From Flavobacteriales bacterium (GTDB lineage: Bacteria; Bacteroidota; Bacteroidia; Palsa-965), in the NCBI GenBank assembly GCA_040377305.1, contig JBEIPA010000036.1, positions 1 through 45,230 of the forward strand: 45,230 nt of DNA, given 5' to 3'. The position numbers and the translations under genes were made by a program. Below the pieces are notes generated by a model that was given only the letters and a program-made list of their open reading frames with translations, did not search any database and had not been told where the DNA came from. Shown in pieces: positions 1-45,230 of this stretch. Numbering within the stretch: the stretch's first letter is position 1; every line of letters starts with the position of its first letter.

Positions 1-488
1 CAGCCGTGCGATTTATCGCGGAGATGTTATCGTGAGTAAATGTTATTTGGCCATGAGTCAAGGAGGATATAAGACGCCTTTCCGAATGTGGAATCTTGAC
101 AGCCATGCGATTTATCGGGCGGATGGCAACGTGAGTATCTATTATTTGGACATGAGCCTAGGTGGGTTTTAACCCGCCTTTCTAAATGTGCAATCTTGGC
201 AGCCGTGTGATATCGCGCGATCGTGTGAACGTGTATGCGATCGAAATCAATCTTGACAGCCGTGCGATTTATCGCGCGGATGGCAACGTGAGTAAATAGT
301 ATTTGGACATGAGCCAAGGTGGGTTTTAACCCGCCTTTCTAAATGTGCAATCTTGACAGCCGTGTGATATCGCGCGATCGTGTGAATGTGATCGAAATCA
401 ATCTTGACAGCCGTGCGATTTATCGCGCGGATGGCAACGTGCGTAAATATTATTTGGACATGAGCCAGGTGGGTTTTAACCCGCCTTT
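1..488. repeat. REP/BIME-like cluster left of the transposase: alternating hairpin A (TGACAGCCGTGCGATTTATCGCGCGG), hairpin B (AGGTGGGTTTTAACCCGCCTT) and a shortened A variant
   Basis: A at ~1, 97, 254 and 405. B at 160, 317 and 467, with a degenerate copy at ~61. Variant at ~197 and ~354. Linkers are also conserved. The cluster runs off the window start. Confidence 0.85.
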
Positions 489-513
489 TTCAAACGATTT
501 ACGCGATACAGCC

Positions 514-571
514 GTTTACAAACGTTTACAAATGTTTACAAACGACTACAAACACTTATAGTCGTTTGTAA
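514..571. repeat. 10-bp tandem repeat (GTTTACAAAC x3-4) overlapping a 13-bp perfect inverted repeat
   Basis: Units at 514, 524, 534 and 544. TTACAAACGACTA (536-548) pairs with TAGTCGTTTGTAA (559-571). Lies 65 bp upstream of the transposase ATG. Confidence 0.75.
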
Positions 572-636
572 GTACTTATTACCCGACTAGTCCTATCACT
601 CCCTCCGATGTTTGCGAAAAATATAAATCAAACATC

Positions 637-1089
637 ATGACAAGATCATTCTGCCGTTTGTGGGTTCACGTAATTTTTGGAACAAAAAATCGTCAACCAC
701 TCATCAATTCCAAAGCTGAGCCCTTATTGTACAATTACATTTCAGACCAATTGAAAAAATGCGAATGTCTGCCCATTGCAATAAATGGTATGCCGGATCA
801 TATTCATTTGTTGTTTCTCGATAACTATAAGATGTCATTAGCAGATATCATGAAACAAGTGAAAGGCAGCAGTTCGTTTTGGATGAACAAAAACAATTTG
901 TCACAAGGGCATTTTGGGTGGCAGGATAGTTTTCACGGCAAATCCGTGAGTGAAGAAAATGTAGAAGCTGTAAAGCGTTATATCCAGCAGCAGAAAATTC
1001 ATCATGCGACGAAAACATTTCAACAAGAGTATGATGAATTTATTTCGGGATATAATGATGGTCTGGATGAGCTACCAAAGGCGGGTTAA
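637..1089 (+). CDS. tnpA: IS200/IS605-family Y1 (HUH) transposase, probably a REP-associated tyrosine transposase (RAYT)
   Basis: HVIFGTKNR, HUH motif DHIH, WQ motif, catalytic-Tyr region YIQQQKIHH. Flanked on both sides by palindromic repeats. No tnpB. Confidence 0.9.
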   Translation: MTRSFCRLWVHVIFGTKNRQPLINSKAEPLLYNYISDQLKKCECLPIAINGMPDHIHLLFLDNYKMSLADIMKQVKGSSSFWMNKNNLSQGHFGWQDSFHGKSVSEENVEAVKRYIQQQKIHHATKTFQQEYDEFISGYNDGLDELPKAG

Positions 1090-1283
1090 AACCCACCTTT
1101 CTCATGCTGGTGAAATTATTGGGACGCATGTCCCCGCGGGATAAATCCCGCGGCTGTCATGGCATGATCGTCCTGAATTGCGCTGTGATCGAATCAATTC
1201 TGACAGCCGCGCGATTTATCGCGCGGACAGCATAGCGAGAAAATAAAATTGGACATGAGCGAGGTGGGTTTTAACCCGCCTTT
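1077..1283. repeat. Inverted pair of A-B REP doublets right of the transposase
   Basis: B reversed 1077-1100 (contains the tnpA stop codon), A reversed 1134-1159, A forward 1201-1226, B forward 1262-1282. Confidence 0.85.
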
Positions 1284-1320
1284 TTCAAGCTGGTTACATT
1301 ATTGTGGTGTATGTCATCGG

Positions 1321-1737
1321 TCAAAACGTTGTGCGCACCCTTCGTCTTGTGTACTTACACGTGTCGCAATCATATTTTTCCCGATACTGTTTTCTTTGAG
1401 TTCGCAAGACATTTTCGCAACCTGTTCGTTTTCCCGTTGAATCAAAAGTGATTTCAATTAATCTCTTTCGATCCTGACTCCAGCAGCTATTTTTTGTTCT
1501 GTACTTCACAATCTTTACACGTGTCCCGGTAATCGAATCCGTGTAAATCTCTTTTCCTCTTGCCGTGTACGTTGTCGACCAGCGAGGAAAACATCTGGAC
1601 TTGTCTGTCACTGTCATTCCATCACGGTAATAAACATCGGAACGGACCCTGCAGGAAGAAAGTACACTTCCCGCAAATAGCAGGATCAGCACAAACCACT
1701 TGTGTAACAAAGGAGTATTTTGAAGTGATTTGGTCAA
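1321..1737 (-). CDS. Hypothetical basic lipoprotein
   Basis: Hydrophobic stretch followed by lipobox LSS-C. Starts 9 bp after the PKD gene stop on the same strand. Confidence 0.6.
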   Translation of the reverse strand: MTKSLQNTPLLHKWFVLILLFAGSVLSSCRVRSDVYYRDGMTVTDKSRCFPRWSTTYTARGKEIYTDSITGTRVKIVKYRTKNSCWSQDRKRLIEITFDSTGKRTGCENVLRTQRKQYREKYDCDTCKYTRRRVRTTF

Positions 1738-1746
1738 AGTTGTATT

Positions 1747-4700
1747 TTACCGTATCAAACTCACATGCCCCATATACTTATGATCCTCGTTCAGCACATC
1801 CTTGATCAGAAAGCGATACACATACGCATCTTGCTGACAAGGTGTGCCGCCGATCGTTCCATCCCATCCCACGTTTGGATTGTGTGATTCGAAAATGAGA
1901 TTTCCCCAGCGATCGAAGATATACATCGTGAATTCCTTAATGCCTTCGCCTTCACCCATGAAGATGTCGTTGTTGCCGTTGCCATTCGGAGTGAAGGCAT
2001 TCGGAATGAAGAAAGTGAACTCAGCGAGGATAGGTACAATTTGTTCAGAGGTATCCTGACAACCGTATTGATTGATTACGATTTGCTGAACGGTATAATG
2101 ACCCGTGTCTGCGTATGAGTGAATCGGATTCTGTTGTATGCTTCCGTCGAAGTCACCGAAATCGTATTCCCAATACATAGCGCCACTTGACAAATCAGTG
2201 AATTCAACTTCAGGCTGAATGATGGTAACGGGTTGCGGTGCGTACGTGAAATCTGAAACCGGTTTCGGATACACGACAATCGGGAACGTCATCGTGTCGG
2301 TGAAAATGCAACCATCACTAGTTGTGATCACCAGCGAAGGATAAAACGATCCGGGATCATTGTACGTGTGCGTTGGATTTTGTGTGAATGTAAAATTGCC
2401 ATCACCAAAATCCCAGAGCCAGTTTACAACTGTTGATCCGTTGAGCTGTGATGTTTCGTTGAATGTAACCGTGAAGTCTTCGCAACCGCTTGTAGCTGCC
2501 GGAGCAAACTGCATGGATGGCACCGGATGCAACACAACTAACTGCTGCAAGGTGTCAATACATCCGTATTGCGTTGTCACCACCAACGTGACGAGGAAGC
2601 TGTCGTTGTACATCTGGAATTCGTGATCGGCATTCGGTATTGTTCCGGTTGTATTGTCTCCGTAATCCCAGAACGTACTAACGATTGCACCTTGCGTTGA
2701 GAATGATGTGTTCGTGACTTTCGTGGTGTCACCGTAACAAACTGTATCTGTTGTGAACTGTGCCACCGGTTGCGGATAGACAGTTACTGAATTCGTAATC
2801 GTATCGCTGCAACCACCGGCAGTAGTAACGATCAATTCTACATTGTACGTTCCGAATGCTGCGTACGTGTGATTTGGATTTTGCTGTGTGGATGTAGTGA
2901 GATCACCAAAATCCCATTGCCATTGTGCAATCGTTGGCGGTGTGTTGTCAGTGAAACTCGTTGCCTGATTTTCGCAAATCACCGATGAAGTGAACGCTGC
3001 AACCGGAAGTGGATTCACTGTAATGACTTCTGTGGTCACACTTACACATCCGCTGCTTGCCCACACAGACAATGTAACGGTGTACGTACCAGCGCTTGTG
3101 TACGTGTGCGTAGGATTCTGAGTCGTATCCACCGGACTCAAGTCACCGAAATTCCATTGCCAGCCTGCGATAGTTGCGTTGTTCGTTGTGGATGCATCTG
3201 TGAATGTCAGCGCGCCGTTGATACAAACAGAATCAATTACACTCATTGCTGCCTGAACTGTATTTACCACGGTAACGACGTGATAGATCTGATCGGTGCA
3301 ACCATTTCCGGAAGAAACAATCAACGAGCTGAGATAATTTCCAGCGCTTGCATACGTGTGCGTTGTCGCCGGACCCGCTGTGCTTGTTTGCGAATCACCG
3401 AAATCCCAAAACCACGTTGCAGGTGATCCGGTTGAAATATCCGTGAACGTTGTCGGACTTCCTACACAAACTGTATCGTAGGTGAAATCAGCAACAGGTG
3501 GAGCACCAACCGTAACTGTTCCGGTGATGGCACTGTCGCAACCACTGGTGTTCGTCACAACCAATGTAATCGTGTACGTTCCCGGATTCTGGTAGATGTA
3601 ATTCGGATTCTGCTGGAATGAATTATTTCCGTCGCCAAAATCCCAGTAGTAACCCTGAATCGGAGTTGGATCGGTTGTGAGATCCGTGAACGCAGTAATG
3701 TTGCCCAAACATACTTGTGTTGCAGCATACGCCGGGAATGGAACTGTTCCAACGGTGATAGGTTGCATCAAAGTATCTGCACATCCCGCCGCATTACCAA
3801 CAATGAGTACGACGTTGTATGTTCCACCCAGTAAATAATTGTGCGGTGGATTCTGGTTGTTGTCTGTTGGTGAACCATCACCAAAATCCCACGTCCACAA
3901 AGTTGGTACTCCTGAAGATGTATCCGTAAACACAACGGCCTGATTCGCGCACACTGTGTTTGTAGCGAATGCAGCTTGTGGTTGCGGCAATACGGTTACG
4001 GGTTGAACAATTGTATCTGTACAACCAAAAACATTGTATGCAATCAATTGTGAGTTGTATGTTCCCGGCAATGCGTAAGTATAGTTCGGCGATTGTGTAT
4101 TCACCACCGGACTTCCATCACCGTAATCCCATTCCCATGCAATGGCAGAGACTGACTGGTCATTGAAGTTTGTTACATACGTGTGACAGGCAATTGTCGA
4201 GGTGAATGCTGCAACCGGAAGCGGACGAACTACAATCTGATGTTGAATTGTATCCGGGCATCCTACCGCGTTCTGCACGATCAATGTAACCGTGTACGTT
4301 CCTTGTGTGAGATAAACGTGACCCGGGTTTTGCGCTGTTGCCAAAGGAGATGCATCACCGAAATCCCAACTCCACGCAACTGCAGAACTGGAAATATCTG
4401 TGAATGTAGAAATCACACCTTCGCAAACGGTATCTGCAACGAAATCAGCAACCGGAAGCGGATGTACGGTTACGTTTGTGAGAATGGAATCGATACAGCC
4501 AAATCCGTTTTGTGTAACGAGCGTAACCGGATACGTTCCGGGCGCTGTGTAATTGTGCACCGGATTCTGATTCGTGTTCAACGGAGATCCATCACCGAAA
4601 TCCCATTGCCACTGCGTTGGAGTGTTCGTGGTCTGATCAACGAAATTCGTTGGCAATCCGAAACATGGAACGTTGCTCGTGAAAGCAGGAACTGTTCTCG

Positions 4701-7700
4701 GATTCGCTTGCACAGCAATGGTTGTTGAATGCGTACATCCTGTTCCGTAACCAGCAGTGAGTACAACGTTGTATGTTCCCGCTGTTGTGTACACGTGAGA
4801 CGGCGTTGGATTGTTCGATACATCATTCGGTGATGCATCGCCCCAACTCCACGTGAATGTAGTCGGACCTCCAAGGGAAGTACTTGTGAAATTTGTGGTG
4901 TCGTTTGCGCAAACAGCAATTGATGTGAAGTTTGCAGTCGGAATAGGATTCACCGTTACAACGCCCGTGATCGTATCTCCGCATCCGCTTCCTGCAGCAA
5001 CAATCAATGTCGTGGTGTATGTTCCTGCTGTTGCATACGCATGCGTTGGGTTCTGCGCGCTACCGAACGGACTTGCATCACCATAATCCCATGACCAGGA
5101 AATCGGAGTACCGCTTGTTTGATCGGTGAATGTCGTGAGTTGACCCTGACACGCAGTTGTGCTTACGAATTGTGCTTGCGGAACAATATTCACAGTTACC
5201 GTATGCGTTACAAAGTTGCTGCAACCCGCAATGTTTGTTGCTGTGAGCGTAACGGTATACGTTCCTGCTGCTGCGTAAAGGTGATTCGGTTGTTGTGTTG
5301 ATCCGGAAGTTGCATCGCCGAAATTCCAGTTCCACGTGGTAACATTTCCTGTTGTTGTGTTCGTGAACGTAGTCGAGTCACCCACACACTCAATACTGGA
5401 AGCAAATGCTGTTCCCGGAATAGAATCGACCATCACCGGAGCAGAAATTGTATCTGCACAACCAAATGCAGTTGTTGTGATCAACGTCACCGTATACGTT
5501 CCCGGACTTGTGTACGCATGAACCGGATTCGCAGTTGTACTTGTTGTTGCATCACCGAAATTCCATGCAGTCGTTGCAAGACCAACTGAAGTATTCGTGA
5601 AGATGATATTGTTCAATGCACAAACCGTATCGTTGCTCATTGTGAAACCGGCAATCGGTAACGGATGTACAGTGACCTGATGCGTAACGCTGTCTGCACA
5701 ACCATTGCTACCTGTTACAACAAGTTCAATGGTGTAAATCGAATCGTTTGCATTCGCGATGTACGTTTGGCTTCCCGGACTTTGCGCATTCGAAGTGTTT
5801 CCGTTTCCGAAATCCCACGTGTAGGTATTGCCGGGAGTTGCAGTTGTGCTGTTTGTGAAATTCACGGTAAGCGGCGTACATCCCTGCACCGGAGCCGTTG
5901 AGAAAACCGGAACTGGCCGCGGCAAAACAGTCACGAAAGACGTATCACTTTGTGTGCAACCTCCGATTGTTGCAACCATCACTACCGTGTATGTACCGGG
6001 ATTGGCATACGTTACCGCAGGCGGAGTATATGCTAATGAAGTTGCAGGCGCTCCACCGGGAAATGTCCAGCTGTACGTACCACCAAGCGTTGATCCGTTT
6101 GTAAAATTCACGGTAAGATCTTCGCAACCCGCAATTGTTTGCGGAGTAATCGTTGCATTCGGCATTGGATTCACAATCACCGTGTGTGTCACCGTATCTG
6201 CACCACAAAAACCATTTACAATCAGTGACACTGTAAATGTTCCGGCTGTTGGATACGTTTGCGTGTGTGGGCCTGCAGTCGTTGATGTATTTCCGTTTCC
6301 GAAATCCCACGCGTATGTGAGCTGATCTCCCAATGAATTTTGTGTGAACGTTACGCTTCCTCCCTGACAAATAGTTGCCGTGACCGGAGTAAATTGTGCG
6401 ACTACTGCCGGATGTACCGTGATGTTCACATTCGAATCGCGTACACCACAGTGATTCGTGACATACAAGTGAATGGAATGCGTTACGGGCGTATTTCCCG
6501 GAGGACACGTAAATGTTTGATTCGGAATCTGCGCAGCATTCGAATAGTAAACGTTATCGATGTACCACGCATACGTGAGGGCACCACCCACTGATGTGTT
6601 GTTCGACGTTACCACCAGCGGCGTACAGCCATTTGTTGGAGTCACGGTGAGATTGACATCGGGAATTGTGTCAATGGTAATCACACGTTGCACGGTATCT
6701 GCTCCGCACGCACTTCCTGCTATGAGCGTGATGGTGTACGTTCCAACGTAATATGTTTGAGGCGGAGGATTCGGCGTACCGGTGATGATTACACTGTTCC
6801 CGAAATTCCACGTGTAGTTATTCGCAGGCTGCACACCCGTTGAAAGATTCGTGAACGTTACGACTTGCGGAGAACAACCCGGATTCGGTGTTGCTGTGAA
6901 ATTTACAACCGGTGGACCGACAACAATAATCGGACTCACTGTTGATTGTGAAGTGTTACAGCTGTTTGATGCCGTGAGCGTAATCGTGTACGTTCCTGCA
7001 ACCGTGTAAGTATGCGTTGGCGGAATCGGACTTGTTGTCGTAATTGCCGGCGATCCATCACCGAAATTCCAGACGTAGGTGTTTGCGTTCTGCGATGCAT
7101 TCACTGGTGTAACCGTCAAGGGCAAACATCCCGACATCTGCATAATGGGAACAGAGAACGACGCACCTACATAACGTTCGAAGACAACGATGAGTGTTGC
7201 GGTTGCTGTACAACCATTCGGACCCGTTGCAACCATTGTAACCGTAAATGTTCCGTACGTGTTGTACGTGTGCGGAAATGTGGCGTTGGAAGCTGTGTTG
7301 AACAACGGACTGCCATCACCGAAATCCCAGGTGTAACCGGTTGCTCCTGTCGTGAAGTTCGAGAAGTTTACAATTTCACTCGTAGTCGGATCTCCCGGCA
7401 ACAAACAGTTAATCGTATTTCCGTCACCATCATCACCGGCAATACTGATCAGTGGAATCGGCAAACAAGTAATGGCCATTGTGGAAGTACTCACACATCC
7501 TGCAAAGTTGGTAACGGTAAGTGTGATCGTGTACGTTCCGCCGGCAGCGTATGTGTGCGTAGGACTTTGTTGCGTCGATGAAGTTGCGTCACCAAAGTTC
7601 CAGTTGTAAGTCGTGCTTGCAGTTGTTCCTGTAGAAGTGTTCGTGAAATTCACTGGCAATCCCGCGCACGCGCCATTCGGTGTAAACGTAAACGCGGCGT

Positions 7701-8055
7701 TTGGAATCGGGTGAATACGAACAACGACTGTTTGCGTATCTGTACAAGCTGGTGACACATCACTTGCAATCATCGAGAACGTATAAGTTCCCACCGCTGT
7801 AATTGTTGCGCTGTTCGGTGCACCGAGTCCGCTTGTGTTGTCGAACAATACTGCGTTCTGATACCACGCGTAATTTGCAGTACCGTTATTCGGACCTGTT
7901 GATGTATTTGTGAAGTTGATTGTGTAAGGACCCGGTCCGCAAAAATTCAAAACCGGTGTGGTGAAATTGGCTATCACTTGCGGACAATTCGCCATTGCTC
8001 CGATCGAACAGAACAGCGCAAACATCAAAAACCAATTTCGTAACGGTGTAATCAA
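1747..8055 (-). CDS. Large PKD-repeat surface protein with gliding-motility-associated (type B T9SS) C-terminal domain
   Basis: Signal peptide. About 22 W(D/N)FGD-type PKD motifs with HTY..G.Y.V.L. C-terminus IPNAFTPNGNGNND...IFDRWG...WDGT...GHVSLIR. Confidence 0.93.
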   Translation of the reverse strand: MITPLRNWFLMFALFCSIGAMANCPQVIANFTTPVLNFCGPGPYTINFTNTSTGPNNGTANYAWYQNAVLFDNTSGLGAPNSATITAVGTYTFSMIASDVSPACTDTQTVVVRIHPIPNAAFTFTPNGACAGLPVNFTNTSTGTTASTTYNWNFGDATSSTQQSPTHTYAAGGTYTITLTVTNFAGCVSTSTMAITCLPIPLISIAGDDGDGNTINCLLPGDPTTSEIVNFSNFTTGATGYTWDFGDGSPLFNTASNATFPHTYNTYGTFTVTMVATGPNGCTATATLIVVFERYVGASFSVPIMQMSGCLPLTVTPVNASQNANTYVWNFGDGSPAITTTSPIPPTHTYTVAGTYTITLTASNSCNTSQSTVSPIIVVGPPVVNFTATPNPGCSPQVVTFTNLSTGVQPANNYTWNFGNSVIITGTPNPPPQTYYVGTYTITLIAGSACGADTVQRVITIDTIPDVNLTVTPTNGCTPLVVTSNNTSVGGALTYAWYIDNVYYSNAAQIPNQTFTCPPGNTPVTHSIHLYVTNHCGVRDSNVNITVHPAVVAQFTPVTATICQGGSVTFTQNSLGDQLTYAWDFGNGNTSTTAGPHTQTYPTAGTFTVSLIVNGFCGADTVTHTVIVNPMPNATITPQTIAGCEDLTVNFTNGSTLGGTYSWTFPGGAPATSLAYTPPAVTYANPGTYTVVMVATIGGCTQSDTSFVTVLPRPVPVFSTAPVQGCTPLTVNFTNSTTATPGNTYTWDFGNGNTSNAQSPGSQTYIANANDSIYTIELVVTGSNGCADSVTHQVTVHPLPIAGFTMSNDTVCALNNIIFTNTSVGLATTAWNFGDATTSTTANPVHAYTSPGTYTVTLITTTAFGCADTISAPVMVDSIPGTAFASSIECVGDSTTFTNTTTGNVTTWNWNFGDATSGSTQQPNHLYAAAGTYTVTLTATNIAGCSNFVTHTVTVNIVPQAQFVSTTACQGQLTTFTDQTSGTPISWSWDYGDASPFGSAQNPTHAYATAGTYTTTLIVAAGSGCGDTITGVVTVNPIPTANFTSIAVCANDTTNFTSTSLGGPTTFTWSWGDASPNDVSNNPTPSHVYTTAGTYNVVLTAGYGTGCTHSTTIAVQANPRTVPAFTSNVPCFGLPTNFVDQTTNTPTQWQWDFGDGSPLNTNQNPVHNYTAPGTYPVTLVTQNGFGCIDSILTNVTVHPLPVADFVADTVCEGVISTFTDISSSAVAWSWDFGDASPLATAQNPGHVYLTQGTYTVTLIVQNAVGCPDTIQHQIVVRPLPVAAFTSTIACHTYVTNFNDQSVSAIAWEWDYGDGSPVVNTQSPNYTYALPGTYNSQLIAYNVFGCTDTIVQPVTVLPQPQAAFATNTVCANQAVVFTDTSSGVPTLWTWDFGDGSPTDNNQNPPHNYLLGGTYNVVLIVGNAAGCADTLMQPITVGTVPFPAYAATQVCLGNITAFTDLTTDPTPIQGYYWDFGDGNNSFQQNPNYIYQNPGTYTITLVVTNTSGCDSAITGTVTVGAPPVADFTYDTVCVGSPTTFTDISTGSPATWFWDFGDSQTSTAGPATTHTYASAGNYLSSLIVSSGNGCTDQIYHVVTVVNTVQAAMSVIDSVCINGALTFTDASTTNNATIAGWQWNFGDLSPVDTTQNPTHTYTSAGTYTVTLSVWASSGCVSVTTEVITVNPLPVAAFTSSVICENQATSFTDNTPPTIAQWQWDFGDLTTSTQQNPNHTYAAFGTYNVELIVTTAGGCSDTITNSVTVYPQPVAQFTTDTVCYGDTTKVTNTSFSTQGAIVSTFWDYGDNTTGTIPNADHEFQMYNDSFLVTLVVTTQYGCIDTLQQLVVLHPVPSMQFAPAATSGCEDFTVTFNETSQLNGSTVVNWLWDFGDGNFTFTQNPTHTYNDPGSFYPSLVITTSDGCIFTDTMTFPIVVYPKPVSDFTYAPQPVTIIQPEVEFTDLSSGAMYWEYDFGDFDGSIQQNPIHSYADTGHYTVQQIVINQYGCQDTSEQIVPILAEFTFFIPNAFTPNGNGNNDIFMGEGEGIKEFTMYIFDRWGNLIFESHNPNVGWDGTIGGTPCQQDAYVYRFLIKDVLNEDHKYMGHVSLIR

Positions 8056-8164
8056 GGTGTGTGGTTTGGTAGTTTGACACTACCCAGCAGCTAAAAGTAA
8101 CCAAATCGCCTCTAAATCCGACCGCTTTACACCTACGTAATTGGAGTGAAAACGGGATTAACAT

Positions 8165-9223
8165 GTGTCAGAAATGGAATACGAGCGCCACTTCTACGCG
8201 ATTTCCTCTACTTTTAGCAAAATGTCAGATCAATCGCCGGATTCCAATACGAAAAACGGGCAAAAAAGTTCCTCGTTTTTAGGGCGAATTTTCAAGCTCG
8301 TTTTCACCGGTTTTCTTTGTTGGCTCATTGTACGCACCTTCTTCATTCAGGGCATGTACATTCCTTCGACTTCCATGAGCAATACGCTCAATCCAGGCGA
8401 TATGGTTTACGTGAACAAAGTCGCTTTTGGTCCGCGCATTCCAATGACTCCGTTGACCATTCCATTCACCAACAAATACCTCGACTGGATTTTGCTTCCG
8501 TACATGCGCATTCCCGGTTATGACGAAGTGCGACTCAATGATATCATCGTGTTCAACATTCCCACAGACACGGCTCTGCCAGTTGACTGTCGTGAATTTT
8601 TTGTGAAGCGCTGTGTTGGACTTCCCGGCGATAACTTCTCGATTGTTTCCGGTGTGGTGAACATCAATGGTCAAGCTCTTACGATTCCTTCACTCGCAAT
8701 CTCCATGTATTCGGTTGCGTTGAAGCAGGAAGAAAATCCCGATTCACTTTTCGGCAAGCTCGGCATCAGCGGTAGTTATTCAAGTTCCGACCGAATTCAC
8801 TACACCCTTTTCATGACCTGGATACAGGCAGAAAAACTCGATTCAACAGGTAAAACATTTTCTATCGTTCCCAGTGTACTCGATGCCGATCGTTACGATT
8901 CAAAAATGTTTCCGCAAAACACGTCGAAACAGTACCGGTGGAACTCCGACAATTTTGGTCCGTTGAAAATTCCGAAAGCCGGAGAAACGATTGAGTTGTC
9001 GCTGCAGAATATTCACTTGTACAAAACGGTCATTGCTGTTCACGAAGGCAACACATTTGAAAACCGCCACGATTCCATTTACATCAACGGTGCGTTCGCG
9101 ACTTCATACACGTTTCAAATGAATTATTATTTCGTGATGGGTGACAATCGCTACGATTCGAATGACTCGAGATTCTGGGGATTTGTTCCGGAAGATCATT
9201 TGGTGGGGAGAGTGATAGAATAG
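8165..9223 (+). CDS. lepB: Signal peptidase I (start may be ATG 8222)
   Basis: TM helix, catalytic Ser box YIPSTSM, Lys box VKRCVGLPGD, and GDNRYDSNDSRFWG. Confidence 0.93.
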   Translation: MSEMEYERHFYAISSTFSKMSDQSPDSNTKNGQKSSSFLGRIFKLVFTGFLCWLIVRTFFIQGMYIPSTSMSNTLNPGDMVYVNKVAFGPRIPMTPLTIPFTNKYLDWILLPYMRIPGYDEVRLNDIIVFNIPTDTALPVDCREFFVKRCVGLPGDNFSIVSGVVNINGQALTIPSLAISMYSVALKQEENPDSLFGKLGISGSYSSSDRIHYTLFMTWIQAEKLDSTGKTFSIVPSVLDADRYDSKMFPQNTSKQYRWNSDNFGPLKIPKAGETIELSLQNIHLYKTVIAVHEGNTFENRHDSIYINGAFATSYTFQMNYYFVMGDNRYDSNDSRFWGFVPEDHLVGRVIE

Positions 9224-9370
9224 TGGTTGTCTGCGACGCTCTACACGGCGCCACGGAGAAACGGCAACGTAATTAGTAGTTCCAAACCCGTGCGATACGG
9301 CGCGATCGCGAAAGCGATCATCAATGATGCTTGTGGTGGAAGATCAATTGGTGGGGAGAGTGATAGAATA
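9190..9370 (+). repeat. 33-bp direct repeat duplicating the 3' end of lepB
   Basis: GGAAGATCA(T/A)TTGGTGGGGAGAGTGATAGAATA at 9190-9222 and 9338-9370, one mismatch. Confidence 0.85.
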
Positions 9371-9603
9371 AACTTTAACCCCGTTCCCAATCCAAACTAC
9401 GGAGTGCGACGAGGAAAATGTTGATAACTCGAATTTTCCTTGCTGTGAAAAAAGCGTCTATTCTGAACACGCATTTCCCTGATAATTAGCCATTTTCATT
9501 TGCCATTGGCTCCAAATTCCCCGTAGAAAGTAGCCAAATTGTCCGCGCGTTTCGGTTTTCCGTTTCACATTTTTGTAAGAGGCTATAAACTGCCTTTTCG
9601 CTT

Positions 9604-10989
9604 ATGAAAGACTTTTCTCAACATGCCGTAAATGGCTCAGCTGAAAATATTGATCACTTACTGAATTCGCTGCACCCGGTAACACAATCGGCCGGTGAAC
9701 CCTTGCTTAATGCTTCCGGGCTCGGTCTGCGGATTGATTTCAGGTGGTTAAGAGACAACATTTCCGCATTGCGAGATCAGTTGGAGCTAACGCCACTACC
9801 CGTGCATGCGATTGCGGAGTCCGGCGCTTATTCCGATTTTATTATACAGCACAGTCTCAACGACGAAGAGCGAATACTGCTGCTTCTGTCGATTGCCCAG
9901 TATCTCGATCCGTCGGTGACACAACAATTGGTTTCAGAGAACAATTCATTTCGTCTTACACAATGTAACAAAACAGGTGTTGTGCTTGCGACGGGTGAAA
10001 CATTTCTGAAACTTATTGCGGGTATCAATACGGAAGCACGTATCAAGGCACATCGCTATTTCAGCACCGATCATTTGTTCTATCGGAAAAGCATTTTAGA
10101 TTTTGGTGAAGTAAACGAAGCCGTTCCCTCCTACTATGGTGTTCTGAAAATCACTCCCTCATTCCGCGAATTGTTTCTGTATGACCGTCACAGCAAACCA
10201 CGATTCGGGAGTGAATTTCCTGCGCACCTGTTGAAAACACATTTGAACTGGGAAGACCTTGTGATTAATCCGAACACCGAAGATCGCCTGTCGGAAATCC
10301 GAAACTATCTCGATCACAATCAAACACTCCGCAACGAATGGGGATTGCAGAAGCACATGAAAGATGGTTATCGCTGTATGTTTTATGGTCCGAGCGGAAC
10401 AGGAAAAACATTGGCAGCAACATTGCTTGGAAAACACATCGGACGCGAAGTTTATCGTGTAGATATCAGCAGTGTGATCAGCAAATACATTGGTGAAACT
10501 TCGAAGAATCTCAATTCTCTTTTCGCCACAGCAGAAGACAAAGGATGGATTCTTTTTTTCGATGAAGGCGATGCACTTTTCGGAAAGCGGGTGGATACAG
10601 CCACGGCGGATGACAAGAACGTACACTTCGCCAATCAGGACATTGCGTATTTGCTGCAGCGCATTGAAAACTACAACGGGTTGGTAATTGTAGCGAGCAA
10701 CTTCCGGAAAAATATGGACGATGCATTCTCGCGGAGATTCCAGAGTGTGGTGTTGTTTGATGTGCTCAATTATGAGTTGAGTAAAAAATACTGGATGAAT
10801 AATTTACCGGCGCAGGTGAAATTATCTTCTGCGATTGATCTGGATGTGATCGTGAAGCGTCATGCATTGCCGCCTGCATCCATCATGAATGTGATTAACA
10901 GAGTTTGTTTGCGTGCGATCAGTAAGCAGCAACTGGAGATTTCATTGGCGGAGTTGGAGGTTTGTATAAAGGATGAGATGTATAAGTAA
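9604..10989 (+). CDS. AAA+ ATPase resembling Afp15/Pvc15 (eCIS-associated) ATPases
   Basis: Walker A GPSGTGKT, RVDISSVISKYIGETSKNL, Walker B ILFFDEGDALFGKR, ANQDIAYLLQRIE, DDAFSRRF. N-terminal TGETFL motif as in Bacteroidota homologues. Confidence 0.85.
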   Translation: MKDFSQHAVNGSAENIDHLLNSLHPVTQSAGEPLLNASGLGLRIDFRWLRDNISALRDQLELTPLPVHAIAESGAYSDFIIQHSLNDEERILLLLSIAQYLDPSVTQQLVSENNSFRLTQCNKTGVVLATGETFLKLIAGINTEARIKAHRYFSTDHLFYRKSILDFGEVNEAVPSYYGVLKITPSFRELFLYDRHSKPRFGSEFPAHLLKTHLNWEDLVINPNTEDRLSEIRNYLDHNQTLRNEWGLQKHMKDGYRCMFYGPSGTGKTLAATLLGKHIGREVYRVDISSVISKYIGETSKNLNSLFATAEDKGWILFFDEGDALFGKRVDTATADDKNVHFANQDIAYLLQRIENYNGLVIVASNFRKNMDDAFSRRFQSVVLFDVLNYELSKKYWMNNLPAQVKLSSAIDLDVIVKRHALPPASIMNVINRVCLRAISKQQLEISLAELEVCIKDEMYK

Positions 10990-11000
10990 CACACAACATC

Positions 11001-14000
11001 GTGCCCAAGTTATACGCAGAACGCATTAAGAGAAGATTCGATATTCCTGAGGAAGCAGGGAAGATGCGTTTGCGCGTAGATGGAGAAAATCCTTTATTCA
11101 AACCACTCCTTACTTTCATGCCGTTCAAAATGATCATCAAACCTCTGTTTGGTGAGCAAAATGAAACTCCAAAAGCTCAACAGGTCGAGGGTATTTTCTC
11201 ATTTGTCGGTGATGAACCAGCATTTATGATGCTCGCGCAAGAGATTCCCGGTGAGTTTGTTCAGGATACTCCGACACCCGATTATGATATTGAATCAGAA
11301 GCTGCTTACGAAGTGGTTGCCATTGATACAGATCACAACCAGTTGGTGGAAACGGTTTCTTCAATGGAAAGTTTCACCTACGAGGAAAAAGCGGAGACGT
11401 TTACCACTCAGGATCAGAAATCGCGATGGGAGAAAATGAAGCTGAAGGATGTACTCGCTGAACTGGGCGCTGAGTATGATATCAAACATATTCGCGAAGA
11501 ATTCAAGATTGCAAATCCAACTGCAGGCGATAAGCTGGACAACTGGATTAAACGTTCGATCATCGATTATGGATGGAGACTTGGCGATAAACCACCTGAT
11601 ATTACACAAACGAGTGTAACGCGTACCGTTGGAGACACTCCAATTATTGAAGCCGCTGATCTGAACGTAGCGTTTGACATTGCGGTTAAGGAAGAACATG
11701 GAATCGAGCTCAAGGAGTTTGAGTCGTTCTATTGGAAAGACAAAGTCAGCGATAAAACCAGTCTACAAACTATTTATTATGGATCTAAAGAAGCGCAGTA
11801 CAATAAGAAGCATGTAGATCAAACACAACGTCTTGCTTTGATAGAAGATTTATATCTCGCATCAGGTGATATCACATTATACAACAACGCCCTCAAAGAG
11901 AAAAATACCGGAGAGGCTTTTGTGGTCCTTGTAAAATCTGCACAAGAAGTTCTGTTCTATGACCAGCCTACAGAAGTTGATGGCATGTTAGGGGATCAAA
12001 CTTCTGAAGCTCTCGCCAAATGGAAAGTAAAGTGCACAGGATTCGGATTTGATGCATACATAGAGCGCATAGCACGAAGGTTCGCTGTAACAAGGCAGAC
12101 GAATGATGCCACGCGACAAAAATACGAGGATGATAAAAAGTCATCTATAGAAAAGAAACCAAAGCAGGACAATCTTAAACCAAACAGTGCAGATGAACAG
12201 AGGTTTGAATTTTACGCCCTGCAGATTCAGGATAAACGGTTTGCCATTTACCTGAAAGATGAAACCATTGTTGACGATTTGTTGATGGAGCATCCGCCGA
12301 CTGCAAAGGACAAACACGTGGCGGATCAAAAGTTCACAAACACAGTTCAGGGTCCATATGGTATTTCCAATACCGTTAGTTTTCAGTTAGACGATACTCA
12401 ACTAGTATTGCAGGCATATGACCGGCTTCAGAGTGAAAAACAGTCGAAAGCAAATCAAAATCTTCTTGGTGACCAGATAGAAAGTAAATCCCCTTTCACG
12501 CGGCAAACGGATCTGGATGTTGAACAATTCGGGTACATACAACAACTTCTGATTCTGCCGGGATCTCTAGATTCTAAGGAATCGCTGCAGCAGGAATTCG
12601 TTCCAATCAAGAACGGGGCATTATTTAAAACGTGGCTGGAAGCGCACTATGCATTCCAGGCAAAGTTGCAGATTGGCGCACACGATATGGGTATTGACGG
12701 TGAAAATCCTGCTCCCGAATTACTGCCGACAATCAGACCACTTGAGGACGCGCTGATAACCGCATTATCCCTCTACAATACAAAGATGGGATGGCCACAG
12801 GATGAAGGATTTGGCTATTGGCGCTTTGAAGGTGATGAATACTTTACTTACGACGATGCGATTCTTGTAATTAACAAAGCCGGCGCGCATATTCTGCTGT
12901 TACTGCAAGACGCACTTTCCGGAAGTAGCAATCCCGACCTGCGTGAACAACAGTTGCTCACGGATTTCGCATCACGTGAAACTCAACATTTGAGACGTGA
13001 CAATCTTCTCTCTACAGCCACAGGAGAAGTAGATCGTGTAAGAGCCATCTTCCAGACCCTGGAATTCAAGCAGGAGAGCGACAAGTATAATCCCTCTCTA
13101 GGTGCTGCTGCTCCAACCGGCTTTCCTATGCAGATTTACATTGAGAAGAAGGAGGACGGAGATTGTACCCTGCACATTTTGCTTGACGATGCCGAGAAGA
13201 ACCGCGACATACACGTGGATGGGAAAAATATTTTTGACTGTATGCGGAACCTCGCAGCAACTCATACCAAACAATTGCCGGATGGAACAATTTTCTATTA
13301 CGACCCAGCAGATCCGAATATTGAGAATCCGGTGCAATACTCAATTTACGTTGAAGGCAGAATGTCGGCATCGGAAGTTTTCGGTTATGTGGCGCTTGGA
13401 TTGGCTGTGGCGGGTGCGGCTCTGGCTGCTCCATTTACAGGTGGCGGATCGCTGATGGCAGTAAGTCCAGTTGCCGCAGCGTTCATTGGCGCTTCCGTTG
13501 TTGCGGGCATTACGTCCTCTGTTTGTTATTTATACGAACGCGATCAACTTGGACAGCTTACCGGTGAAGACATTGCGCTCGAAGCCGTGAATATAGTTTC
13601 CAGTCTTGCTCCTGGAATATTTGCTTTGAGCAAAGCTGGTTTGTTTACAAAATTCAGCAGCAGGCTTACGACCTTTAATAACGTCACCTCCACTGCACGC
13701 TTCTTTGAATTCACAGTGGCGGTAGATGTTGGCGGCATACTCGTGAACGGTGTTTCCATGACGCAACAGGTAATTGATGCACTCGCGGAAGTTGATGCAA
13801 TGGGCCCTGAAGTTTCCGAAGCAGATAAAGCAGAATTCCGTCACCGCATTCTCATGTCCTCCATCCTTGGCTTCACCTTGCTAGCTGTTTCATTCAAGAG
13901 CAGTATGTCTGATATGTCGAAAATCAAATCCAAACCGAAGTTCGACGATGACGGAATGGAATTCAGGTTGCACATTGAAAACGGGAAGTACTTCAAGAAG

Positions 14001-14951
14001 GATATCAATACAGGCAAGCTTACCGAAATGAATCCGGCGGAAATCAAAAAGTTTGTGCCCAACAATGCAATACTTCCTGAAACAAACGTAGACAACCGAC
14101 AGTTCACCGTTCACACCGATGGTAAAGGAAACTACGTGAAGCGGTTTGAAGATACAGGAGAAGAAATTTCGATTAACAAAGCAGAGTTTGAAGCAGAAGG
14201 TGGGATTGAACCGGGGAGGTATGAGTACTCGAGTTATGTTGAGGAAGGGGAAACGAAATATAGGAAGAAGGATCTTGATACAAATCAAACATCAGAAATC
14301 GATAAGGTTGAGTTTGAGAATGCAAAGACCAAAGTACTCGATCAGAAAGGCGCAATAAAAACAGCTATAAGTAGTCAGGAGATTGATGATTTATTTTCAG
14401 ATCAGCGTCTCAAGGCTGTAAGAGAAGAATATCTGGCCACTGGACTGGCTGAGAAACATCCTAATCTGACCATTGCAGAAGGAACTATTTTATATGACTA
14501 CACAGGCGCCGGATTTGCTGATTTAAACGAAGCCCTGAATGATAAGCTTAAAACTGCCAAGATAACTGAACATTTTGCGACTTATGAAAAGTTGCTGAAT
14601 CAGGCGCTAGATAAATTCGACAACTTTGATGGTGTTGTATTTAGGGGTGGATATGTCCCCCTAGATGATATTCTTAGTAAATATCAAAAAGGTCAAACAG
14701 TAACGCATGCACAATTTACCTCTACCTCAAAATCTAAAACAGTCGCAGATAATTTTAGAGTCTATAACGATGGCAACGTATTTTTTGAAATCACAAGTAA
14801 AAACGGTAAATTTATTCAAAGCATTTCCGCGAAACCCGATGAAATCGAAGTATTATTCAAGTCGCAAGGTAAATTTGAAGTCCTTAGCAATGAGCTGAAG
14901 GTTGATGATTTTGGACATCAGTATTATGAAATTAAAATGATTCAACTGTGA
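11001..14951 (+). CDS. Large polymorphic-toxin-like protein with C-terminal R-S-E ADP-ribosyltransferase domain
   Basis: C-terminal YDYTG..LNEAL, VFRG (Arg 14643), FTSTS (14715-14729), DEIEVLF (ExE 14841-14849). Gly/Ala-rich hydrophobic block at ~13380-13900. PG-binding-like motif at ~11890-12025. Confidence 0.8.
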   Translation: MPKLYAERIKRRFDIPEEAGKMRLRVDGENPLFKPLLTFMPFKMIIKPLFGEQNETPKAQQVEGIFSFVGDEPAFMMLAQEIPGEFVQDTPTPDYDIESEAAYEVVAIDTDHNQLVETVSSMESFTYEEKAETFTTQDQKSRWEKMKLKDVLAELGAEYDIKHIREEFKIANPTAGDKLDNWIKRSIIDYGWRLGDKPPDITQTSVTRTVGDTPIIEAADLNVAFDIAVKEEHGIELKEFESFYWKDKVSDKTSLQTIYYGSKEAQYNKKHVDQTQRLALIEDLYLASGDITLYNNALKEKNTGEAFVVLVKSAQEVLFYDQPTEVDGMLGDQTSEALAKWKVKCTGFGFDAYIERIARRFAVTRQTNDATRQKYEDDKKSSIEKKPKQDNLKPNSADEQRFEFYALQIQDKRFAIYLKDETIVDDLLMEHPPTAKDKHVADQKFTNTVQGPYGISNTVSFQLDDTQLVLQAYDRLQSEKQSKANQNLLGDQIESKSPFTRQTDLDVEQFGYIQQLLILPGSLDSKESLQQEFVPIKNGALFKTWLEAHYAFQAKLQIGAHDMGIDGENPAPELLPTIRPLEDALITALSLYNTKMGWPQDEGFGYWRFEGDEYFTYDDAILVINKAGAHILLLLQDALSGSSNPDLREQQLLTDFASRETQHLRRDNLLSTATGEVDRVRAIFQTLEFKQESDKYNPSLGAAAPTGFPMQIYIEKKEDGDCTLHILLDDAEKNRDIHVDGKNIFDCMRNLAATHTKQLPDGTIFYYDPADPNIENPVQYSIYVEGRMSASEVFGYVALGLAVAGAALAAPFTGGGSLMAVSPVAAAFIGASVVAGITSSVCYLYERDQLGQLTGEDIALEAVNIVSSLAPGIFALSKAGLFTKFSSRLTTFNNVTSTARFFEFTVAVDVGGILVNGVSMTQQVIDALAEVDAMGPEVSEADKAEFRHRILMSSILGFTLLAVSFKSSMSDMSKIKSKPKFDDDGMEFRLHIENGKYFKKDINTGKLTEMNPAEIKKFVPNNAILPETNVDNRQFTVHTDGKGNYVKRFEDTGEEISINKAEFEAEGGIEPGRYEYSSYVEEGETKYRKKDLDTNQTSEIDKVEFENAKTKVLDQKGAIKTAISSQEIDDLFSDQRLKAVREEYLATGLAEKHPNLTIAEGTILYDYTGAGFADLNEALNDKLKTAKITEHFATYEKLLNQALDKFDNFDGVVFRGGYVPLDDILSKYQKGQTVTHAQFTSTSKSKTVADNFRVYNDGNVFFEITSKNGKFIQSISAKPDEIEVLFKSQGKFEVLSNELKVDDFGHQYYEIKMIQL

Positions 14952-15358
14952 AAACCTTTGCTGAAATAACCGCTTATTCTCATCTAAAAAAGAAGAAACT
15001 TCTCGATGAGTTAGCTATTTGCATAGCACAAATTGAACTTGAATCGGAAGCGGAGGTTAATTCCCACCAAAATCGAGATGTTGTTTTGTTGTTACTAAAG
15101 ACAGCATTGACAGGGCTCAAGACAATTGAATGTGATGATAAGAAAATACAAATAGTAACCGAACTTTCTGATTTAATTGAAGCTCGTGAACAATTGCTCA
15201 AATTGTCAGATAGAGAACAACTAATAAGACTGATGAATGAAATATCGCTTTTGAAAGGAGTTATGGAAAACTTGAATTGGGACTGCTTAACTGAGACCGA
15301 GCGATTAGCGAAATACAATGCAATGATTTCCATGGGCAGGAAGTGGAAACATTTATAA
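14948..15358 (+). CDS. Candidate immunity protein for the ART toxin
   Basis: GTGA start/stop overlap with the toxin. Small, AT-rich, predicted helical. Confidence 0.6.
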   Translation: MKTFAEITAYSHLKKKKLLDELAICIAQIELESEAEVNSHQNRDVVLLLLKTALTGLKTIECDDKKIQIVTELSDLIEAREQLLKLSDREQLIRLMNEISLLKGVMENLNWDCLTETERLAKYNAMISMGRKWKHL

Positions 15359-15570
15359 ATACCAGAAAGTGCGAGTGCTTGTGCGATAGCAAGAGTTGCT
15401 AGTGCGCGTGAGCAACAACGCGAAGTGTTGGTGAGGTTGCAATCGTTGTTAAGGGTTGTGTGCATGCTTGAGCGGAGTTACCCTTGACAACACCATAGAA
15501 ATGGTATGAAGTTGCGAAATAAAAATTGGACGTGTCAATAGATTTCGCTGGAAACTTTTCCGGCGTTTTT

Positions 15571-15630
15571 TTTGCAAGGGTGTCACCCTTCGAGGTCCGC
15601 CGCGGCGGATAACCTTCGAAGGGTTTGCTT
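15571..15630. repeat. Palindromic CCTTCGAAGG-type element with 12-bp insert
   Basis: TTTGCAAGGGTGTCACCCTTCGAGGT[CCGCCGCGGCGG]ATAACCTTCGAAGGGTTTGCTT. Related copies at 17733-17781 and 18383-18414. Confidence 0.75.
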
Positions 15631-15650
15631 CCAAAGAGCAGCTAAAGGAA

Positions 15651-17060
15651 ATGGACGGACTACTGGAGAAATACCAGAACCGAAAGAGCAACTCGTGGAC
15701 ACTGAAAGATGCAGAGGGCATCGAATTAACTACCGAAGAAATTGCGAATAAGCGGTCGGAACTACAGTCAAGTATCAAGCAACTCGAAAGTGCAGAGTTC
15801 ATTCACAAAACAGGCATAAGCAAAGTTGTTGGTGCGGAGTCAACGATGCTGTATAAGGGCGATAAAGCCTCTGCAGATCTGATCAAGAAGAAACACAAAG
15901 ATCAGGGAGACACAGTAACTGGTCCGGACAAGAATGGAATTATAACCGTAACTACAAAAGATGGTACTATTACTTACTTACCAGAAGGTGGAGAAGCGAG
16001 CGTTGTGAAAAGCTTTGCGTCTGAACTAATGACCAATACAGCATTGAGCGGGCATATTCGTCTTTCAAACTCAAACGTAATGGCAGTTGATCTGGCTAAG
16101 TTGCCTGAGGTTGAAAAATTATTCAGTGGTAAAGGAGACAAATGGGTTAAGATCGGCGACAATCTCTACATGGGCGAAACAACCCGTAACGGAAAGCCCG
16201 TGAAGATGTTCTTTATTCCTGAAGAATCTCTGAACGTCGCGAATGATGCACTCAAAGCAGAACAGAATAATCCGGGAACCGGACTTTCAGTGATCAACGC
16301 TAATCTGCGCGGGGATGCAGCAAAAGAAGGCTTTGCGGATTTTATGGAGCGCGACTGGAAAGGTATGACCGAAGGACAAATGGTGCTGGAAGCATGGAAG
16401 CTGGAGCAAAAAGGCAAGAGCGATGGCAAGAGCCTAAACGAGATTTTCGAAGAACGTAAAAAGGAAAAAGTAACCCGGGAGAAGTTGGAAAAACAAAAAG
16501 CAGAACAGGAGCTGCTGAAGAACAGAGGCAAGTTGATTGGGGCGACCGGTGATAGTTATCCGGAGAAAGAAATGCTTGCGCAATATAAAGATGAGGAGAA
16601 AGGAGCATATTTTGATACACCGACTGGCGACCCCCTTTTCGTTAAGTATTTTAAATCAGACGCAGAAAGAGCTCCATTCGAAGTATTTGTTGGCGAAAAA
16701 GATGGATTAGTCTATGATGCCGAAGGAAATCTTTTGGACACTCAGAATTCAGATACTAAAAAAAGGTCATCACTCGTCGTTCCCGCAGACGCTATATTTG
16801 TAATGGATACGAAGGGTAGAATTTTCCTGAGCAAGCATTCAGCCTATGGCGAATTCCATCACTCGACTTTTTTAGGTGGTGATCCTGTTGGGATGGCAGG
16901 CGAAGCAAATATTGTAAAAGGTGGATCGGAATATAGTAAGTTTAACAACAATAGCGGACACTATAGTTGCGATAATAGTTATTTGGATAATATTAGAATT
17001 GAGCTGGAAAAACGCGGAGCAAAAATGGACAATCTTGGTTTTGAACCCTTTAAAAAATAG
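15651..17060 (+). CDS. Orphan toxin (probably N-terminally truncated) with C-terminal IQM-like HHS...AG...SGHY domain
   Basis: VKYF...ERAPFEV...GLVY..GNLLDT...IFVMD...FHHSTFLGGDPVGMAGE...NNSGHY. The frame stays open upstream of the ATG into the palindromic element. A small gene follows 4 bp later. Confidence 0.7.
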   Translation: MDGLLEKYQNRKSNSWTLKDAEGIELTTEEIANKRSELQSSIKQLESAEFIHKTGISKVVGAESTMLYKGDKASADLIKKKHKDQGDTVTGPDKNGIITVTTKDGTITYLPEGGEASVVKSFASELMTNTALSGHIRLSNSNVMAVDLAKLPEVEKLFSGKGDKWVKIGDNLYMGETTRNGKPVKMFFIPEESLNVANDALKAEQNNPGTGLSVINANLRGDAAKEGFADFMERDWKGMTEGQMVLEAWKLEQKGKSDGKSLNEIFEERKKEKVTREKLEKQKAEQELLKNRGKLIGATGDSYPEKEMLAQYKDEEKGAYFDTPTGDPLFVKYFKSDAERAPFEVFVGEKDGLVYDAEGNLLDTQNSDTKKRSSLVVPADAIFVMDTKGRIFLSKHSAYGEFHHSTFLGGDPVGMAGEANIVKGGSEYSKFNNNSGHYSCDNSYLDNIRIELEKRGAKMDNLGFEPFKK

Positions 17061-17064
17061 ACCT

Positions 17065-17388
17065 ATGGAGCAACAAGTTCCGGTTGAAGTAAAAGAAAAC
17101 TTCGGTTACGTGACTAGCATTCTTCACTATATGGACGATGCAGAGCTTGAGCCCGAATATACCCGCGAGATGATGGACAAACATCCAAGATATGGACTCG
17201 GATTTAATATTAACGTAAGGAAAAAAGCGTGGGCCGCACTCCAATGGATAGTCGATCACCCGGAAATTGACTACATCCAATTGGATAGTTGGAACATCAG
17301 AGATAGTCAAGTGTATTTTCAAAGGATGAAAAAACTCCATGAGCTGATGCGAACGTTTAAATTTTACGAGGACAGGAATCACGAGTAA
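17065..17388 (+). CDS. Candidate immunity protein (107 aa) for the IQM-like toxin
   Basis: ATG 4 bp after the toxin stop. A diverged paralogue immediately downstream supports that it is coding. Confidence 0.7.
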   Translation: MEQQVPVEVKENFGYVTSILHYMDDAELEPEYTREMMDKHPRYGLGFNINVRKKAWAALQWIVDHPEIDYIQLDSWNIRDSQVYFQRMKKLHELMRTFKFYEDRNHE

Positions 17389-17398
17389 TTGGCGCGCA

Positions 17399-17556
17399 AT
17401 GAGTCAGAATATTCCGGATTTCGTCAGAGAAAATTTTGGATCAATAACTATGATCCTTCACTGAACTGGATATGGAATATGTTCGATCATTATTGGAGAA
17501 ATATCCAAAATATGGTTTAGGCATAAACATCAGCACTATCGTGAATTGGATAGCTG
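17399..17556 (+). pseudogene. Frameshifted, truncated paralogue of the 17065-17388 immunity gene
   Basis: MSQNIPDFVRENFGSITMILH* aligns to MEQQVPVEVKENFGYVTSILH. In another frame, ELDMEYVRSLLEKYPKYGLGINI aligns to ELEPEYTREMMDKHPRYGLGFNI. Confidence 0.8.
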
Positions 17557-17571
17557 GAGCGTCAAGGATAA

Positions 17572-17781
17572 CTCGTGAATGATGATCATATATTTTTCAA
17601 AACCGTGTGACTTCAGTCCGCGGTTTGGGTATGAAATTACGAACGACAAATGCGTTATGTCAAGTTGATTTTCATTCTCGAATAAATTATCAACGTCTCT
17701 TACGTTTCCTCTAATTTTCTGAACGAATCAACTTTGCAAGGGTGCCACCCCTCGAGGGTTTAACCTTTGAAGGGTTTGCTT
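17572..17781 (+). repeat. ~210-bp intergenic direct repeat, copy 1
   Basis: Begins CTCGTGAATGATGATCATATATTTTTC..CCGTGTGACTTCA.TCCGCGGTTT. Aligns to 18194-18414. Confidence 0.85.
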
Positions 17782-17861
17782 TTCATACCGAAATTTTTCG
17801 ACTCAGAACAATGGACTTTCAATAGAAATTAAGGATTAATTTTATTGTCAAACATCAAACC

Positions 17862-18125
17862 ATGGAACTTGAAGAATTTATCAGGACAATTAAGACGAAA
17901 GAGGACTTCGCCTATTTTGTTGAATTGCTAAAAAAAGATTATAATAAAAATAAAGATGACATAAATCAGTGGGAAAACATCACACTGGAACAATTCCTAA
18001 ATGGTTTATCAAATTACACACACTCATTAAAAGAAAAAGATACTGACGGACGTCCACTTAAGGCACATGAACCGTCGTGGAGCCTTTTTGCTGATTTACT
18101 CATGGGTGCTACAGTGTACGAGTGA
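17862..18125 (+). CDS. Orphan immunity-like protein (WEN.TL..FL...PSW..FA...YE family, DUF7660-like)
   Basis: WENITLEQFL and PSWSLFADLLMGATVYE motifs of a small family commonly found in polymorphic toxin loci. Confidence 0.7.
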   Translation: MELEEFIRTIKTKEDFAYFVELLKKDYNKNKDDINQWENITLEQFLNGLSNYTHSLKEKDTDGRPLKAHEPSWSLFADLLMGATVYE

Positions 18126-18193
18126 ATGGAACGACAAGAGTTCAAATACAATTGTCTTAGCAAAATACTTTCGCGCGCTTTGCGACTTCGTGG

Positions 18194-18414
18194 CTCGTGA
18201 ATGATGATCATATATTTTTCGAAAGCCGTGTGACTTCAATCCGCGGTTTTGGTCCGCCGCGGCGGAGAAGCTACAAACGACAACTACGATTTGTCAAGTT
18301 GTTTTTTTCTTTCGTGTTGATTTTCATTCTGAAATAAATGCTCAACGACTTCTACCCTTCCGATATTTTTGAATGAGCCTGTTTTGCAGAGCTTCGAACC
18401 TTCGAAGTGTTTGC
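18194..18414 (+). repeat. ~220-bp intergenic direct repeat, copy 2
   Basis: Aligns to 17572-17781. Carries an extra CCGCCGCGGCGG at 18254-18265. Confidence 0.85.
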
Positions 18415-18470
18415 GTTTGTGATCAGCACATCAATTTTCACTAACTTTCATCTGGCAAATAAATTCCGGC

Positions 18471-20126
18471 ATGAAACAACTTTTTACTCTTCTCGCATTT
18501 CTGTGTTCTCTTGTGACATTCGCACAACCACCTCTCGCGTGGGGAATTGCTGAGCAAGGTAACGGCAACGGATACGATGATGGTTCATCAGTGACCTTCG
18601 ACAACCAGGGAAATTTATACGTGACCGGATATTTCGCAAGCACTTCAATTACGTTCGGATCCATTACGCTGCAGAATTCAGGACAGAGTGATGCGTATGT
18701 CGTAAAGTACGATATGCTCCTCAATCCCATTTGGGCAGTCGCAATTGGTGGTAGCGCGGAAGATTACGGCTTGGGAATCACGTGCGACAGCAGCAACAAT
18801 ATCATCGTCGTTGGAAATTACACGAGTCCATCAGTTACACTCGGAAGTTTTACGTTGAATAACTCAGCGGCGAATACGCCCGACATGTTCATTGCGCGTT
18901 TAGATGAGAATGGGAATTTCATTTGGGCACGTAGCGAAGGTGGATCGAACTGGGACAATTGCGCGGCAGTTGATATGAATACTGCGAACGGAGATGTATA
19001 CGTTGCTGCTGCGTACTATATTGACACGATGATGATTGGTGGCGATACTTTGTACAATCGCGGTGGTTACGACATGGTGCTGATGAAATTCGATATCAAC
19101 GGAAATTATTTGTGGGCGAGAAATGCGGGAGGCAACTTCAATGATCTTGCGAATGGAGTTGCGTACGACAAGAACAACAATTGCGTGGTGATCTCCGGAG
19201 GATTTGCAAGTGACTCTCTGAAATTTCCTACTGACACATTGCTGAATCCTGCGATGGGATTGCCGGAAACGTTTGTGGTGAAATATGATGCAAACGGAAA
19301 TTGCATTTGGGCTGAACGTTCAGGTGCTGGTGATAATGATCATTCGGTTTCAGTTGACATTGGATCGAACGGCGACATTTATGTGGGTGGACATTATCAC
19401 AGTCCGTTCTTTGTATTCGCAAACGACACGCTCATGAATCAAGGTCAGGGCGATGTGTATTTGTTGGTGTATGATGCAAATGGAGTTCCCTTATGGGCAA
19501 AAACTGCCGGAGGATTGGAACAGGATTTCGGATACAACGTTTTCGTCGACGGTCTTGACAATATTTATTATGCAGGAATGTTCACGAGCACCACGATTGA
19601 TTTCGGAACGTATCAGCACAGCAATCCGAACATCAATGAAAATATGTTCATGACGGTTTACAATTCGGGCGGACAAGAAACCGGCTCAATTTCCGGTGGA
19701 GGATTAGGTACAGATTACATCTATAGTGTTGTGGCAAATCCACATGGAATTTATGTTGTTGGAGGATTTGGAACACCGAGCATGACGATGGGCAGCACGA
19801 CACTAACAAATACTGATGCGAGCGGAAATACATTTGACATGTTCATCGCGACAACTTCTATTCCGTTGTCAGATAACAACATGGTTAACGCGAATGAAAT
19901 CAAAGTTTCTCCGAATCCAGGGAATGGAATGTTCAATGTTGCATCTTCAGCACCAGGAGCAGTAGTGGTTACGGTTTACAATTCACTGGGTGCAGAAATT
20001 ATTTCCCGCACTGAAAACAACGCGAATAATTTCTCCATTGATCTTACGAACGAAGCTGCGGGAATTTATTTTGTTGTCATTCAATCGGAAGACCACACAC
20101 AACAAGTCAAGTTGATCAAAGAATAA
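18471..20126 (+). CDS. Beta-propeller (SBBP-like) repeat protein with type A T9SS C-terminal domain
   Basis: Signal peptide, repeated D..GN.YV.G.F / KYD.NGN..WA motifs, C-terminal VSPNPGNG...GIYFV...KLIKE. Confidence 0.88.
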   Translation: MKQLFTLLAFLCSLVTFAQPPLAWGIAEQGNGNGYDDGSSVTFDNQGNLYVTGYFASTSITFGSITLQNSGQSDAYVVKYDMLLNPIWAVAIGGSAEDYGLGITCDSSNNIIVVGNYTSPSVTLGSFTLNNSAANTPDMFIARLDENGNFIWARSEGGSNWDNCAAVDMNTANGDVYVAAAYYIDTMMIGGDTLYNRGGYDMVLMKFDINGNYLWARNAGGNFNDLANGVAYDKNNNCVVISGGFASDSLKFPTDTLLNPAMGLPETFVVKYDANGNCIWAERSGAGDNDHSVSVDIGSNGDIYVGGHYHSPFFVFANDTLMNQGQGDVYLLVYDANGVPLWAKTAGGLEQDFGYNVFVDGLDNIYYAGMFTSTTIDFGTYQHSNPNINENMFMTVYNSGGQETGSISGGGLGTDYIYSVVANPHGIYVVGGFGTPSMTMGSTTLTNTDASGNTFDMFIATTSIPLSDNNMVNANEIKVSPNPGNGMFNVASSAPGAVVVTVYNSLGAEIISRTENNANNFSIDLTNEAAGIYFVVIQSEDHTQQVKLIKE

Positions 20127-20370
20127 GCCATGTGAATCCGATAGGTCTGTTTTCTTCTATGGTAAATTAAGGAGCACAGAAAAACAGTTTGTTTCACAAA
20201 TGACACGGATAATCTAAATTCCGATAAACAAAGCTCTGCCTAACTCCTGAGAGTGAAGAAATGTTCGCGTTTTAGCCAGATTTCGAGGATGTATTTCCCA
20301 TATCTTACACAGAATAAAGCGTTGACCCTCAACTCATCAGTTCGATTTTTGGGAAATTTTCACGCTTTCC

Positions 20371-20395
20371 AATCCGCATCGGGGTACGCTGCGTA
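20371..20395 (+). promoter_or_regulatory. Putative ECF-sigma promoter AATCC-N16-CGTA
   Basis: 59 bp upstream of the first DUF4331 ATG. Same motif and spacing at 26493-26517 and 8115-8139. Confidence 0.45.
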
Positions 20396-20454
20396 GTTCT
20401 ATGTGATTAAATGGGCAACAGCTAACTGAAGGAAGTATTTATCCCAACAAACTC

Positions 20455-22203
20455 ATGAAAAAAACTACCAGCACACTTCTGAAAGTGTCTGTCGTTGCGG
20501 TTGCAGCCGTAGCGATCGGATTCTGGGATTCAGAGGGCACAAAGGTGGAAGCGTCGAGTCACAGGGAGGCACCGTTAATTGCTAACGATCCTCTTGCAGA
20601 CAACACGGACCTTTATGCTTTCCGCAGTCCTGATGACACCAACACGGTGACAATCATTGCGAATTATGTTCCGCTTCAGCTACCGCAAGGCGGACCAAAC
20701 TATGCTTCGTTCGGAGAAAACATCCGTTACGAAATTCACGTTGAGAACGACGGAACAGCAGGTGATGATATCACTTACCGTTTCACATTCTCGAAAGTAA
20801 ACCAGGATCCCACAACTTTCTTCAACATCCGACTCGGTCAGCAAAACCTGATGACGTCGTATATCTGTGAGAAAAGTGTGAATGCTGGTCCGTTCACAAC
20901 AATTGTTTCGAATGGTGTTGTTCCTCCTCCGAACATCGGACCGCGCTCAATCAGCGATCCTACAGTTGGTCTTGGAGCTGCAAACTACGATGCACTTATG
21001 TCGGCAGCAATTGCTCCTGCAACAGGTGGTGGCAACGAAACAGTTTACTGCGGACCATCTGATGATCCGTTCTTCGTTGATCTCGGCGGAATTTTTGATC
21101 TCGGTCAAACACGCGCTGGATTAGGCGCGAAAGATGGTGTATCGAACAAAAACGTACACAGCATCGCTATCAAAGTTCCGATTTCTACTTTGCAGAAAAA
21201 CGGACTGCCTGTAACCTCAGCTGTCAACATTCTCGACAGTGATTACATCATCGGCGTTTGGGCTTCTGCAAGTCGCCCTGCAACACGCACATTGAGCGCA
21301 ACCGGTGGAAATCCAAGCGACACAGGTGGATGGATACAAGTATCACGTATCGGTATGCCATTGACGAACGAAGCAGTAATTGCTATCGGCGACAAAGACG
21401 AGTGGAATTCACGCACGCCTTACGCGGAAGATCCTGCAATGGAAGAGTATTTCTGTAATCCTGAACTTGGACTTTACATGGATGCTTCTTTGTTCGGAAA
21501 CGCAGTACCGGCATTGGCTGCACTTCGTATTCAGCGTAACTCTTTGCAATCATTCGATTTCGGAAACGGCAATGATGGTCTCTGGCCAATCCGTGCTACG
21601 AACGGTGGAGCAGGAACGGCACTTGATACCATGTTGTTTGGTAATTACCTGCTTCGTCAGGGCAAACCACGTTCAGTAGATCTTCTTCCGATTTTCCACA
21701 CAGGAGTTCCAAACCTTGCACCATATCATCTGGCAACAGGGAAAAACGGAAATCCATTGGCGAACGGAAAACCATTCATCAACAACTTCCTTCCAACATT
21801 CGGAGATATGCTTCGTTTGAACATGGCTGTACCTGTTACACCACGTAACCACCCATTGTTCTCGTCTGAAGGACTTATCCAGGCATGCGTACTTGGTCTT
21901 ACTGATCCAACGTACAATTCATCTGCAGCTTTGCAGTGGATTCCTAACATGGATGGATTCCCGAATGGTCGTCGATTAGAAGATGATGTTACACGCATCG
22001 AGCTTCAGGCTGTATCTGGTGTTGCACTTGCAGCAATCGGACTGTGGTATGATGACTACACTTCAGGAAATCCTGTAACACAAGATCTTCTTGATGTACT
22101 CACGTACACAACGGGTGTTGAAGCGAACGATACTACGTTCCGCACAGGATTCCCTTATGTTCAAGCTCCATGGAGTGGTTACGCAAACCATAGTGGTCAG
22201 TAA
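20455..22203 (+). CDS. DUF4331 family protein (no T9SS CTD)
   Basis: ASSHREAP..DNTDLYAF, DDPFFVDL, RIGMPLTNE and GFPNGRRLEDDV motifs. Signal peptide. Confidence 0.88.
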   Translation: MKKTTSTLLKVSVVAVAAVAIGFWDSEGTKVEASSHREAPLIANDPLADNTDLYAFRSPDDTNTVTIIANYVPLQLPQGGPNYASFGENIRYEIHVENDGTAGDDITYRFTFSKVNQDPTTFFNIRLGQQNLMTSYICEKSVNAGPFTTIVSNGVVPPPNIGPRSISDPTVGLGAANYDALMSAAIAPATGGGNETVYCGPSDDPFFVDLGGIFDLGQTRAGLGAKDGVSNKNVHSIAIKVPISTLQKNGLPVTSAVNILDSDYIIGVWASASRPATRTLSATGGNPSDTGGWIQVSRIGMPLTNEAVIAIGDKDEWNSRTPYAEDPAMEEYFCNPELGLYMDASLFGNAVPALAALRIQRNSLQSFDFGNGNDGLWPIRATNGGAGTALDTMLFGNYLLRQGKPRSVDLLPIFHTGVPNLAPYHLATGKNGNPLANGKPFINNFLPTFGDMLRLNMAVPVTPRNHPLFSSEGLIQACVLGLTDPTYNSSAALQWIPNMDGFPNGRRLEDDVTRIELQAVSGVALAAIGLWYDDYTSGNPVTQDLLDVLTYTTGVEANDTTFRTGFPYVQAPWSGYANHSGQ

Positions 22204-22211
22204 CGTTTAAT

Positions 22212-22258
22212 ATGTCGGGTCAGGGACCGCGACATCACGCGGGTCAGAGACCACGACA
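22212..22258. repeat. Two degenerate copies of a short palindromic unit (GGGTCAG.GACC.CGACA)
   Basis: ATGTCGGGTCAGGGACCGCGACAT hairpin followed by GCGGGTCAGAGACCACGACA, between the paralogues. Confidence 0.5.
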
Positions 22259-22275
22259 CAAAAAAAGAACCTAAA

Positions 22276-24348
22276 ATGAAAAAGATAACAACACGTTCAC
22301 TTCTCAGTCTGGGTGCCATTGCAGCAACTGCATTTGCATTCAGCACGTGGGATGCTGACCAGACTCCTGTTGAGGCGTCGAGTCACAGGGAAGCGCCGTT
22401 GATTGCCAACGATCCGTTGAGCGACAACACCGACCTGTATGCATTCCGCAGTCCCGATGATACAAACACGGTGACAATCATTGCAAACTACATTCCGCTT
22501 CAGCTTCCGCAAGGAGGACCGAACTACGCTTCATTCGGAGAAAACATCCGTTATGAAATTCACGTAGAGAACGACGGAACTGCAGGAGACGATCTTACCT
22601 ATCGTTTCACATTCACTAAAGCGAATCAGGATCCAACAACATTCTTCAACATTCGTCTCGGGCAGGAAAACCTGAAGACATCTTACACGTGTGAGAAGAG
22701 TGTGAATGGTGGTCCGTTCGCAACTGTCGTATTAAATGGAATTGTTCCTCCTCCAAACATCGGACCTCGCTCTATCAGCGATCCTACTGTTGGTCTTGGT
22801 GCAGCAAACTATGATGCGTTGATGACAGCTGCAATTGTTCCTGCAACAGGTGGCGGTGGAGAAACGGTTTACTGCGGACCTGCAGATGATCCGTTCTTCG
22901 TTGACCTTGGCGGTATTTTCGATCTCGGTCAGACACGCGCAGGCGGAACAGGTGTTAACGCACCTGAAGATGGAGTTGCATGTAAAAATGTGCACACCAT
23001 CGCTCTGAAAATTCCAATTGCAACATTGCAGAAAAACGGACAACCCGTAACGAACGCAGTAAACATTCTGGACAGCGATTACATCATCGGTGTTTGGGCT
23101 TCTGCAAGCCGTCAACAGGTTCGTACGCTTAACGGAAACGGAACTGAAACATACAGCGGAAACTGGATTCAGGTTTCCCGTGTAGGAATGCCGTTGACTA
23201 ACGAAGCAGTAATTCCTATCGGTGCTAAAGACGAATGGAATTCACTTACGCCATACACCGAAAATCCTGCAATGGAAGATTACTACTGTAATCCGGAACT
23301 TGGTCTTTACATGGATGCTTCTTTGTTCGGAAACGCAGTACCTGCACTTTCTGCACTTCGCATTCAGCGTAACTCATTGCAGTCTTTCGATTTCGGTAAC
23401 ACACACGATGGTCTCTGGCCTATCCGCGCTACAAATGGTGGTGCAGGAACAGCGCTTGATACTAACTTGTTTGGTAACTATCTGCTTCGTCAGGGCAAGC
23501 CACGTTCAGTAGATCTTCTTCCGATTTTCCACACCGGAGTTCCAAACCTTGCACCATATCATTTGGCTACAGGTAAAAACGGAAACCCATTGGCGAACGG
23601 AAAACCATTCATCAACAACTTCCTTCCAACATTCGGAGACATGCTTCGTTTGAACATGGCGGTACCAGTTACTCCACGTAACCACCCATTGTTCTCTTCA
23701 GAAGGATTAATCCAGGCGGCGGTACTTGGTCTTACAGATCCAGCATACAATGCTAGCGCAAACCTTCAGTGGATTCCGAATATGGATGGCTTCCCGAACG
23801 GACGTCGTTTAGAGGATGATGTAACACGTATCGAGCTTCAGGCTGTATCAGGTGTAGTACTTGCTGCAATCGGATTGTGGTATGATGATTACACTTCAGG
23901 AAATCCTGTAACACAAGATCTTCTTGACGTACTCACGTACACCACAGGAATCGAAGCGAACGACACTACACTGAAAACTGCGTTCCCTTATGTTCAGGCT
24001 CCTTGGGAAGGATTTGGTCGCTGCGGCGGATCTGATATCATCACTTCTACTCCATCTTATGGAATGGGCGTTGGTGCTCCATCAATGATCATGATGCAGA
24101 ACTATCCGAACCCGGCTAACACTTCCACTACATTCAAGTACAACATTGCTGCAGCGTCACGTGTGTCGCTCGACATCTACAATGTATCAGGACAAAAAGT
24201 TGCGACGTTGATGAACAACGAAACAAAATATCCTGGCGTGTATGAGCTTGTTTGGAATTGTGAAGCGATGGCAACCGGATCTTATGTTGCTGTAATGAGC
24301 TCCGATGGAGTTGCGATGCAGAGCATGAAAGTTTCTGTGTCACACTAA
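22276..24348 (+). CDS. DUF4331 family protein with type A T9SS C-terminal domain
   Basis: Same DUF4331 motifs, plus C-terminal QNYPNPAN...IYNVSGQKV...GSY. Confidence 0.88.
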   Translation: MKKITTRSLLSLGAIAATAFAFSTWDADQTPVEASSHREAPLIANDPLSDNTDLYAFRSPDDTNTVTIIANYIPLQLPQGGPNYASFGENIRYEIHVENDGTAGDDLTYRFTFTKANQDPTTFFNIRLGQENLKTSYTCEKSVNGGPFATVVLNGIVPPPNIGPRSISDPTVGLGAANYDALMTAAIVPATGGGGETVYCGPADDPFFVDLGGIFDLGQTRAGGTGVNAPEDGVACKNVHTIALKIPIATLQKNGQPVTNAVNILDSDYIIGVWASASRQQVRTLNGNGTETYSGNWIQVSRVGMPLTNEAVIPIGAKDEWNSLTPYTENPAMEDYYCNPELGLYMDASLFGNAVPALSALRIQRNSLQSFDFGNTHDGLWPIRATNGGAGTALDTNLFGNYLLRQGKPRSVDLLPIFHTGVPNLAPYHLATGKNGNPLANGKPFINNFLPTFGDMLRLNMAVPVTPRNHPLFSSEGLIQAAVLGLTDPAYNASANLQWIPNMDGFPNGRRLEDDVTRIELQAVSGVVLAAIGLWYDDYTSGNPVTQDLLDVLTYTTGIEANDTTLKTAFPYVQAPWEGFGRCGGSDIITSTPSYGMGVGAPSMIMMQNYPNPANTSTTFKYNIAAASRVSLDIYNVSGQKVATLMNNETKYPGVYELVWNCEAMATGSYVAVMSSDGVAMQSMKVSVSH

Positions 24349-24357
24349 CATTATTGC

Positions 24358-24394
24358 AAGAACGATGCTGCAGAAAAAGCAGCATCGTTCTTTT
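24358..24394 (+). terminator. Intrinsic terminator-like hairpin
   Basis: 14-bp perfect stem AAGAACGATGCTGC/GCAGCATCGTTCTT with a short T tract, 9 bp after the stop codon. Confidence 0.75.
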
Positions 24395-24445
24395 ACTACT
24401 CCACTCGCGTACAGGTATGATTAGCCGATATGCAAATATGCCGAT

Positions 24446-25804
24446 GTGCCAATCAAAAAATTCATGAACAAACGCAAAGTCATTTACGGAACATTCATTG
24501 CAATAGTCGCAGGACTTTTTGTGATGATACTTGCATTCGCAAAAGACCCGCAAGAGGAAGTGGCGAGTCAACCTGCAGAACATCGCGGCACGTATGCGAT
24601 GTCGGCGCAATGGCTGAACACATCAGCAGCAATTGAAGGATTGAAAGCGAGTCTGGCGGAAAATCCGGAAGATGTGAAAGCTATGGTGCAATTGTCACAA
24701 GCCTACATTCAGGAAGGACGTAACACCGGAGATCACGCGTATTACGATAAAGCAACACTTGAGCTTACGAGCAAAATTCTTGCATTAGAGCCAAACAATT
24801 TTGAAGCATTATGCTGCGAAGGAACTGTGCTTCTTTCTCAACATCATTTTTCAGAAGCGCTCATGAGTGCACAGAAAGCACATGAGGTAAATCCATCCAG
24901 TGCGTTTGTTTACGGCATGATGGTAGATGCCTATGTCGAACTAGGCAACTACGAAAAAGCTGTGGAGACTTGCGATCAGATGATTGCAATGCGCCCTGAT
25001 TTGAGTTCGTACGCACGCGTTTCTTACCTGCGTGAAATCTACGGAGACATTCCCGGTTCCATTTCAGCAATGAAAATGGCCGTAGGTGCAGGATACGGTG
25101 GACTCGAACAAACCGAATGGTGTCGCGTTCAACTCGGAAAACTGTACGAGCAGATCGGCGCAACGGATAGTGCAAAGTATTGCTACGAACTGGCACTTTA
25201 CAACAGAACCGATTACGCTTTCGCTTTGGCCGGAATGGCGCGTATTGAAAAAGCCATTGGAAATTATCCCGGCGCAATTGCATACCTCAATAAAGCCAAT
25301 GAACAGATTACCGAATATTCGTTCTATGAAGACCTGAGCGATGTGTATCGTCTAAGCGGAAACACAGCACTTGCCGATTCTTCTCTTCAGACGGCAATCG
25401 CCATGTTGGGTCCGGGCGCGATAAGCGATGAGAAAGTAGTTGGTCACGGCCATTATGCCGACCGCGAACTGGCATTGGTGTACGCGAAAACAGGAAACTA
25501 CACGAAAGCCATTGAGCACGCGATCAACGAATACAAACGTCGCCCGGAAAACATCGACATCCAGGAAACACTCGCATGGGTTTACTACAAAGCAGGTTAC
25601 CATTCTCTGGCAGAATACCACATGCGAAAAGCCATGCGCACCGGAAAGAAAAATCCGGAAACACTTATGCATGCCGGACTGATCAAAATCAAAATCGGTC
25701 AGCAATGGATGGGACGCAAACTCATTGCCGATGCACAAGTGATGAAAGCATTTATGGATTCAGATCTTCAATCGGAAGCTTCTGTTTATCTTTCCATGAA
25801 ATAA
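24446..25804 (+). CDS. Tetratricopeptide repeat protein, N-terminally anchored or exported (start may be ATG 24464)
   Basis: N-terminal hydrophobic helix, TPR-like helical repeats (ELGNYEKAV, RPDLSSYARVSYLRE). Confidence 0.85.
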   Translation: MPIKKFMNKRKVIYGTFIAIVAGLFVMILAFAKDPQEEVASQPAEHRGTYAMSAQWLNTSAAIEGLKASLAENPEDVKAMVQLSQAYIQEGRNTGDHAYYDKATLELTSKILALEPNNFEALCCEGTVLLSQHHFSEALMSAQKAHEVNPSSAFVYGMMVDAYVELGNYEKAVETCDQMIAMRPDLSSYARVSYLREIYGDIPGSISAMKMAVGAGYGGLEQTEWCRVQLGKLYEQIGATDSAKYCYELALYNRTDYAFALAGMARIEKAIGNYPGAIAYLNKANEQITEYSFYEDLSDVYRLSGNTALADSSLQTAIAMLGPGAISDEKVVGHGHYADRELALVYAKTGNYTKAIEHAINEYKRRPENIDIQETLAWVYYKAGYHSLAEYHMRKAMRTGKKNPETLMHAGLIKIKIGQQWMGRKLIADAQVMKAFMDSDLQSEASVYLSMK

Positions 25805-25810
25805 ATTTCC

Positions 25811-26488
25811 GTGTTACTCAATAAAAGTTCAGATCTCGCTCGTCGCGTAGTTTTTACAACTGCACTTCTTTCCATCGCGGGTTTAACTTTTGCACATACC
25901 GGTGACGAACTCGCAGGACTTCCCCGCTCCACCATCGCTTCACTGTATCTCGAACTTGGATTCAAGCACATCATTCCGCTTGGACTCGACCATATTCTGT
26001 TCGTCGTTTGTCTTTACCTGCTTAATCCAAATCTCAAATCGGTAATCTGGCAGGCAACTGCATTTACCGTTGCGCATTCCATCACGCTTGGCTTAGCTAT
26101 GTACGGTTTAATTTCCCCGCCGTCTTCCCTGGTCGAACCGATGATCGCACTTTCCATTTTCTACGTGGCTGTTGAAAATATTTTAACCGAAAAGCTAAAA
26201 CCAACGCGTCTCATTGTGGTGTTCATTTTTGGTTTGCTCCACGGAATGGGCTTCGCTAGTGTGCTAACCGAATTGGGTTTACCTCCGAACGAATATGTTA
26301 CCGGACTGATCTGCTTCAATGTGGGCGTAGAGCTCGGACAAATTGCTGTAATCCTGGCATGTTGGGCAGCATTCGGGGCGTGGTTTGGTAAAAAATCGTG
26401 GTACAAAAAGCGAATTGTTATTCCGGTGTCGGTTTTAATCGGAATTGTGGCCTTGTACTGGACTATTGAGCGTACTTTTTTCGGTTAG
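25811..26488 (+). CDS. HupE/UreJ family membrane protein
   Basis: GLDHILF, AFTVAHSITL, FGLLHGMGFA, FNVGVELGQ. Multiple TM helices. Confidence 0.88.
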   Translation: MLLNKSSDLARRVVFTTALLSIAGLTFAHTGDELAGLPRSTIASLYLELGFKHIIPLGLDHILFVVCLYLLNPNLKSVIWQATAFTVAHSITLGLAMYGLISPPSSLVEPMIALSIFYVAVENILTEKLKPTRLIVVFIFGLLHGMGFASVLTELGLPPNEYVTGLICFNVGVELGQIAVILACWAAFGAWFGKKSWYKKRIVIPVSVLIGIVALYWTIERTFFG

Positions 26489-26536
26489 ACAAAATCCGGA
26501 CGTCTCTTTTCATCGTATTTCTATTAAGATTTACCC

Positions 26537-26902
26537 ATGAAAAGACAGGTTGCGACCCTACTTCTTGTTTGCTACGCCGCCCTTCTGCTGCGGCCCCTGC
26601 TCCCTGTTCTTCAGGACGTGATGGCGCATACGTTCTGGAAAAACGAACACATCGCCACCGTCCATTATGAAAACGGCAAATACCACGTACACGTTGAACT
26701 TTCCGATGCCGAAGAAAAATCTTCGAACTGCTCAAAATCATTGATAAAACAAATTGAACCTCTTAACTTGCACCTCACAACCGAAAAAGGGTTTTTTGGG
26801 TTAGCGCTTAATCTCTCTGTAAGGTTGTTTGATAGTGCCCGTTGCAATTCCCCCCGCGACGGGCATTTTTTTGTACCTGATCCCCCACCCTGGGTTTGCT
26901 GA
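26537..26902 (+). CDS. Small His-rich protein ending in PDPPP, a DUF2946-like candidate leader of the TonB receptor
   Basis: Signal-like N-terminus, H..W..EH...VH......HVH, C-terminal VPDPPPWVC. Confidence 0.65.
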   Translation: MKRQVATLLLVCYAALLLRPLLPVLQDVMAHTFWKNEHIATVHYENGKYHVHVELSDAEEKSSNCSKSLIKQIEPLNLHLTTEKGFFGLALNLSVRLFDSARCNSPRDGHFFVPDPPPWVC

Positions 26903-26993
26903 ATAGTTCCCTTTTTCCTTCTTCAACATTCTGACCGATTGTCAGACTGATCGTTGCTGAAGGACAACACGTGAAATTTTATTCAGCCATTCC

Positions 26994-29270
26994 ATGAAAC
27001 ATTCATACTCCATGTTCGTGAAGCTTATTGCTTTTACGATACTTGTTTTCTCTGCTACTACCTTGTCCGCAGGAGAAATCAAAGGACACGTGCGCGATTC
27101 AGCCACGAAAGAAATTCTTAGTGATGTTATTATAACCACCAGCGGTTCTGCAAACCTTGTATTCACGGATGCCTTGGGACAATTCCGTTTGACCAGCCTG
27201 CAAGCCGGAACGACTACACTGCGTTTTGCCCGCATTGGTTATGTGTCACAAACAATTTCTGTGAATGTTTCCGATCAAACTATTTCCGAACTGAACATTG
27301 ACCTCGTCAAAGGTGCAATTCGACTGAATGAAGTTTCTGTAACCGGAACAAAAGATATCGGTCAGTCCTTGTCGTCGATCACTCAGGCCGACATGGCTTT
27401 ACGTCCAACTAACTCGGCACAAGATCTATTACGTCTTGTGCCGGGTCTTTTCATTGCACAACACGCAGGTGGCGGAAAAGCCGAGCAGATTTTTATTCGC
27501 GGCTTTGACGTTGACCACGGTACAGATTTCGCTGTAAGCATCGATGGCATTCCCGTAAACATGGTTTCACATGCACACGGACAAGGCTATGCCGACTTTC
27601 ACTTTGTAATTCCGGAAACAGTCGACAAACTCCAGGTGAATAAAGGTTTGTACTCGGCGCGCCAGGGCGATTTTGCGACTGCAGGATCAGGAGATTTTTT
27701 CACGCGAAATTCCATTGAGAAAAATATGATCAAGTTTGAAGCCGGACGATTTGATACTTATCGTGGCGTCGCTATGTTCCGCATGCCGGGTAAAAAGATT
27801 TTCACTGGCAACAATGAGAATGCGTATGTCGCAGGAGAATACAACTTTACAAATTCGTACTTCGACTCACCCCAGCATTTCAATCGGTACAATGTTTTTG
27901 GGAAATACACAACCGGACTCGGATCGAACGCTACTCTGACTTTGAGCGCGTCCACCTTCAAATCGAAATGGGATGCATCAGGACAAATTCCCGACCGTGC
28001 AGTGCTGGCAGAAGTCATTGATCGTTTCGGCGCAATTGACAATACAGAAGGTGGAGAAACTTCACGCACAAATGCAAATGCAATTCTCCTGTATTCTACA
28101 CAAAAAGGTGCCGTGCTCAGAAATCAGTTTTACTACTCGCATTACAAATTCAACCTCTACTCTAATTTCACTTTCTTCCTCAACGATTCAATCAACGGAG
28201 ACCAGATCCGTCAGACCGAAAACGGAAGAAATATTTTCGGATACAGTACGTCGTACGACAAAGCAATCTACTTCGGAAAGAATTCACTCCGTACAATTAT
28301 CGGTGCAGGCACGCGAATCGACAATGGTGTAATTTCACTCATGCGTTCCATCAAACGCGTCACTTACGACACCACAGCTTCCGGTGAAATCTTCGAACAG
28401 AACATCAATGGATTTATTGAGCAAACTTTGAACCTCGGCGAAAAGTTCTCCATCAACGCAGGTGTACGTTACGATTACTTCACATTCACTTATGACAATC
28501 ATCCGGAGAACACGGGTGAAGGCACTGTTGGTAAATCACGTGTTAGTCCGAAGTTGAGTTTCTACTACACACCAAAACCGTCACTGCAGTTGTATGTGAA
28601 AAGCGGCATGGGCTTCCATTCCAACGATGCGCGTTCAGTTGTGTCGGGCGAAGCAGGAAATGCTCTTCCCCGTGCAATCGGTTACGAAGCCGGATCAACA
28701 TTCCTATTGGCGAAACGTATTCTCGTCAATGTTTCGTTGTGGGGACTTGATCTTGAGAATGAGCTCGTGTATGTTGGCGACGAAGGCATTGTTGAAATCA
28801 GTGGTGCAACGCGCCGTATCGGTGTTGACTTTGCTGTACGTATGGAAATTACCCGTAACATTTTCGCAGACGCAGACCTGAACTACAACTATGGTCGCTA
28901 CCGCGATCTTCCGAACGAAGAAAACTTCATTCCGCTTGCACCGGCTCTCACATCAACCGGTGGACTTTCTTACAAGAGTGAGAAAGGTCTGAATGCATCA
29001 CTACGCTATCGTTACATCGACTCGCGTCCGGCAAATGAAAACAACACCGTGCAGGCAATCGGCTATTTTCTAATGGACGCCGTGGTGAACTACGATGTGA
29101 AAGCATTCACATTCGGAATCACAGGAGAAAACCTGCTCAACGCAAAATGGAACGAAGCACAGTTCGATACCGAAAGTCGTTTGAACAACGAAACGATGTC
29201 GGTGAGCGAATTGCATTATACACCGGGTTCTCCGTTTTTTGTGAAGGCAAGTATCACAGCGCGCTTCTGA
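26994..29270 (+). CDS. TonB-dependent receptor with N-terminal carboxypeptidase-regulatory-like domain
   Basis: Plug motifs LLRLVPG, IFIRGFD, IDGIPVN and HAHGQGYADFHF. ENLLN motif. C-terminal Phe. Confidence 0.92.
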   Translation: MKHSYSMFVKLIAFTILVFSATTLSAGEIKGHVRDSATKEILSDVIITTSGSANLVFTDALGQFRLTSLQAGTTTLRFARIGYVSQTISVNVSDQTISELNIDLVKGAIRLNEVSVTGTKDIGQSLSSITQADMALRPTNSAQDLLRLVPGLFIAQHAGGGKAEQIFIRGFDVDHGTDFAVSIDGIPVNMVSHAHGQGYADFHFVIPETVDKLQVNKGLYSARQGDFATAGSGDFFTRNSIEKNMIKFEAGRFDTYRGVAMFRMPGKKIFTGNNENAYVAGEYNFTNSYFDSPQHFNRYNVFGKYTTGLGSNATLTLSASTFKSKWDASGQIPDRAVLAEVIDRFGAIDNTEGGETSRTNANAILLYSTQKGAVLRNQFYYSHYKFNLYSNFTFFLNDSINGDQIRQTENGRNIFGYSTSYDKAIYFGKNSLRTIIGAGTRIDNGVISLMRSIKRVTYDTTASGEIFEQNINGFIEQTLNLGEKFSINAGVRYDYFTFTYDNHPENTGEGTVGKSRVSPKLSFYYTPKPSLQLYVKSGMGFHSNDARSVVSGEAGNALPRAIGYEAGSTFLLAKRILVNVSLWGLDLENELVYVGDEGIVEISGATRRIGVDFAVRMEITRNIFADADLNYNYGRYRDLPNEENFIPLAPALTSTGGLSYKSEKGLNASLRYRYIDSRPANENNTVQAIGYFLMDAVVNYDVKAFTFGITGENLLNAKWNEAQFDTESRLNNETMSVSELHYTPGSPFFVKASITARF

Positions 29271-29400
29271 AAGTTTCTGGTTGCAACGTTACCGTCATCG
29301 TGAGGTACGAAGCGATCCCATGATTCGGGAACGTAAAGGAGAAAACACGTGAGCGAATGACGAGGCGTTTGCAAACGGAAACTTTACCTTAGCAACAAAT

Positions 29401-30507
29401 ATGTATAGACTCCTTCTGCCAGTTGTATTCGCGATAGTTTCTCTGTTAACTATCTTTAAAGCGCCCACGAATTTCTTCTGGCGCGTACAAGTTGCGTTAA
29501 CTGAATTCCCATACATCTCCATTGCAGCATCACTCGTTCTATTTGTCACCTGTTTCTGGTTGGGCAAATACAGAACGGCTGCCGTTTGTATCACGGGAAT
29601 TTCTTTCGTGTTATTCTGCATGCCATTGGTCCGTGCTTTTGATCGCTCGAAGAACTTAAGTGAGGAATTGAAAACAGCATTTAATGTGAATGCAGAAGCA
29701 GGGTTTTCATTCTGGAGCATGTTTGCGACACAAAGCGAAATTGTTCCGCAACAACTCACATACAAAATCGCGAATGGAAAAAACATCACGCTCGATTTTT
29801 ATCAGGCCACGGGAAACACGAAAGCTCCTTGCATAATTGTAATTCACGGCGGCTCCTGGTCGAGTGGCGATAACAAACAACTTGCAAATTGGAATCCGTG
29901 GTTGAGTGAACTGGGATACAATGTTGCTGCAATCAACTATCGTTTAGCTCCGGAATTCAAAAGTCCAGCTCAGGTGGAAGATGTTCGCGATGCCATCCTT
30001 TTTCTGAAAACACAGACGCAATTGAACATCGACACGTCAAAGTTCGTGTTGCTGGGGCGTTCTGCGGGCGGTCAGATTGCGTTATGCGCCGCGTACCAGT
30101 TAGACATGCATGAAATTGCTGGCGTGATTACAATCTACGCGCCTGCAGATATGGTGTGGGGCGCGAAGATCAAAGGCAATCCGCTTGTCTTGAATACAGA
30201 CGATGTGTTTGCCGATTACCTCGGCGGGCCCTATGATCAGTTCGCGGCTAAATATCACGAAGCGTCAGCAGTGCATCATGTGAAACCAACTTCGCCTCCA
30301 ACACTGATCATGCATGGTGACAATGATTGCATGGTATCATTCATTCACAGCGAACATCTGGATTCTGCACTGACTGCGAACAAAGTCCCGCATTTCTTTC
30401 TGAATATACCGGGCGCTACACATGGATGTGATTACAATCTGAACGGACCGAGTGGACAGTTGATGCAGGGGGCGATAAAAGGATTTCTGGTGTCATTAAA
30501 CCCATGA
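29401..30507 (+). CDS. Membrane-anchored alpha/beta hydrolase (esterase/lipase)
   Basis: HGGSW oxyanion motif, GRSAG nucleophile, HGDND, ATHG. N-terminal TM helices. Confidence 0.9.
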   Translation: MYRLLLPVVFAIVSLLTIFKAPTNFFWRVQVALTEFPYISIAASLVLFVTCFWLGKYRTAAVCITGISFVLFCMPLVRAFDRSKNLSEELKTAFNVNAEAGFSFWSMFATQSEIVPQQLTYKIANGKNITLDFYQATGNTKAPCIIVIHGGSWSSGDNKQLANWNPWLSELGYNVAAINYRLAPEFKSPAQVEDVRDAILFLKTQTQLNIDTSKFVLLGRSAGGQIALCAAYQLDMHEIAGVITIYAPADMVWGAKIKGNPLVLNTDDVFADYLGGPYDQFAAKYHEASAVHHVKPTSPPTLIMHGDNDCMVSFIHSEHLDSALTANKVPHFFLNIPGATHGCDYNLNGPSGQLMQGAIKGFLVSLNP

Positions 30508-30515
30508 AGATCTCA

Positions 30516-31004
30516 TTACTTCAGAATGACCAGGCGCTTCGAATCAATCCGCAGCGCAACAGAATCTGCCCACATCTTTTCCACTTGAATTCCGTGGACC
30601 ACATCATTCTGCTTCACAAAGTGCGTCTCCCCGTTCACCCTTAGGAACCCTACGGTCTTATTCGACGTTGTCTCCTTCACTAAACCGTAATACTGAATAG
30701 TTGGTGGTACTATTGTAGGTGGTGGTTCCTTGACCTGATCAGCTTTCTTAGCCGCATCCGGGTAATGTTTTGATGCGACCGAAGAATTATTCGCAACCGG
30801 TAAATCCAAAAATGGATCCCGGTAGTTGATATTCAATTGATACTTTTCCGGGACTTTTGAAGTATCGAAACTTGCAGTCTGAGGTAATTCACTGCTGAAC
30901 CCAGCTTTTTCCGAATTCATCGACGCATAAACCTTCCACCCAATCATTCCCCATATCCCGAGTACAACCGGTAACAAGATCCAGGAAAGCTTTTTGTTTT
31001 TCAT
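30516..31004 (-). CDS. T2SS/T4P-cluster single-pass membrane protein (PilP/GspC-like position)
   Basis: N-terminal TM, RDPF motif, beta-rich C-terminus. Last gene of the secretin operon. Confidence 0.6.
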   Translation of the reverse strand: MKNKKLSWILLPVVLGIWGMIGWKVYASMNSEKAGFSSELPQTASFDTSKVPEKYQLNINYRDPFLDLPVANNSSVASKHYPDAAKKADQVKEPPPTIVPPTIQYYGLVKETTSNKTVGFLRVNGETHFVKQNDVVHGIQVEKMWADSVALRIDSKRLVILK

Positions 31005-31951
31005 CAGTTTACATCAAAACGATATACTGCACTGTAGTTACTTAGGTTTCCTGCTGCATCAACACTACGTACTCGCCAGAAATAAACAGTTGAGGCAAGG
31101 GCACCGGTCCAGTTGTAACCACCTTGCGCAGCACCTAAAGCTAGTTCCAGCACACTGGCTGTTGTAAAAGTGGAGTCCGTTGAAATAAACAAACTGTCTA
31201 TTTGCGAATCACTGCCACTCGTCCAATCGAAGGCTAGAGTTGAAGGGACGGTTGCATAGAAAGAATTGTCCACAGGAGTGACTAATGCAGGTGCAACAGG
31301 AGCCGTTTGATCAACAATGAACGTTCGTGAACTCCATTGCGTAAACGAACTGGAATTTTCTCCGCGCACACGTAATTCATAATTGCCCTGCGACAACGTG
31401 TACTGATAACTATTAGTGGTTAATGTTGTAGCAACCACCGTTGCGGTGGTCGCGGTGTTTACAATCTCTACGCGGTAGTAGCTCGCGGCACTCAGTGAAT
31501 TCCATGTAAATGCTACAGAACTGTTGGATGTGGCAAAGCCGTTTGACATCGGAGATGTGATCACAATGGTTTGATTCGCAAGACTAACGCTACTATCGAC
31601 CGTTAATCTTCTGGTTAACCATTCGCCTTCAGATGAACCATTCTCAGGACGTAATCTCCAATAGTACGTGTTGCCAGGAGACAAATCAGGATAAAACCGG
31701 TCACCGTCAATGAGTGTATCGTACACTAATTGTTGAGGTGAAGAAAAATCGGGATAAACAATCTGAAGTCTATAGCCTCTCGCGCCCTCAATTTCATTCC
31801 ACCAGAAAAGCGGTGATGCTACTTGGACGGTATCATCGTCCGAAGGAGCAATAACGGAAACAAGTATCCCCGTCAGATCATCCTCAATGAAATCATGTTC
31901 ACACGAATTTAGAATCAGCAGTGCGAAAATAAATAAAGGCAATTTTCTCAT
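31004..31951 (-). CDS. Lipoprotein with three Fn3/Ig-like domains
   Basis: Lipobox LNS-C. Repeated YYWRLRP / YELRVRG / YFWRVRS motifs. Confidence 0.8.
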   Translation of the reverse strand: MRKLPLFIFALLILNSCEHDFIEDDLTGILVSVIAPSDDDTVQVASPLFWWNEIEGARGYRLQIVYPDFSSPQQLVYDTLIDGDRFYPDLSPGNTYYWRLRPENGSSEGEWLTRRLTVDSSVSLANQTIVITSPMSNGFATSNSSVAFTWNSLSAASYYRVEIVNTATTATVVATTLTTNSYQYTLSQGNYELRVRGENSSSFTQWSSRTFIVDQTAPVAPALVTPVDNSFYATVPSTLAFDWTSGSDSQIDSLFISTDSTFTTASVLELALGAAQGGYNWTGALASTVYFWRVRSVDAAGNLSNYSAVYRFDVN

Positions 31952-32481
31952 GAGATGAATTTGAATATATTCTGAATATAGATCGTGGTGAATAGACGCT
32001 TTACTTTTGTTTTATTGTCTGTTTTGGAATAGAATGTAACTGAAACAATTTGTCCTCGCTTCGAGTGGTGCAGATAGTCCAACAACAAAATGGCGTCTGA
32101 ATATTTTCCTGCGACTGTTACTTCGTGAATCTCCGTCTTCCATTCGTCTCTACTGAACTGACGCAACGGTGGAAAATCATGAATCCAAAGTTCATGTCCG
32201 GAACAAAATGTATCTATTGCATCAAGTAATTGTTCGTGAGAGATAGTAGATCCCTTCGTACCTACCGTTTCGTATTGTCGAAGTTCATTCTCCAAAACAT
32301 CGATCTCAAGTTTCACCAAGGCCGCACTGTCAATTCTGACCTTTAATTCCGTGCAATCATCTGCGAGTTCTATTGTGCGTTCCACTGCGAGATTGTAAAT
32401 GAAATATGCTCCGACCAACACCATCAGTCCCAACAGCAGTTCCTTCTGCTTCCAGCTTAATCGTGTCCATCGCTCCTTCAT
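31948..32481 (-). CDS. PilO/GspM-like protein
   Basis: TM helix, coiled coil, V.G.Y...L motif. Operon position. Confidence 0.6.
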   Translation of the reverse strand: MKERWTRLSWKQKELLLGLMVLVGAYFIYNLAVERTIELADDCTELKVRIDSAALVKLEIDVLENELRQYETVGTKGSTISHEQLLDAIDTFCSGHELWIHDFPPLRQFSRDEWKTEIHEVTVAGKYSDAILLLDYLHHSKRGQIVSVTFYSKTDNKTKVKRLFTTIYIQNIFKFIS

Positions 32482-33677
32482 TCCGTTGACAACTCTATTT
32501 CAAATTTACCACTCGAGCTACCAGCATCACTATAACTGGTGATTTGTGCGGAACTAATCCATGACAATTTTTGCAGTAGTTTCAACCAAGTGTTAAGCGA
32601 AGAACTCTCGTTACACGTACCTGTTATGAAAATTCGATCCGGCTGAAAACCAAGTGTATCAGTGCGACCGAAATTCTCATTGGGGGACATCGACAATCGC
32701 GTAAGCACAATTTCATGTGGCATGTCCTTCGCGATCTGATCAGCCATCCATGCATAAGAAGTGTTATTAGCTATTCCACTTGCATCTATGAACTCTCTGT
32801 TCGACGTTATTTTAGTCTTTAGTTCATGATATCGAAGAAAGGTTTCTGAATTTATTGTAGGATCTGATTCGAATTCTGATTTCAATTCGCGAAAGTGCGT
32901 GAATAGAAAGACGTTGATCAGCAAAACAAGTAATGCAGTAAGAGTCGACAATTTGACGAATGCCCCATACCGTTTCATGCGGAAGAAATTGCGCCTCCGC
33001 TCTGCAAAACCAGCCGCCTCTCCGGGAATACTTGAAGTATGACTTAATCCCTGCAGTGCGCCTGCAAACGAAACAAGGTTTTCCTCCGCGATGAGTTCTT
33101 TACCAACGGATATTTCAACTGATTCGTCACGTTCAACGTAAACAACTTCAGAAACAAACCCGCTGTCAAATTTCAATATGTGATTTGAACAGACTAATTC
33201 ATCTTGTACAGCGCCAAGCAAATCGAGAATGGTTAGTGCAACACATGGTCCAATTACCACTGAGACAATCGACACCTCGTGCAGCAACTCAGTAATATTC
33301 CCAACCGTTTCCTTTCGGATAATCGATGCAATGAGGCTGCTGTCACTATCCTGAAATCTGGAGACTAATAAGTCAGCCGCATTTGCATTCGGGAGAATTG
33401 AACGAATTAGCGCTTCATCACTAAGTCCGATATTACCCGTAAACTTTCGGTTGATAACTCCTTTTCCGGTTACAATCAATGCAACAGGAATACGATGATC
33501 CAGAGTCTTAACCAAATCGGAAATCGCACTTTTTCGTTTTAGCAATATTTCCGATTGCGCTTTCTCCCCTTTACGGCGCACAACCGACAAGTGGTACATA
33601 ACTCGTTCAGCCTGAATCTCAGCTTCAATGCATGCGAATTTTGGGCCCAGTAAAAAACGTTCTAAACGTGGATACAT
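32478..33677 (-). CDS. GspL-like (PilM/PilN-like) assembly platform protein
   Basis: Cytoplasmic N-domain, TM helix, PilN-like C-terminus (MPHEIVLTRL...ITG...L..W). Confidence 0.65.
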   Translation of the reverse strand: MYPRLERFLLGPKFACIEAEIQAERVMYHLSVVRRKGEKAQSEILLKRKSAISDLVKTLDHRIPVALIVTGKGVINRKFTGNIGLSDEALIRSILPNANAADLLVSRFQDSDSSLIASIIRKETVGNITELLHEVSIVSVVIGPCVALTILDLLGAVQDELVCSNHILKFDSGFVSEVVYVERDESVEISVGKELIAEENLVSFAGALQGLSHTSSIPGEAAGFAERRRNFFRMKRYGAFVKLSTLTALLVLLINVFLFTHFRELKSEFESDPTINSETFLRYHELKTKITSNREFIDASGIANNTSYAWMADQIAKDMPHEIVLTRLSMSPNENFGRTDTLGFQPDRIFITGTCNESSSLNTWLKLLQKLSWISSAQITSYSDAGSSSGKFEIELSTE

Positions 33678-33680
33678 ACC

Positions 33681-35597
33681 TCAATAAATTACCGTTGGTT
33701 TTATCAATACACTCAGGTGAGTTTCCGATTTGCTTTTGGATCGCTCACCGAATATCCATTTCAGCACCGGAATTCGGGAGAGTCCGGGAGTTCCCTTTCC
33801 ACTCTCATTCTTTGATTCTTCTTCAAGTCCACCCAGCAAAATCATTTCCTGATTACGCACTCTTACAATGGAAGAAAAACTTCTTTGCGTTGTACCAAAA
33901 GGTCCGTCTTCAGTTACACGATTTGTAAACGTAGATTGCGTTACCGAAATATTTAGCGTGACCTGTTCATCACCGGAAACCATAGGAGTGATTACCAGGG
34001 AGAAGTCAGCATTCAGTGGCTTGTACGTGTTTGTGATTTGGGTTTGAGGATTTTGCGAACCAATGATGTTCGTGGTGCGCTCTAAATAATATTCCGTACG
34101 GCCAATACTCATCTTCGCCTCTGAACCGTTGAGTGTAGAAAGTTGTGGTGTGGATCGAATGTTAAGCATTCCATTATCTTCCATTGCATGGAGTTTCACA
34201 TAAAAGTCAGGAGTGACCGCACCCAGGTTTAGAAATCCGAAACCATTGATTCCAGAAATAAGATTATTGATTGCGTCAGCATTCAACGTAGCATCCAAGC
34301 CTGGAGTCAGCGTGCCATTCGACGGTGGCGCTGTTCCCAGTCCCATTTGCATTCCCGCCGCTACGGTGTGTGATTTGTTGACATCGAGGATCATCACTTC
34401 AATCAAAACCATGGGTACTACCTGATCTATAACCGCAAGAAATCGCTCGATTTCCAGAATGCGCGGCTCAGAACCACTCATTATTATTCCGTTGAGGTCG
34501 GGAAATGACTTTATTTCCACTCCCTTCTTCATCTCTGCTGGAATATAGTCCGGAACTTTATCGGCGGTGCGAAATTGCAAGCGGTACAAACGTGAGATAC
34601 GCAGTCCTTCCAAATTGCGGTCCCCCAGTAAGTAAATACTGTCGCGTGTTCGATAGGTATACTCGGTTGCGTTAAACACATTATCAAGAAACTGATCGTA
34701 TGTAACATCTTGTATGTGCAACGTTGCATTGCCCTTCAGTTCAGAATACAAGAAGTACTCTTTTTTTAGTTGAGAAGAGACCGAGAAGACAAGTTCGCTT
34801 ATCGGTGCATTCACTGCATCTATTGAAATTAAACTGTCCTTGATTGATATTTTTGTTCCCGATGGCAGCGCATTTGTCTTCGGATCGCTTCCGTTTTGAC
34901 GTGAGTTGTCCTTCACATTTGCCACACCTTGTTTTTCTTCAATCATAAAGAAATTACTATCGGCTTTTGTGATCTTTAAGTCATTGGCGAAAGCCAACTT
35001 GTTTAACGCCGATTCCAGGGGTTGATCCAGAATGAAGCCGTTTATCATTTTCCCTGATAGTTTGGGATCGAAGACCACATTGCTTCCTGTCTTACGGGTC
35101 AGTTCACGTGCGACCAATGGTAGACTATCGTTCTTCAGATCGAGATCAACAATTTCATTCTGTGCATCCCAACTTATGTCGGGCAATCGCGGTGAATAAG
35201 GTTGAACCACAGCAGGCGGAGGAACGTACTTCGAGAACACCATGATATTTCCGATGAACGCAATATCAAGCTCATATCGTCGACAGAGAAAAAGAAAAAC
35301 GTTGGAAACTGTTACGTCCGAGAAGTTATCATAGATCTTCACATCCAGTGACGGCTCTACACTAACATTAAGATTGTTTGTAATGGCAACTGCCCGTATA
35401 AATTCCTGCAACGCTACTCCATTGACAGACAACTCCACTTTATTGTTCAATCCGGGAATCTCGGTAGCAAGTGCATTCAGTCTCTCCTCGAGGTCAGCAA
35501 AGCGGGGATCATCATCTTTCTGATTCGCCGACATCAATGGAAATATTAACGCCACTACCAACAATAATATCCACCTGCCCGGATTTCTATTTCGCAT
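33681..35597 (-). CDS. gspD: Secretin (GspD/PilQ family)
   Basis: VLIEVMIL, STPQLSTLNGSEA, ILLGGL, PGLSRIPVLKWIF, LIKPTVI. Start placed at ATG 35597 ahead of the signal peptide. Confidence 0.9.
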   Translation of the reverse strand: MRNRNPGRWILLLVVALIFPLMSANQKDDDPRFADLEERLNALATEIPGLNNKVELSVNGVALQEFIRAVAITNNLNVSVEPSLDVKIYDNFSDVTVSNVFLFLCRRYELDIAFIGNIMVFSKYVPPPAVVQPYSPRLPDISWDAQNEIVDLDLKNDSLPLVARELTRKTGSNVVFDPKLSGKMINGFILDQPLESALNKLAFANDLKITKADSNFFMIEEKQGVANVKDNSRQNGSDPKTNALPSGTKISIKDSLISIDAVNAPISELVFSVSSQLKKEYFLYSELKGNATLHIQDVTYDQFLDNVFNATEYTYRTRDSIYLLGDRNLEGLRISRLYRLQFRTADKVPDYIPAEMKKGVEIKSFPDLNGIIMSGSEPRILEIERFLAVIDQVVPMVLIEVMILDVNKSHTVAAGMQMGLGTAPPSNGTLTPGLDATLNADAINNLISGINGFGFLNLGAVTPDFYVKLHAMEDNGMLNIRSTPQLSTLNGSEAKMSIGRTEYYLERTTNIIGSQNPQTQITNTYKPLNADFSLVITPMVSGDEQVTLNISVTQSTFTNRVTEDGPFGTTQRSFSSIVRVRNQEMILLGGLEEESKNESGKGTPGLSRIPVLKWIFGERSKSKSETHLSVLIKPTVIY

Positions 35598-35601
35598 AAA
35601 T

Positions 35602-37041
35602 TCAGTTTTGTGATTGTGATAAGATGGAGTAGACTTCTTCGCAAGTTGTTGTGCCTTCCGCGAGCATTCGGAATGCACTTTGAGAAAGTGTTTCAATATT
35701 TCGTTGGGCAAGCAGCTCTACCGGATTCCCATTTCCGCTTTTAATACACTCAGCCAGCTCTGCGTCGATCGGAACTACTTCGTAAATCGCTTTTCTTCCT
35801 TTGTAGCCGGTGTAATAACATTCAGCACAACCAACTACGCCTGACACCGTTTTCAAAGTCCCGTCGTGCTTGAAATTCCGTGGAATCATTGCAGGAACGA
35901 ATTGCATTTGTATAGCACAATGCTTGCATAACAAACGAACGAGACGTTGCGCGACACTTGTATTAAGGGTATTCGCAATTAGAAAAGGTGGCACGCCCAT
36001 GTCGCACAAGCGCGAGATTGTTCCCCACGCGGAATTGGTGTGAATCGTAGAAAGCACAAGGTGCCCCGTGAGTGCGGCGCGAATGGCCATTTGAGCTGTC
36101 TCTCCATCGCGAATCTCACCTAACATTATAATATCCGGGTCCTGTCGCAGAAATGTTCTCAACGCACTTGCAAACCCTAGCCCGATACTTTCCTTGAGTT
36201 GAACTTGATTGATCCCCTCCAAAGTATACTCCACGGGATCTTCAACTGTCAGAACGTTAGTCGTCTCTTTGTTGAGCATCTTCAAGGTTGCATACAGTGT
36301 AGTTGTTTTTCCTGAACCAGTGGGACCACTGATCAGCAGTACACCGTGTGGATTTTTAACACCTTCGAGATAGTCGCTAAGCTGCCGCTCGGAGAAACCG
36401 AGTTTTCGGATGTCAATATTAGTTGCATCATTACTTAATAAACGCAGCACTGCTTTCTCGCCATACATCGTGGGTAAAACAGAAACCCGAATATCGAACT
36501 TCATGTCTCCTTGCTGAAAGAAAATACGTCCATCTTGCGGCAAACGCTTTTCTGCTATATCCAGATTCGCCTTGATCTTAATTTTATTAATGAGAGCAGG
36601 GTAATCAGACTTAGAAATTACGTATCGCTCCACAAGCTGACCATCAATCCGAATGCGCACGCGCGCTTTTTCAGAAAACGTTTCGATATGAATATCGCTG
36701 CTCCCCAAACTTCGGGCTTCCGAAATCAGCAAAGGCAGAAAATCATCTCCTTGTTTTGCGGCAATTACGTTTGTTTGTGTTGACGCACGGCTTGAGTTGC
36801 GAATATAAAATCGACTAAGGTTCTCTTGAATAAAACCTGATTCGACCGGCAGGAGTTTTATCCGTTTTCCGGTAATCAGTTCAAGTTCATCTGATGCCGA
36901 TAAGGATGCACCTTCTACACTACACAAAAGCGTCAATTCATCATTCTTCTGTTCCAATGGCAAAACAGAATATTGCCAGGCAACTTCCGTGCTTAACAGT
37001 TGCTGCAATTCAGTAGGTGGATTGTACTCACTCGGCGTCAT
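35602..37041 (-). CDS. gspE: GspE/PulE/PilB family assembly ATPase
   Basis: SDIHIE, LDIAEKRLPQDGR, GPTGSGKTTTLY, TVEDPVEY, LRQDPDIIMLGEIRD, GHLVLSTIH, tetra-Cys motif. Confidence 0.95.
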   Translation of the reverse strand: MTPSEYNPPTELQQLLSTEVAWQYSVLPLEQKNDELTLLCSVEGASLSASDELELITGKRIKLLPVESGFIQENLSRFYIRNSSRASTQTNVIAAKQGDDFLPLLISEARSLGSSDIHIETFSEKARVRIRIDGQLVERYVISKSDYPALINKIKIKANLDIAEKRLPQDGRIFFQQGDMKFDIRVSVLPTMYGEKAVLRLLSNDATNIDIRKLGFSERQLSDYLEGVKNPHGVLLISGPTGSGKTTTLYATLKMLNKETTNVLTVEDPVEYTLEGINQVQLKESIGLGFASALRTFLRQDPDIIMLGEIRDGETAQMAIRAALTGHLVLSTIHTNSAWGTISRLCDMGVPPFLIANTLNTSVAQRLVRLLCKHCAIQMQFVPAMIPRNFKHDGTLKTVSGVVGCAECYYTGYKGRKAIYEVVPIDAELAECIKSGNGNPVELLAQRNIETLSQSAFRMLAEGTTTCEEVYSILSQSQN

Positions 37042-37050
37042 AACATGCAA

Positions 37051-37584
37051 TTAGGAGAGGACATAATTATTCAGCCATGCATCACTACTAAAAGAAATCT
37101 GCGCAGGAAATATTAAACGCAACGCGCACAACACGATCAGTGGCACTGAGAACAATCCGGCAAATGGAATATATTCAGTAGTGCGGCTCCTCATTGTCTT
37201 CATCAGAATCGCAACGATAAGAGCGAACACGATAGCAACCGTAAACAACAAGAAGTAATTTAACGGCGAGAAAAATGGTGTGAGGCTAAACAACAATAAC
37301 ACATCACCGATACCGATCTGCGTATTAATAATATTAATCCATTTTCTGTTCCTGAAAGAAATAATAATCCACAAGAGGATGAATTGAACTGTCAGCAGTG
37401 ATACATTATAAATGAGATTCGGGAATACCAAATTTCTAAATTCCTGTGTAGCCAGTGGTGGAATTACCAGGCAAACAACAATAGCAGGTAACAACCATGC
37501 AGATATTGTGCGCGACCTGAAATCCTGAATGATCATACAAATCAAAACCATGATGGCTGCTATATTTCCGAAGGTGTTCATCAA
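37051..37584 (-). CDS. Short prepilin peptidase (A24-like, no methylase domain)
   Basis: Polytopic membrane protein with QDFRSR, GIGD and IPFAG motifs. Confidence 0.7.
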   Translation of the reverse strand: MMNTFGNIAAIMVLICMIIQDFRSRTISAWLLPAIVVCLVIPPLATQEFRNLVFPNLIYNVSLLTVQFILLWIIISFRNRKWINIINTQIGIGDVLLLFSLTPFFSPLNYFLLFTVAIVFALIVAILMKTMRSRTTEYIPFAGLFSVPLIVLCALRLIFPAQISFSSDAWLNNYVLS

Positions 37585-37964
37585 TCAGGTGTTACTTCCT
37601 TTAGACTCTTATCCTGATCTATTTCCCAAACATTGAGCTGCCCATCATTGTCAAAATCCGTTAAAGCTGTCGCGGTTGCTTTAAACATAGAACCTGATGA
37701 CGAAATCTCGTATGTGTACTGAACATCATCTTTGTTTTCGATTTCAAATCCCAATTCTTTCAGGTCAGCAGAGTATTTGGAATGTTCCATGTACCAGGAT
37801 CTTTCAAGACTGTGTATATAGGCGAGGTTTTGTTTTGCCTCTGTGCTTCTCGCCTTGCTAACAACCGGCATTAAGTTTGGAATAGCTACAAGAACTAGTA
37901 TTCCGACAATTGCGAGAACAACAAGTAATTCTGTAAGAGTAAAGGCCAATAGTTTTTTGTTCAT
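37581..37964 (-). CDS. Type IV pilin / major pseudopilin
   Basis: Class III signal MNKKLLA|FTLTELLVVLAIVGIL with Glu5. Confidence 0.9.
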   Translation of the reverse strand: MNKKLLAFTLTELLVVLAIVGILVLVAIPNLMPVVSKARSTEAKQNLAYIHSLERSWYMEHSKYSADLKELGFEIENKDDVQYTYEISSSGSMFKATATALTDFDNDGQLNVWEIDQDKSLKEVTPD

Positions 37965-38000
37965 AGTAGATCCAATTAAAGTCAGTTTGAAGTAACATCA

Positions 38001-38035
38001 AACAAAAACGCAGGTCAATGGTGAATTGACCTGCG
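38001..38035 (-). terminator. Intrinsic terminator between the LytTR gene and the pilin gene
   Basis: 11-bp stem CGCAGGTCAAT/ATTGACCTGCG followed by TTTTTGTT on the minus strand. Confidence 0.7.
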
Positions 38036-38057
38036 CGTATAAAGTTTTAACCAACGA

Positions 38058-38411
38058 TTAAGCTAACAATCGGTATCGCTCAAGAAATTCCAATTTCCTT
38101 CTGTGGGAAACCTCAAGTTGCGTACCATTGCTTAACAGAACCATCCCCCCTCTCCCACGAATGTACTTGGTGACCTCGCTAATGTTGACCAAGTGTCCCT
38201 TATGAATGCGAACGAAACGCTCTGCATCTAAAAGTTGCTCTACGAGTTTCAGATGTTTGCACCATACTATTTCTTCCCCGTTCTTTTGATAGATTAACGA
38301 ATAGGGTCCACATGCAACAATGTGAACAATTAAGTCCATCGCAATGACACGTGTTGATTTGTTGTCAGACACGATCACGTTAGTCCGTTTTGTAGTTTCC
38401 AGCGCTATCAT
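38058..38411 (-). CDS. Stand-alone LytTR DNA-binding domain protein
   Basis: FVRIHKGHLVNI, GGMVLLSNG..LEVSHRRK. No receiver domain. Confidence 0.88.
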   Translation of the reverse strand: MIALETTKRTNVIVSDNKSTRVIAMDLIVHIVACGPYSLIYQKNGEEIVWCKHLKLVEQLLDAERFVRIHKGHLVNISEVTKYIRGRGGMVLLSNGTQLEVSHRRKLEFLERYRLLA

Positions 38412-38455
38412 AGGTTTTTTAATTTGTGTTTTACTTCATTTCACTTTTCGAGGGC

Positions 38456-38532
38456 AAAAAAAATCCCGGCTTCGGCAACGAAAGGTCAATGCACACCTCG
38501 TGCATGAACCTCTACGCATTGCTTAACCGGGG
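38456..38532 (-). promoter_or_regulatory. Long hairpin plus U8 tract in the 5' leader of the LytTR gene (attenuator or sRNA 3' end)
   Basis: Nested stems CCCGGUU/AGCCGGG, GCAAUG/CGUUGC, AGAGGU/ACCUUU and AUGCAC/GUGCAU, then AUUUUUUUU. Confidence 0.55.
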
Positions 38533-38831
38533 GGACTGGTTGAACGAATGGTACTAGTTCTCTAACTACTGTTTCGTACTATAAATAAATTGAACTCAAA
38601 ACTGCTTGAGAAACACGGGAGACGTGTGACGACTCTTTCAGCTGTGTAAATCAATCAGGGGTATGCTATTGTTGTGCTAATCTACTATGATCTGAATGTC
38701 TTGTCAATGGAGATTTAATAAACGCGTTAGTTTTCTGATTAACCGTCAAGTGAGTTTCGATAATTCAATTCATACACGCGATCATTAGTTATGAGTTCCA
38801 AACGCACCTACGGTAGATTTATTTTTGAATC

Positions 38832-39791
38832 ATGATAATATTGCATTTACGAACGCTGACATATCTCGTTTTACTGTACTTAACATTGCCTCAGTGTTAT
38901 GCAAAGGTTGGGAAAGCAAAGAATCGGATTTCATCTATCTACATTAACACGCCAGACTCGTCAATAAAAGCAACGATTACAGATCGAACTGAAAAACATC
39001 CTGTAAATGAACGAATGTACTACTGGTATTCTGCCAACCAGGTATGTTACTCAACGGGAGCGTACTCCGGAAAGTTACTGCATGGTGTCTATTCCTCATA
39101 CTATCCGAACCACTTTTTACTCACTAAGGGACAATTCAGCAATGGGCTAAAAGACGGATGTTGGAAAAGTTGGTTGCCTGATGGTTCGCTGCGTGAAGTA
39201 ATAAATTACAAAAATGGTCTGGTACATGGTCTGCACGAAATATATTCCCCCAATGGTCAACTTCGGGAACGAATATACTATCGCAAAGGAGTACGTGCCG
39301 GGAAAACTACAATTTTTAGTCAAGATGGAAAGGATAGTGTTATTCTCTATAAAAAAGGGTCCCCTGTAGTAAAAAAGGAACGAGGGATGAGGAACGGGGG
39401 ACGAGGAATGGGGAATGAGGGAGATCAAGAAAGTGGAAAGCAGAAACAGCAAATACACAAAGACACAACTGATCATGATTCCTTGAGGAGTTCAAAGCAC
39501 AAGGCTCGCGAACGAAAAATATTTCAGGACTCATCTGGAAATAAATCCGCTTCAAATAAAGACTCTACTCAACCCAAGACGAAGACCAAAAAAAGAAATA
39601 CTGACACAGCTTCGAATAAAAAACAAAATTCGAAGTCGCGCCTTTTGAAAGCAAGGTCACAACATCTGCAGAAAACGAATGCTGACACGTTACAACCGGG
39701 GATTGAGAAAAAATTTAAGATGGGTTTAGGCAGTTCAATCTACCCCTTGCCTCATTCCCCATTCCTCATCCCCCGATCCCCTTCCCCATGA
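38832..39791 (+). CDS. MORN-variant repeat (YwqK-like) protein with Lys/Ser-rich tail
   Basis: GKLLHGVY..YYPN, G.F.NGLKDG.W, YKNGLVHG repeats. Signal-like N-terminus. Confidence 0.75.
   Translation: MIILHLRTLTYLVLLYLTLPQCYAKVGKAKNRISSIYINTPDSSIKATITDRTEKHPVNERMYYWYSANQVCYSTGAYSGKLLHGVYSSYYPNHFLLTKGQFSNGLKDGCWKSWLPDGSLREVINYKNGLVHGLHEIYSPNGQLRERIYYRKGVRAGKTTIFSQDGKDSVILYKKGSPVVKKERGMRNGGRGMGNEGDQESGKQKQQIHKDTTDHDSLRSSKHKARERKIFQDSSGNKSASNKDSTQPKTKTKKRNTDTASNKKQNSKSRLLKARSQHLQKTNADTLQPGIEKKFKMGLGSSIYPLPHSPFLIPRSPSP
39395..39775. repeat. Inverted heptamer-repeat tracts inside a CDS
   Basis: 39395-39420 CGGGGGACGAGGAATGGGGAATGAGG matches the reverse complement of 39750-39775 at 25 of 26 positions. 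Confidence 0.85.
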
Positions 39792-41050
39792 AACTGCAAG
39801 CCGGAACTCTCGCATACGCGCTTGCGATCAGTCTCATTATCGGAATGATTACAGCATCCGTGCTCTTAAATGAACATTACAGCCGACTTTTAATCCATCG
39901 CGACGAAATACGAGAGGAAGTAGTCCGAAATGCCAATTCGGGAATCGTCTATCTGTGTGGAAAGTCACCAGTCGAAACGAATTTCACTGAAAAAATTGAC
40001 TTATTCGCTCGCGGAAAGGATTCGGTAACCATACAGTGCAAATCGTGGGGCGTGTATGACATCCTGATTTCAAAATCGAAAACCGGGAATGAAAACTTCA
40101 AGCGAATGGCTCTTGCCGGGAGTGTCATTGACCCGGTAAACAGGTATGCATTGTGGATAGGTGATATGGACCGTCCGCTTAAAGTTTGCGGAAAAACGGA
40201 ACTTAAAGGGAAGTGCTTTCTCCCGAAAGCCGGCATTGAGCGAACGTATATTGAAGGAAAAAGCTTTGCGGGCCGGGAGCTTGTTCAAGGAACCATTCTG
40301 CCCTCCTCCCGCTTTATACCCAAATACAATGAACAGCGCTACGGCGAACTGGAAAAATTGTTTAGTGGAGATGTGCAATCCGACGACTCAACTATTACGT
40401 GGACCGAACTGAGCGCACAGGACTCCGTGTTTTGCACTTTCGATGGACCGGTTTGTATGGTGAGTGAAAAAATCCCACTCGTCATTTCAAATATTTATCT
40501 GGAGGGACAAATTCGCATTCATTCTTCTGTCTCCATTCTCGTTGCGCACAGTGCCACTCTTATTAATGTGGTACTTGTTGCTCCGGAAATCCGGATTGAG
40601 AGTGAAACAGAGGGATGCTTTCAGTCAATCGCACGGGACAGCATTATCCTGGGCAAAAACGTGGTGTTGAATTTTCCTTCCTCTCTTTGCCTGTGCTCCA
40701 CAAACGCTTCTCCCTTGCAAACCAGCATTACCATGGATGAGAATTGTAGCATCAGCGGAGATGTATTCGCCGTATTGAATGGCGAACTGCATCAACGCAG
40801 AATGCTAGTCGATATTCCGAAGGGCTGTAGTATTTATGGCAACGTTTATTGTAATGCGAATGTCGATCTGCAGGGATCGGTCATCGGATCTCTCACGTGT
40901 CAGAATATTTCGTTGACCACAAACTCAGCCGTCTATGAAAATACGTTACTCGACGCGGTAGTCGACAACACTCAAACCTCGTCCATGCCTCCGGGGGGAA
41001 GCATGTTTGGCGACAGCAATAGAAAGGAGGTGATTGTTTGGCTCCGTTGA
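39788..41050 (+). CDS. GspK/PilX-like minor pseudopilin with beta-helix-like C-terminus
   Basis: MKLQAG|TLAYALAISLII pilin-like N-terminus without Glu5. Operon context. Confidence 0.6.
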   Translation: MKLQAGTLAYALAISLIIGMITASVLLNEHYSRLLIHRDEIREEVVRNANSGIVYLCGKSPVETNFTEKIDLFARGKDSVTIQCKSWGVYDILISKSKTGNENFKRMALAGSVIDPVNRYALWIGDMDRPLKVCGKTELKGKCFLPKAGIERTYIEGKSFAGRELVQGTILPSSRFIPKYNEQRYGELEKLFSGDVQSDDSTITWTELSAQDSVFCTFDGPVCMVSEKIPLVISNIYLEGQIRIHSSVSILVAHSATLINVVLVAPEIRIESETEGCFQSIARDSIILGKNVVLNFPSSLCLCSTNASPLQTSITMDENCSISGDVFAVLNGELHQRRMLVDIPKGCSIYGNVYCNANVDLQGSVIGSLTCQNISLTTNSAVYENTLLDAVVDNTQTSSMPPGGSMFGDSNRKEVIVWLR

Positions 41051-41385
41051 GCCGCCTGAAAGGATTCGCGATGCTGGAATCCATCTTCGCCATGGTAGTT
41101 ATCATGATCTGCTTTGGCATTTCCATGATGATTTTTAACATGATCACTTCGGGCGGCGCCGGTACGCGAAAGGTTAACGCGCGTATCCGGTTGCAGTCCG
41201 AGGCGAATCTGTGTAAAGAACACCAGTCCTTCGAAGATGATGTGATTGTATTGGAAGAGTTTACCATTGAAAAATCATTTGTAATGTGGCGGGAGAGCGA
41301 TGTGATTACAGAAATGCACTTCACTGCACGCGACCCGGATGGAAATTTAATTGCGGAATACCATGAATTGCTTGTGCGCCAATAA
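41038..41385 (+). CDS. Minor pseudopilin
   Basis: RLKG|FAMLESIFAMVVI class III signal. Confidence 0.75.
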   Translation: MAPLSRLKGFAMLESIFAMVVIMICFGISMMIFNMITSGGAGTRKVNARIRLQSEANLCKEHQSFEDDVIVLEEFTIEKSFVMWRESDVITEMHFTARDPDGNLIAEYHELLVRQ

Positions 41386-41758
41386 AAGATTACCGGCATT
41401 CACCTTGCTGGAATTGATCGTCGGCATGATCGTGAGTACGATCGTACTCACGGTAATCTTCACTGCGTGGCACATCGTCTCTAAACAATCTGAACAATTT
41501 AGTATTCGTTCTGAAAAAAACCGCGATAGATCCTTGCTTCATAGTTTTCTGATTCTTGATACAGAAAGCGCGGATAGTGTTTATAGCGACGGCAGAGAAA
41601 TATTCTGTTACAGTTCATACCGAACCGAACTGCGCTTGAATAGTAGTTATACGCTGGGAGAGAACTTCGTTATCCGAAAAACAGCGACAGCCAACGATAC
41701 GTTTTTCATCGATGCTTTTTCATTTACACCTATCGACCATGCCGGAGATCAGCCTTAA
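41363..41758 (+). CDS. Minor pseudopilin (GspJ/PulJ-like)
   Basis: KRLPA|FTLLELIVGMIV class III signal. Exact start uncertain (41351-41372). Confidence 0.8.
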   Translation: MNCLCANKRLPAFTLLELIVGMIVSTIVLTVIFTAWHIVSKQSEQFSIRSEKNRDRSLLHSFLILDTESADSVYSDGREIFCYSSYRTELRLNSSYTLGENFVIRKTATANDTFFIDAFSFTPIDHAGDQP

Positions 41759-42902
41759 ACGAAAGTCTACCGTGCCGGGACACGAAAAGAAAGGTACACA
41801 GCCTGCTTCATCCGGAGAAGAGTCTCCGCTGCGTGCATTCCTAAACAAAGACATCAAACTTTTTTCGGCAAATTTTTCTGATAAGCGCAAAGAAAGGTTC
41901 TACAGTGAGCTGCACACTTTGCTTACTGCTGGTGTCGATATACGTACTGCATTCGAATTGTTAGCAGAAGAATCGAAAAAGAAAGAAGAACGCGAGCTCT
42001 TTGGCGCTATACTTAAGAACATTGTATCGGGCTCAACACTGCCGGAAGCAGCAGAGAAGTCGGGCAAATTTTCTTCATATGAATTCTATAGTCTGCGAAT
42101 TGGAGAAGAAAGTGGTCGCATGAGTCATGTACTGAAAGACCTTGCCGAATACTACTCGAAAAAGATCAAACAGAAACGAAAAGTAAAGGCAGCGCTTTCA
42201 TATCCCGCAATCGTGGTCACGGTTGCCTTTCTTGCTGTAGGATTCATGTTACGTTTTGTTGTTCCGATGTTTGCCGACATGCTCGCCCGCTTTGGAAGTG
42301 ATCTTCCCGGGATTACCCAGGTAATTATTGATGCTTCCGATTGGATCAGCAGTTACGGAGGATGGATAGTACTCGCATTGATTTCAGTTATCGCCTTCAC
42401 GTGGAGTCAACGCAAACAAGATTGGTTTCGAAACTTTTCTTCTTCACTCGTGATGCGCCTTCCGTACATCGGCAAGATTGCACAGAAAGTTTATGTAGAA
42501 CGATTCGCTCACGCCATGCACTTGTTACTCGGATCAAAAACCAATCTCGTCGACGCTCTGGAATTGGTACAGAAAATGGTTGGTTTTTATCCTATCGAGA
42601 TATCACTCCATACTATTCGAAAAGAAATATTTTCCGGTTCAGCACTACACACCGCAATGGCGAAGTATCCGGTTTATCCTAAAAGAATGACCTCGCTCAT
42701 TCGCGTAGCGGAAGAGGTGAATCAACTCGATATGATGTTTGAAAAATTATCGAAACAGCTTTCGGATGAGATCGAACATGAAACGACGGTACTCGGGAGC
42801 ATGATTGAGCCCTTGATGATTTTGTTTTTGGGTGTGATGGTGAGTGTGATACTGGTGGCGATGTATTTGCCGATGTTTAAGATTGGGACGGCGTTTGGGT
42901 AG
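41739..42902 (+). CDS. gspF: T2SS F family (GspF/PilC) inner membrane platform protein
   Basis: LLTAGV, IGEESG, ALSYP, VVPMF, VAEE..L, IEPLMI...AMYLPMF. Confidence 0.93.
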   Translation: MPEISLKRKSTVPGHEKKGTQPASSGEESPLRAFLNKDIKLFSANFSDKRKERFYSELHTLLTAGVDIRTAFELLAEESKKKEERELFGAILKNIVSGSTLPEAAEKSGKFSSYEFYSLRIGEESGRMSHVLKDLAEYYSKKIKQKRKVKAALSYPAIVVTVAFLAVGFMLRFVVPMFADMLARFGSDLPGITQVIIDASDWISSYGGWIVLALISVIAFTWSQRKQDWFRNFSSSLVMRLPYIGKIAQKVYVERFAHAMHLLLGSKTNLVDALELVQKMVGFYPIEISLHTIRKEIFSGSALHTAMAKYPVYPKRMTSLIRVAEEVNQLDMMFEKLSKQLSDEIEHETTVLGSMIEPLMILFLGVMVSVILVAMYLPMFKIGTAFG

Positions 42903-42991
42903 TTTTAAGCCTTCACCCACAATGGAATCATCGTTTTTTTTGCCTTCTCAAGCGAAATGTAGTTACGAATTTGCTTCACTACCTTTGTACC

Positions 42992-43177
42992 ATGAGCAAC
43001 CCATTCGTAACCAAGCCTTGTCCCAACTGCGGATGCGAACACGATTTTCCTGTAGCGAGCGAAAGCGATGATGAAATTATCTGCGAGTGTGGCAGCTTGA
43101 ATTTCCCTAGCGATTTTGGTTTGTGTGAGAAAGGTTATAAAATCATTAAACCGTTGTATCCGCCAGAAGGGAATTGA
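42992..43177 (+). CDS. Small zinc-ribbon-like protein (61 aa)
   Basis: CPNCG and CECG motifs. Exact Bacteroidota -7 box TACCTTTG at 42980-42987. Confidence 0.5.
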   Translation: MSNPFVTKPCPNCGCEHDFPVASESDDEIICECGSLNFPSDFGLCEKGYKIIKPLYPPEGN

Positions 43178-43388
43178 AAATAAAAATCTCGAGCAGCTTT
43201 TTGTTGCTCGGGATTTTCTCCGCCGCGGTGGAGGATTTCTAAAATATTTTTTGCAATTTCTCACCAGGGACGGACCTTTTTGTATGGTGTCGCGACTGTT
43301 ACTCCACTCGCCATTCCTCGCTGCAAACAATACCAACTATTTGCTCCCTCACCAGCACCTTGCGCTGTGTCTTGCGCGCTAGCTGCAC

Positions 43389-43871
43389 TTACTCTTCTTT
43401 GTGTATGGTTCTAACCCCGTGTTCTTTACGATTAACATGAATGCCTATATATATCTTAAATGAGAGGCACTTGTAGTTTCCAATATCATTCTTCATTAGG
43501 GGGAAATTATAACCAATCATGGCTTTAAAGACTCCAAGGCTTAATCCGAACTCTGGCCTAAGAAAGGGACTAACATTTTTAAAATCTGAAATTATTCCTC
43601 CATTGGCAGATATCCCTATTCCTAAAAGTGCTATATCATAACCATAGTACAATTGGGAATACCCTCCCCAAGGACTATAAGCCAGATGGAGTGTGTGGAT
43701 ATGGTAATGATAACCGCGAGGTAACATAAGAGAAACGCCAGAATTGATATTACCATGATACAGTTGCTCAAAGCCCCCTAGTATAATAATCTCTTTATAT
43801 TCGTTCTGAGATCTTAACTTACTATATGCCAATGAAGCATATATGAGCAATAAAAATATCCTGGTTGTCAT
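43389..43871 (-). CDS. Candidate immunity protein for the RHS lipase-like toxin (exported, beta-strand rich)
   Basis: Starts 2 bp after the RHS stop. AT-rich, signal-like N-terminus, alternating beta-strand pattern. Confidence 0.6.
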   Translation of the reverse strand: MTTRIFLLLIYASLAYSKLRSQNEYKEIIILGGFEQLYHGNINSGVSLMLPRGYHYHIHTLHLAYSPWGGYSQLYYGYDIALLGIGISANGGIISDFKNVSPFLRPEFGLSLGVFKAMIGYNFPLMKNDIGNYKCLSFKIYIGIHVNRKEHGVRTIHKEE

Positions 43872-43873
43872 AG

Positions 43874-45229
43874 CTAGGCTGTACTGTTGTTTTTTTCTTT
43901 TTGGTCGGGAGTAAGAATTCTGTCGTAATTGTCCTTGATTTGATTCCGTCGTTTTTGCTCTTCTACTGCTCTTTTTAACTCTGGCAGCCAGATGTTGACG
44001 TTATCCGTTTTCCAACCTCTGTGTCCAGTTATCCATGCGGTGAAATCATTTCCCTTATTATATTGCAAATAGTACTGATCATCGTAGGAAATGGTTACAT
44101 CGGCATTTTCGAATATTCTGCCTGCAACTCCCTTCTCTCCCGATGGAATAATGCCCCACAATTTTTCAGGGCTAGAACCTCCAATTTGATGCCCTCCTGT
44201 TCCACCCCGCACTTGCACCTGATCGTTGTAGGCAAATATATGATAATGTGTTACAATATCGTTCGCTTCATCAGTAAGCTGATATTCTCGCACTGGAGTG
44301 TCTATTGTGACTAAATTAATTTCGACATCTTTAAACCTTGGGTCGGTTTTAAATTCCTCACTATTGATCAGTGCATTTAACGCGATAATTGCTACGTTAC
44401 CACCATGACTGTGCGCAACTAAAGTGATTGGTTCTCCAGCAATATGTGTATCAAGAATAAATTGCTTTAAATCTTCTCCAGCCTCTTGCCGACCAGCATC
44501 ATCGTTTAATCCACTCCAGTGAAAATATTGCGATTGAACCTCATGACCAAACAGCACGCGTATCTCTTGAACCATTCCCTTGTCCCAATTGTCGTTTGCT
44601 CCCCAAGTACCATGAATAAGATATGGCTCTAAACCATCTACGTCAATAGCCTGTATTGGCGTGTTACCCGCAAACTGGTACGGGGTGTAGAATGGATAAC
44701 TTTGCGTCAACGGATCTACAGTTAGGAACTTCCCAAGCGACGGATTATAAATCCTAAATCCATAGTCCTGTAATCCATCACCGGTTCCTACACTTTCGTG
44801 ATCATTTTCTTTTCCGTTAAACCCGTATCTGTAGTTTTCATTGGAGAACGTTCTGCCCGGCAGTGGTGCACCGAAGGCGGAGTAGTCGCTTGCGGTGAGT
44901 ACGTCTGCAACGTAGTAGTCCGCTGGTCCAAACGGAGTGATGTCGTCCTTGGCAATTTTTTTATCAAGGAACGTTACGAGTACATTTCCGAGGTGGTTTG
45001 ATAATTCGTAGATCTTTCTTGCTTTTGTTCTCACGAAGTCAGTCGCACTCGGCACGGAGAACGTTCCCATGCTTACAGCATCTCCATCGAGGAAGGACTG
45101 ATAACCGTCCGTGACAGGAGTAATATCATCGTATCCGTTGAACTCGTACACGGTTGTTGCGGTAATGTTTTCTGCTTCACGGTTTTTGATACCGAGTCTG
45201 CTGCCGCCGTAAATGTGAGTCTCCGTTAA
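43874..45229 (-). CDS. RHS repeat-associated core protein (partial, runs off the window) with C-terminal alpha/beta-hydrolase toxin
   Basis: HIYGGSRLG, YELSNHLGNV, YRYGFNGKEND, DYGFRIYNPSLGKFLTVDPL, PIQAIDVDGL cleavage motif. Tip has IHGTW and VAHSHGG. The frame is open to the window edge. Confidence 0.92.
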   Translation of the reverse strand, partial: LTETHIYGGSRLGIKNREAENITATTVYEFNGYDDITPVTDGYQSFLDGDAVSMGTFSVPSATDFVRTKARKIYELSNHLGNVLVTFLDKKIAKDDITPFGPADYYVADVLTASDYSAFGAPLPGRTFSNENYRYGFNGKENDHESVGTGDGLQDYGFRIYNPSLGKFLTVDPLTQSYPFYTPYQFAGNTPIQAIDVDGLEPYLIHGTWGANDNWDKGMVQEIRVLFGHEVQSQYFHWSGLNDDAGRQEAGEDLKQFILDTHIAGEPITLVAHSHGGNVAIIALNALINSEEFKTDPRFKDVEINLVTIDTPVREYQLTDEANDIVTHYHIFAYNDQVQVRGGTGGHQIGGSSPEKLWGIIPSGEKGVAGRIFENADVTISYDDQYYLQYNKGNDFTAWITGHRGWKTDNVNIWLPELKRAVEEQKRRNQIKDNYDRILTPDQKEKNNSTA

Positions 45230-45230
45230 C

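Follow-up and report, generated by a model that had tools for sequence, protein, structure and literature searches.

A satellite ATPase-plus-cargo cassette with a clade-matched leader, probably serving a contractile injection system whose genes lie on other contigs of a Flavobacteriales genome

Among described contractile injection systems (CIS), the nearest to the locus analysed here is AlgoCIS of Algoriphagus machipongonensis (PMC8894135), a Bacteroidota CIS with the two-domain AAA+ ATPase Alg15 and with Cgo1/Cgo2. In the accessible text of its reports, Alg15 is needed for loading and packs the tube lumen by an ATP-dependent process, including with a 1228-aa cargo, whereas DUF4157 is dispensable for loading (10.64898/2026.05.27.728243, PMC8894135), and the authors hypothesise that each loading sequence works specifically with its own AAA+ protein (10.64898/2026.05.27.728243). 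AlgoCIS cargo, like that described below, is large and has an N-terminal loading region, an optional DUF4157 and a variable C-terminus (PMC8894135). The Pvc15/Afp15 systems also use an N-terminal loading signal, and the available parts of the relevant papers describe PVC signals (PMC9054023) and Afp signals (10.1101/2023.11.13.566157) as having little sequence conservation and tolerating point mutations. Finally, Halogeometricum borinquense has dispersed DUF4157 toxin-immunity pairs which, as here, comprise CIS cargo and downstream immunity genes, some of them outside the cluster (PMC11566945).

Compared with these systems, the present locus has several distinct features. First, its ATPase (9604..10989, forward strand, 461 aa), an Afp15/Alg15-type AAA+ protein of what we call clade W and a putative cargo loader, is encoded outside the structural operon of any CIS. 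AlgoCIS is described with a single ATPase within the CIS cluster (10.64898/2026.05.27.728243), whereas the ATPases here are many and often remote; H. borinquense likewise has one ATPase in its cluster, and the accessible part of that report mentions neither satellite ATPases nor leader families (PMC11566945). Second, the window protein consists of an N-terminal domain and one AAA domain (Pfam AAA, E 1e-22), a two-domain build like that of Alg15, and lacks the tandem D1-D2 build of Pvc15; Afp15 is longer (696 aa), and the AAA domain of pADAP Afp15 is 41% identical to that of the window protein. As originally predicted, the motifs are those of the Afp15/Pvc15 group, with Walker A, Walker B, pore loop and arginine finger all intact. 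A FastTree phylogeny of 148 AAA domains (midpoint root; deep forks unresolved; built without Pvc15 and Alg15) also placed the protein inside the CIS group, with Afp15 and operon-resident CIS ATPases and apart from FtsH/CDC48-like controls (145-row in-group support 90). The predicted structure (pLDDT 88) resembles the AAA folds of proteasome, Cdc48 and FtsH, no CIS ATPase structure being among the matches listed. The real start may lie 20-45 codons downstream, as in close homologues, and a metagenome scan with the N-terminal domain of the W ATPase recovered merely two distant loci.

After an 11-nt gap, the ATPase gene is followed by a 1316-aa cargo gene (11001..14951, forward strand, GTG start at 11001) encoding a leader, a body, hydrophobic segments at residues ~790-876 and an ADP-ribosyltransferase (ART) tip, which agrees with the gene order and the ART tip originally proposed. 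The Pfam ART match exceeds the cut-off (E 1.7e-10) and covers residues 1153-1296. The R-S-E type domain (14457..14888, forward strand) retains the R, S-T-S and E-x-E motifs (R1215, S1241-T-S1243, E1281-x-E1283); the cargo is a predicted ADP-ribosylating toxin. It resembles Tre1 (PDB 6DRE), Vis, ART2, HopU1 and XopAI (E 6e-8 to 1e-4), and its E-x-E spacing is that of Tre1, whose carrier, unlike the window cargo, contains PAAR. Pfam and domain searches of the cargo gave no match to a T9SS tail, RHS, PAAR, VgrG or DUF4157, in line with the lack of carrier signatures originally noted. The earliest of its several hydrophobic stretches begins at residue 790, as would fit the lack of a Sec signal. 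The GC content of the ART domain (0.37) is below that of the cargo body (0.45). A protein database search for full-length homologues of the body returned only the cargo itself, and the ART tip had one other match in the phylum samples (401 genomes).

Small genes follow each cargo here, which is a difference from AlgoCIS as far as the accessible AlgoCIS text goes. In the window, meaning the whole 45,230-nt stretch analysed, a 136-aa ORF (14948..15358, forward strand, GC 0.36) overlaps the cargo stop by 4 nt, and a search for its homologues found none. Tri1 is an ADP-ribosylhydrolase; the gene downstream of the window cargo has no Pfam match above cut-off and is not Tri1-like. A 469-aa leaderless ORF (15651..17060, forward strand) aligns at 47% identity to residues 918-1381 of a ~1385-aa cargo-like family, and its terminal domain carries conserved HHS and N.SGHY motifs and has one other match in the 401 genomes of the phylum samples. 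Because it matches just the C-terminal third of that family, which has no homology to the 1316-aa cargo, it is a truncated relic; for the same lack of homology, the idea that it supplies the 1316-aa cargo with an alternative tip was rejected. It is followed 4 nt later by a 107-aa ORF (17065..17388, forward strand) without a Pfam match, then by a broken paralogue of that gene (about 17399..17602, forward strand; tblastn E 1e-8 and 2e-6 in two frames) and by an 87-aa DUF7660 protein (17862..18125, forward strand, GC 0.36), a candidate orphan immunity gene. With no homologue for the first, no Pfam match for the second and only DUF7660 for the third, the 136-, 107- and 87-aa ORFs are candidate immunity genes by position, and the position and GC content of the small ORFs fit cognate immunity genes. 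Of the toxin-immunity pairs in the original prediction, the ART cargo was upheld, the second 'toxin' is the remnant, lacking a leader, of an unrelated family, and the immunity genes are candidates by position. Bacterial targets are plausible on the indirect evidence of position in the window and of a relative (G274) in which a W-leader cargo with an AHH nuclease is followed by Imm11. The locus also contains REP-like palindromic repeats (15571..15630, with more copies at 17733-17781 and 18383-18416), and a further copy adjoins an IS200-like transposase on contig C3; a genome-wide repeat family was ruled out, as copies are present on contigs C1, C3 and C13 only.

No sheath, tube or baseplate genes had been seen in the window, and this was confirmed: none of 23 further ORFs in it carries a CIS domain, and tube and sheath matches in the genome are limited to contigs C5, C15 and C24. 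The search of the genome recovered a full eCIS-type set (sheath, tubes, CIS_tube-LysM, VgrG, PAAR, gp25, baseplate J, tape measure and Pvc16) spread over the starts of C24 and C5; the tape-measure gene closes the C5 part and is not followed by an ATPase. The genome contains four Afp15-type ATPases, each at the head of cargo-like genes, but just a single tube pair and an additional tube on its own; three other genomes (G011, G055 and G274) have one tube pair each and 2-4 ATPases. Up to nine ATPase matches occur per genome, many distant from structural genes. In Persicobacter psychrovividus, a cultured strain, one plasmid carries four, and at least one of these heads a cargo-like gene that is not near structural genes. 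The ATPase type and a tube gene are present in the same 21 of 35 family genomes. The CIS in the genome, the ATPase tree and this co-occurrence (21/21) support the proposal of a 'loader plus cargo' satellite feeding a CIS encoded elsewhere. We consider it probable that this satellite module of ATPase and cargo serves the CIS on other contigs, its ATPase likely being a clade-specific leader reader that loads a shared tube.

By sequence, the first ~45 cargo residues fall into families that follow the clade of the ATPase, and the window leader (11001..11141, forward strand, family W, about 45-47 aa) is the putative loading signal for clade-W ATPases. With a W leader profile, 10 of 82 genes lying directly after an ATPase scored 39-87 bits and the other 72 scored 2.8 or less; three of the 10 come from another family, where a prediction made in advance held for three of three ATPases. 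When 35 whole genomes were scanned, the W leader occurred in six, all with a W or near-W ATPase, the Z leader in seven, the same seven that have Z ATPases, and the X leader in the four X genomes plus one weak match, these counts including kin genomes that are not independent of each other. G008 has three W-leader cargos with unlike bodies and no adjoining ATPase, and the matching ATPase is present in its genome. Purifying selection acts on the leader (pS 0.73, pN 0.21 over seven copies). Whereas Pvc15/Afp15 signals are described, in the text available, as being without consensus and the AlgoCIS loading sequence as not conserved between systems, the leaders here have invariant or near-invariant residues, and each clade has its own selected leader.

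The original prediction had called for a search for a conserved toxin N-terminus with variable C-termini among ATPase homologues, and the neighbourhood survey found this polymorphic-toxin trait in the form of leader families behind which bodies and tips are exchanged. Tips behind the W leader include ART, EndoU, AHH, lipase and M23, and 35 of 36 pairs among nine core-W cargos show no likeness past residue 250. The window cargo body is also found behind an X leader and X ATPase, and the homologue in G021 has residues 464-1111 in common and a different tip. DUF4157, absent from the window cargo, is carried by five W-leader cargos; identity of the module between W- and Z-leader cargos reaches 73%, and in the DUF4157 tree the cargos of neither leader group cluster as a clade (AU p 0.007 and 0.0006).

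The pairing has exceptions. G024 has a near-W ATPase without a W leader, G001 (a 71%-complete assembly) lacks a Y ATPase despite its three Y-leader genes, no Y leader was found in G012, whose Y ATPase lies at a contig end, and G020 has a weak X leader with sister-group ATPases only. For 10 of 55 leaders the closest match lay outside their own ATPase clade, and 54 of 136 ATPase copies are not followed by a cargo gene. The window leader is the most divergent W member: held out, it scored 20-21 bits among the 82 leaders, and 13 bits against the 4813 ORFs of its genome, equal to one unrelated ORF. Since leader and ATPase usually lie 4-50 nt apart, linkage accounts for part of their co-variation. 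The pairing and the multiplicity of loaders go beyond what was originally proposed. Dedication of W loaders to one special particle type was considered and rejected; the locus type of G000 occurs in four of six family W genomes, is absent from G020 and was not found in G001 and G439, both incomplete assemblies.

That PVC and Afp signals are poorly conserved and tolerate point mutations argues that loaders can be permissive. Any paralogue would then load any disordered N-terminus into the CIS, extra copies would reflect dosage or separate regulation, and the leader would be linked or kept for another partner. In the accessible text, PVC loading withstood alanine scanning and conserved signal residues were rare (PMC9054023), and Afp signals were alike in chemistry without a consensus (10.1101/2023.11.13.566157). 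The leader usually abuts the ATPase gene, and since X- and Y-leader genomes also have tube types in common, its partner could be a particle protein. However, W genomes are not united by one tube type, G000 has three leader families versus one complete particle locus, and in 45 within-genome pairs of leaders from different clades the two were unrelated (median score 18, maximum 36). Together with the selection on the leader and the confinement of orphan W cargos to the genome possessing a W ATPase, these observations make permissive loading unlikely.

A more doubtful alternative is that the ATPase is a dedicated chaperone which, rather than threading the cargo into the tube, stabilises or masks it, or fixes it on the spike of a CIS that is either free or anchored to the cell. 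The several hydrophobic segments of the cargo would suit this role, and the available text of two papers reports that Pvc15 saves payloads from degradation (PMC11495950) and postulates haloarchaeal DUF4157 toxins as spike riders (PMC11566945), but Alg15, a two-domain ATPase of the same phylum, is described as filling the tube lumen, even with the 1228-aa cargo. The CIS-independent export or unfolding route that the original prediction also offered, which the lack of structural genes in the 45-kb contig and of DUF4157 in the window cargo would fit, is highly improbable because the ATPase was never seen without a tube gene among the 35 family genomes (the 14 that lack a tube gene all lack the ATPase too), and DUF4157 on five cargos with the same W leader also speaks against it.

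We return to clade-specific loading of a shared tube. Because the otherwise swappable cargos of each ATPase type begin with a conserved tag peculiar to that type, each ATPase is likely a tag-specific loader. The clade-W ATPase would recognise the W leader, a specificity suggested by co-variation, and, by analogy with Alg15 and Pvc15, would unfold the predicted ADP-ribosylating toxin and thread it into the shared tube. The cargo would be toxic to bacteria and the small downstream genes would give immunity, as position and relatives suggest. A cell could gain a cargo class by acquiring a loader and its leader, and the class could then grow by joining the leader to new bodies. For a wider modular leader code, in which orthogonal Afp15-type unfoldases with their own tags multiplex one particle and act in trans on scattered cassettes, and loader-leader pairs move between families and recruit bodies by recombination behind the tag, we see the case as evenly balanced.

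In conclusion, our literature search did not find an arrangement of satellite loaders with clade-matched leaders described. How contractile injection systems choose their cargo is an open question in the literature, and a 2024 paper, in its accessible part, asks whether the selection key is the signal, the ATPase or both (PMC11495950). Several loader clades with distinct, selected leaders in one cell provide pairs that match and pairs that do not, with which this can be tested directly. In addition, leader profiles reveal cargo genes remote from any CIS gene; surveys built around operons would overlook them.

As one branch of the original prediction proposed, a contractile injection system (CIS) is encoded elsewhere in the same genome (5.18 Mb, 99.99% complete), of which the window is the entire contig C1. 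The start of contig C24 carries sheath and Pvc16 genes, and the start of contig C5 carries the sheath end, two tubes, CIS_tube-LysM, VgrG, PAAR, gp25, baseplate J and a tape-measure gene, after which no ATPase is found in this locus. Four related ATPases are present (one on C1, two on C24 and one on C10), and genes resembling cargo (predicted toxin proteins) come after each of them. In a phylogeny of 148 AAA domains, whose deep forks lack resolution, the window ATPase falls inside the in-group, which also contains pADAP Afp15 and operon-resident ATPases, in agreement with its expected placement. The ATPase is found in 21 of 35 family genomes, with 1-9 matches per genome, and the tube gene in exactly those 21 (12 of the 35 are <90% complete or have >5% contamination); among 401 genomes of the class, with at most 4 matches scored per genome, 39 outside the family gave a match, six of them two or more. 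It is very probable that the cassette is a satellite serving the CIS, and we regard a CIS-serving satellite with clade-specific leader recognition as likely. The two C24 cassettes (L170:7784-16980, L171) lie next to the sheath genes in facing orientation; one has a caspase-domain gene before it and a calpain-like gene after it, and in the other it is the second downstream gene, rather than the one directly after the ATPase, that carries the leader, of family Y. A lone tube gene of a type different from that of the main locus is surrounded by unrelated genes (G000:C15:15125-15586), and genome G010 likewise has a lone tube gene.

The first ~45 residues of the genes directly after the ATPases form leader families (W, X, Y and Z) that follow the ATPase tree, in which clade W, that of the window, comprises 8 rows (support 99) and one split copy. 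Using a W leader profile built from 7 family sequences, genes after three W ATPases of another family, for which the prediction was fixed beforehand, scored 39-49 bits (3/3), and of 82 downstream genes, 10 passed 10 bits, namely the 7 training sequences and the 3 new ones, with the other 72 at 2.8 or less; for 54 of the 136 ATPase records, no downstream gene qualified. When 35 whole genomes were scanned, W leaders were found in 6, X in 5, Y in 7 and Z in 7, where training rows match by construction and the absences and new hits are informative. The genomes with W and Z leaders are those holding the matching ATPase (a near-W ATPase in G020), and the Z leader in G003 is a new match. Exceptions to the pairing of leader family and ATPase clade exist, for example the Y leaders in G001, whose 71%-complete assembly shows no Y ATPase. 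An unpublished genome (G012) gives one W training leader (split ATPase), one Z training leader and one Y ATPase, and is one genome within the 21/35, 6/35 and 7/35 counts; when the W profile was built without it and the window, the ten W leaders still ranked first. Within family W, the leader in the window has diverged most, and a number of W pairs are weak when taken singly (scores 37-45 versus a between-clade 99th percentile of 42). Tandem ATPases occur in G008 and G001 (L091:1906-4809, L093:741-3649), where a sister-clade copy without its own cargo lies directly upstream of the W ATPase, and in one ATPase clade (L120, L122, L154, L204) a conserved gene of ~190-215 aa comes next, with no large cargo.

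The nearest leader from another genome belonged to the same ATPase clade in 45 of 55 clade-assignable cassettes (27 of 82 left out), compared with 36/55 for residues 56-205 and 30/51 for the body beyond residue 250; shuffled means were 5-6, and all three real counts are inflated by kin. Linkage between neighbouring genes accounts for only part of the co-variation of leaders and ATPase clades. Of the 36 pairs formed by 9 core-W cargos, 32 scored 71 or less at residues 56-205 and 35 scored 65 or less beyond residue 250, which indicates that the leader outlasts the sequence after it. The body of the window cargo (residues 85-1111) also occurs in G026, broken there by a stop; its leader in that genome belongs to family X, and the accompanying X ATPase shares just 32% identity with that of the window. 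DUF4157 was present in 17 of 40 chosen cargo-region proteins, and in the tree of this module (25/31 rows usable), W- and Z-leader cargos were intermixed, neither forming a clade. In G008, three W-leader cargos lie apart from its W ATPase, two at distances of 25 kb and 46 kb and the third a contig away; their bodies are unlike, small genes come after each of them, and none has an adjoining ATPase. Likewise, four strong X-leader copies have no ATPase within 1.5 kb. In one W leader subtype (7 copies, the window's subtype lying outside this set), synonymous sites were saturated (pS 0.73) and pN was 0.21, arguing that constraint acts on the leader peptide.

The cassette itself was largely as first described, with the ATPase (9604-10989; nearest named match 68%, from a Bacteroidia MAG), an 11-nt gap, a 1316-aa ORF with an ART tip (C-terminal domain) and small downstream ORFs. 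The R, S-T-S and E-x-E motifs are all present in the ART tip, which has matches to Tre1, ART2, Vis, HopU1 and XopAI. The body has a GC content of 0.45, but the tip has only 0.37 and the 136-aa ORF overlapping it 0.36, which would be expected if tip and partner had been acquired jointly. The 469-aa ORF, originally read as a second toxin, did not hold up as such: it has no leader, corresponds to the final third of a ~1385-aa family unrelated to the 1316-aa cargo, is immediately preceded by a REP-like repeat, and is probably a relic. The HHS/N.SGHY tip domain terminates ~1385-aa proteins (P0003-P0005), whose N-termini resemble leaders, and also a secreted-looking VHL-beta protein in G811 (L356:1444-2619), so that this domain is mobile. 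Directly upstream of the cassette, the 3' end of the signal peptidase gene is repeated exactly over 23 nt (9200-9222 and 9348-9370, 148 bp apart), possibly an integration scar. An IS200-like transposase (637-1089) may have supplied the REP-like repeats of the cassette. T9SS tails are present on genes near the cassette. Farther along are tandem DUF4331 genes with TPR and HupE/UreJ genes after them (20455-26488) and a type II secretion/type IV pilus-like cluster (30516-43336; secretin, ATPase, prepilin peptidase, pilin and T2SS-F).

PVC loading needs Pvc15 (PMC9054023), and filling of the AlgoCIS tube needs Alg15, including its Walker B glutamate, with the cargo N-terminal region as the loading signal and DUF4157 dispensable (10.64898/2026.05.27.728243). 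By analogy, the W ATPase would bind the W leader and thread the cargo into the particle whose genes lie on C24 and C5. The survey of ATPase neighbourhoods bore out the expected conserved cargo N-terminus with variable C-termini, and the tips behind W leaders (ART, EndoU, AHH with Imm11, lipase and M23) point to bacteria as the targets of these predicted toxins. Toxin-immunity pairs have already been described for eCIS loci, as has DUF4157 cargo (PMC8213781, PMC11297309, PMC8894135, PMC12210884); cargo genes distant from the CIS cluster (PMC11566945) and split CIS loci (PMC6899500) are known too, and in the text searched an ixotrophy preprint mentions DUF4157 candidates only. The parts are known, but we found no description of their organisation as multiple satellite loaders with matched leaders in the literature searched, mainly open papers without supplements, and survey locus tables could show such cassettes. 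Satellite loaders with matched leaders would provide a direct handle on cargo choice.
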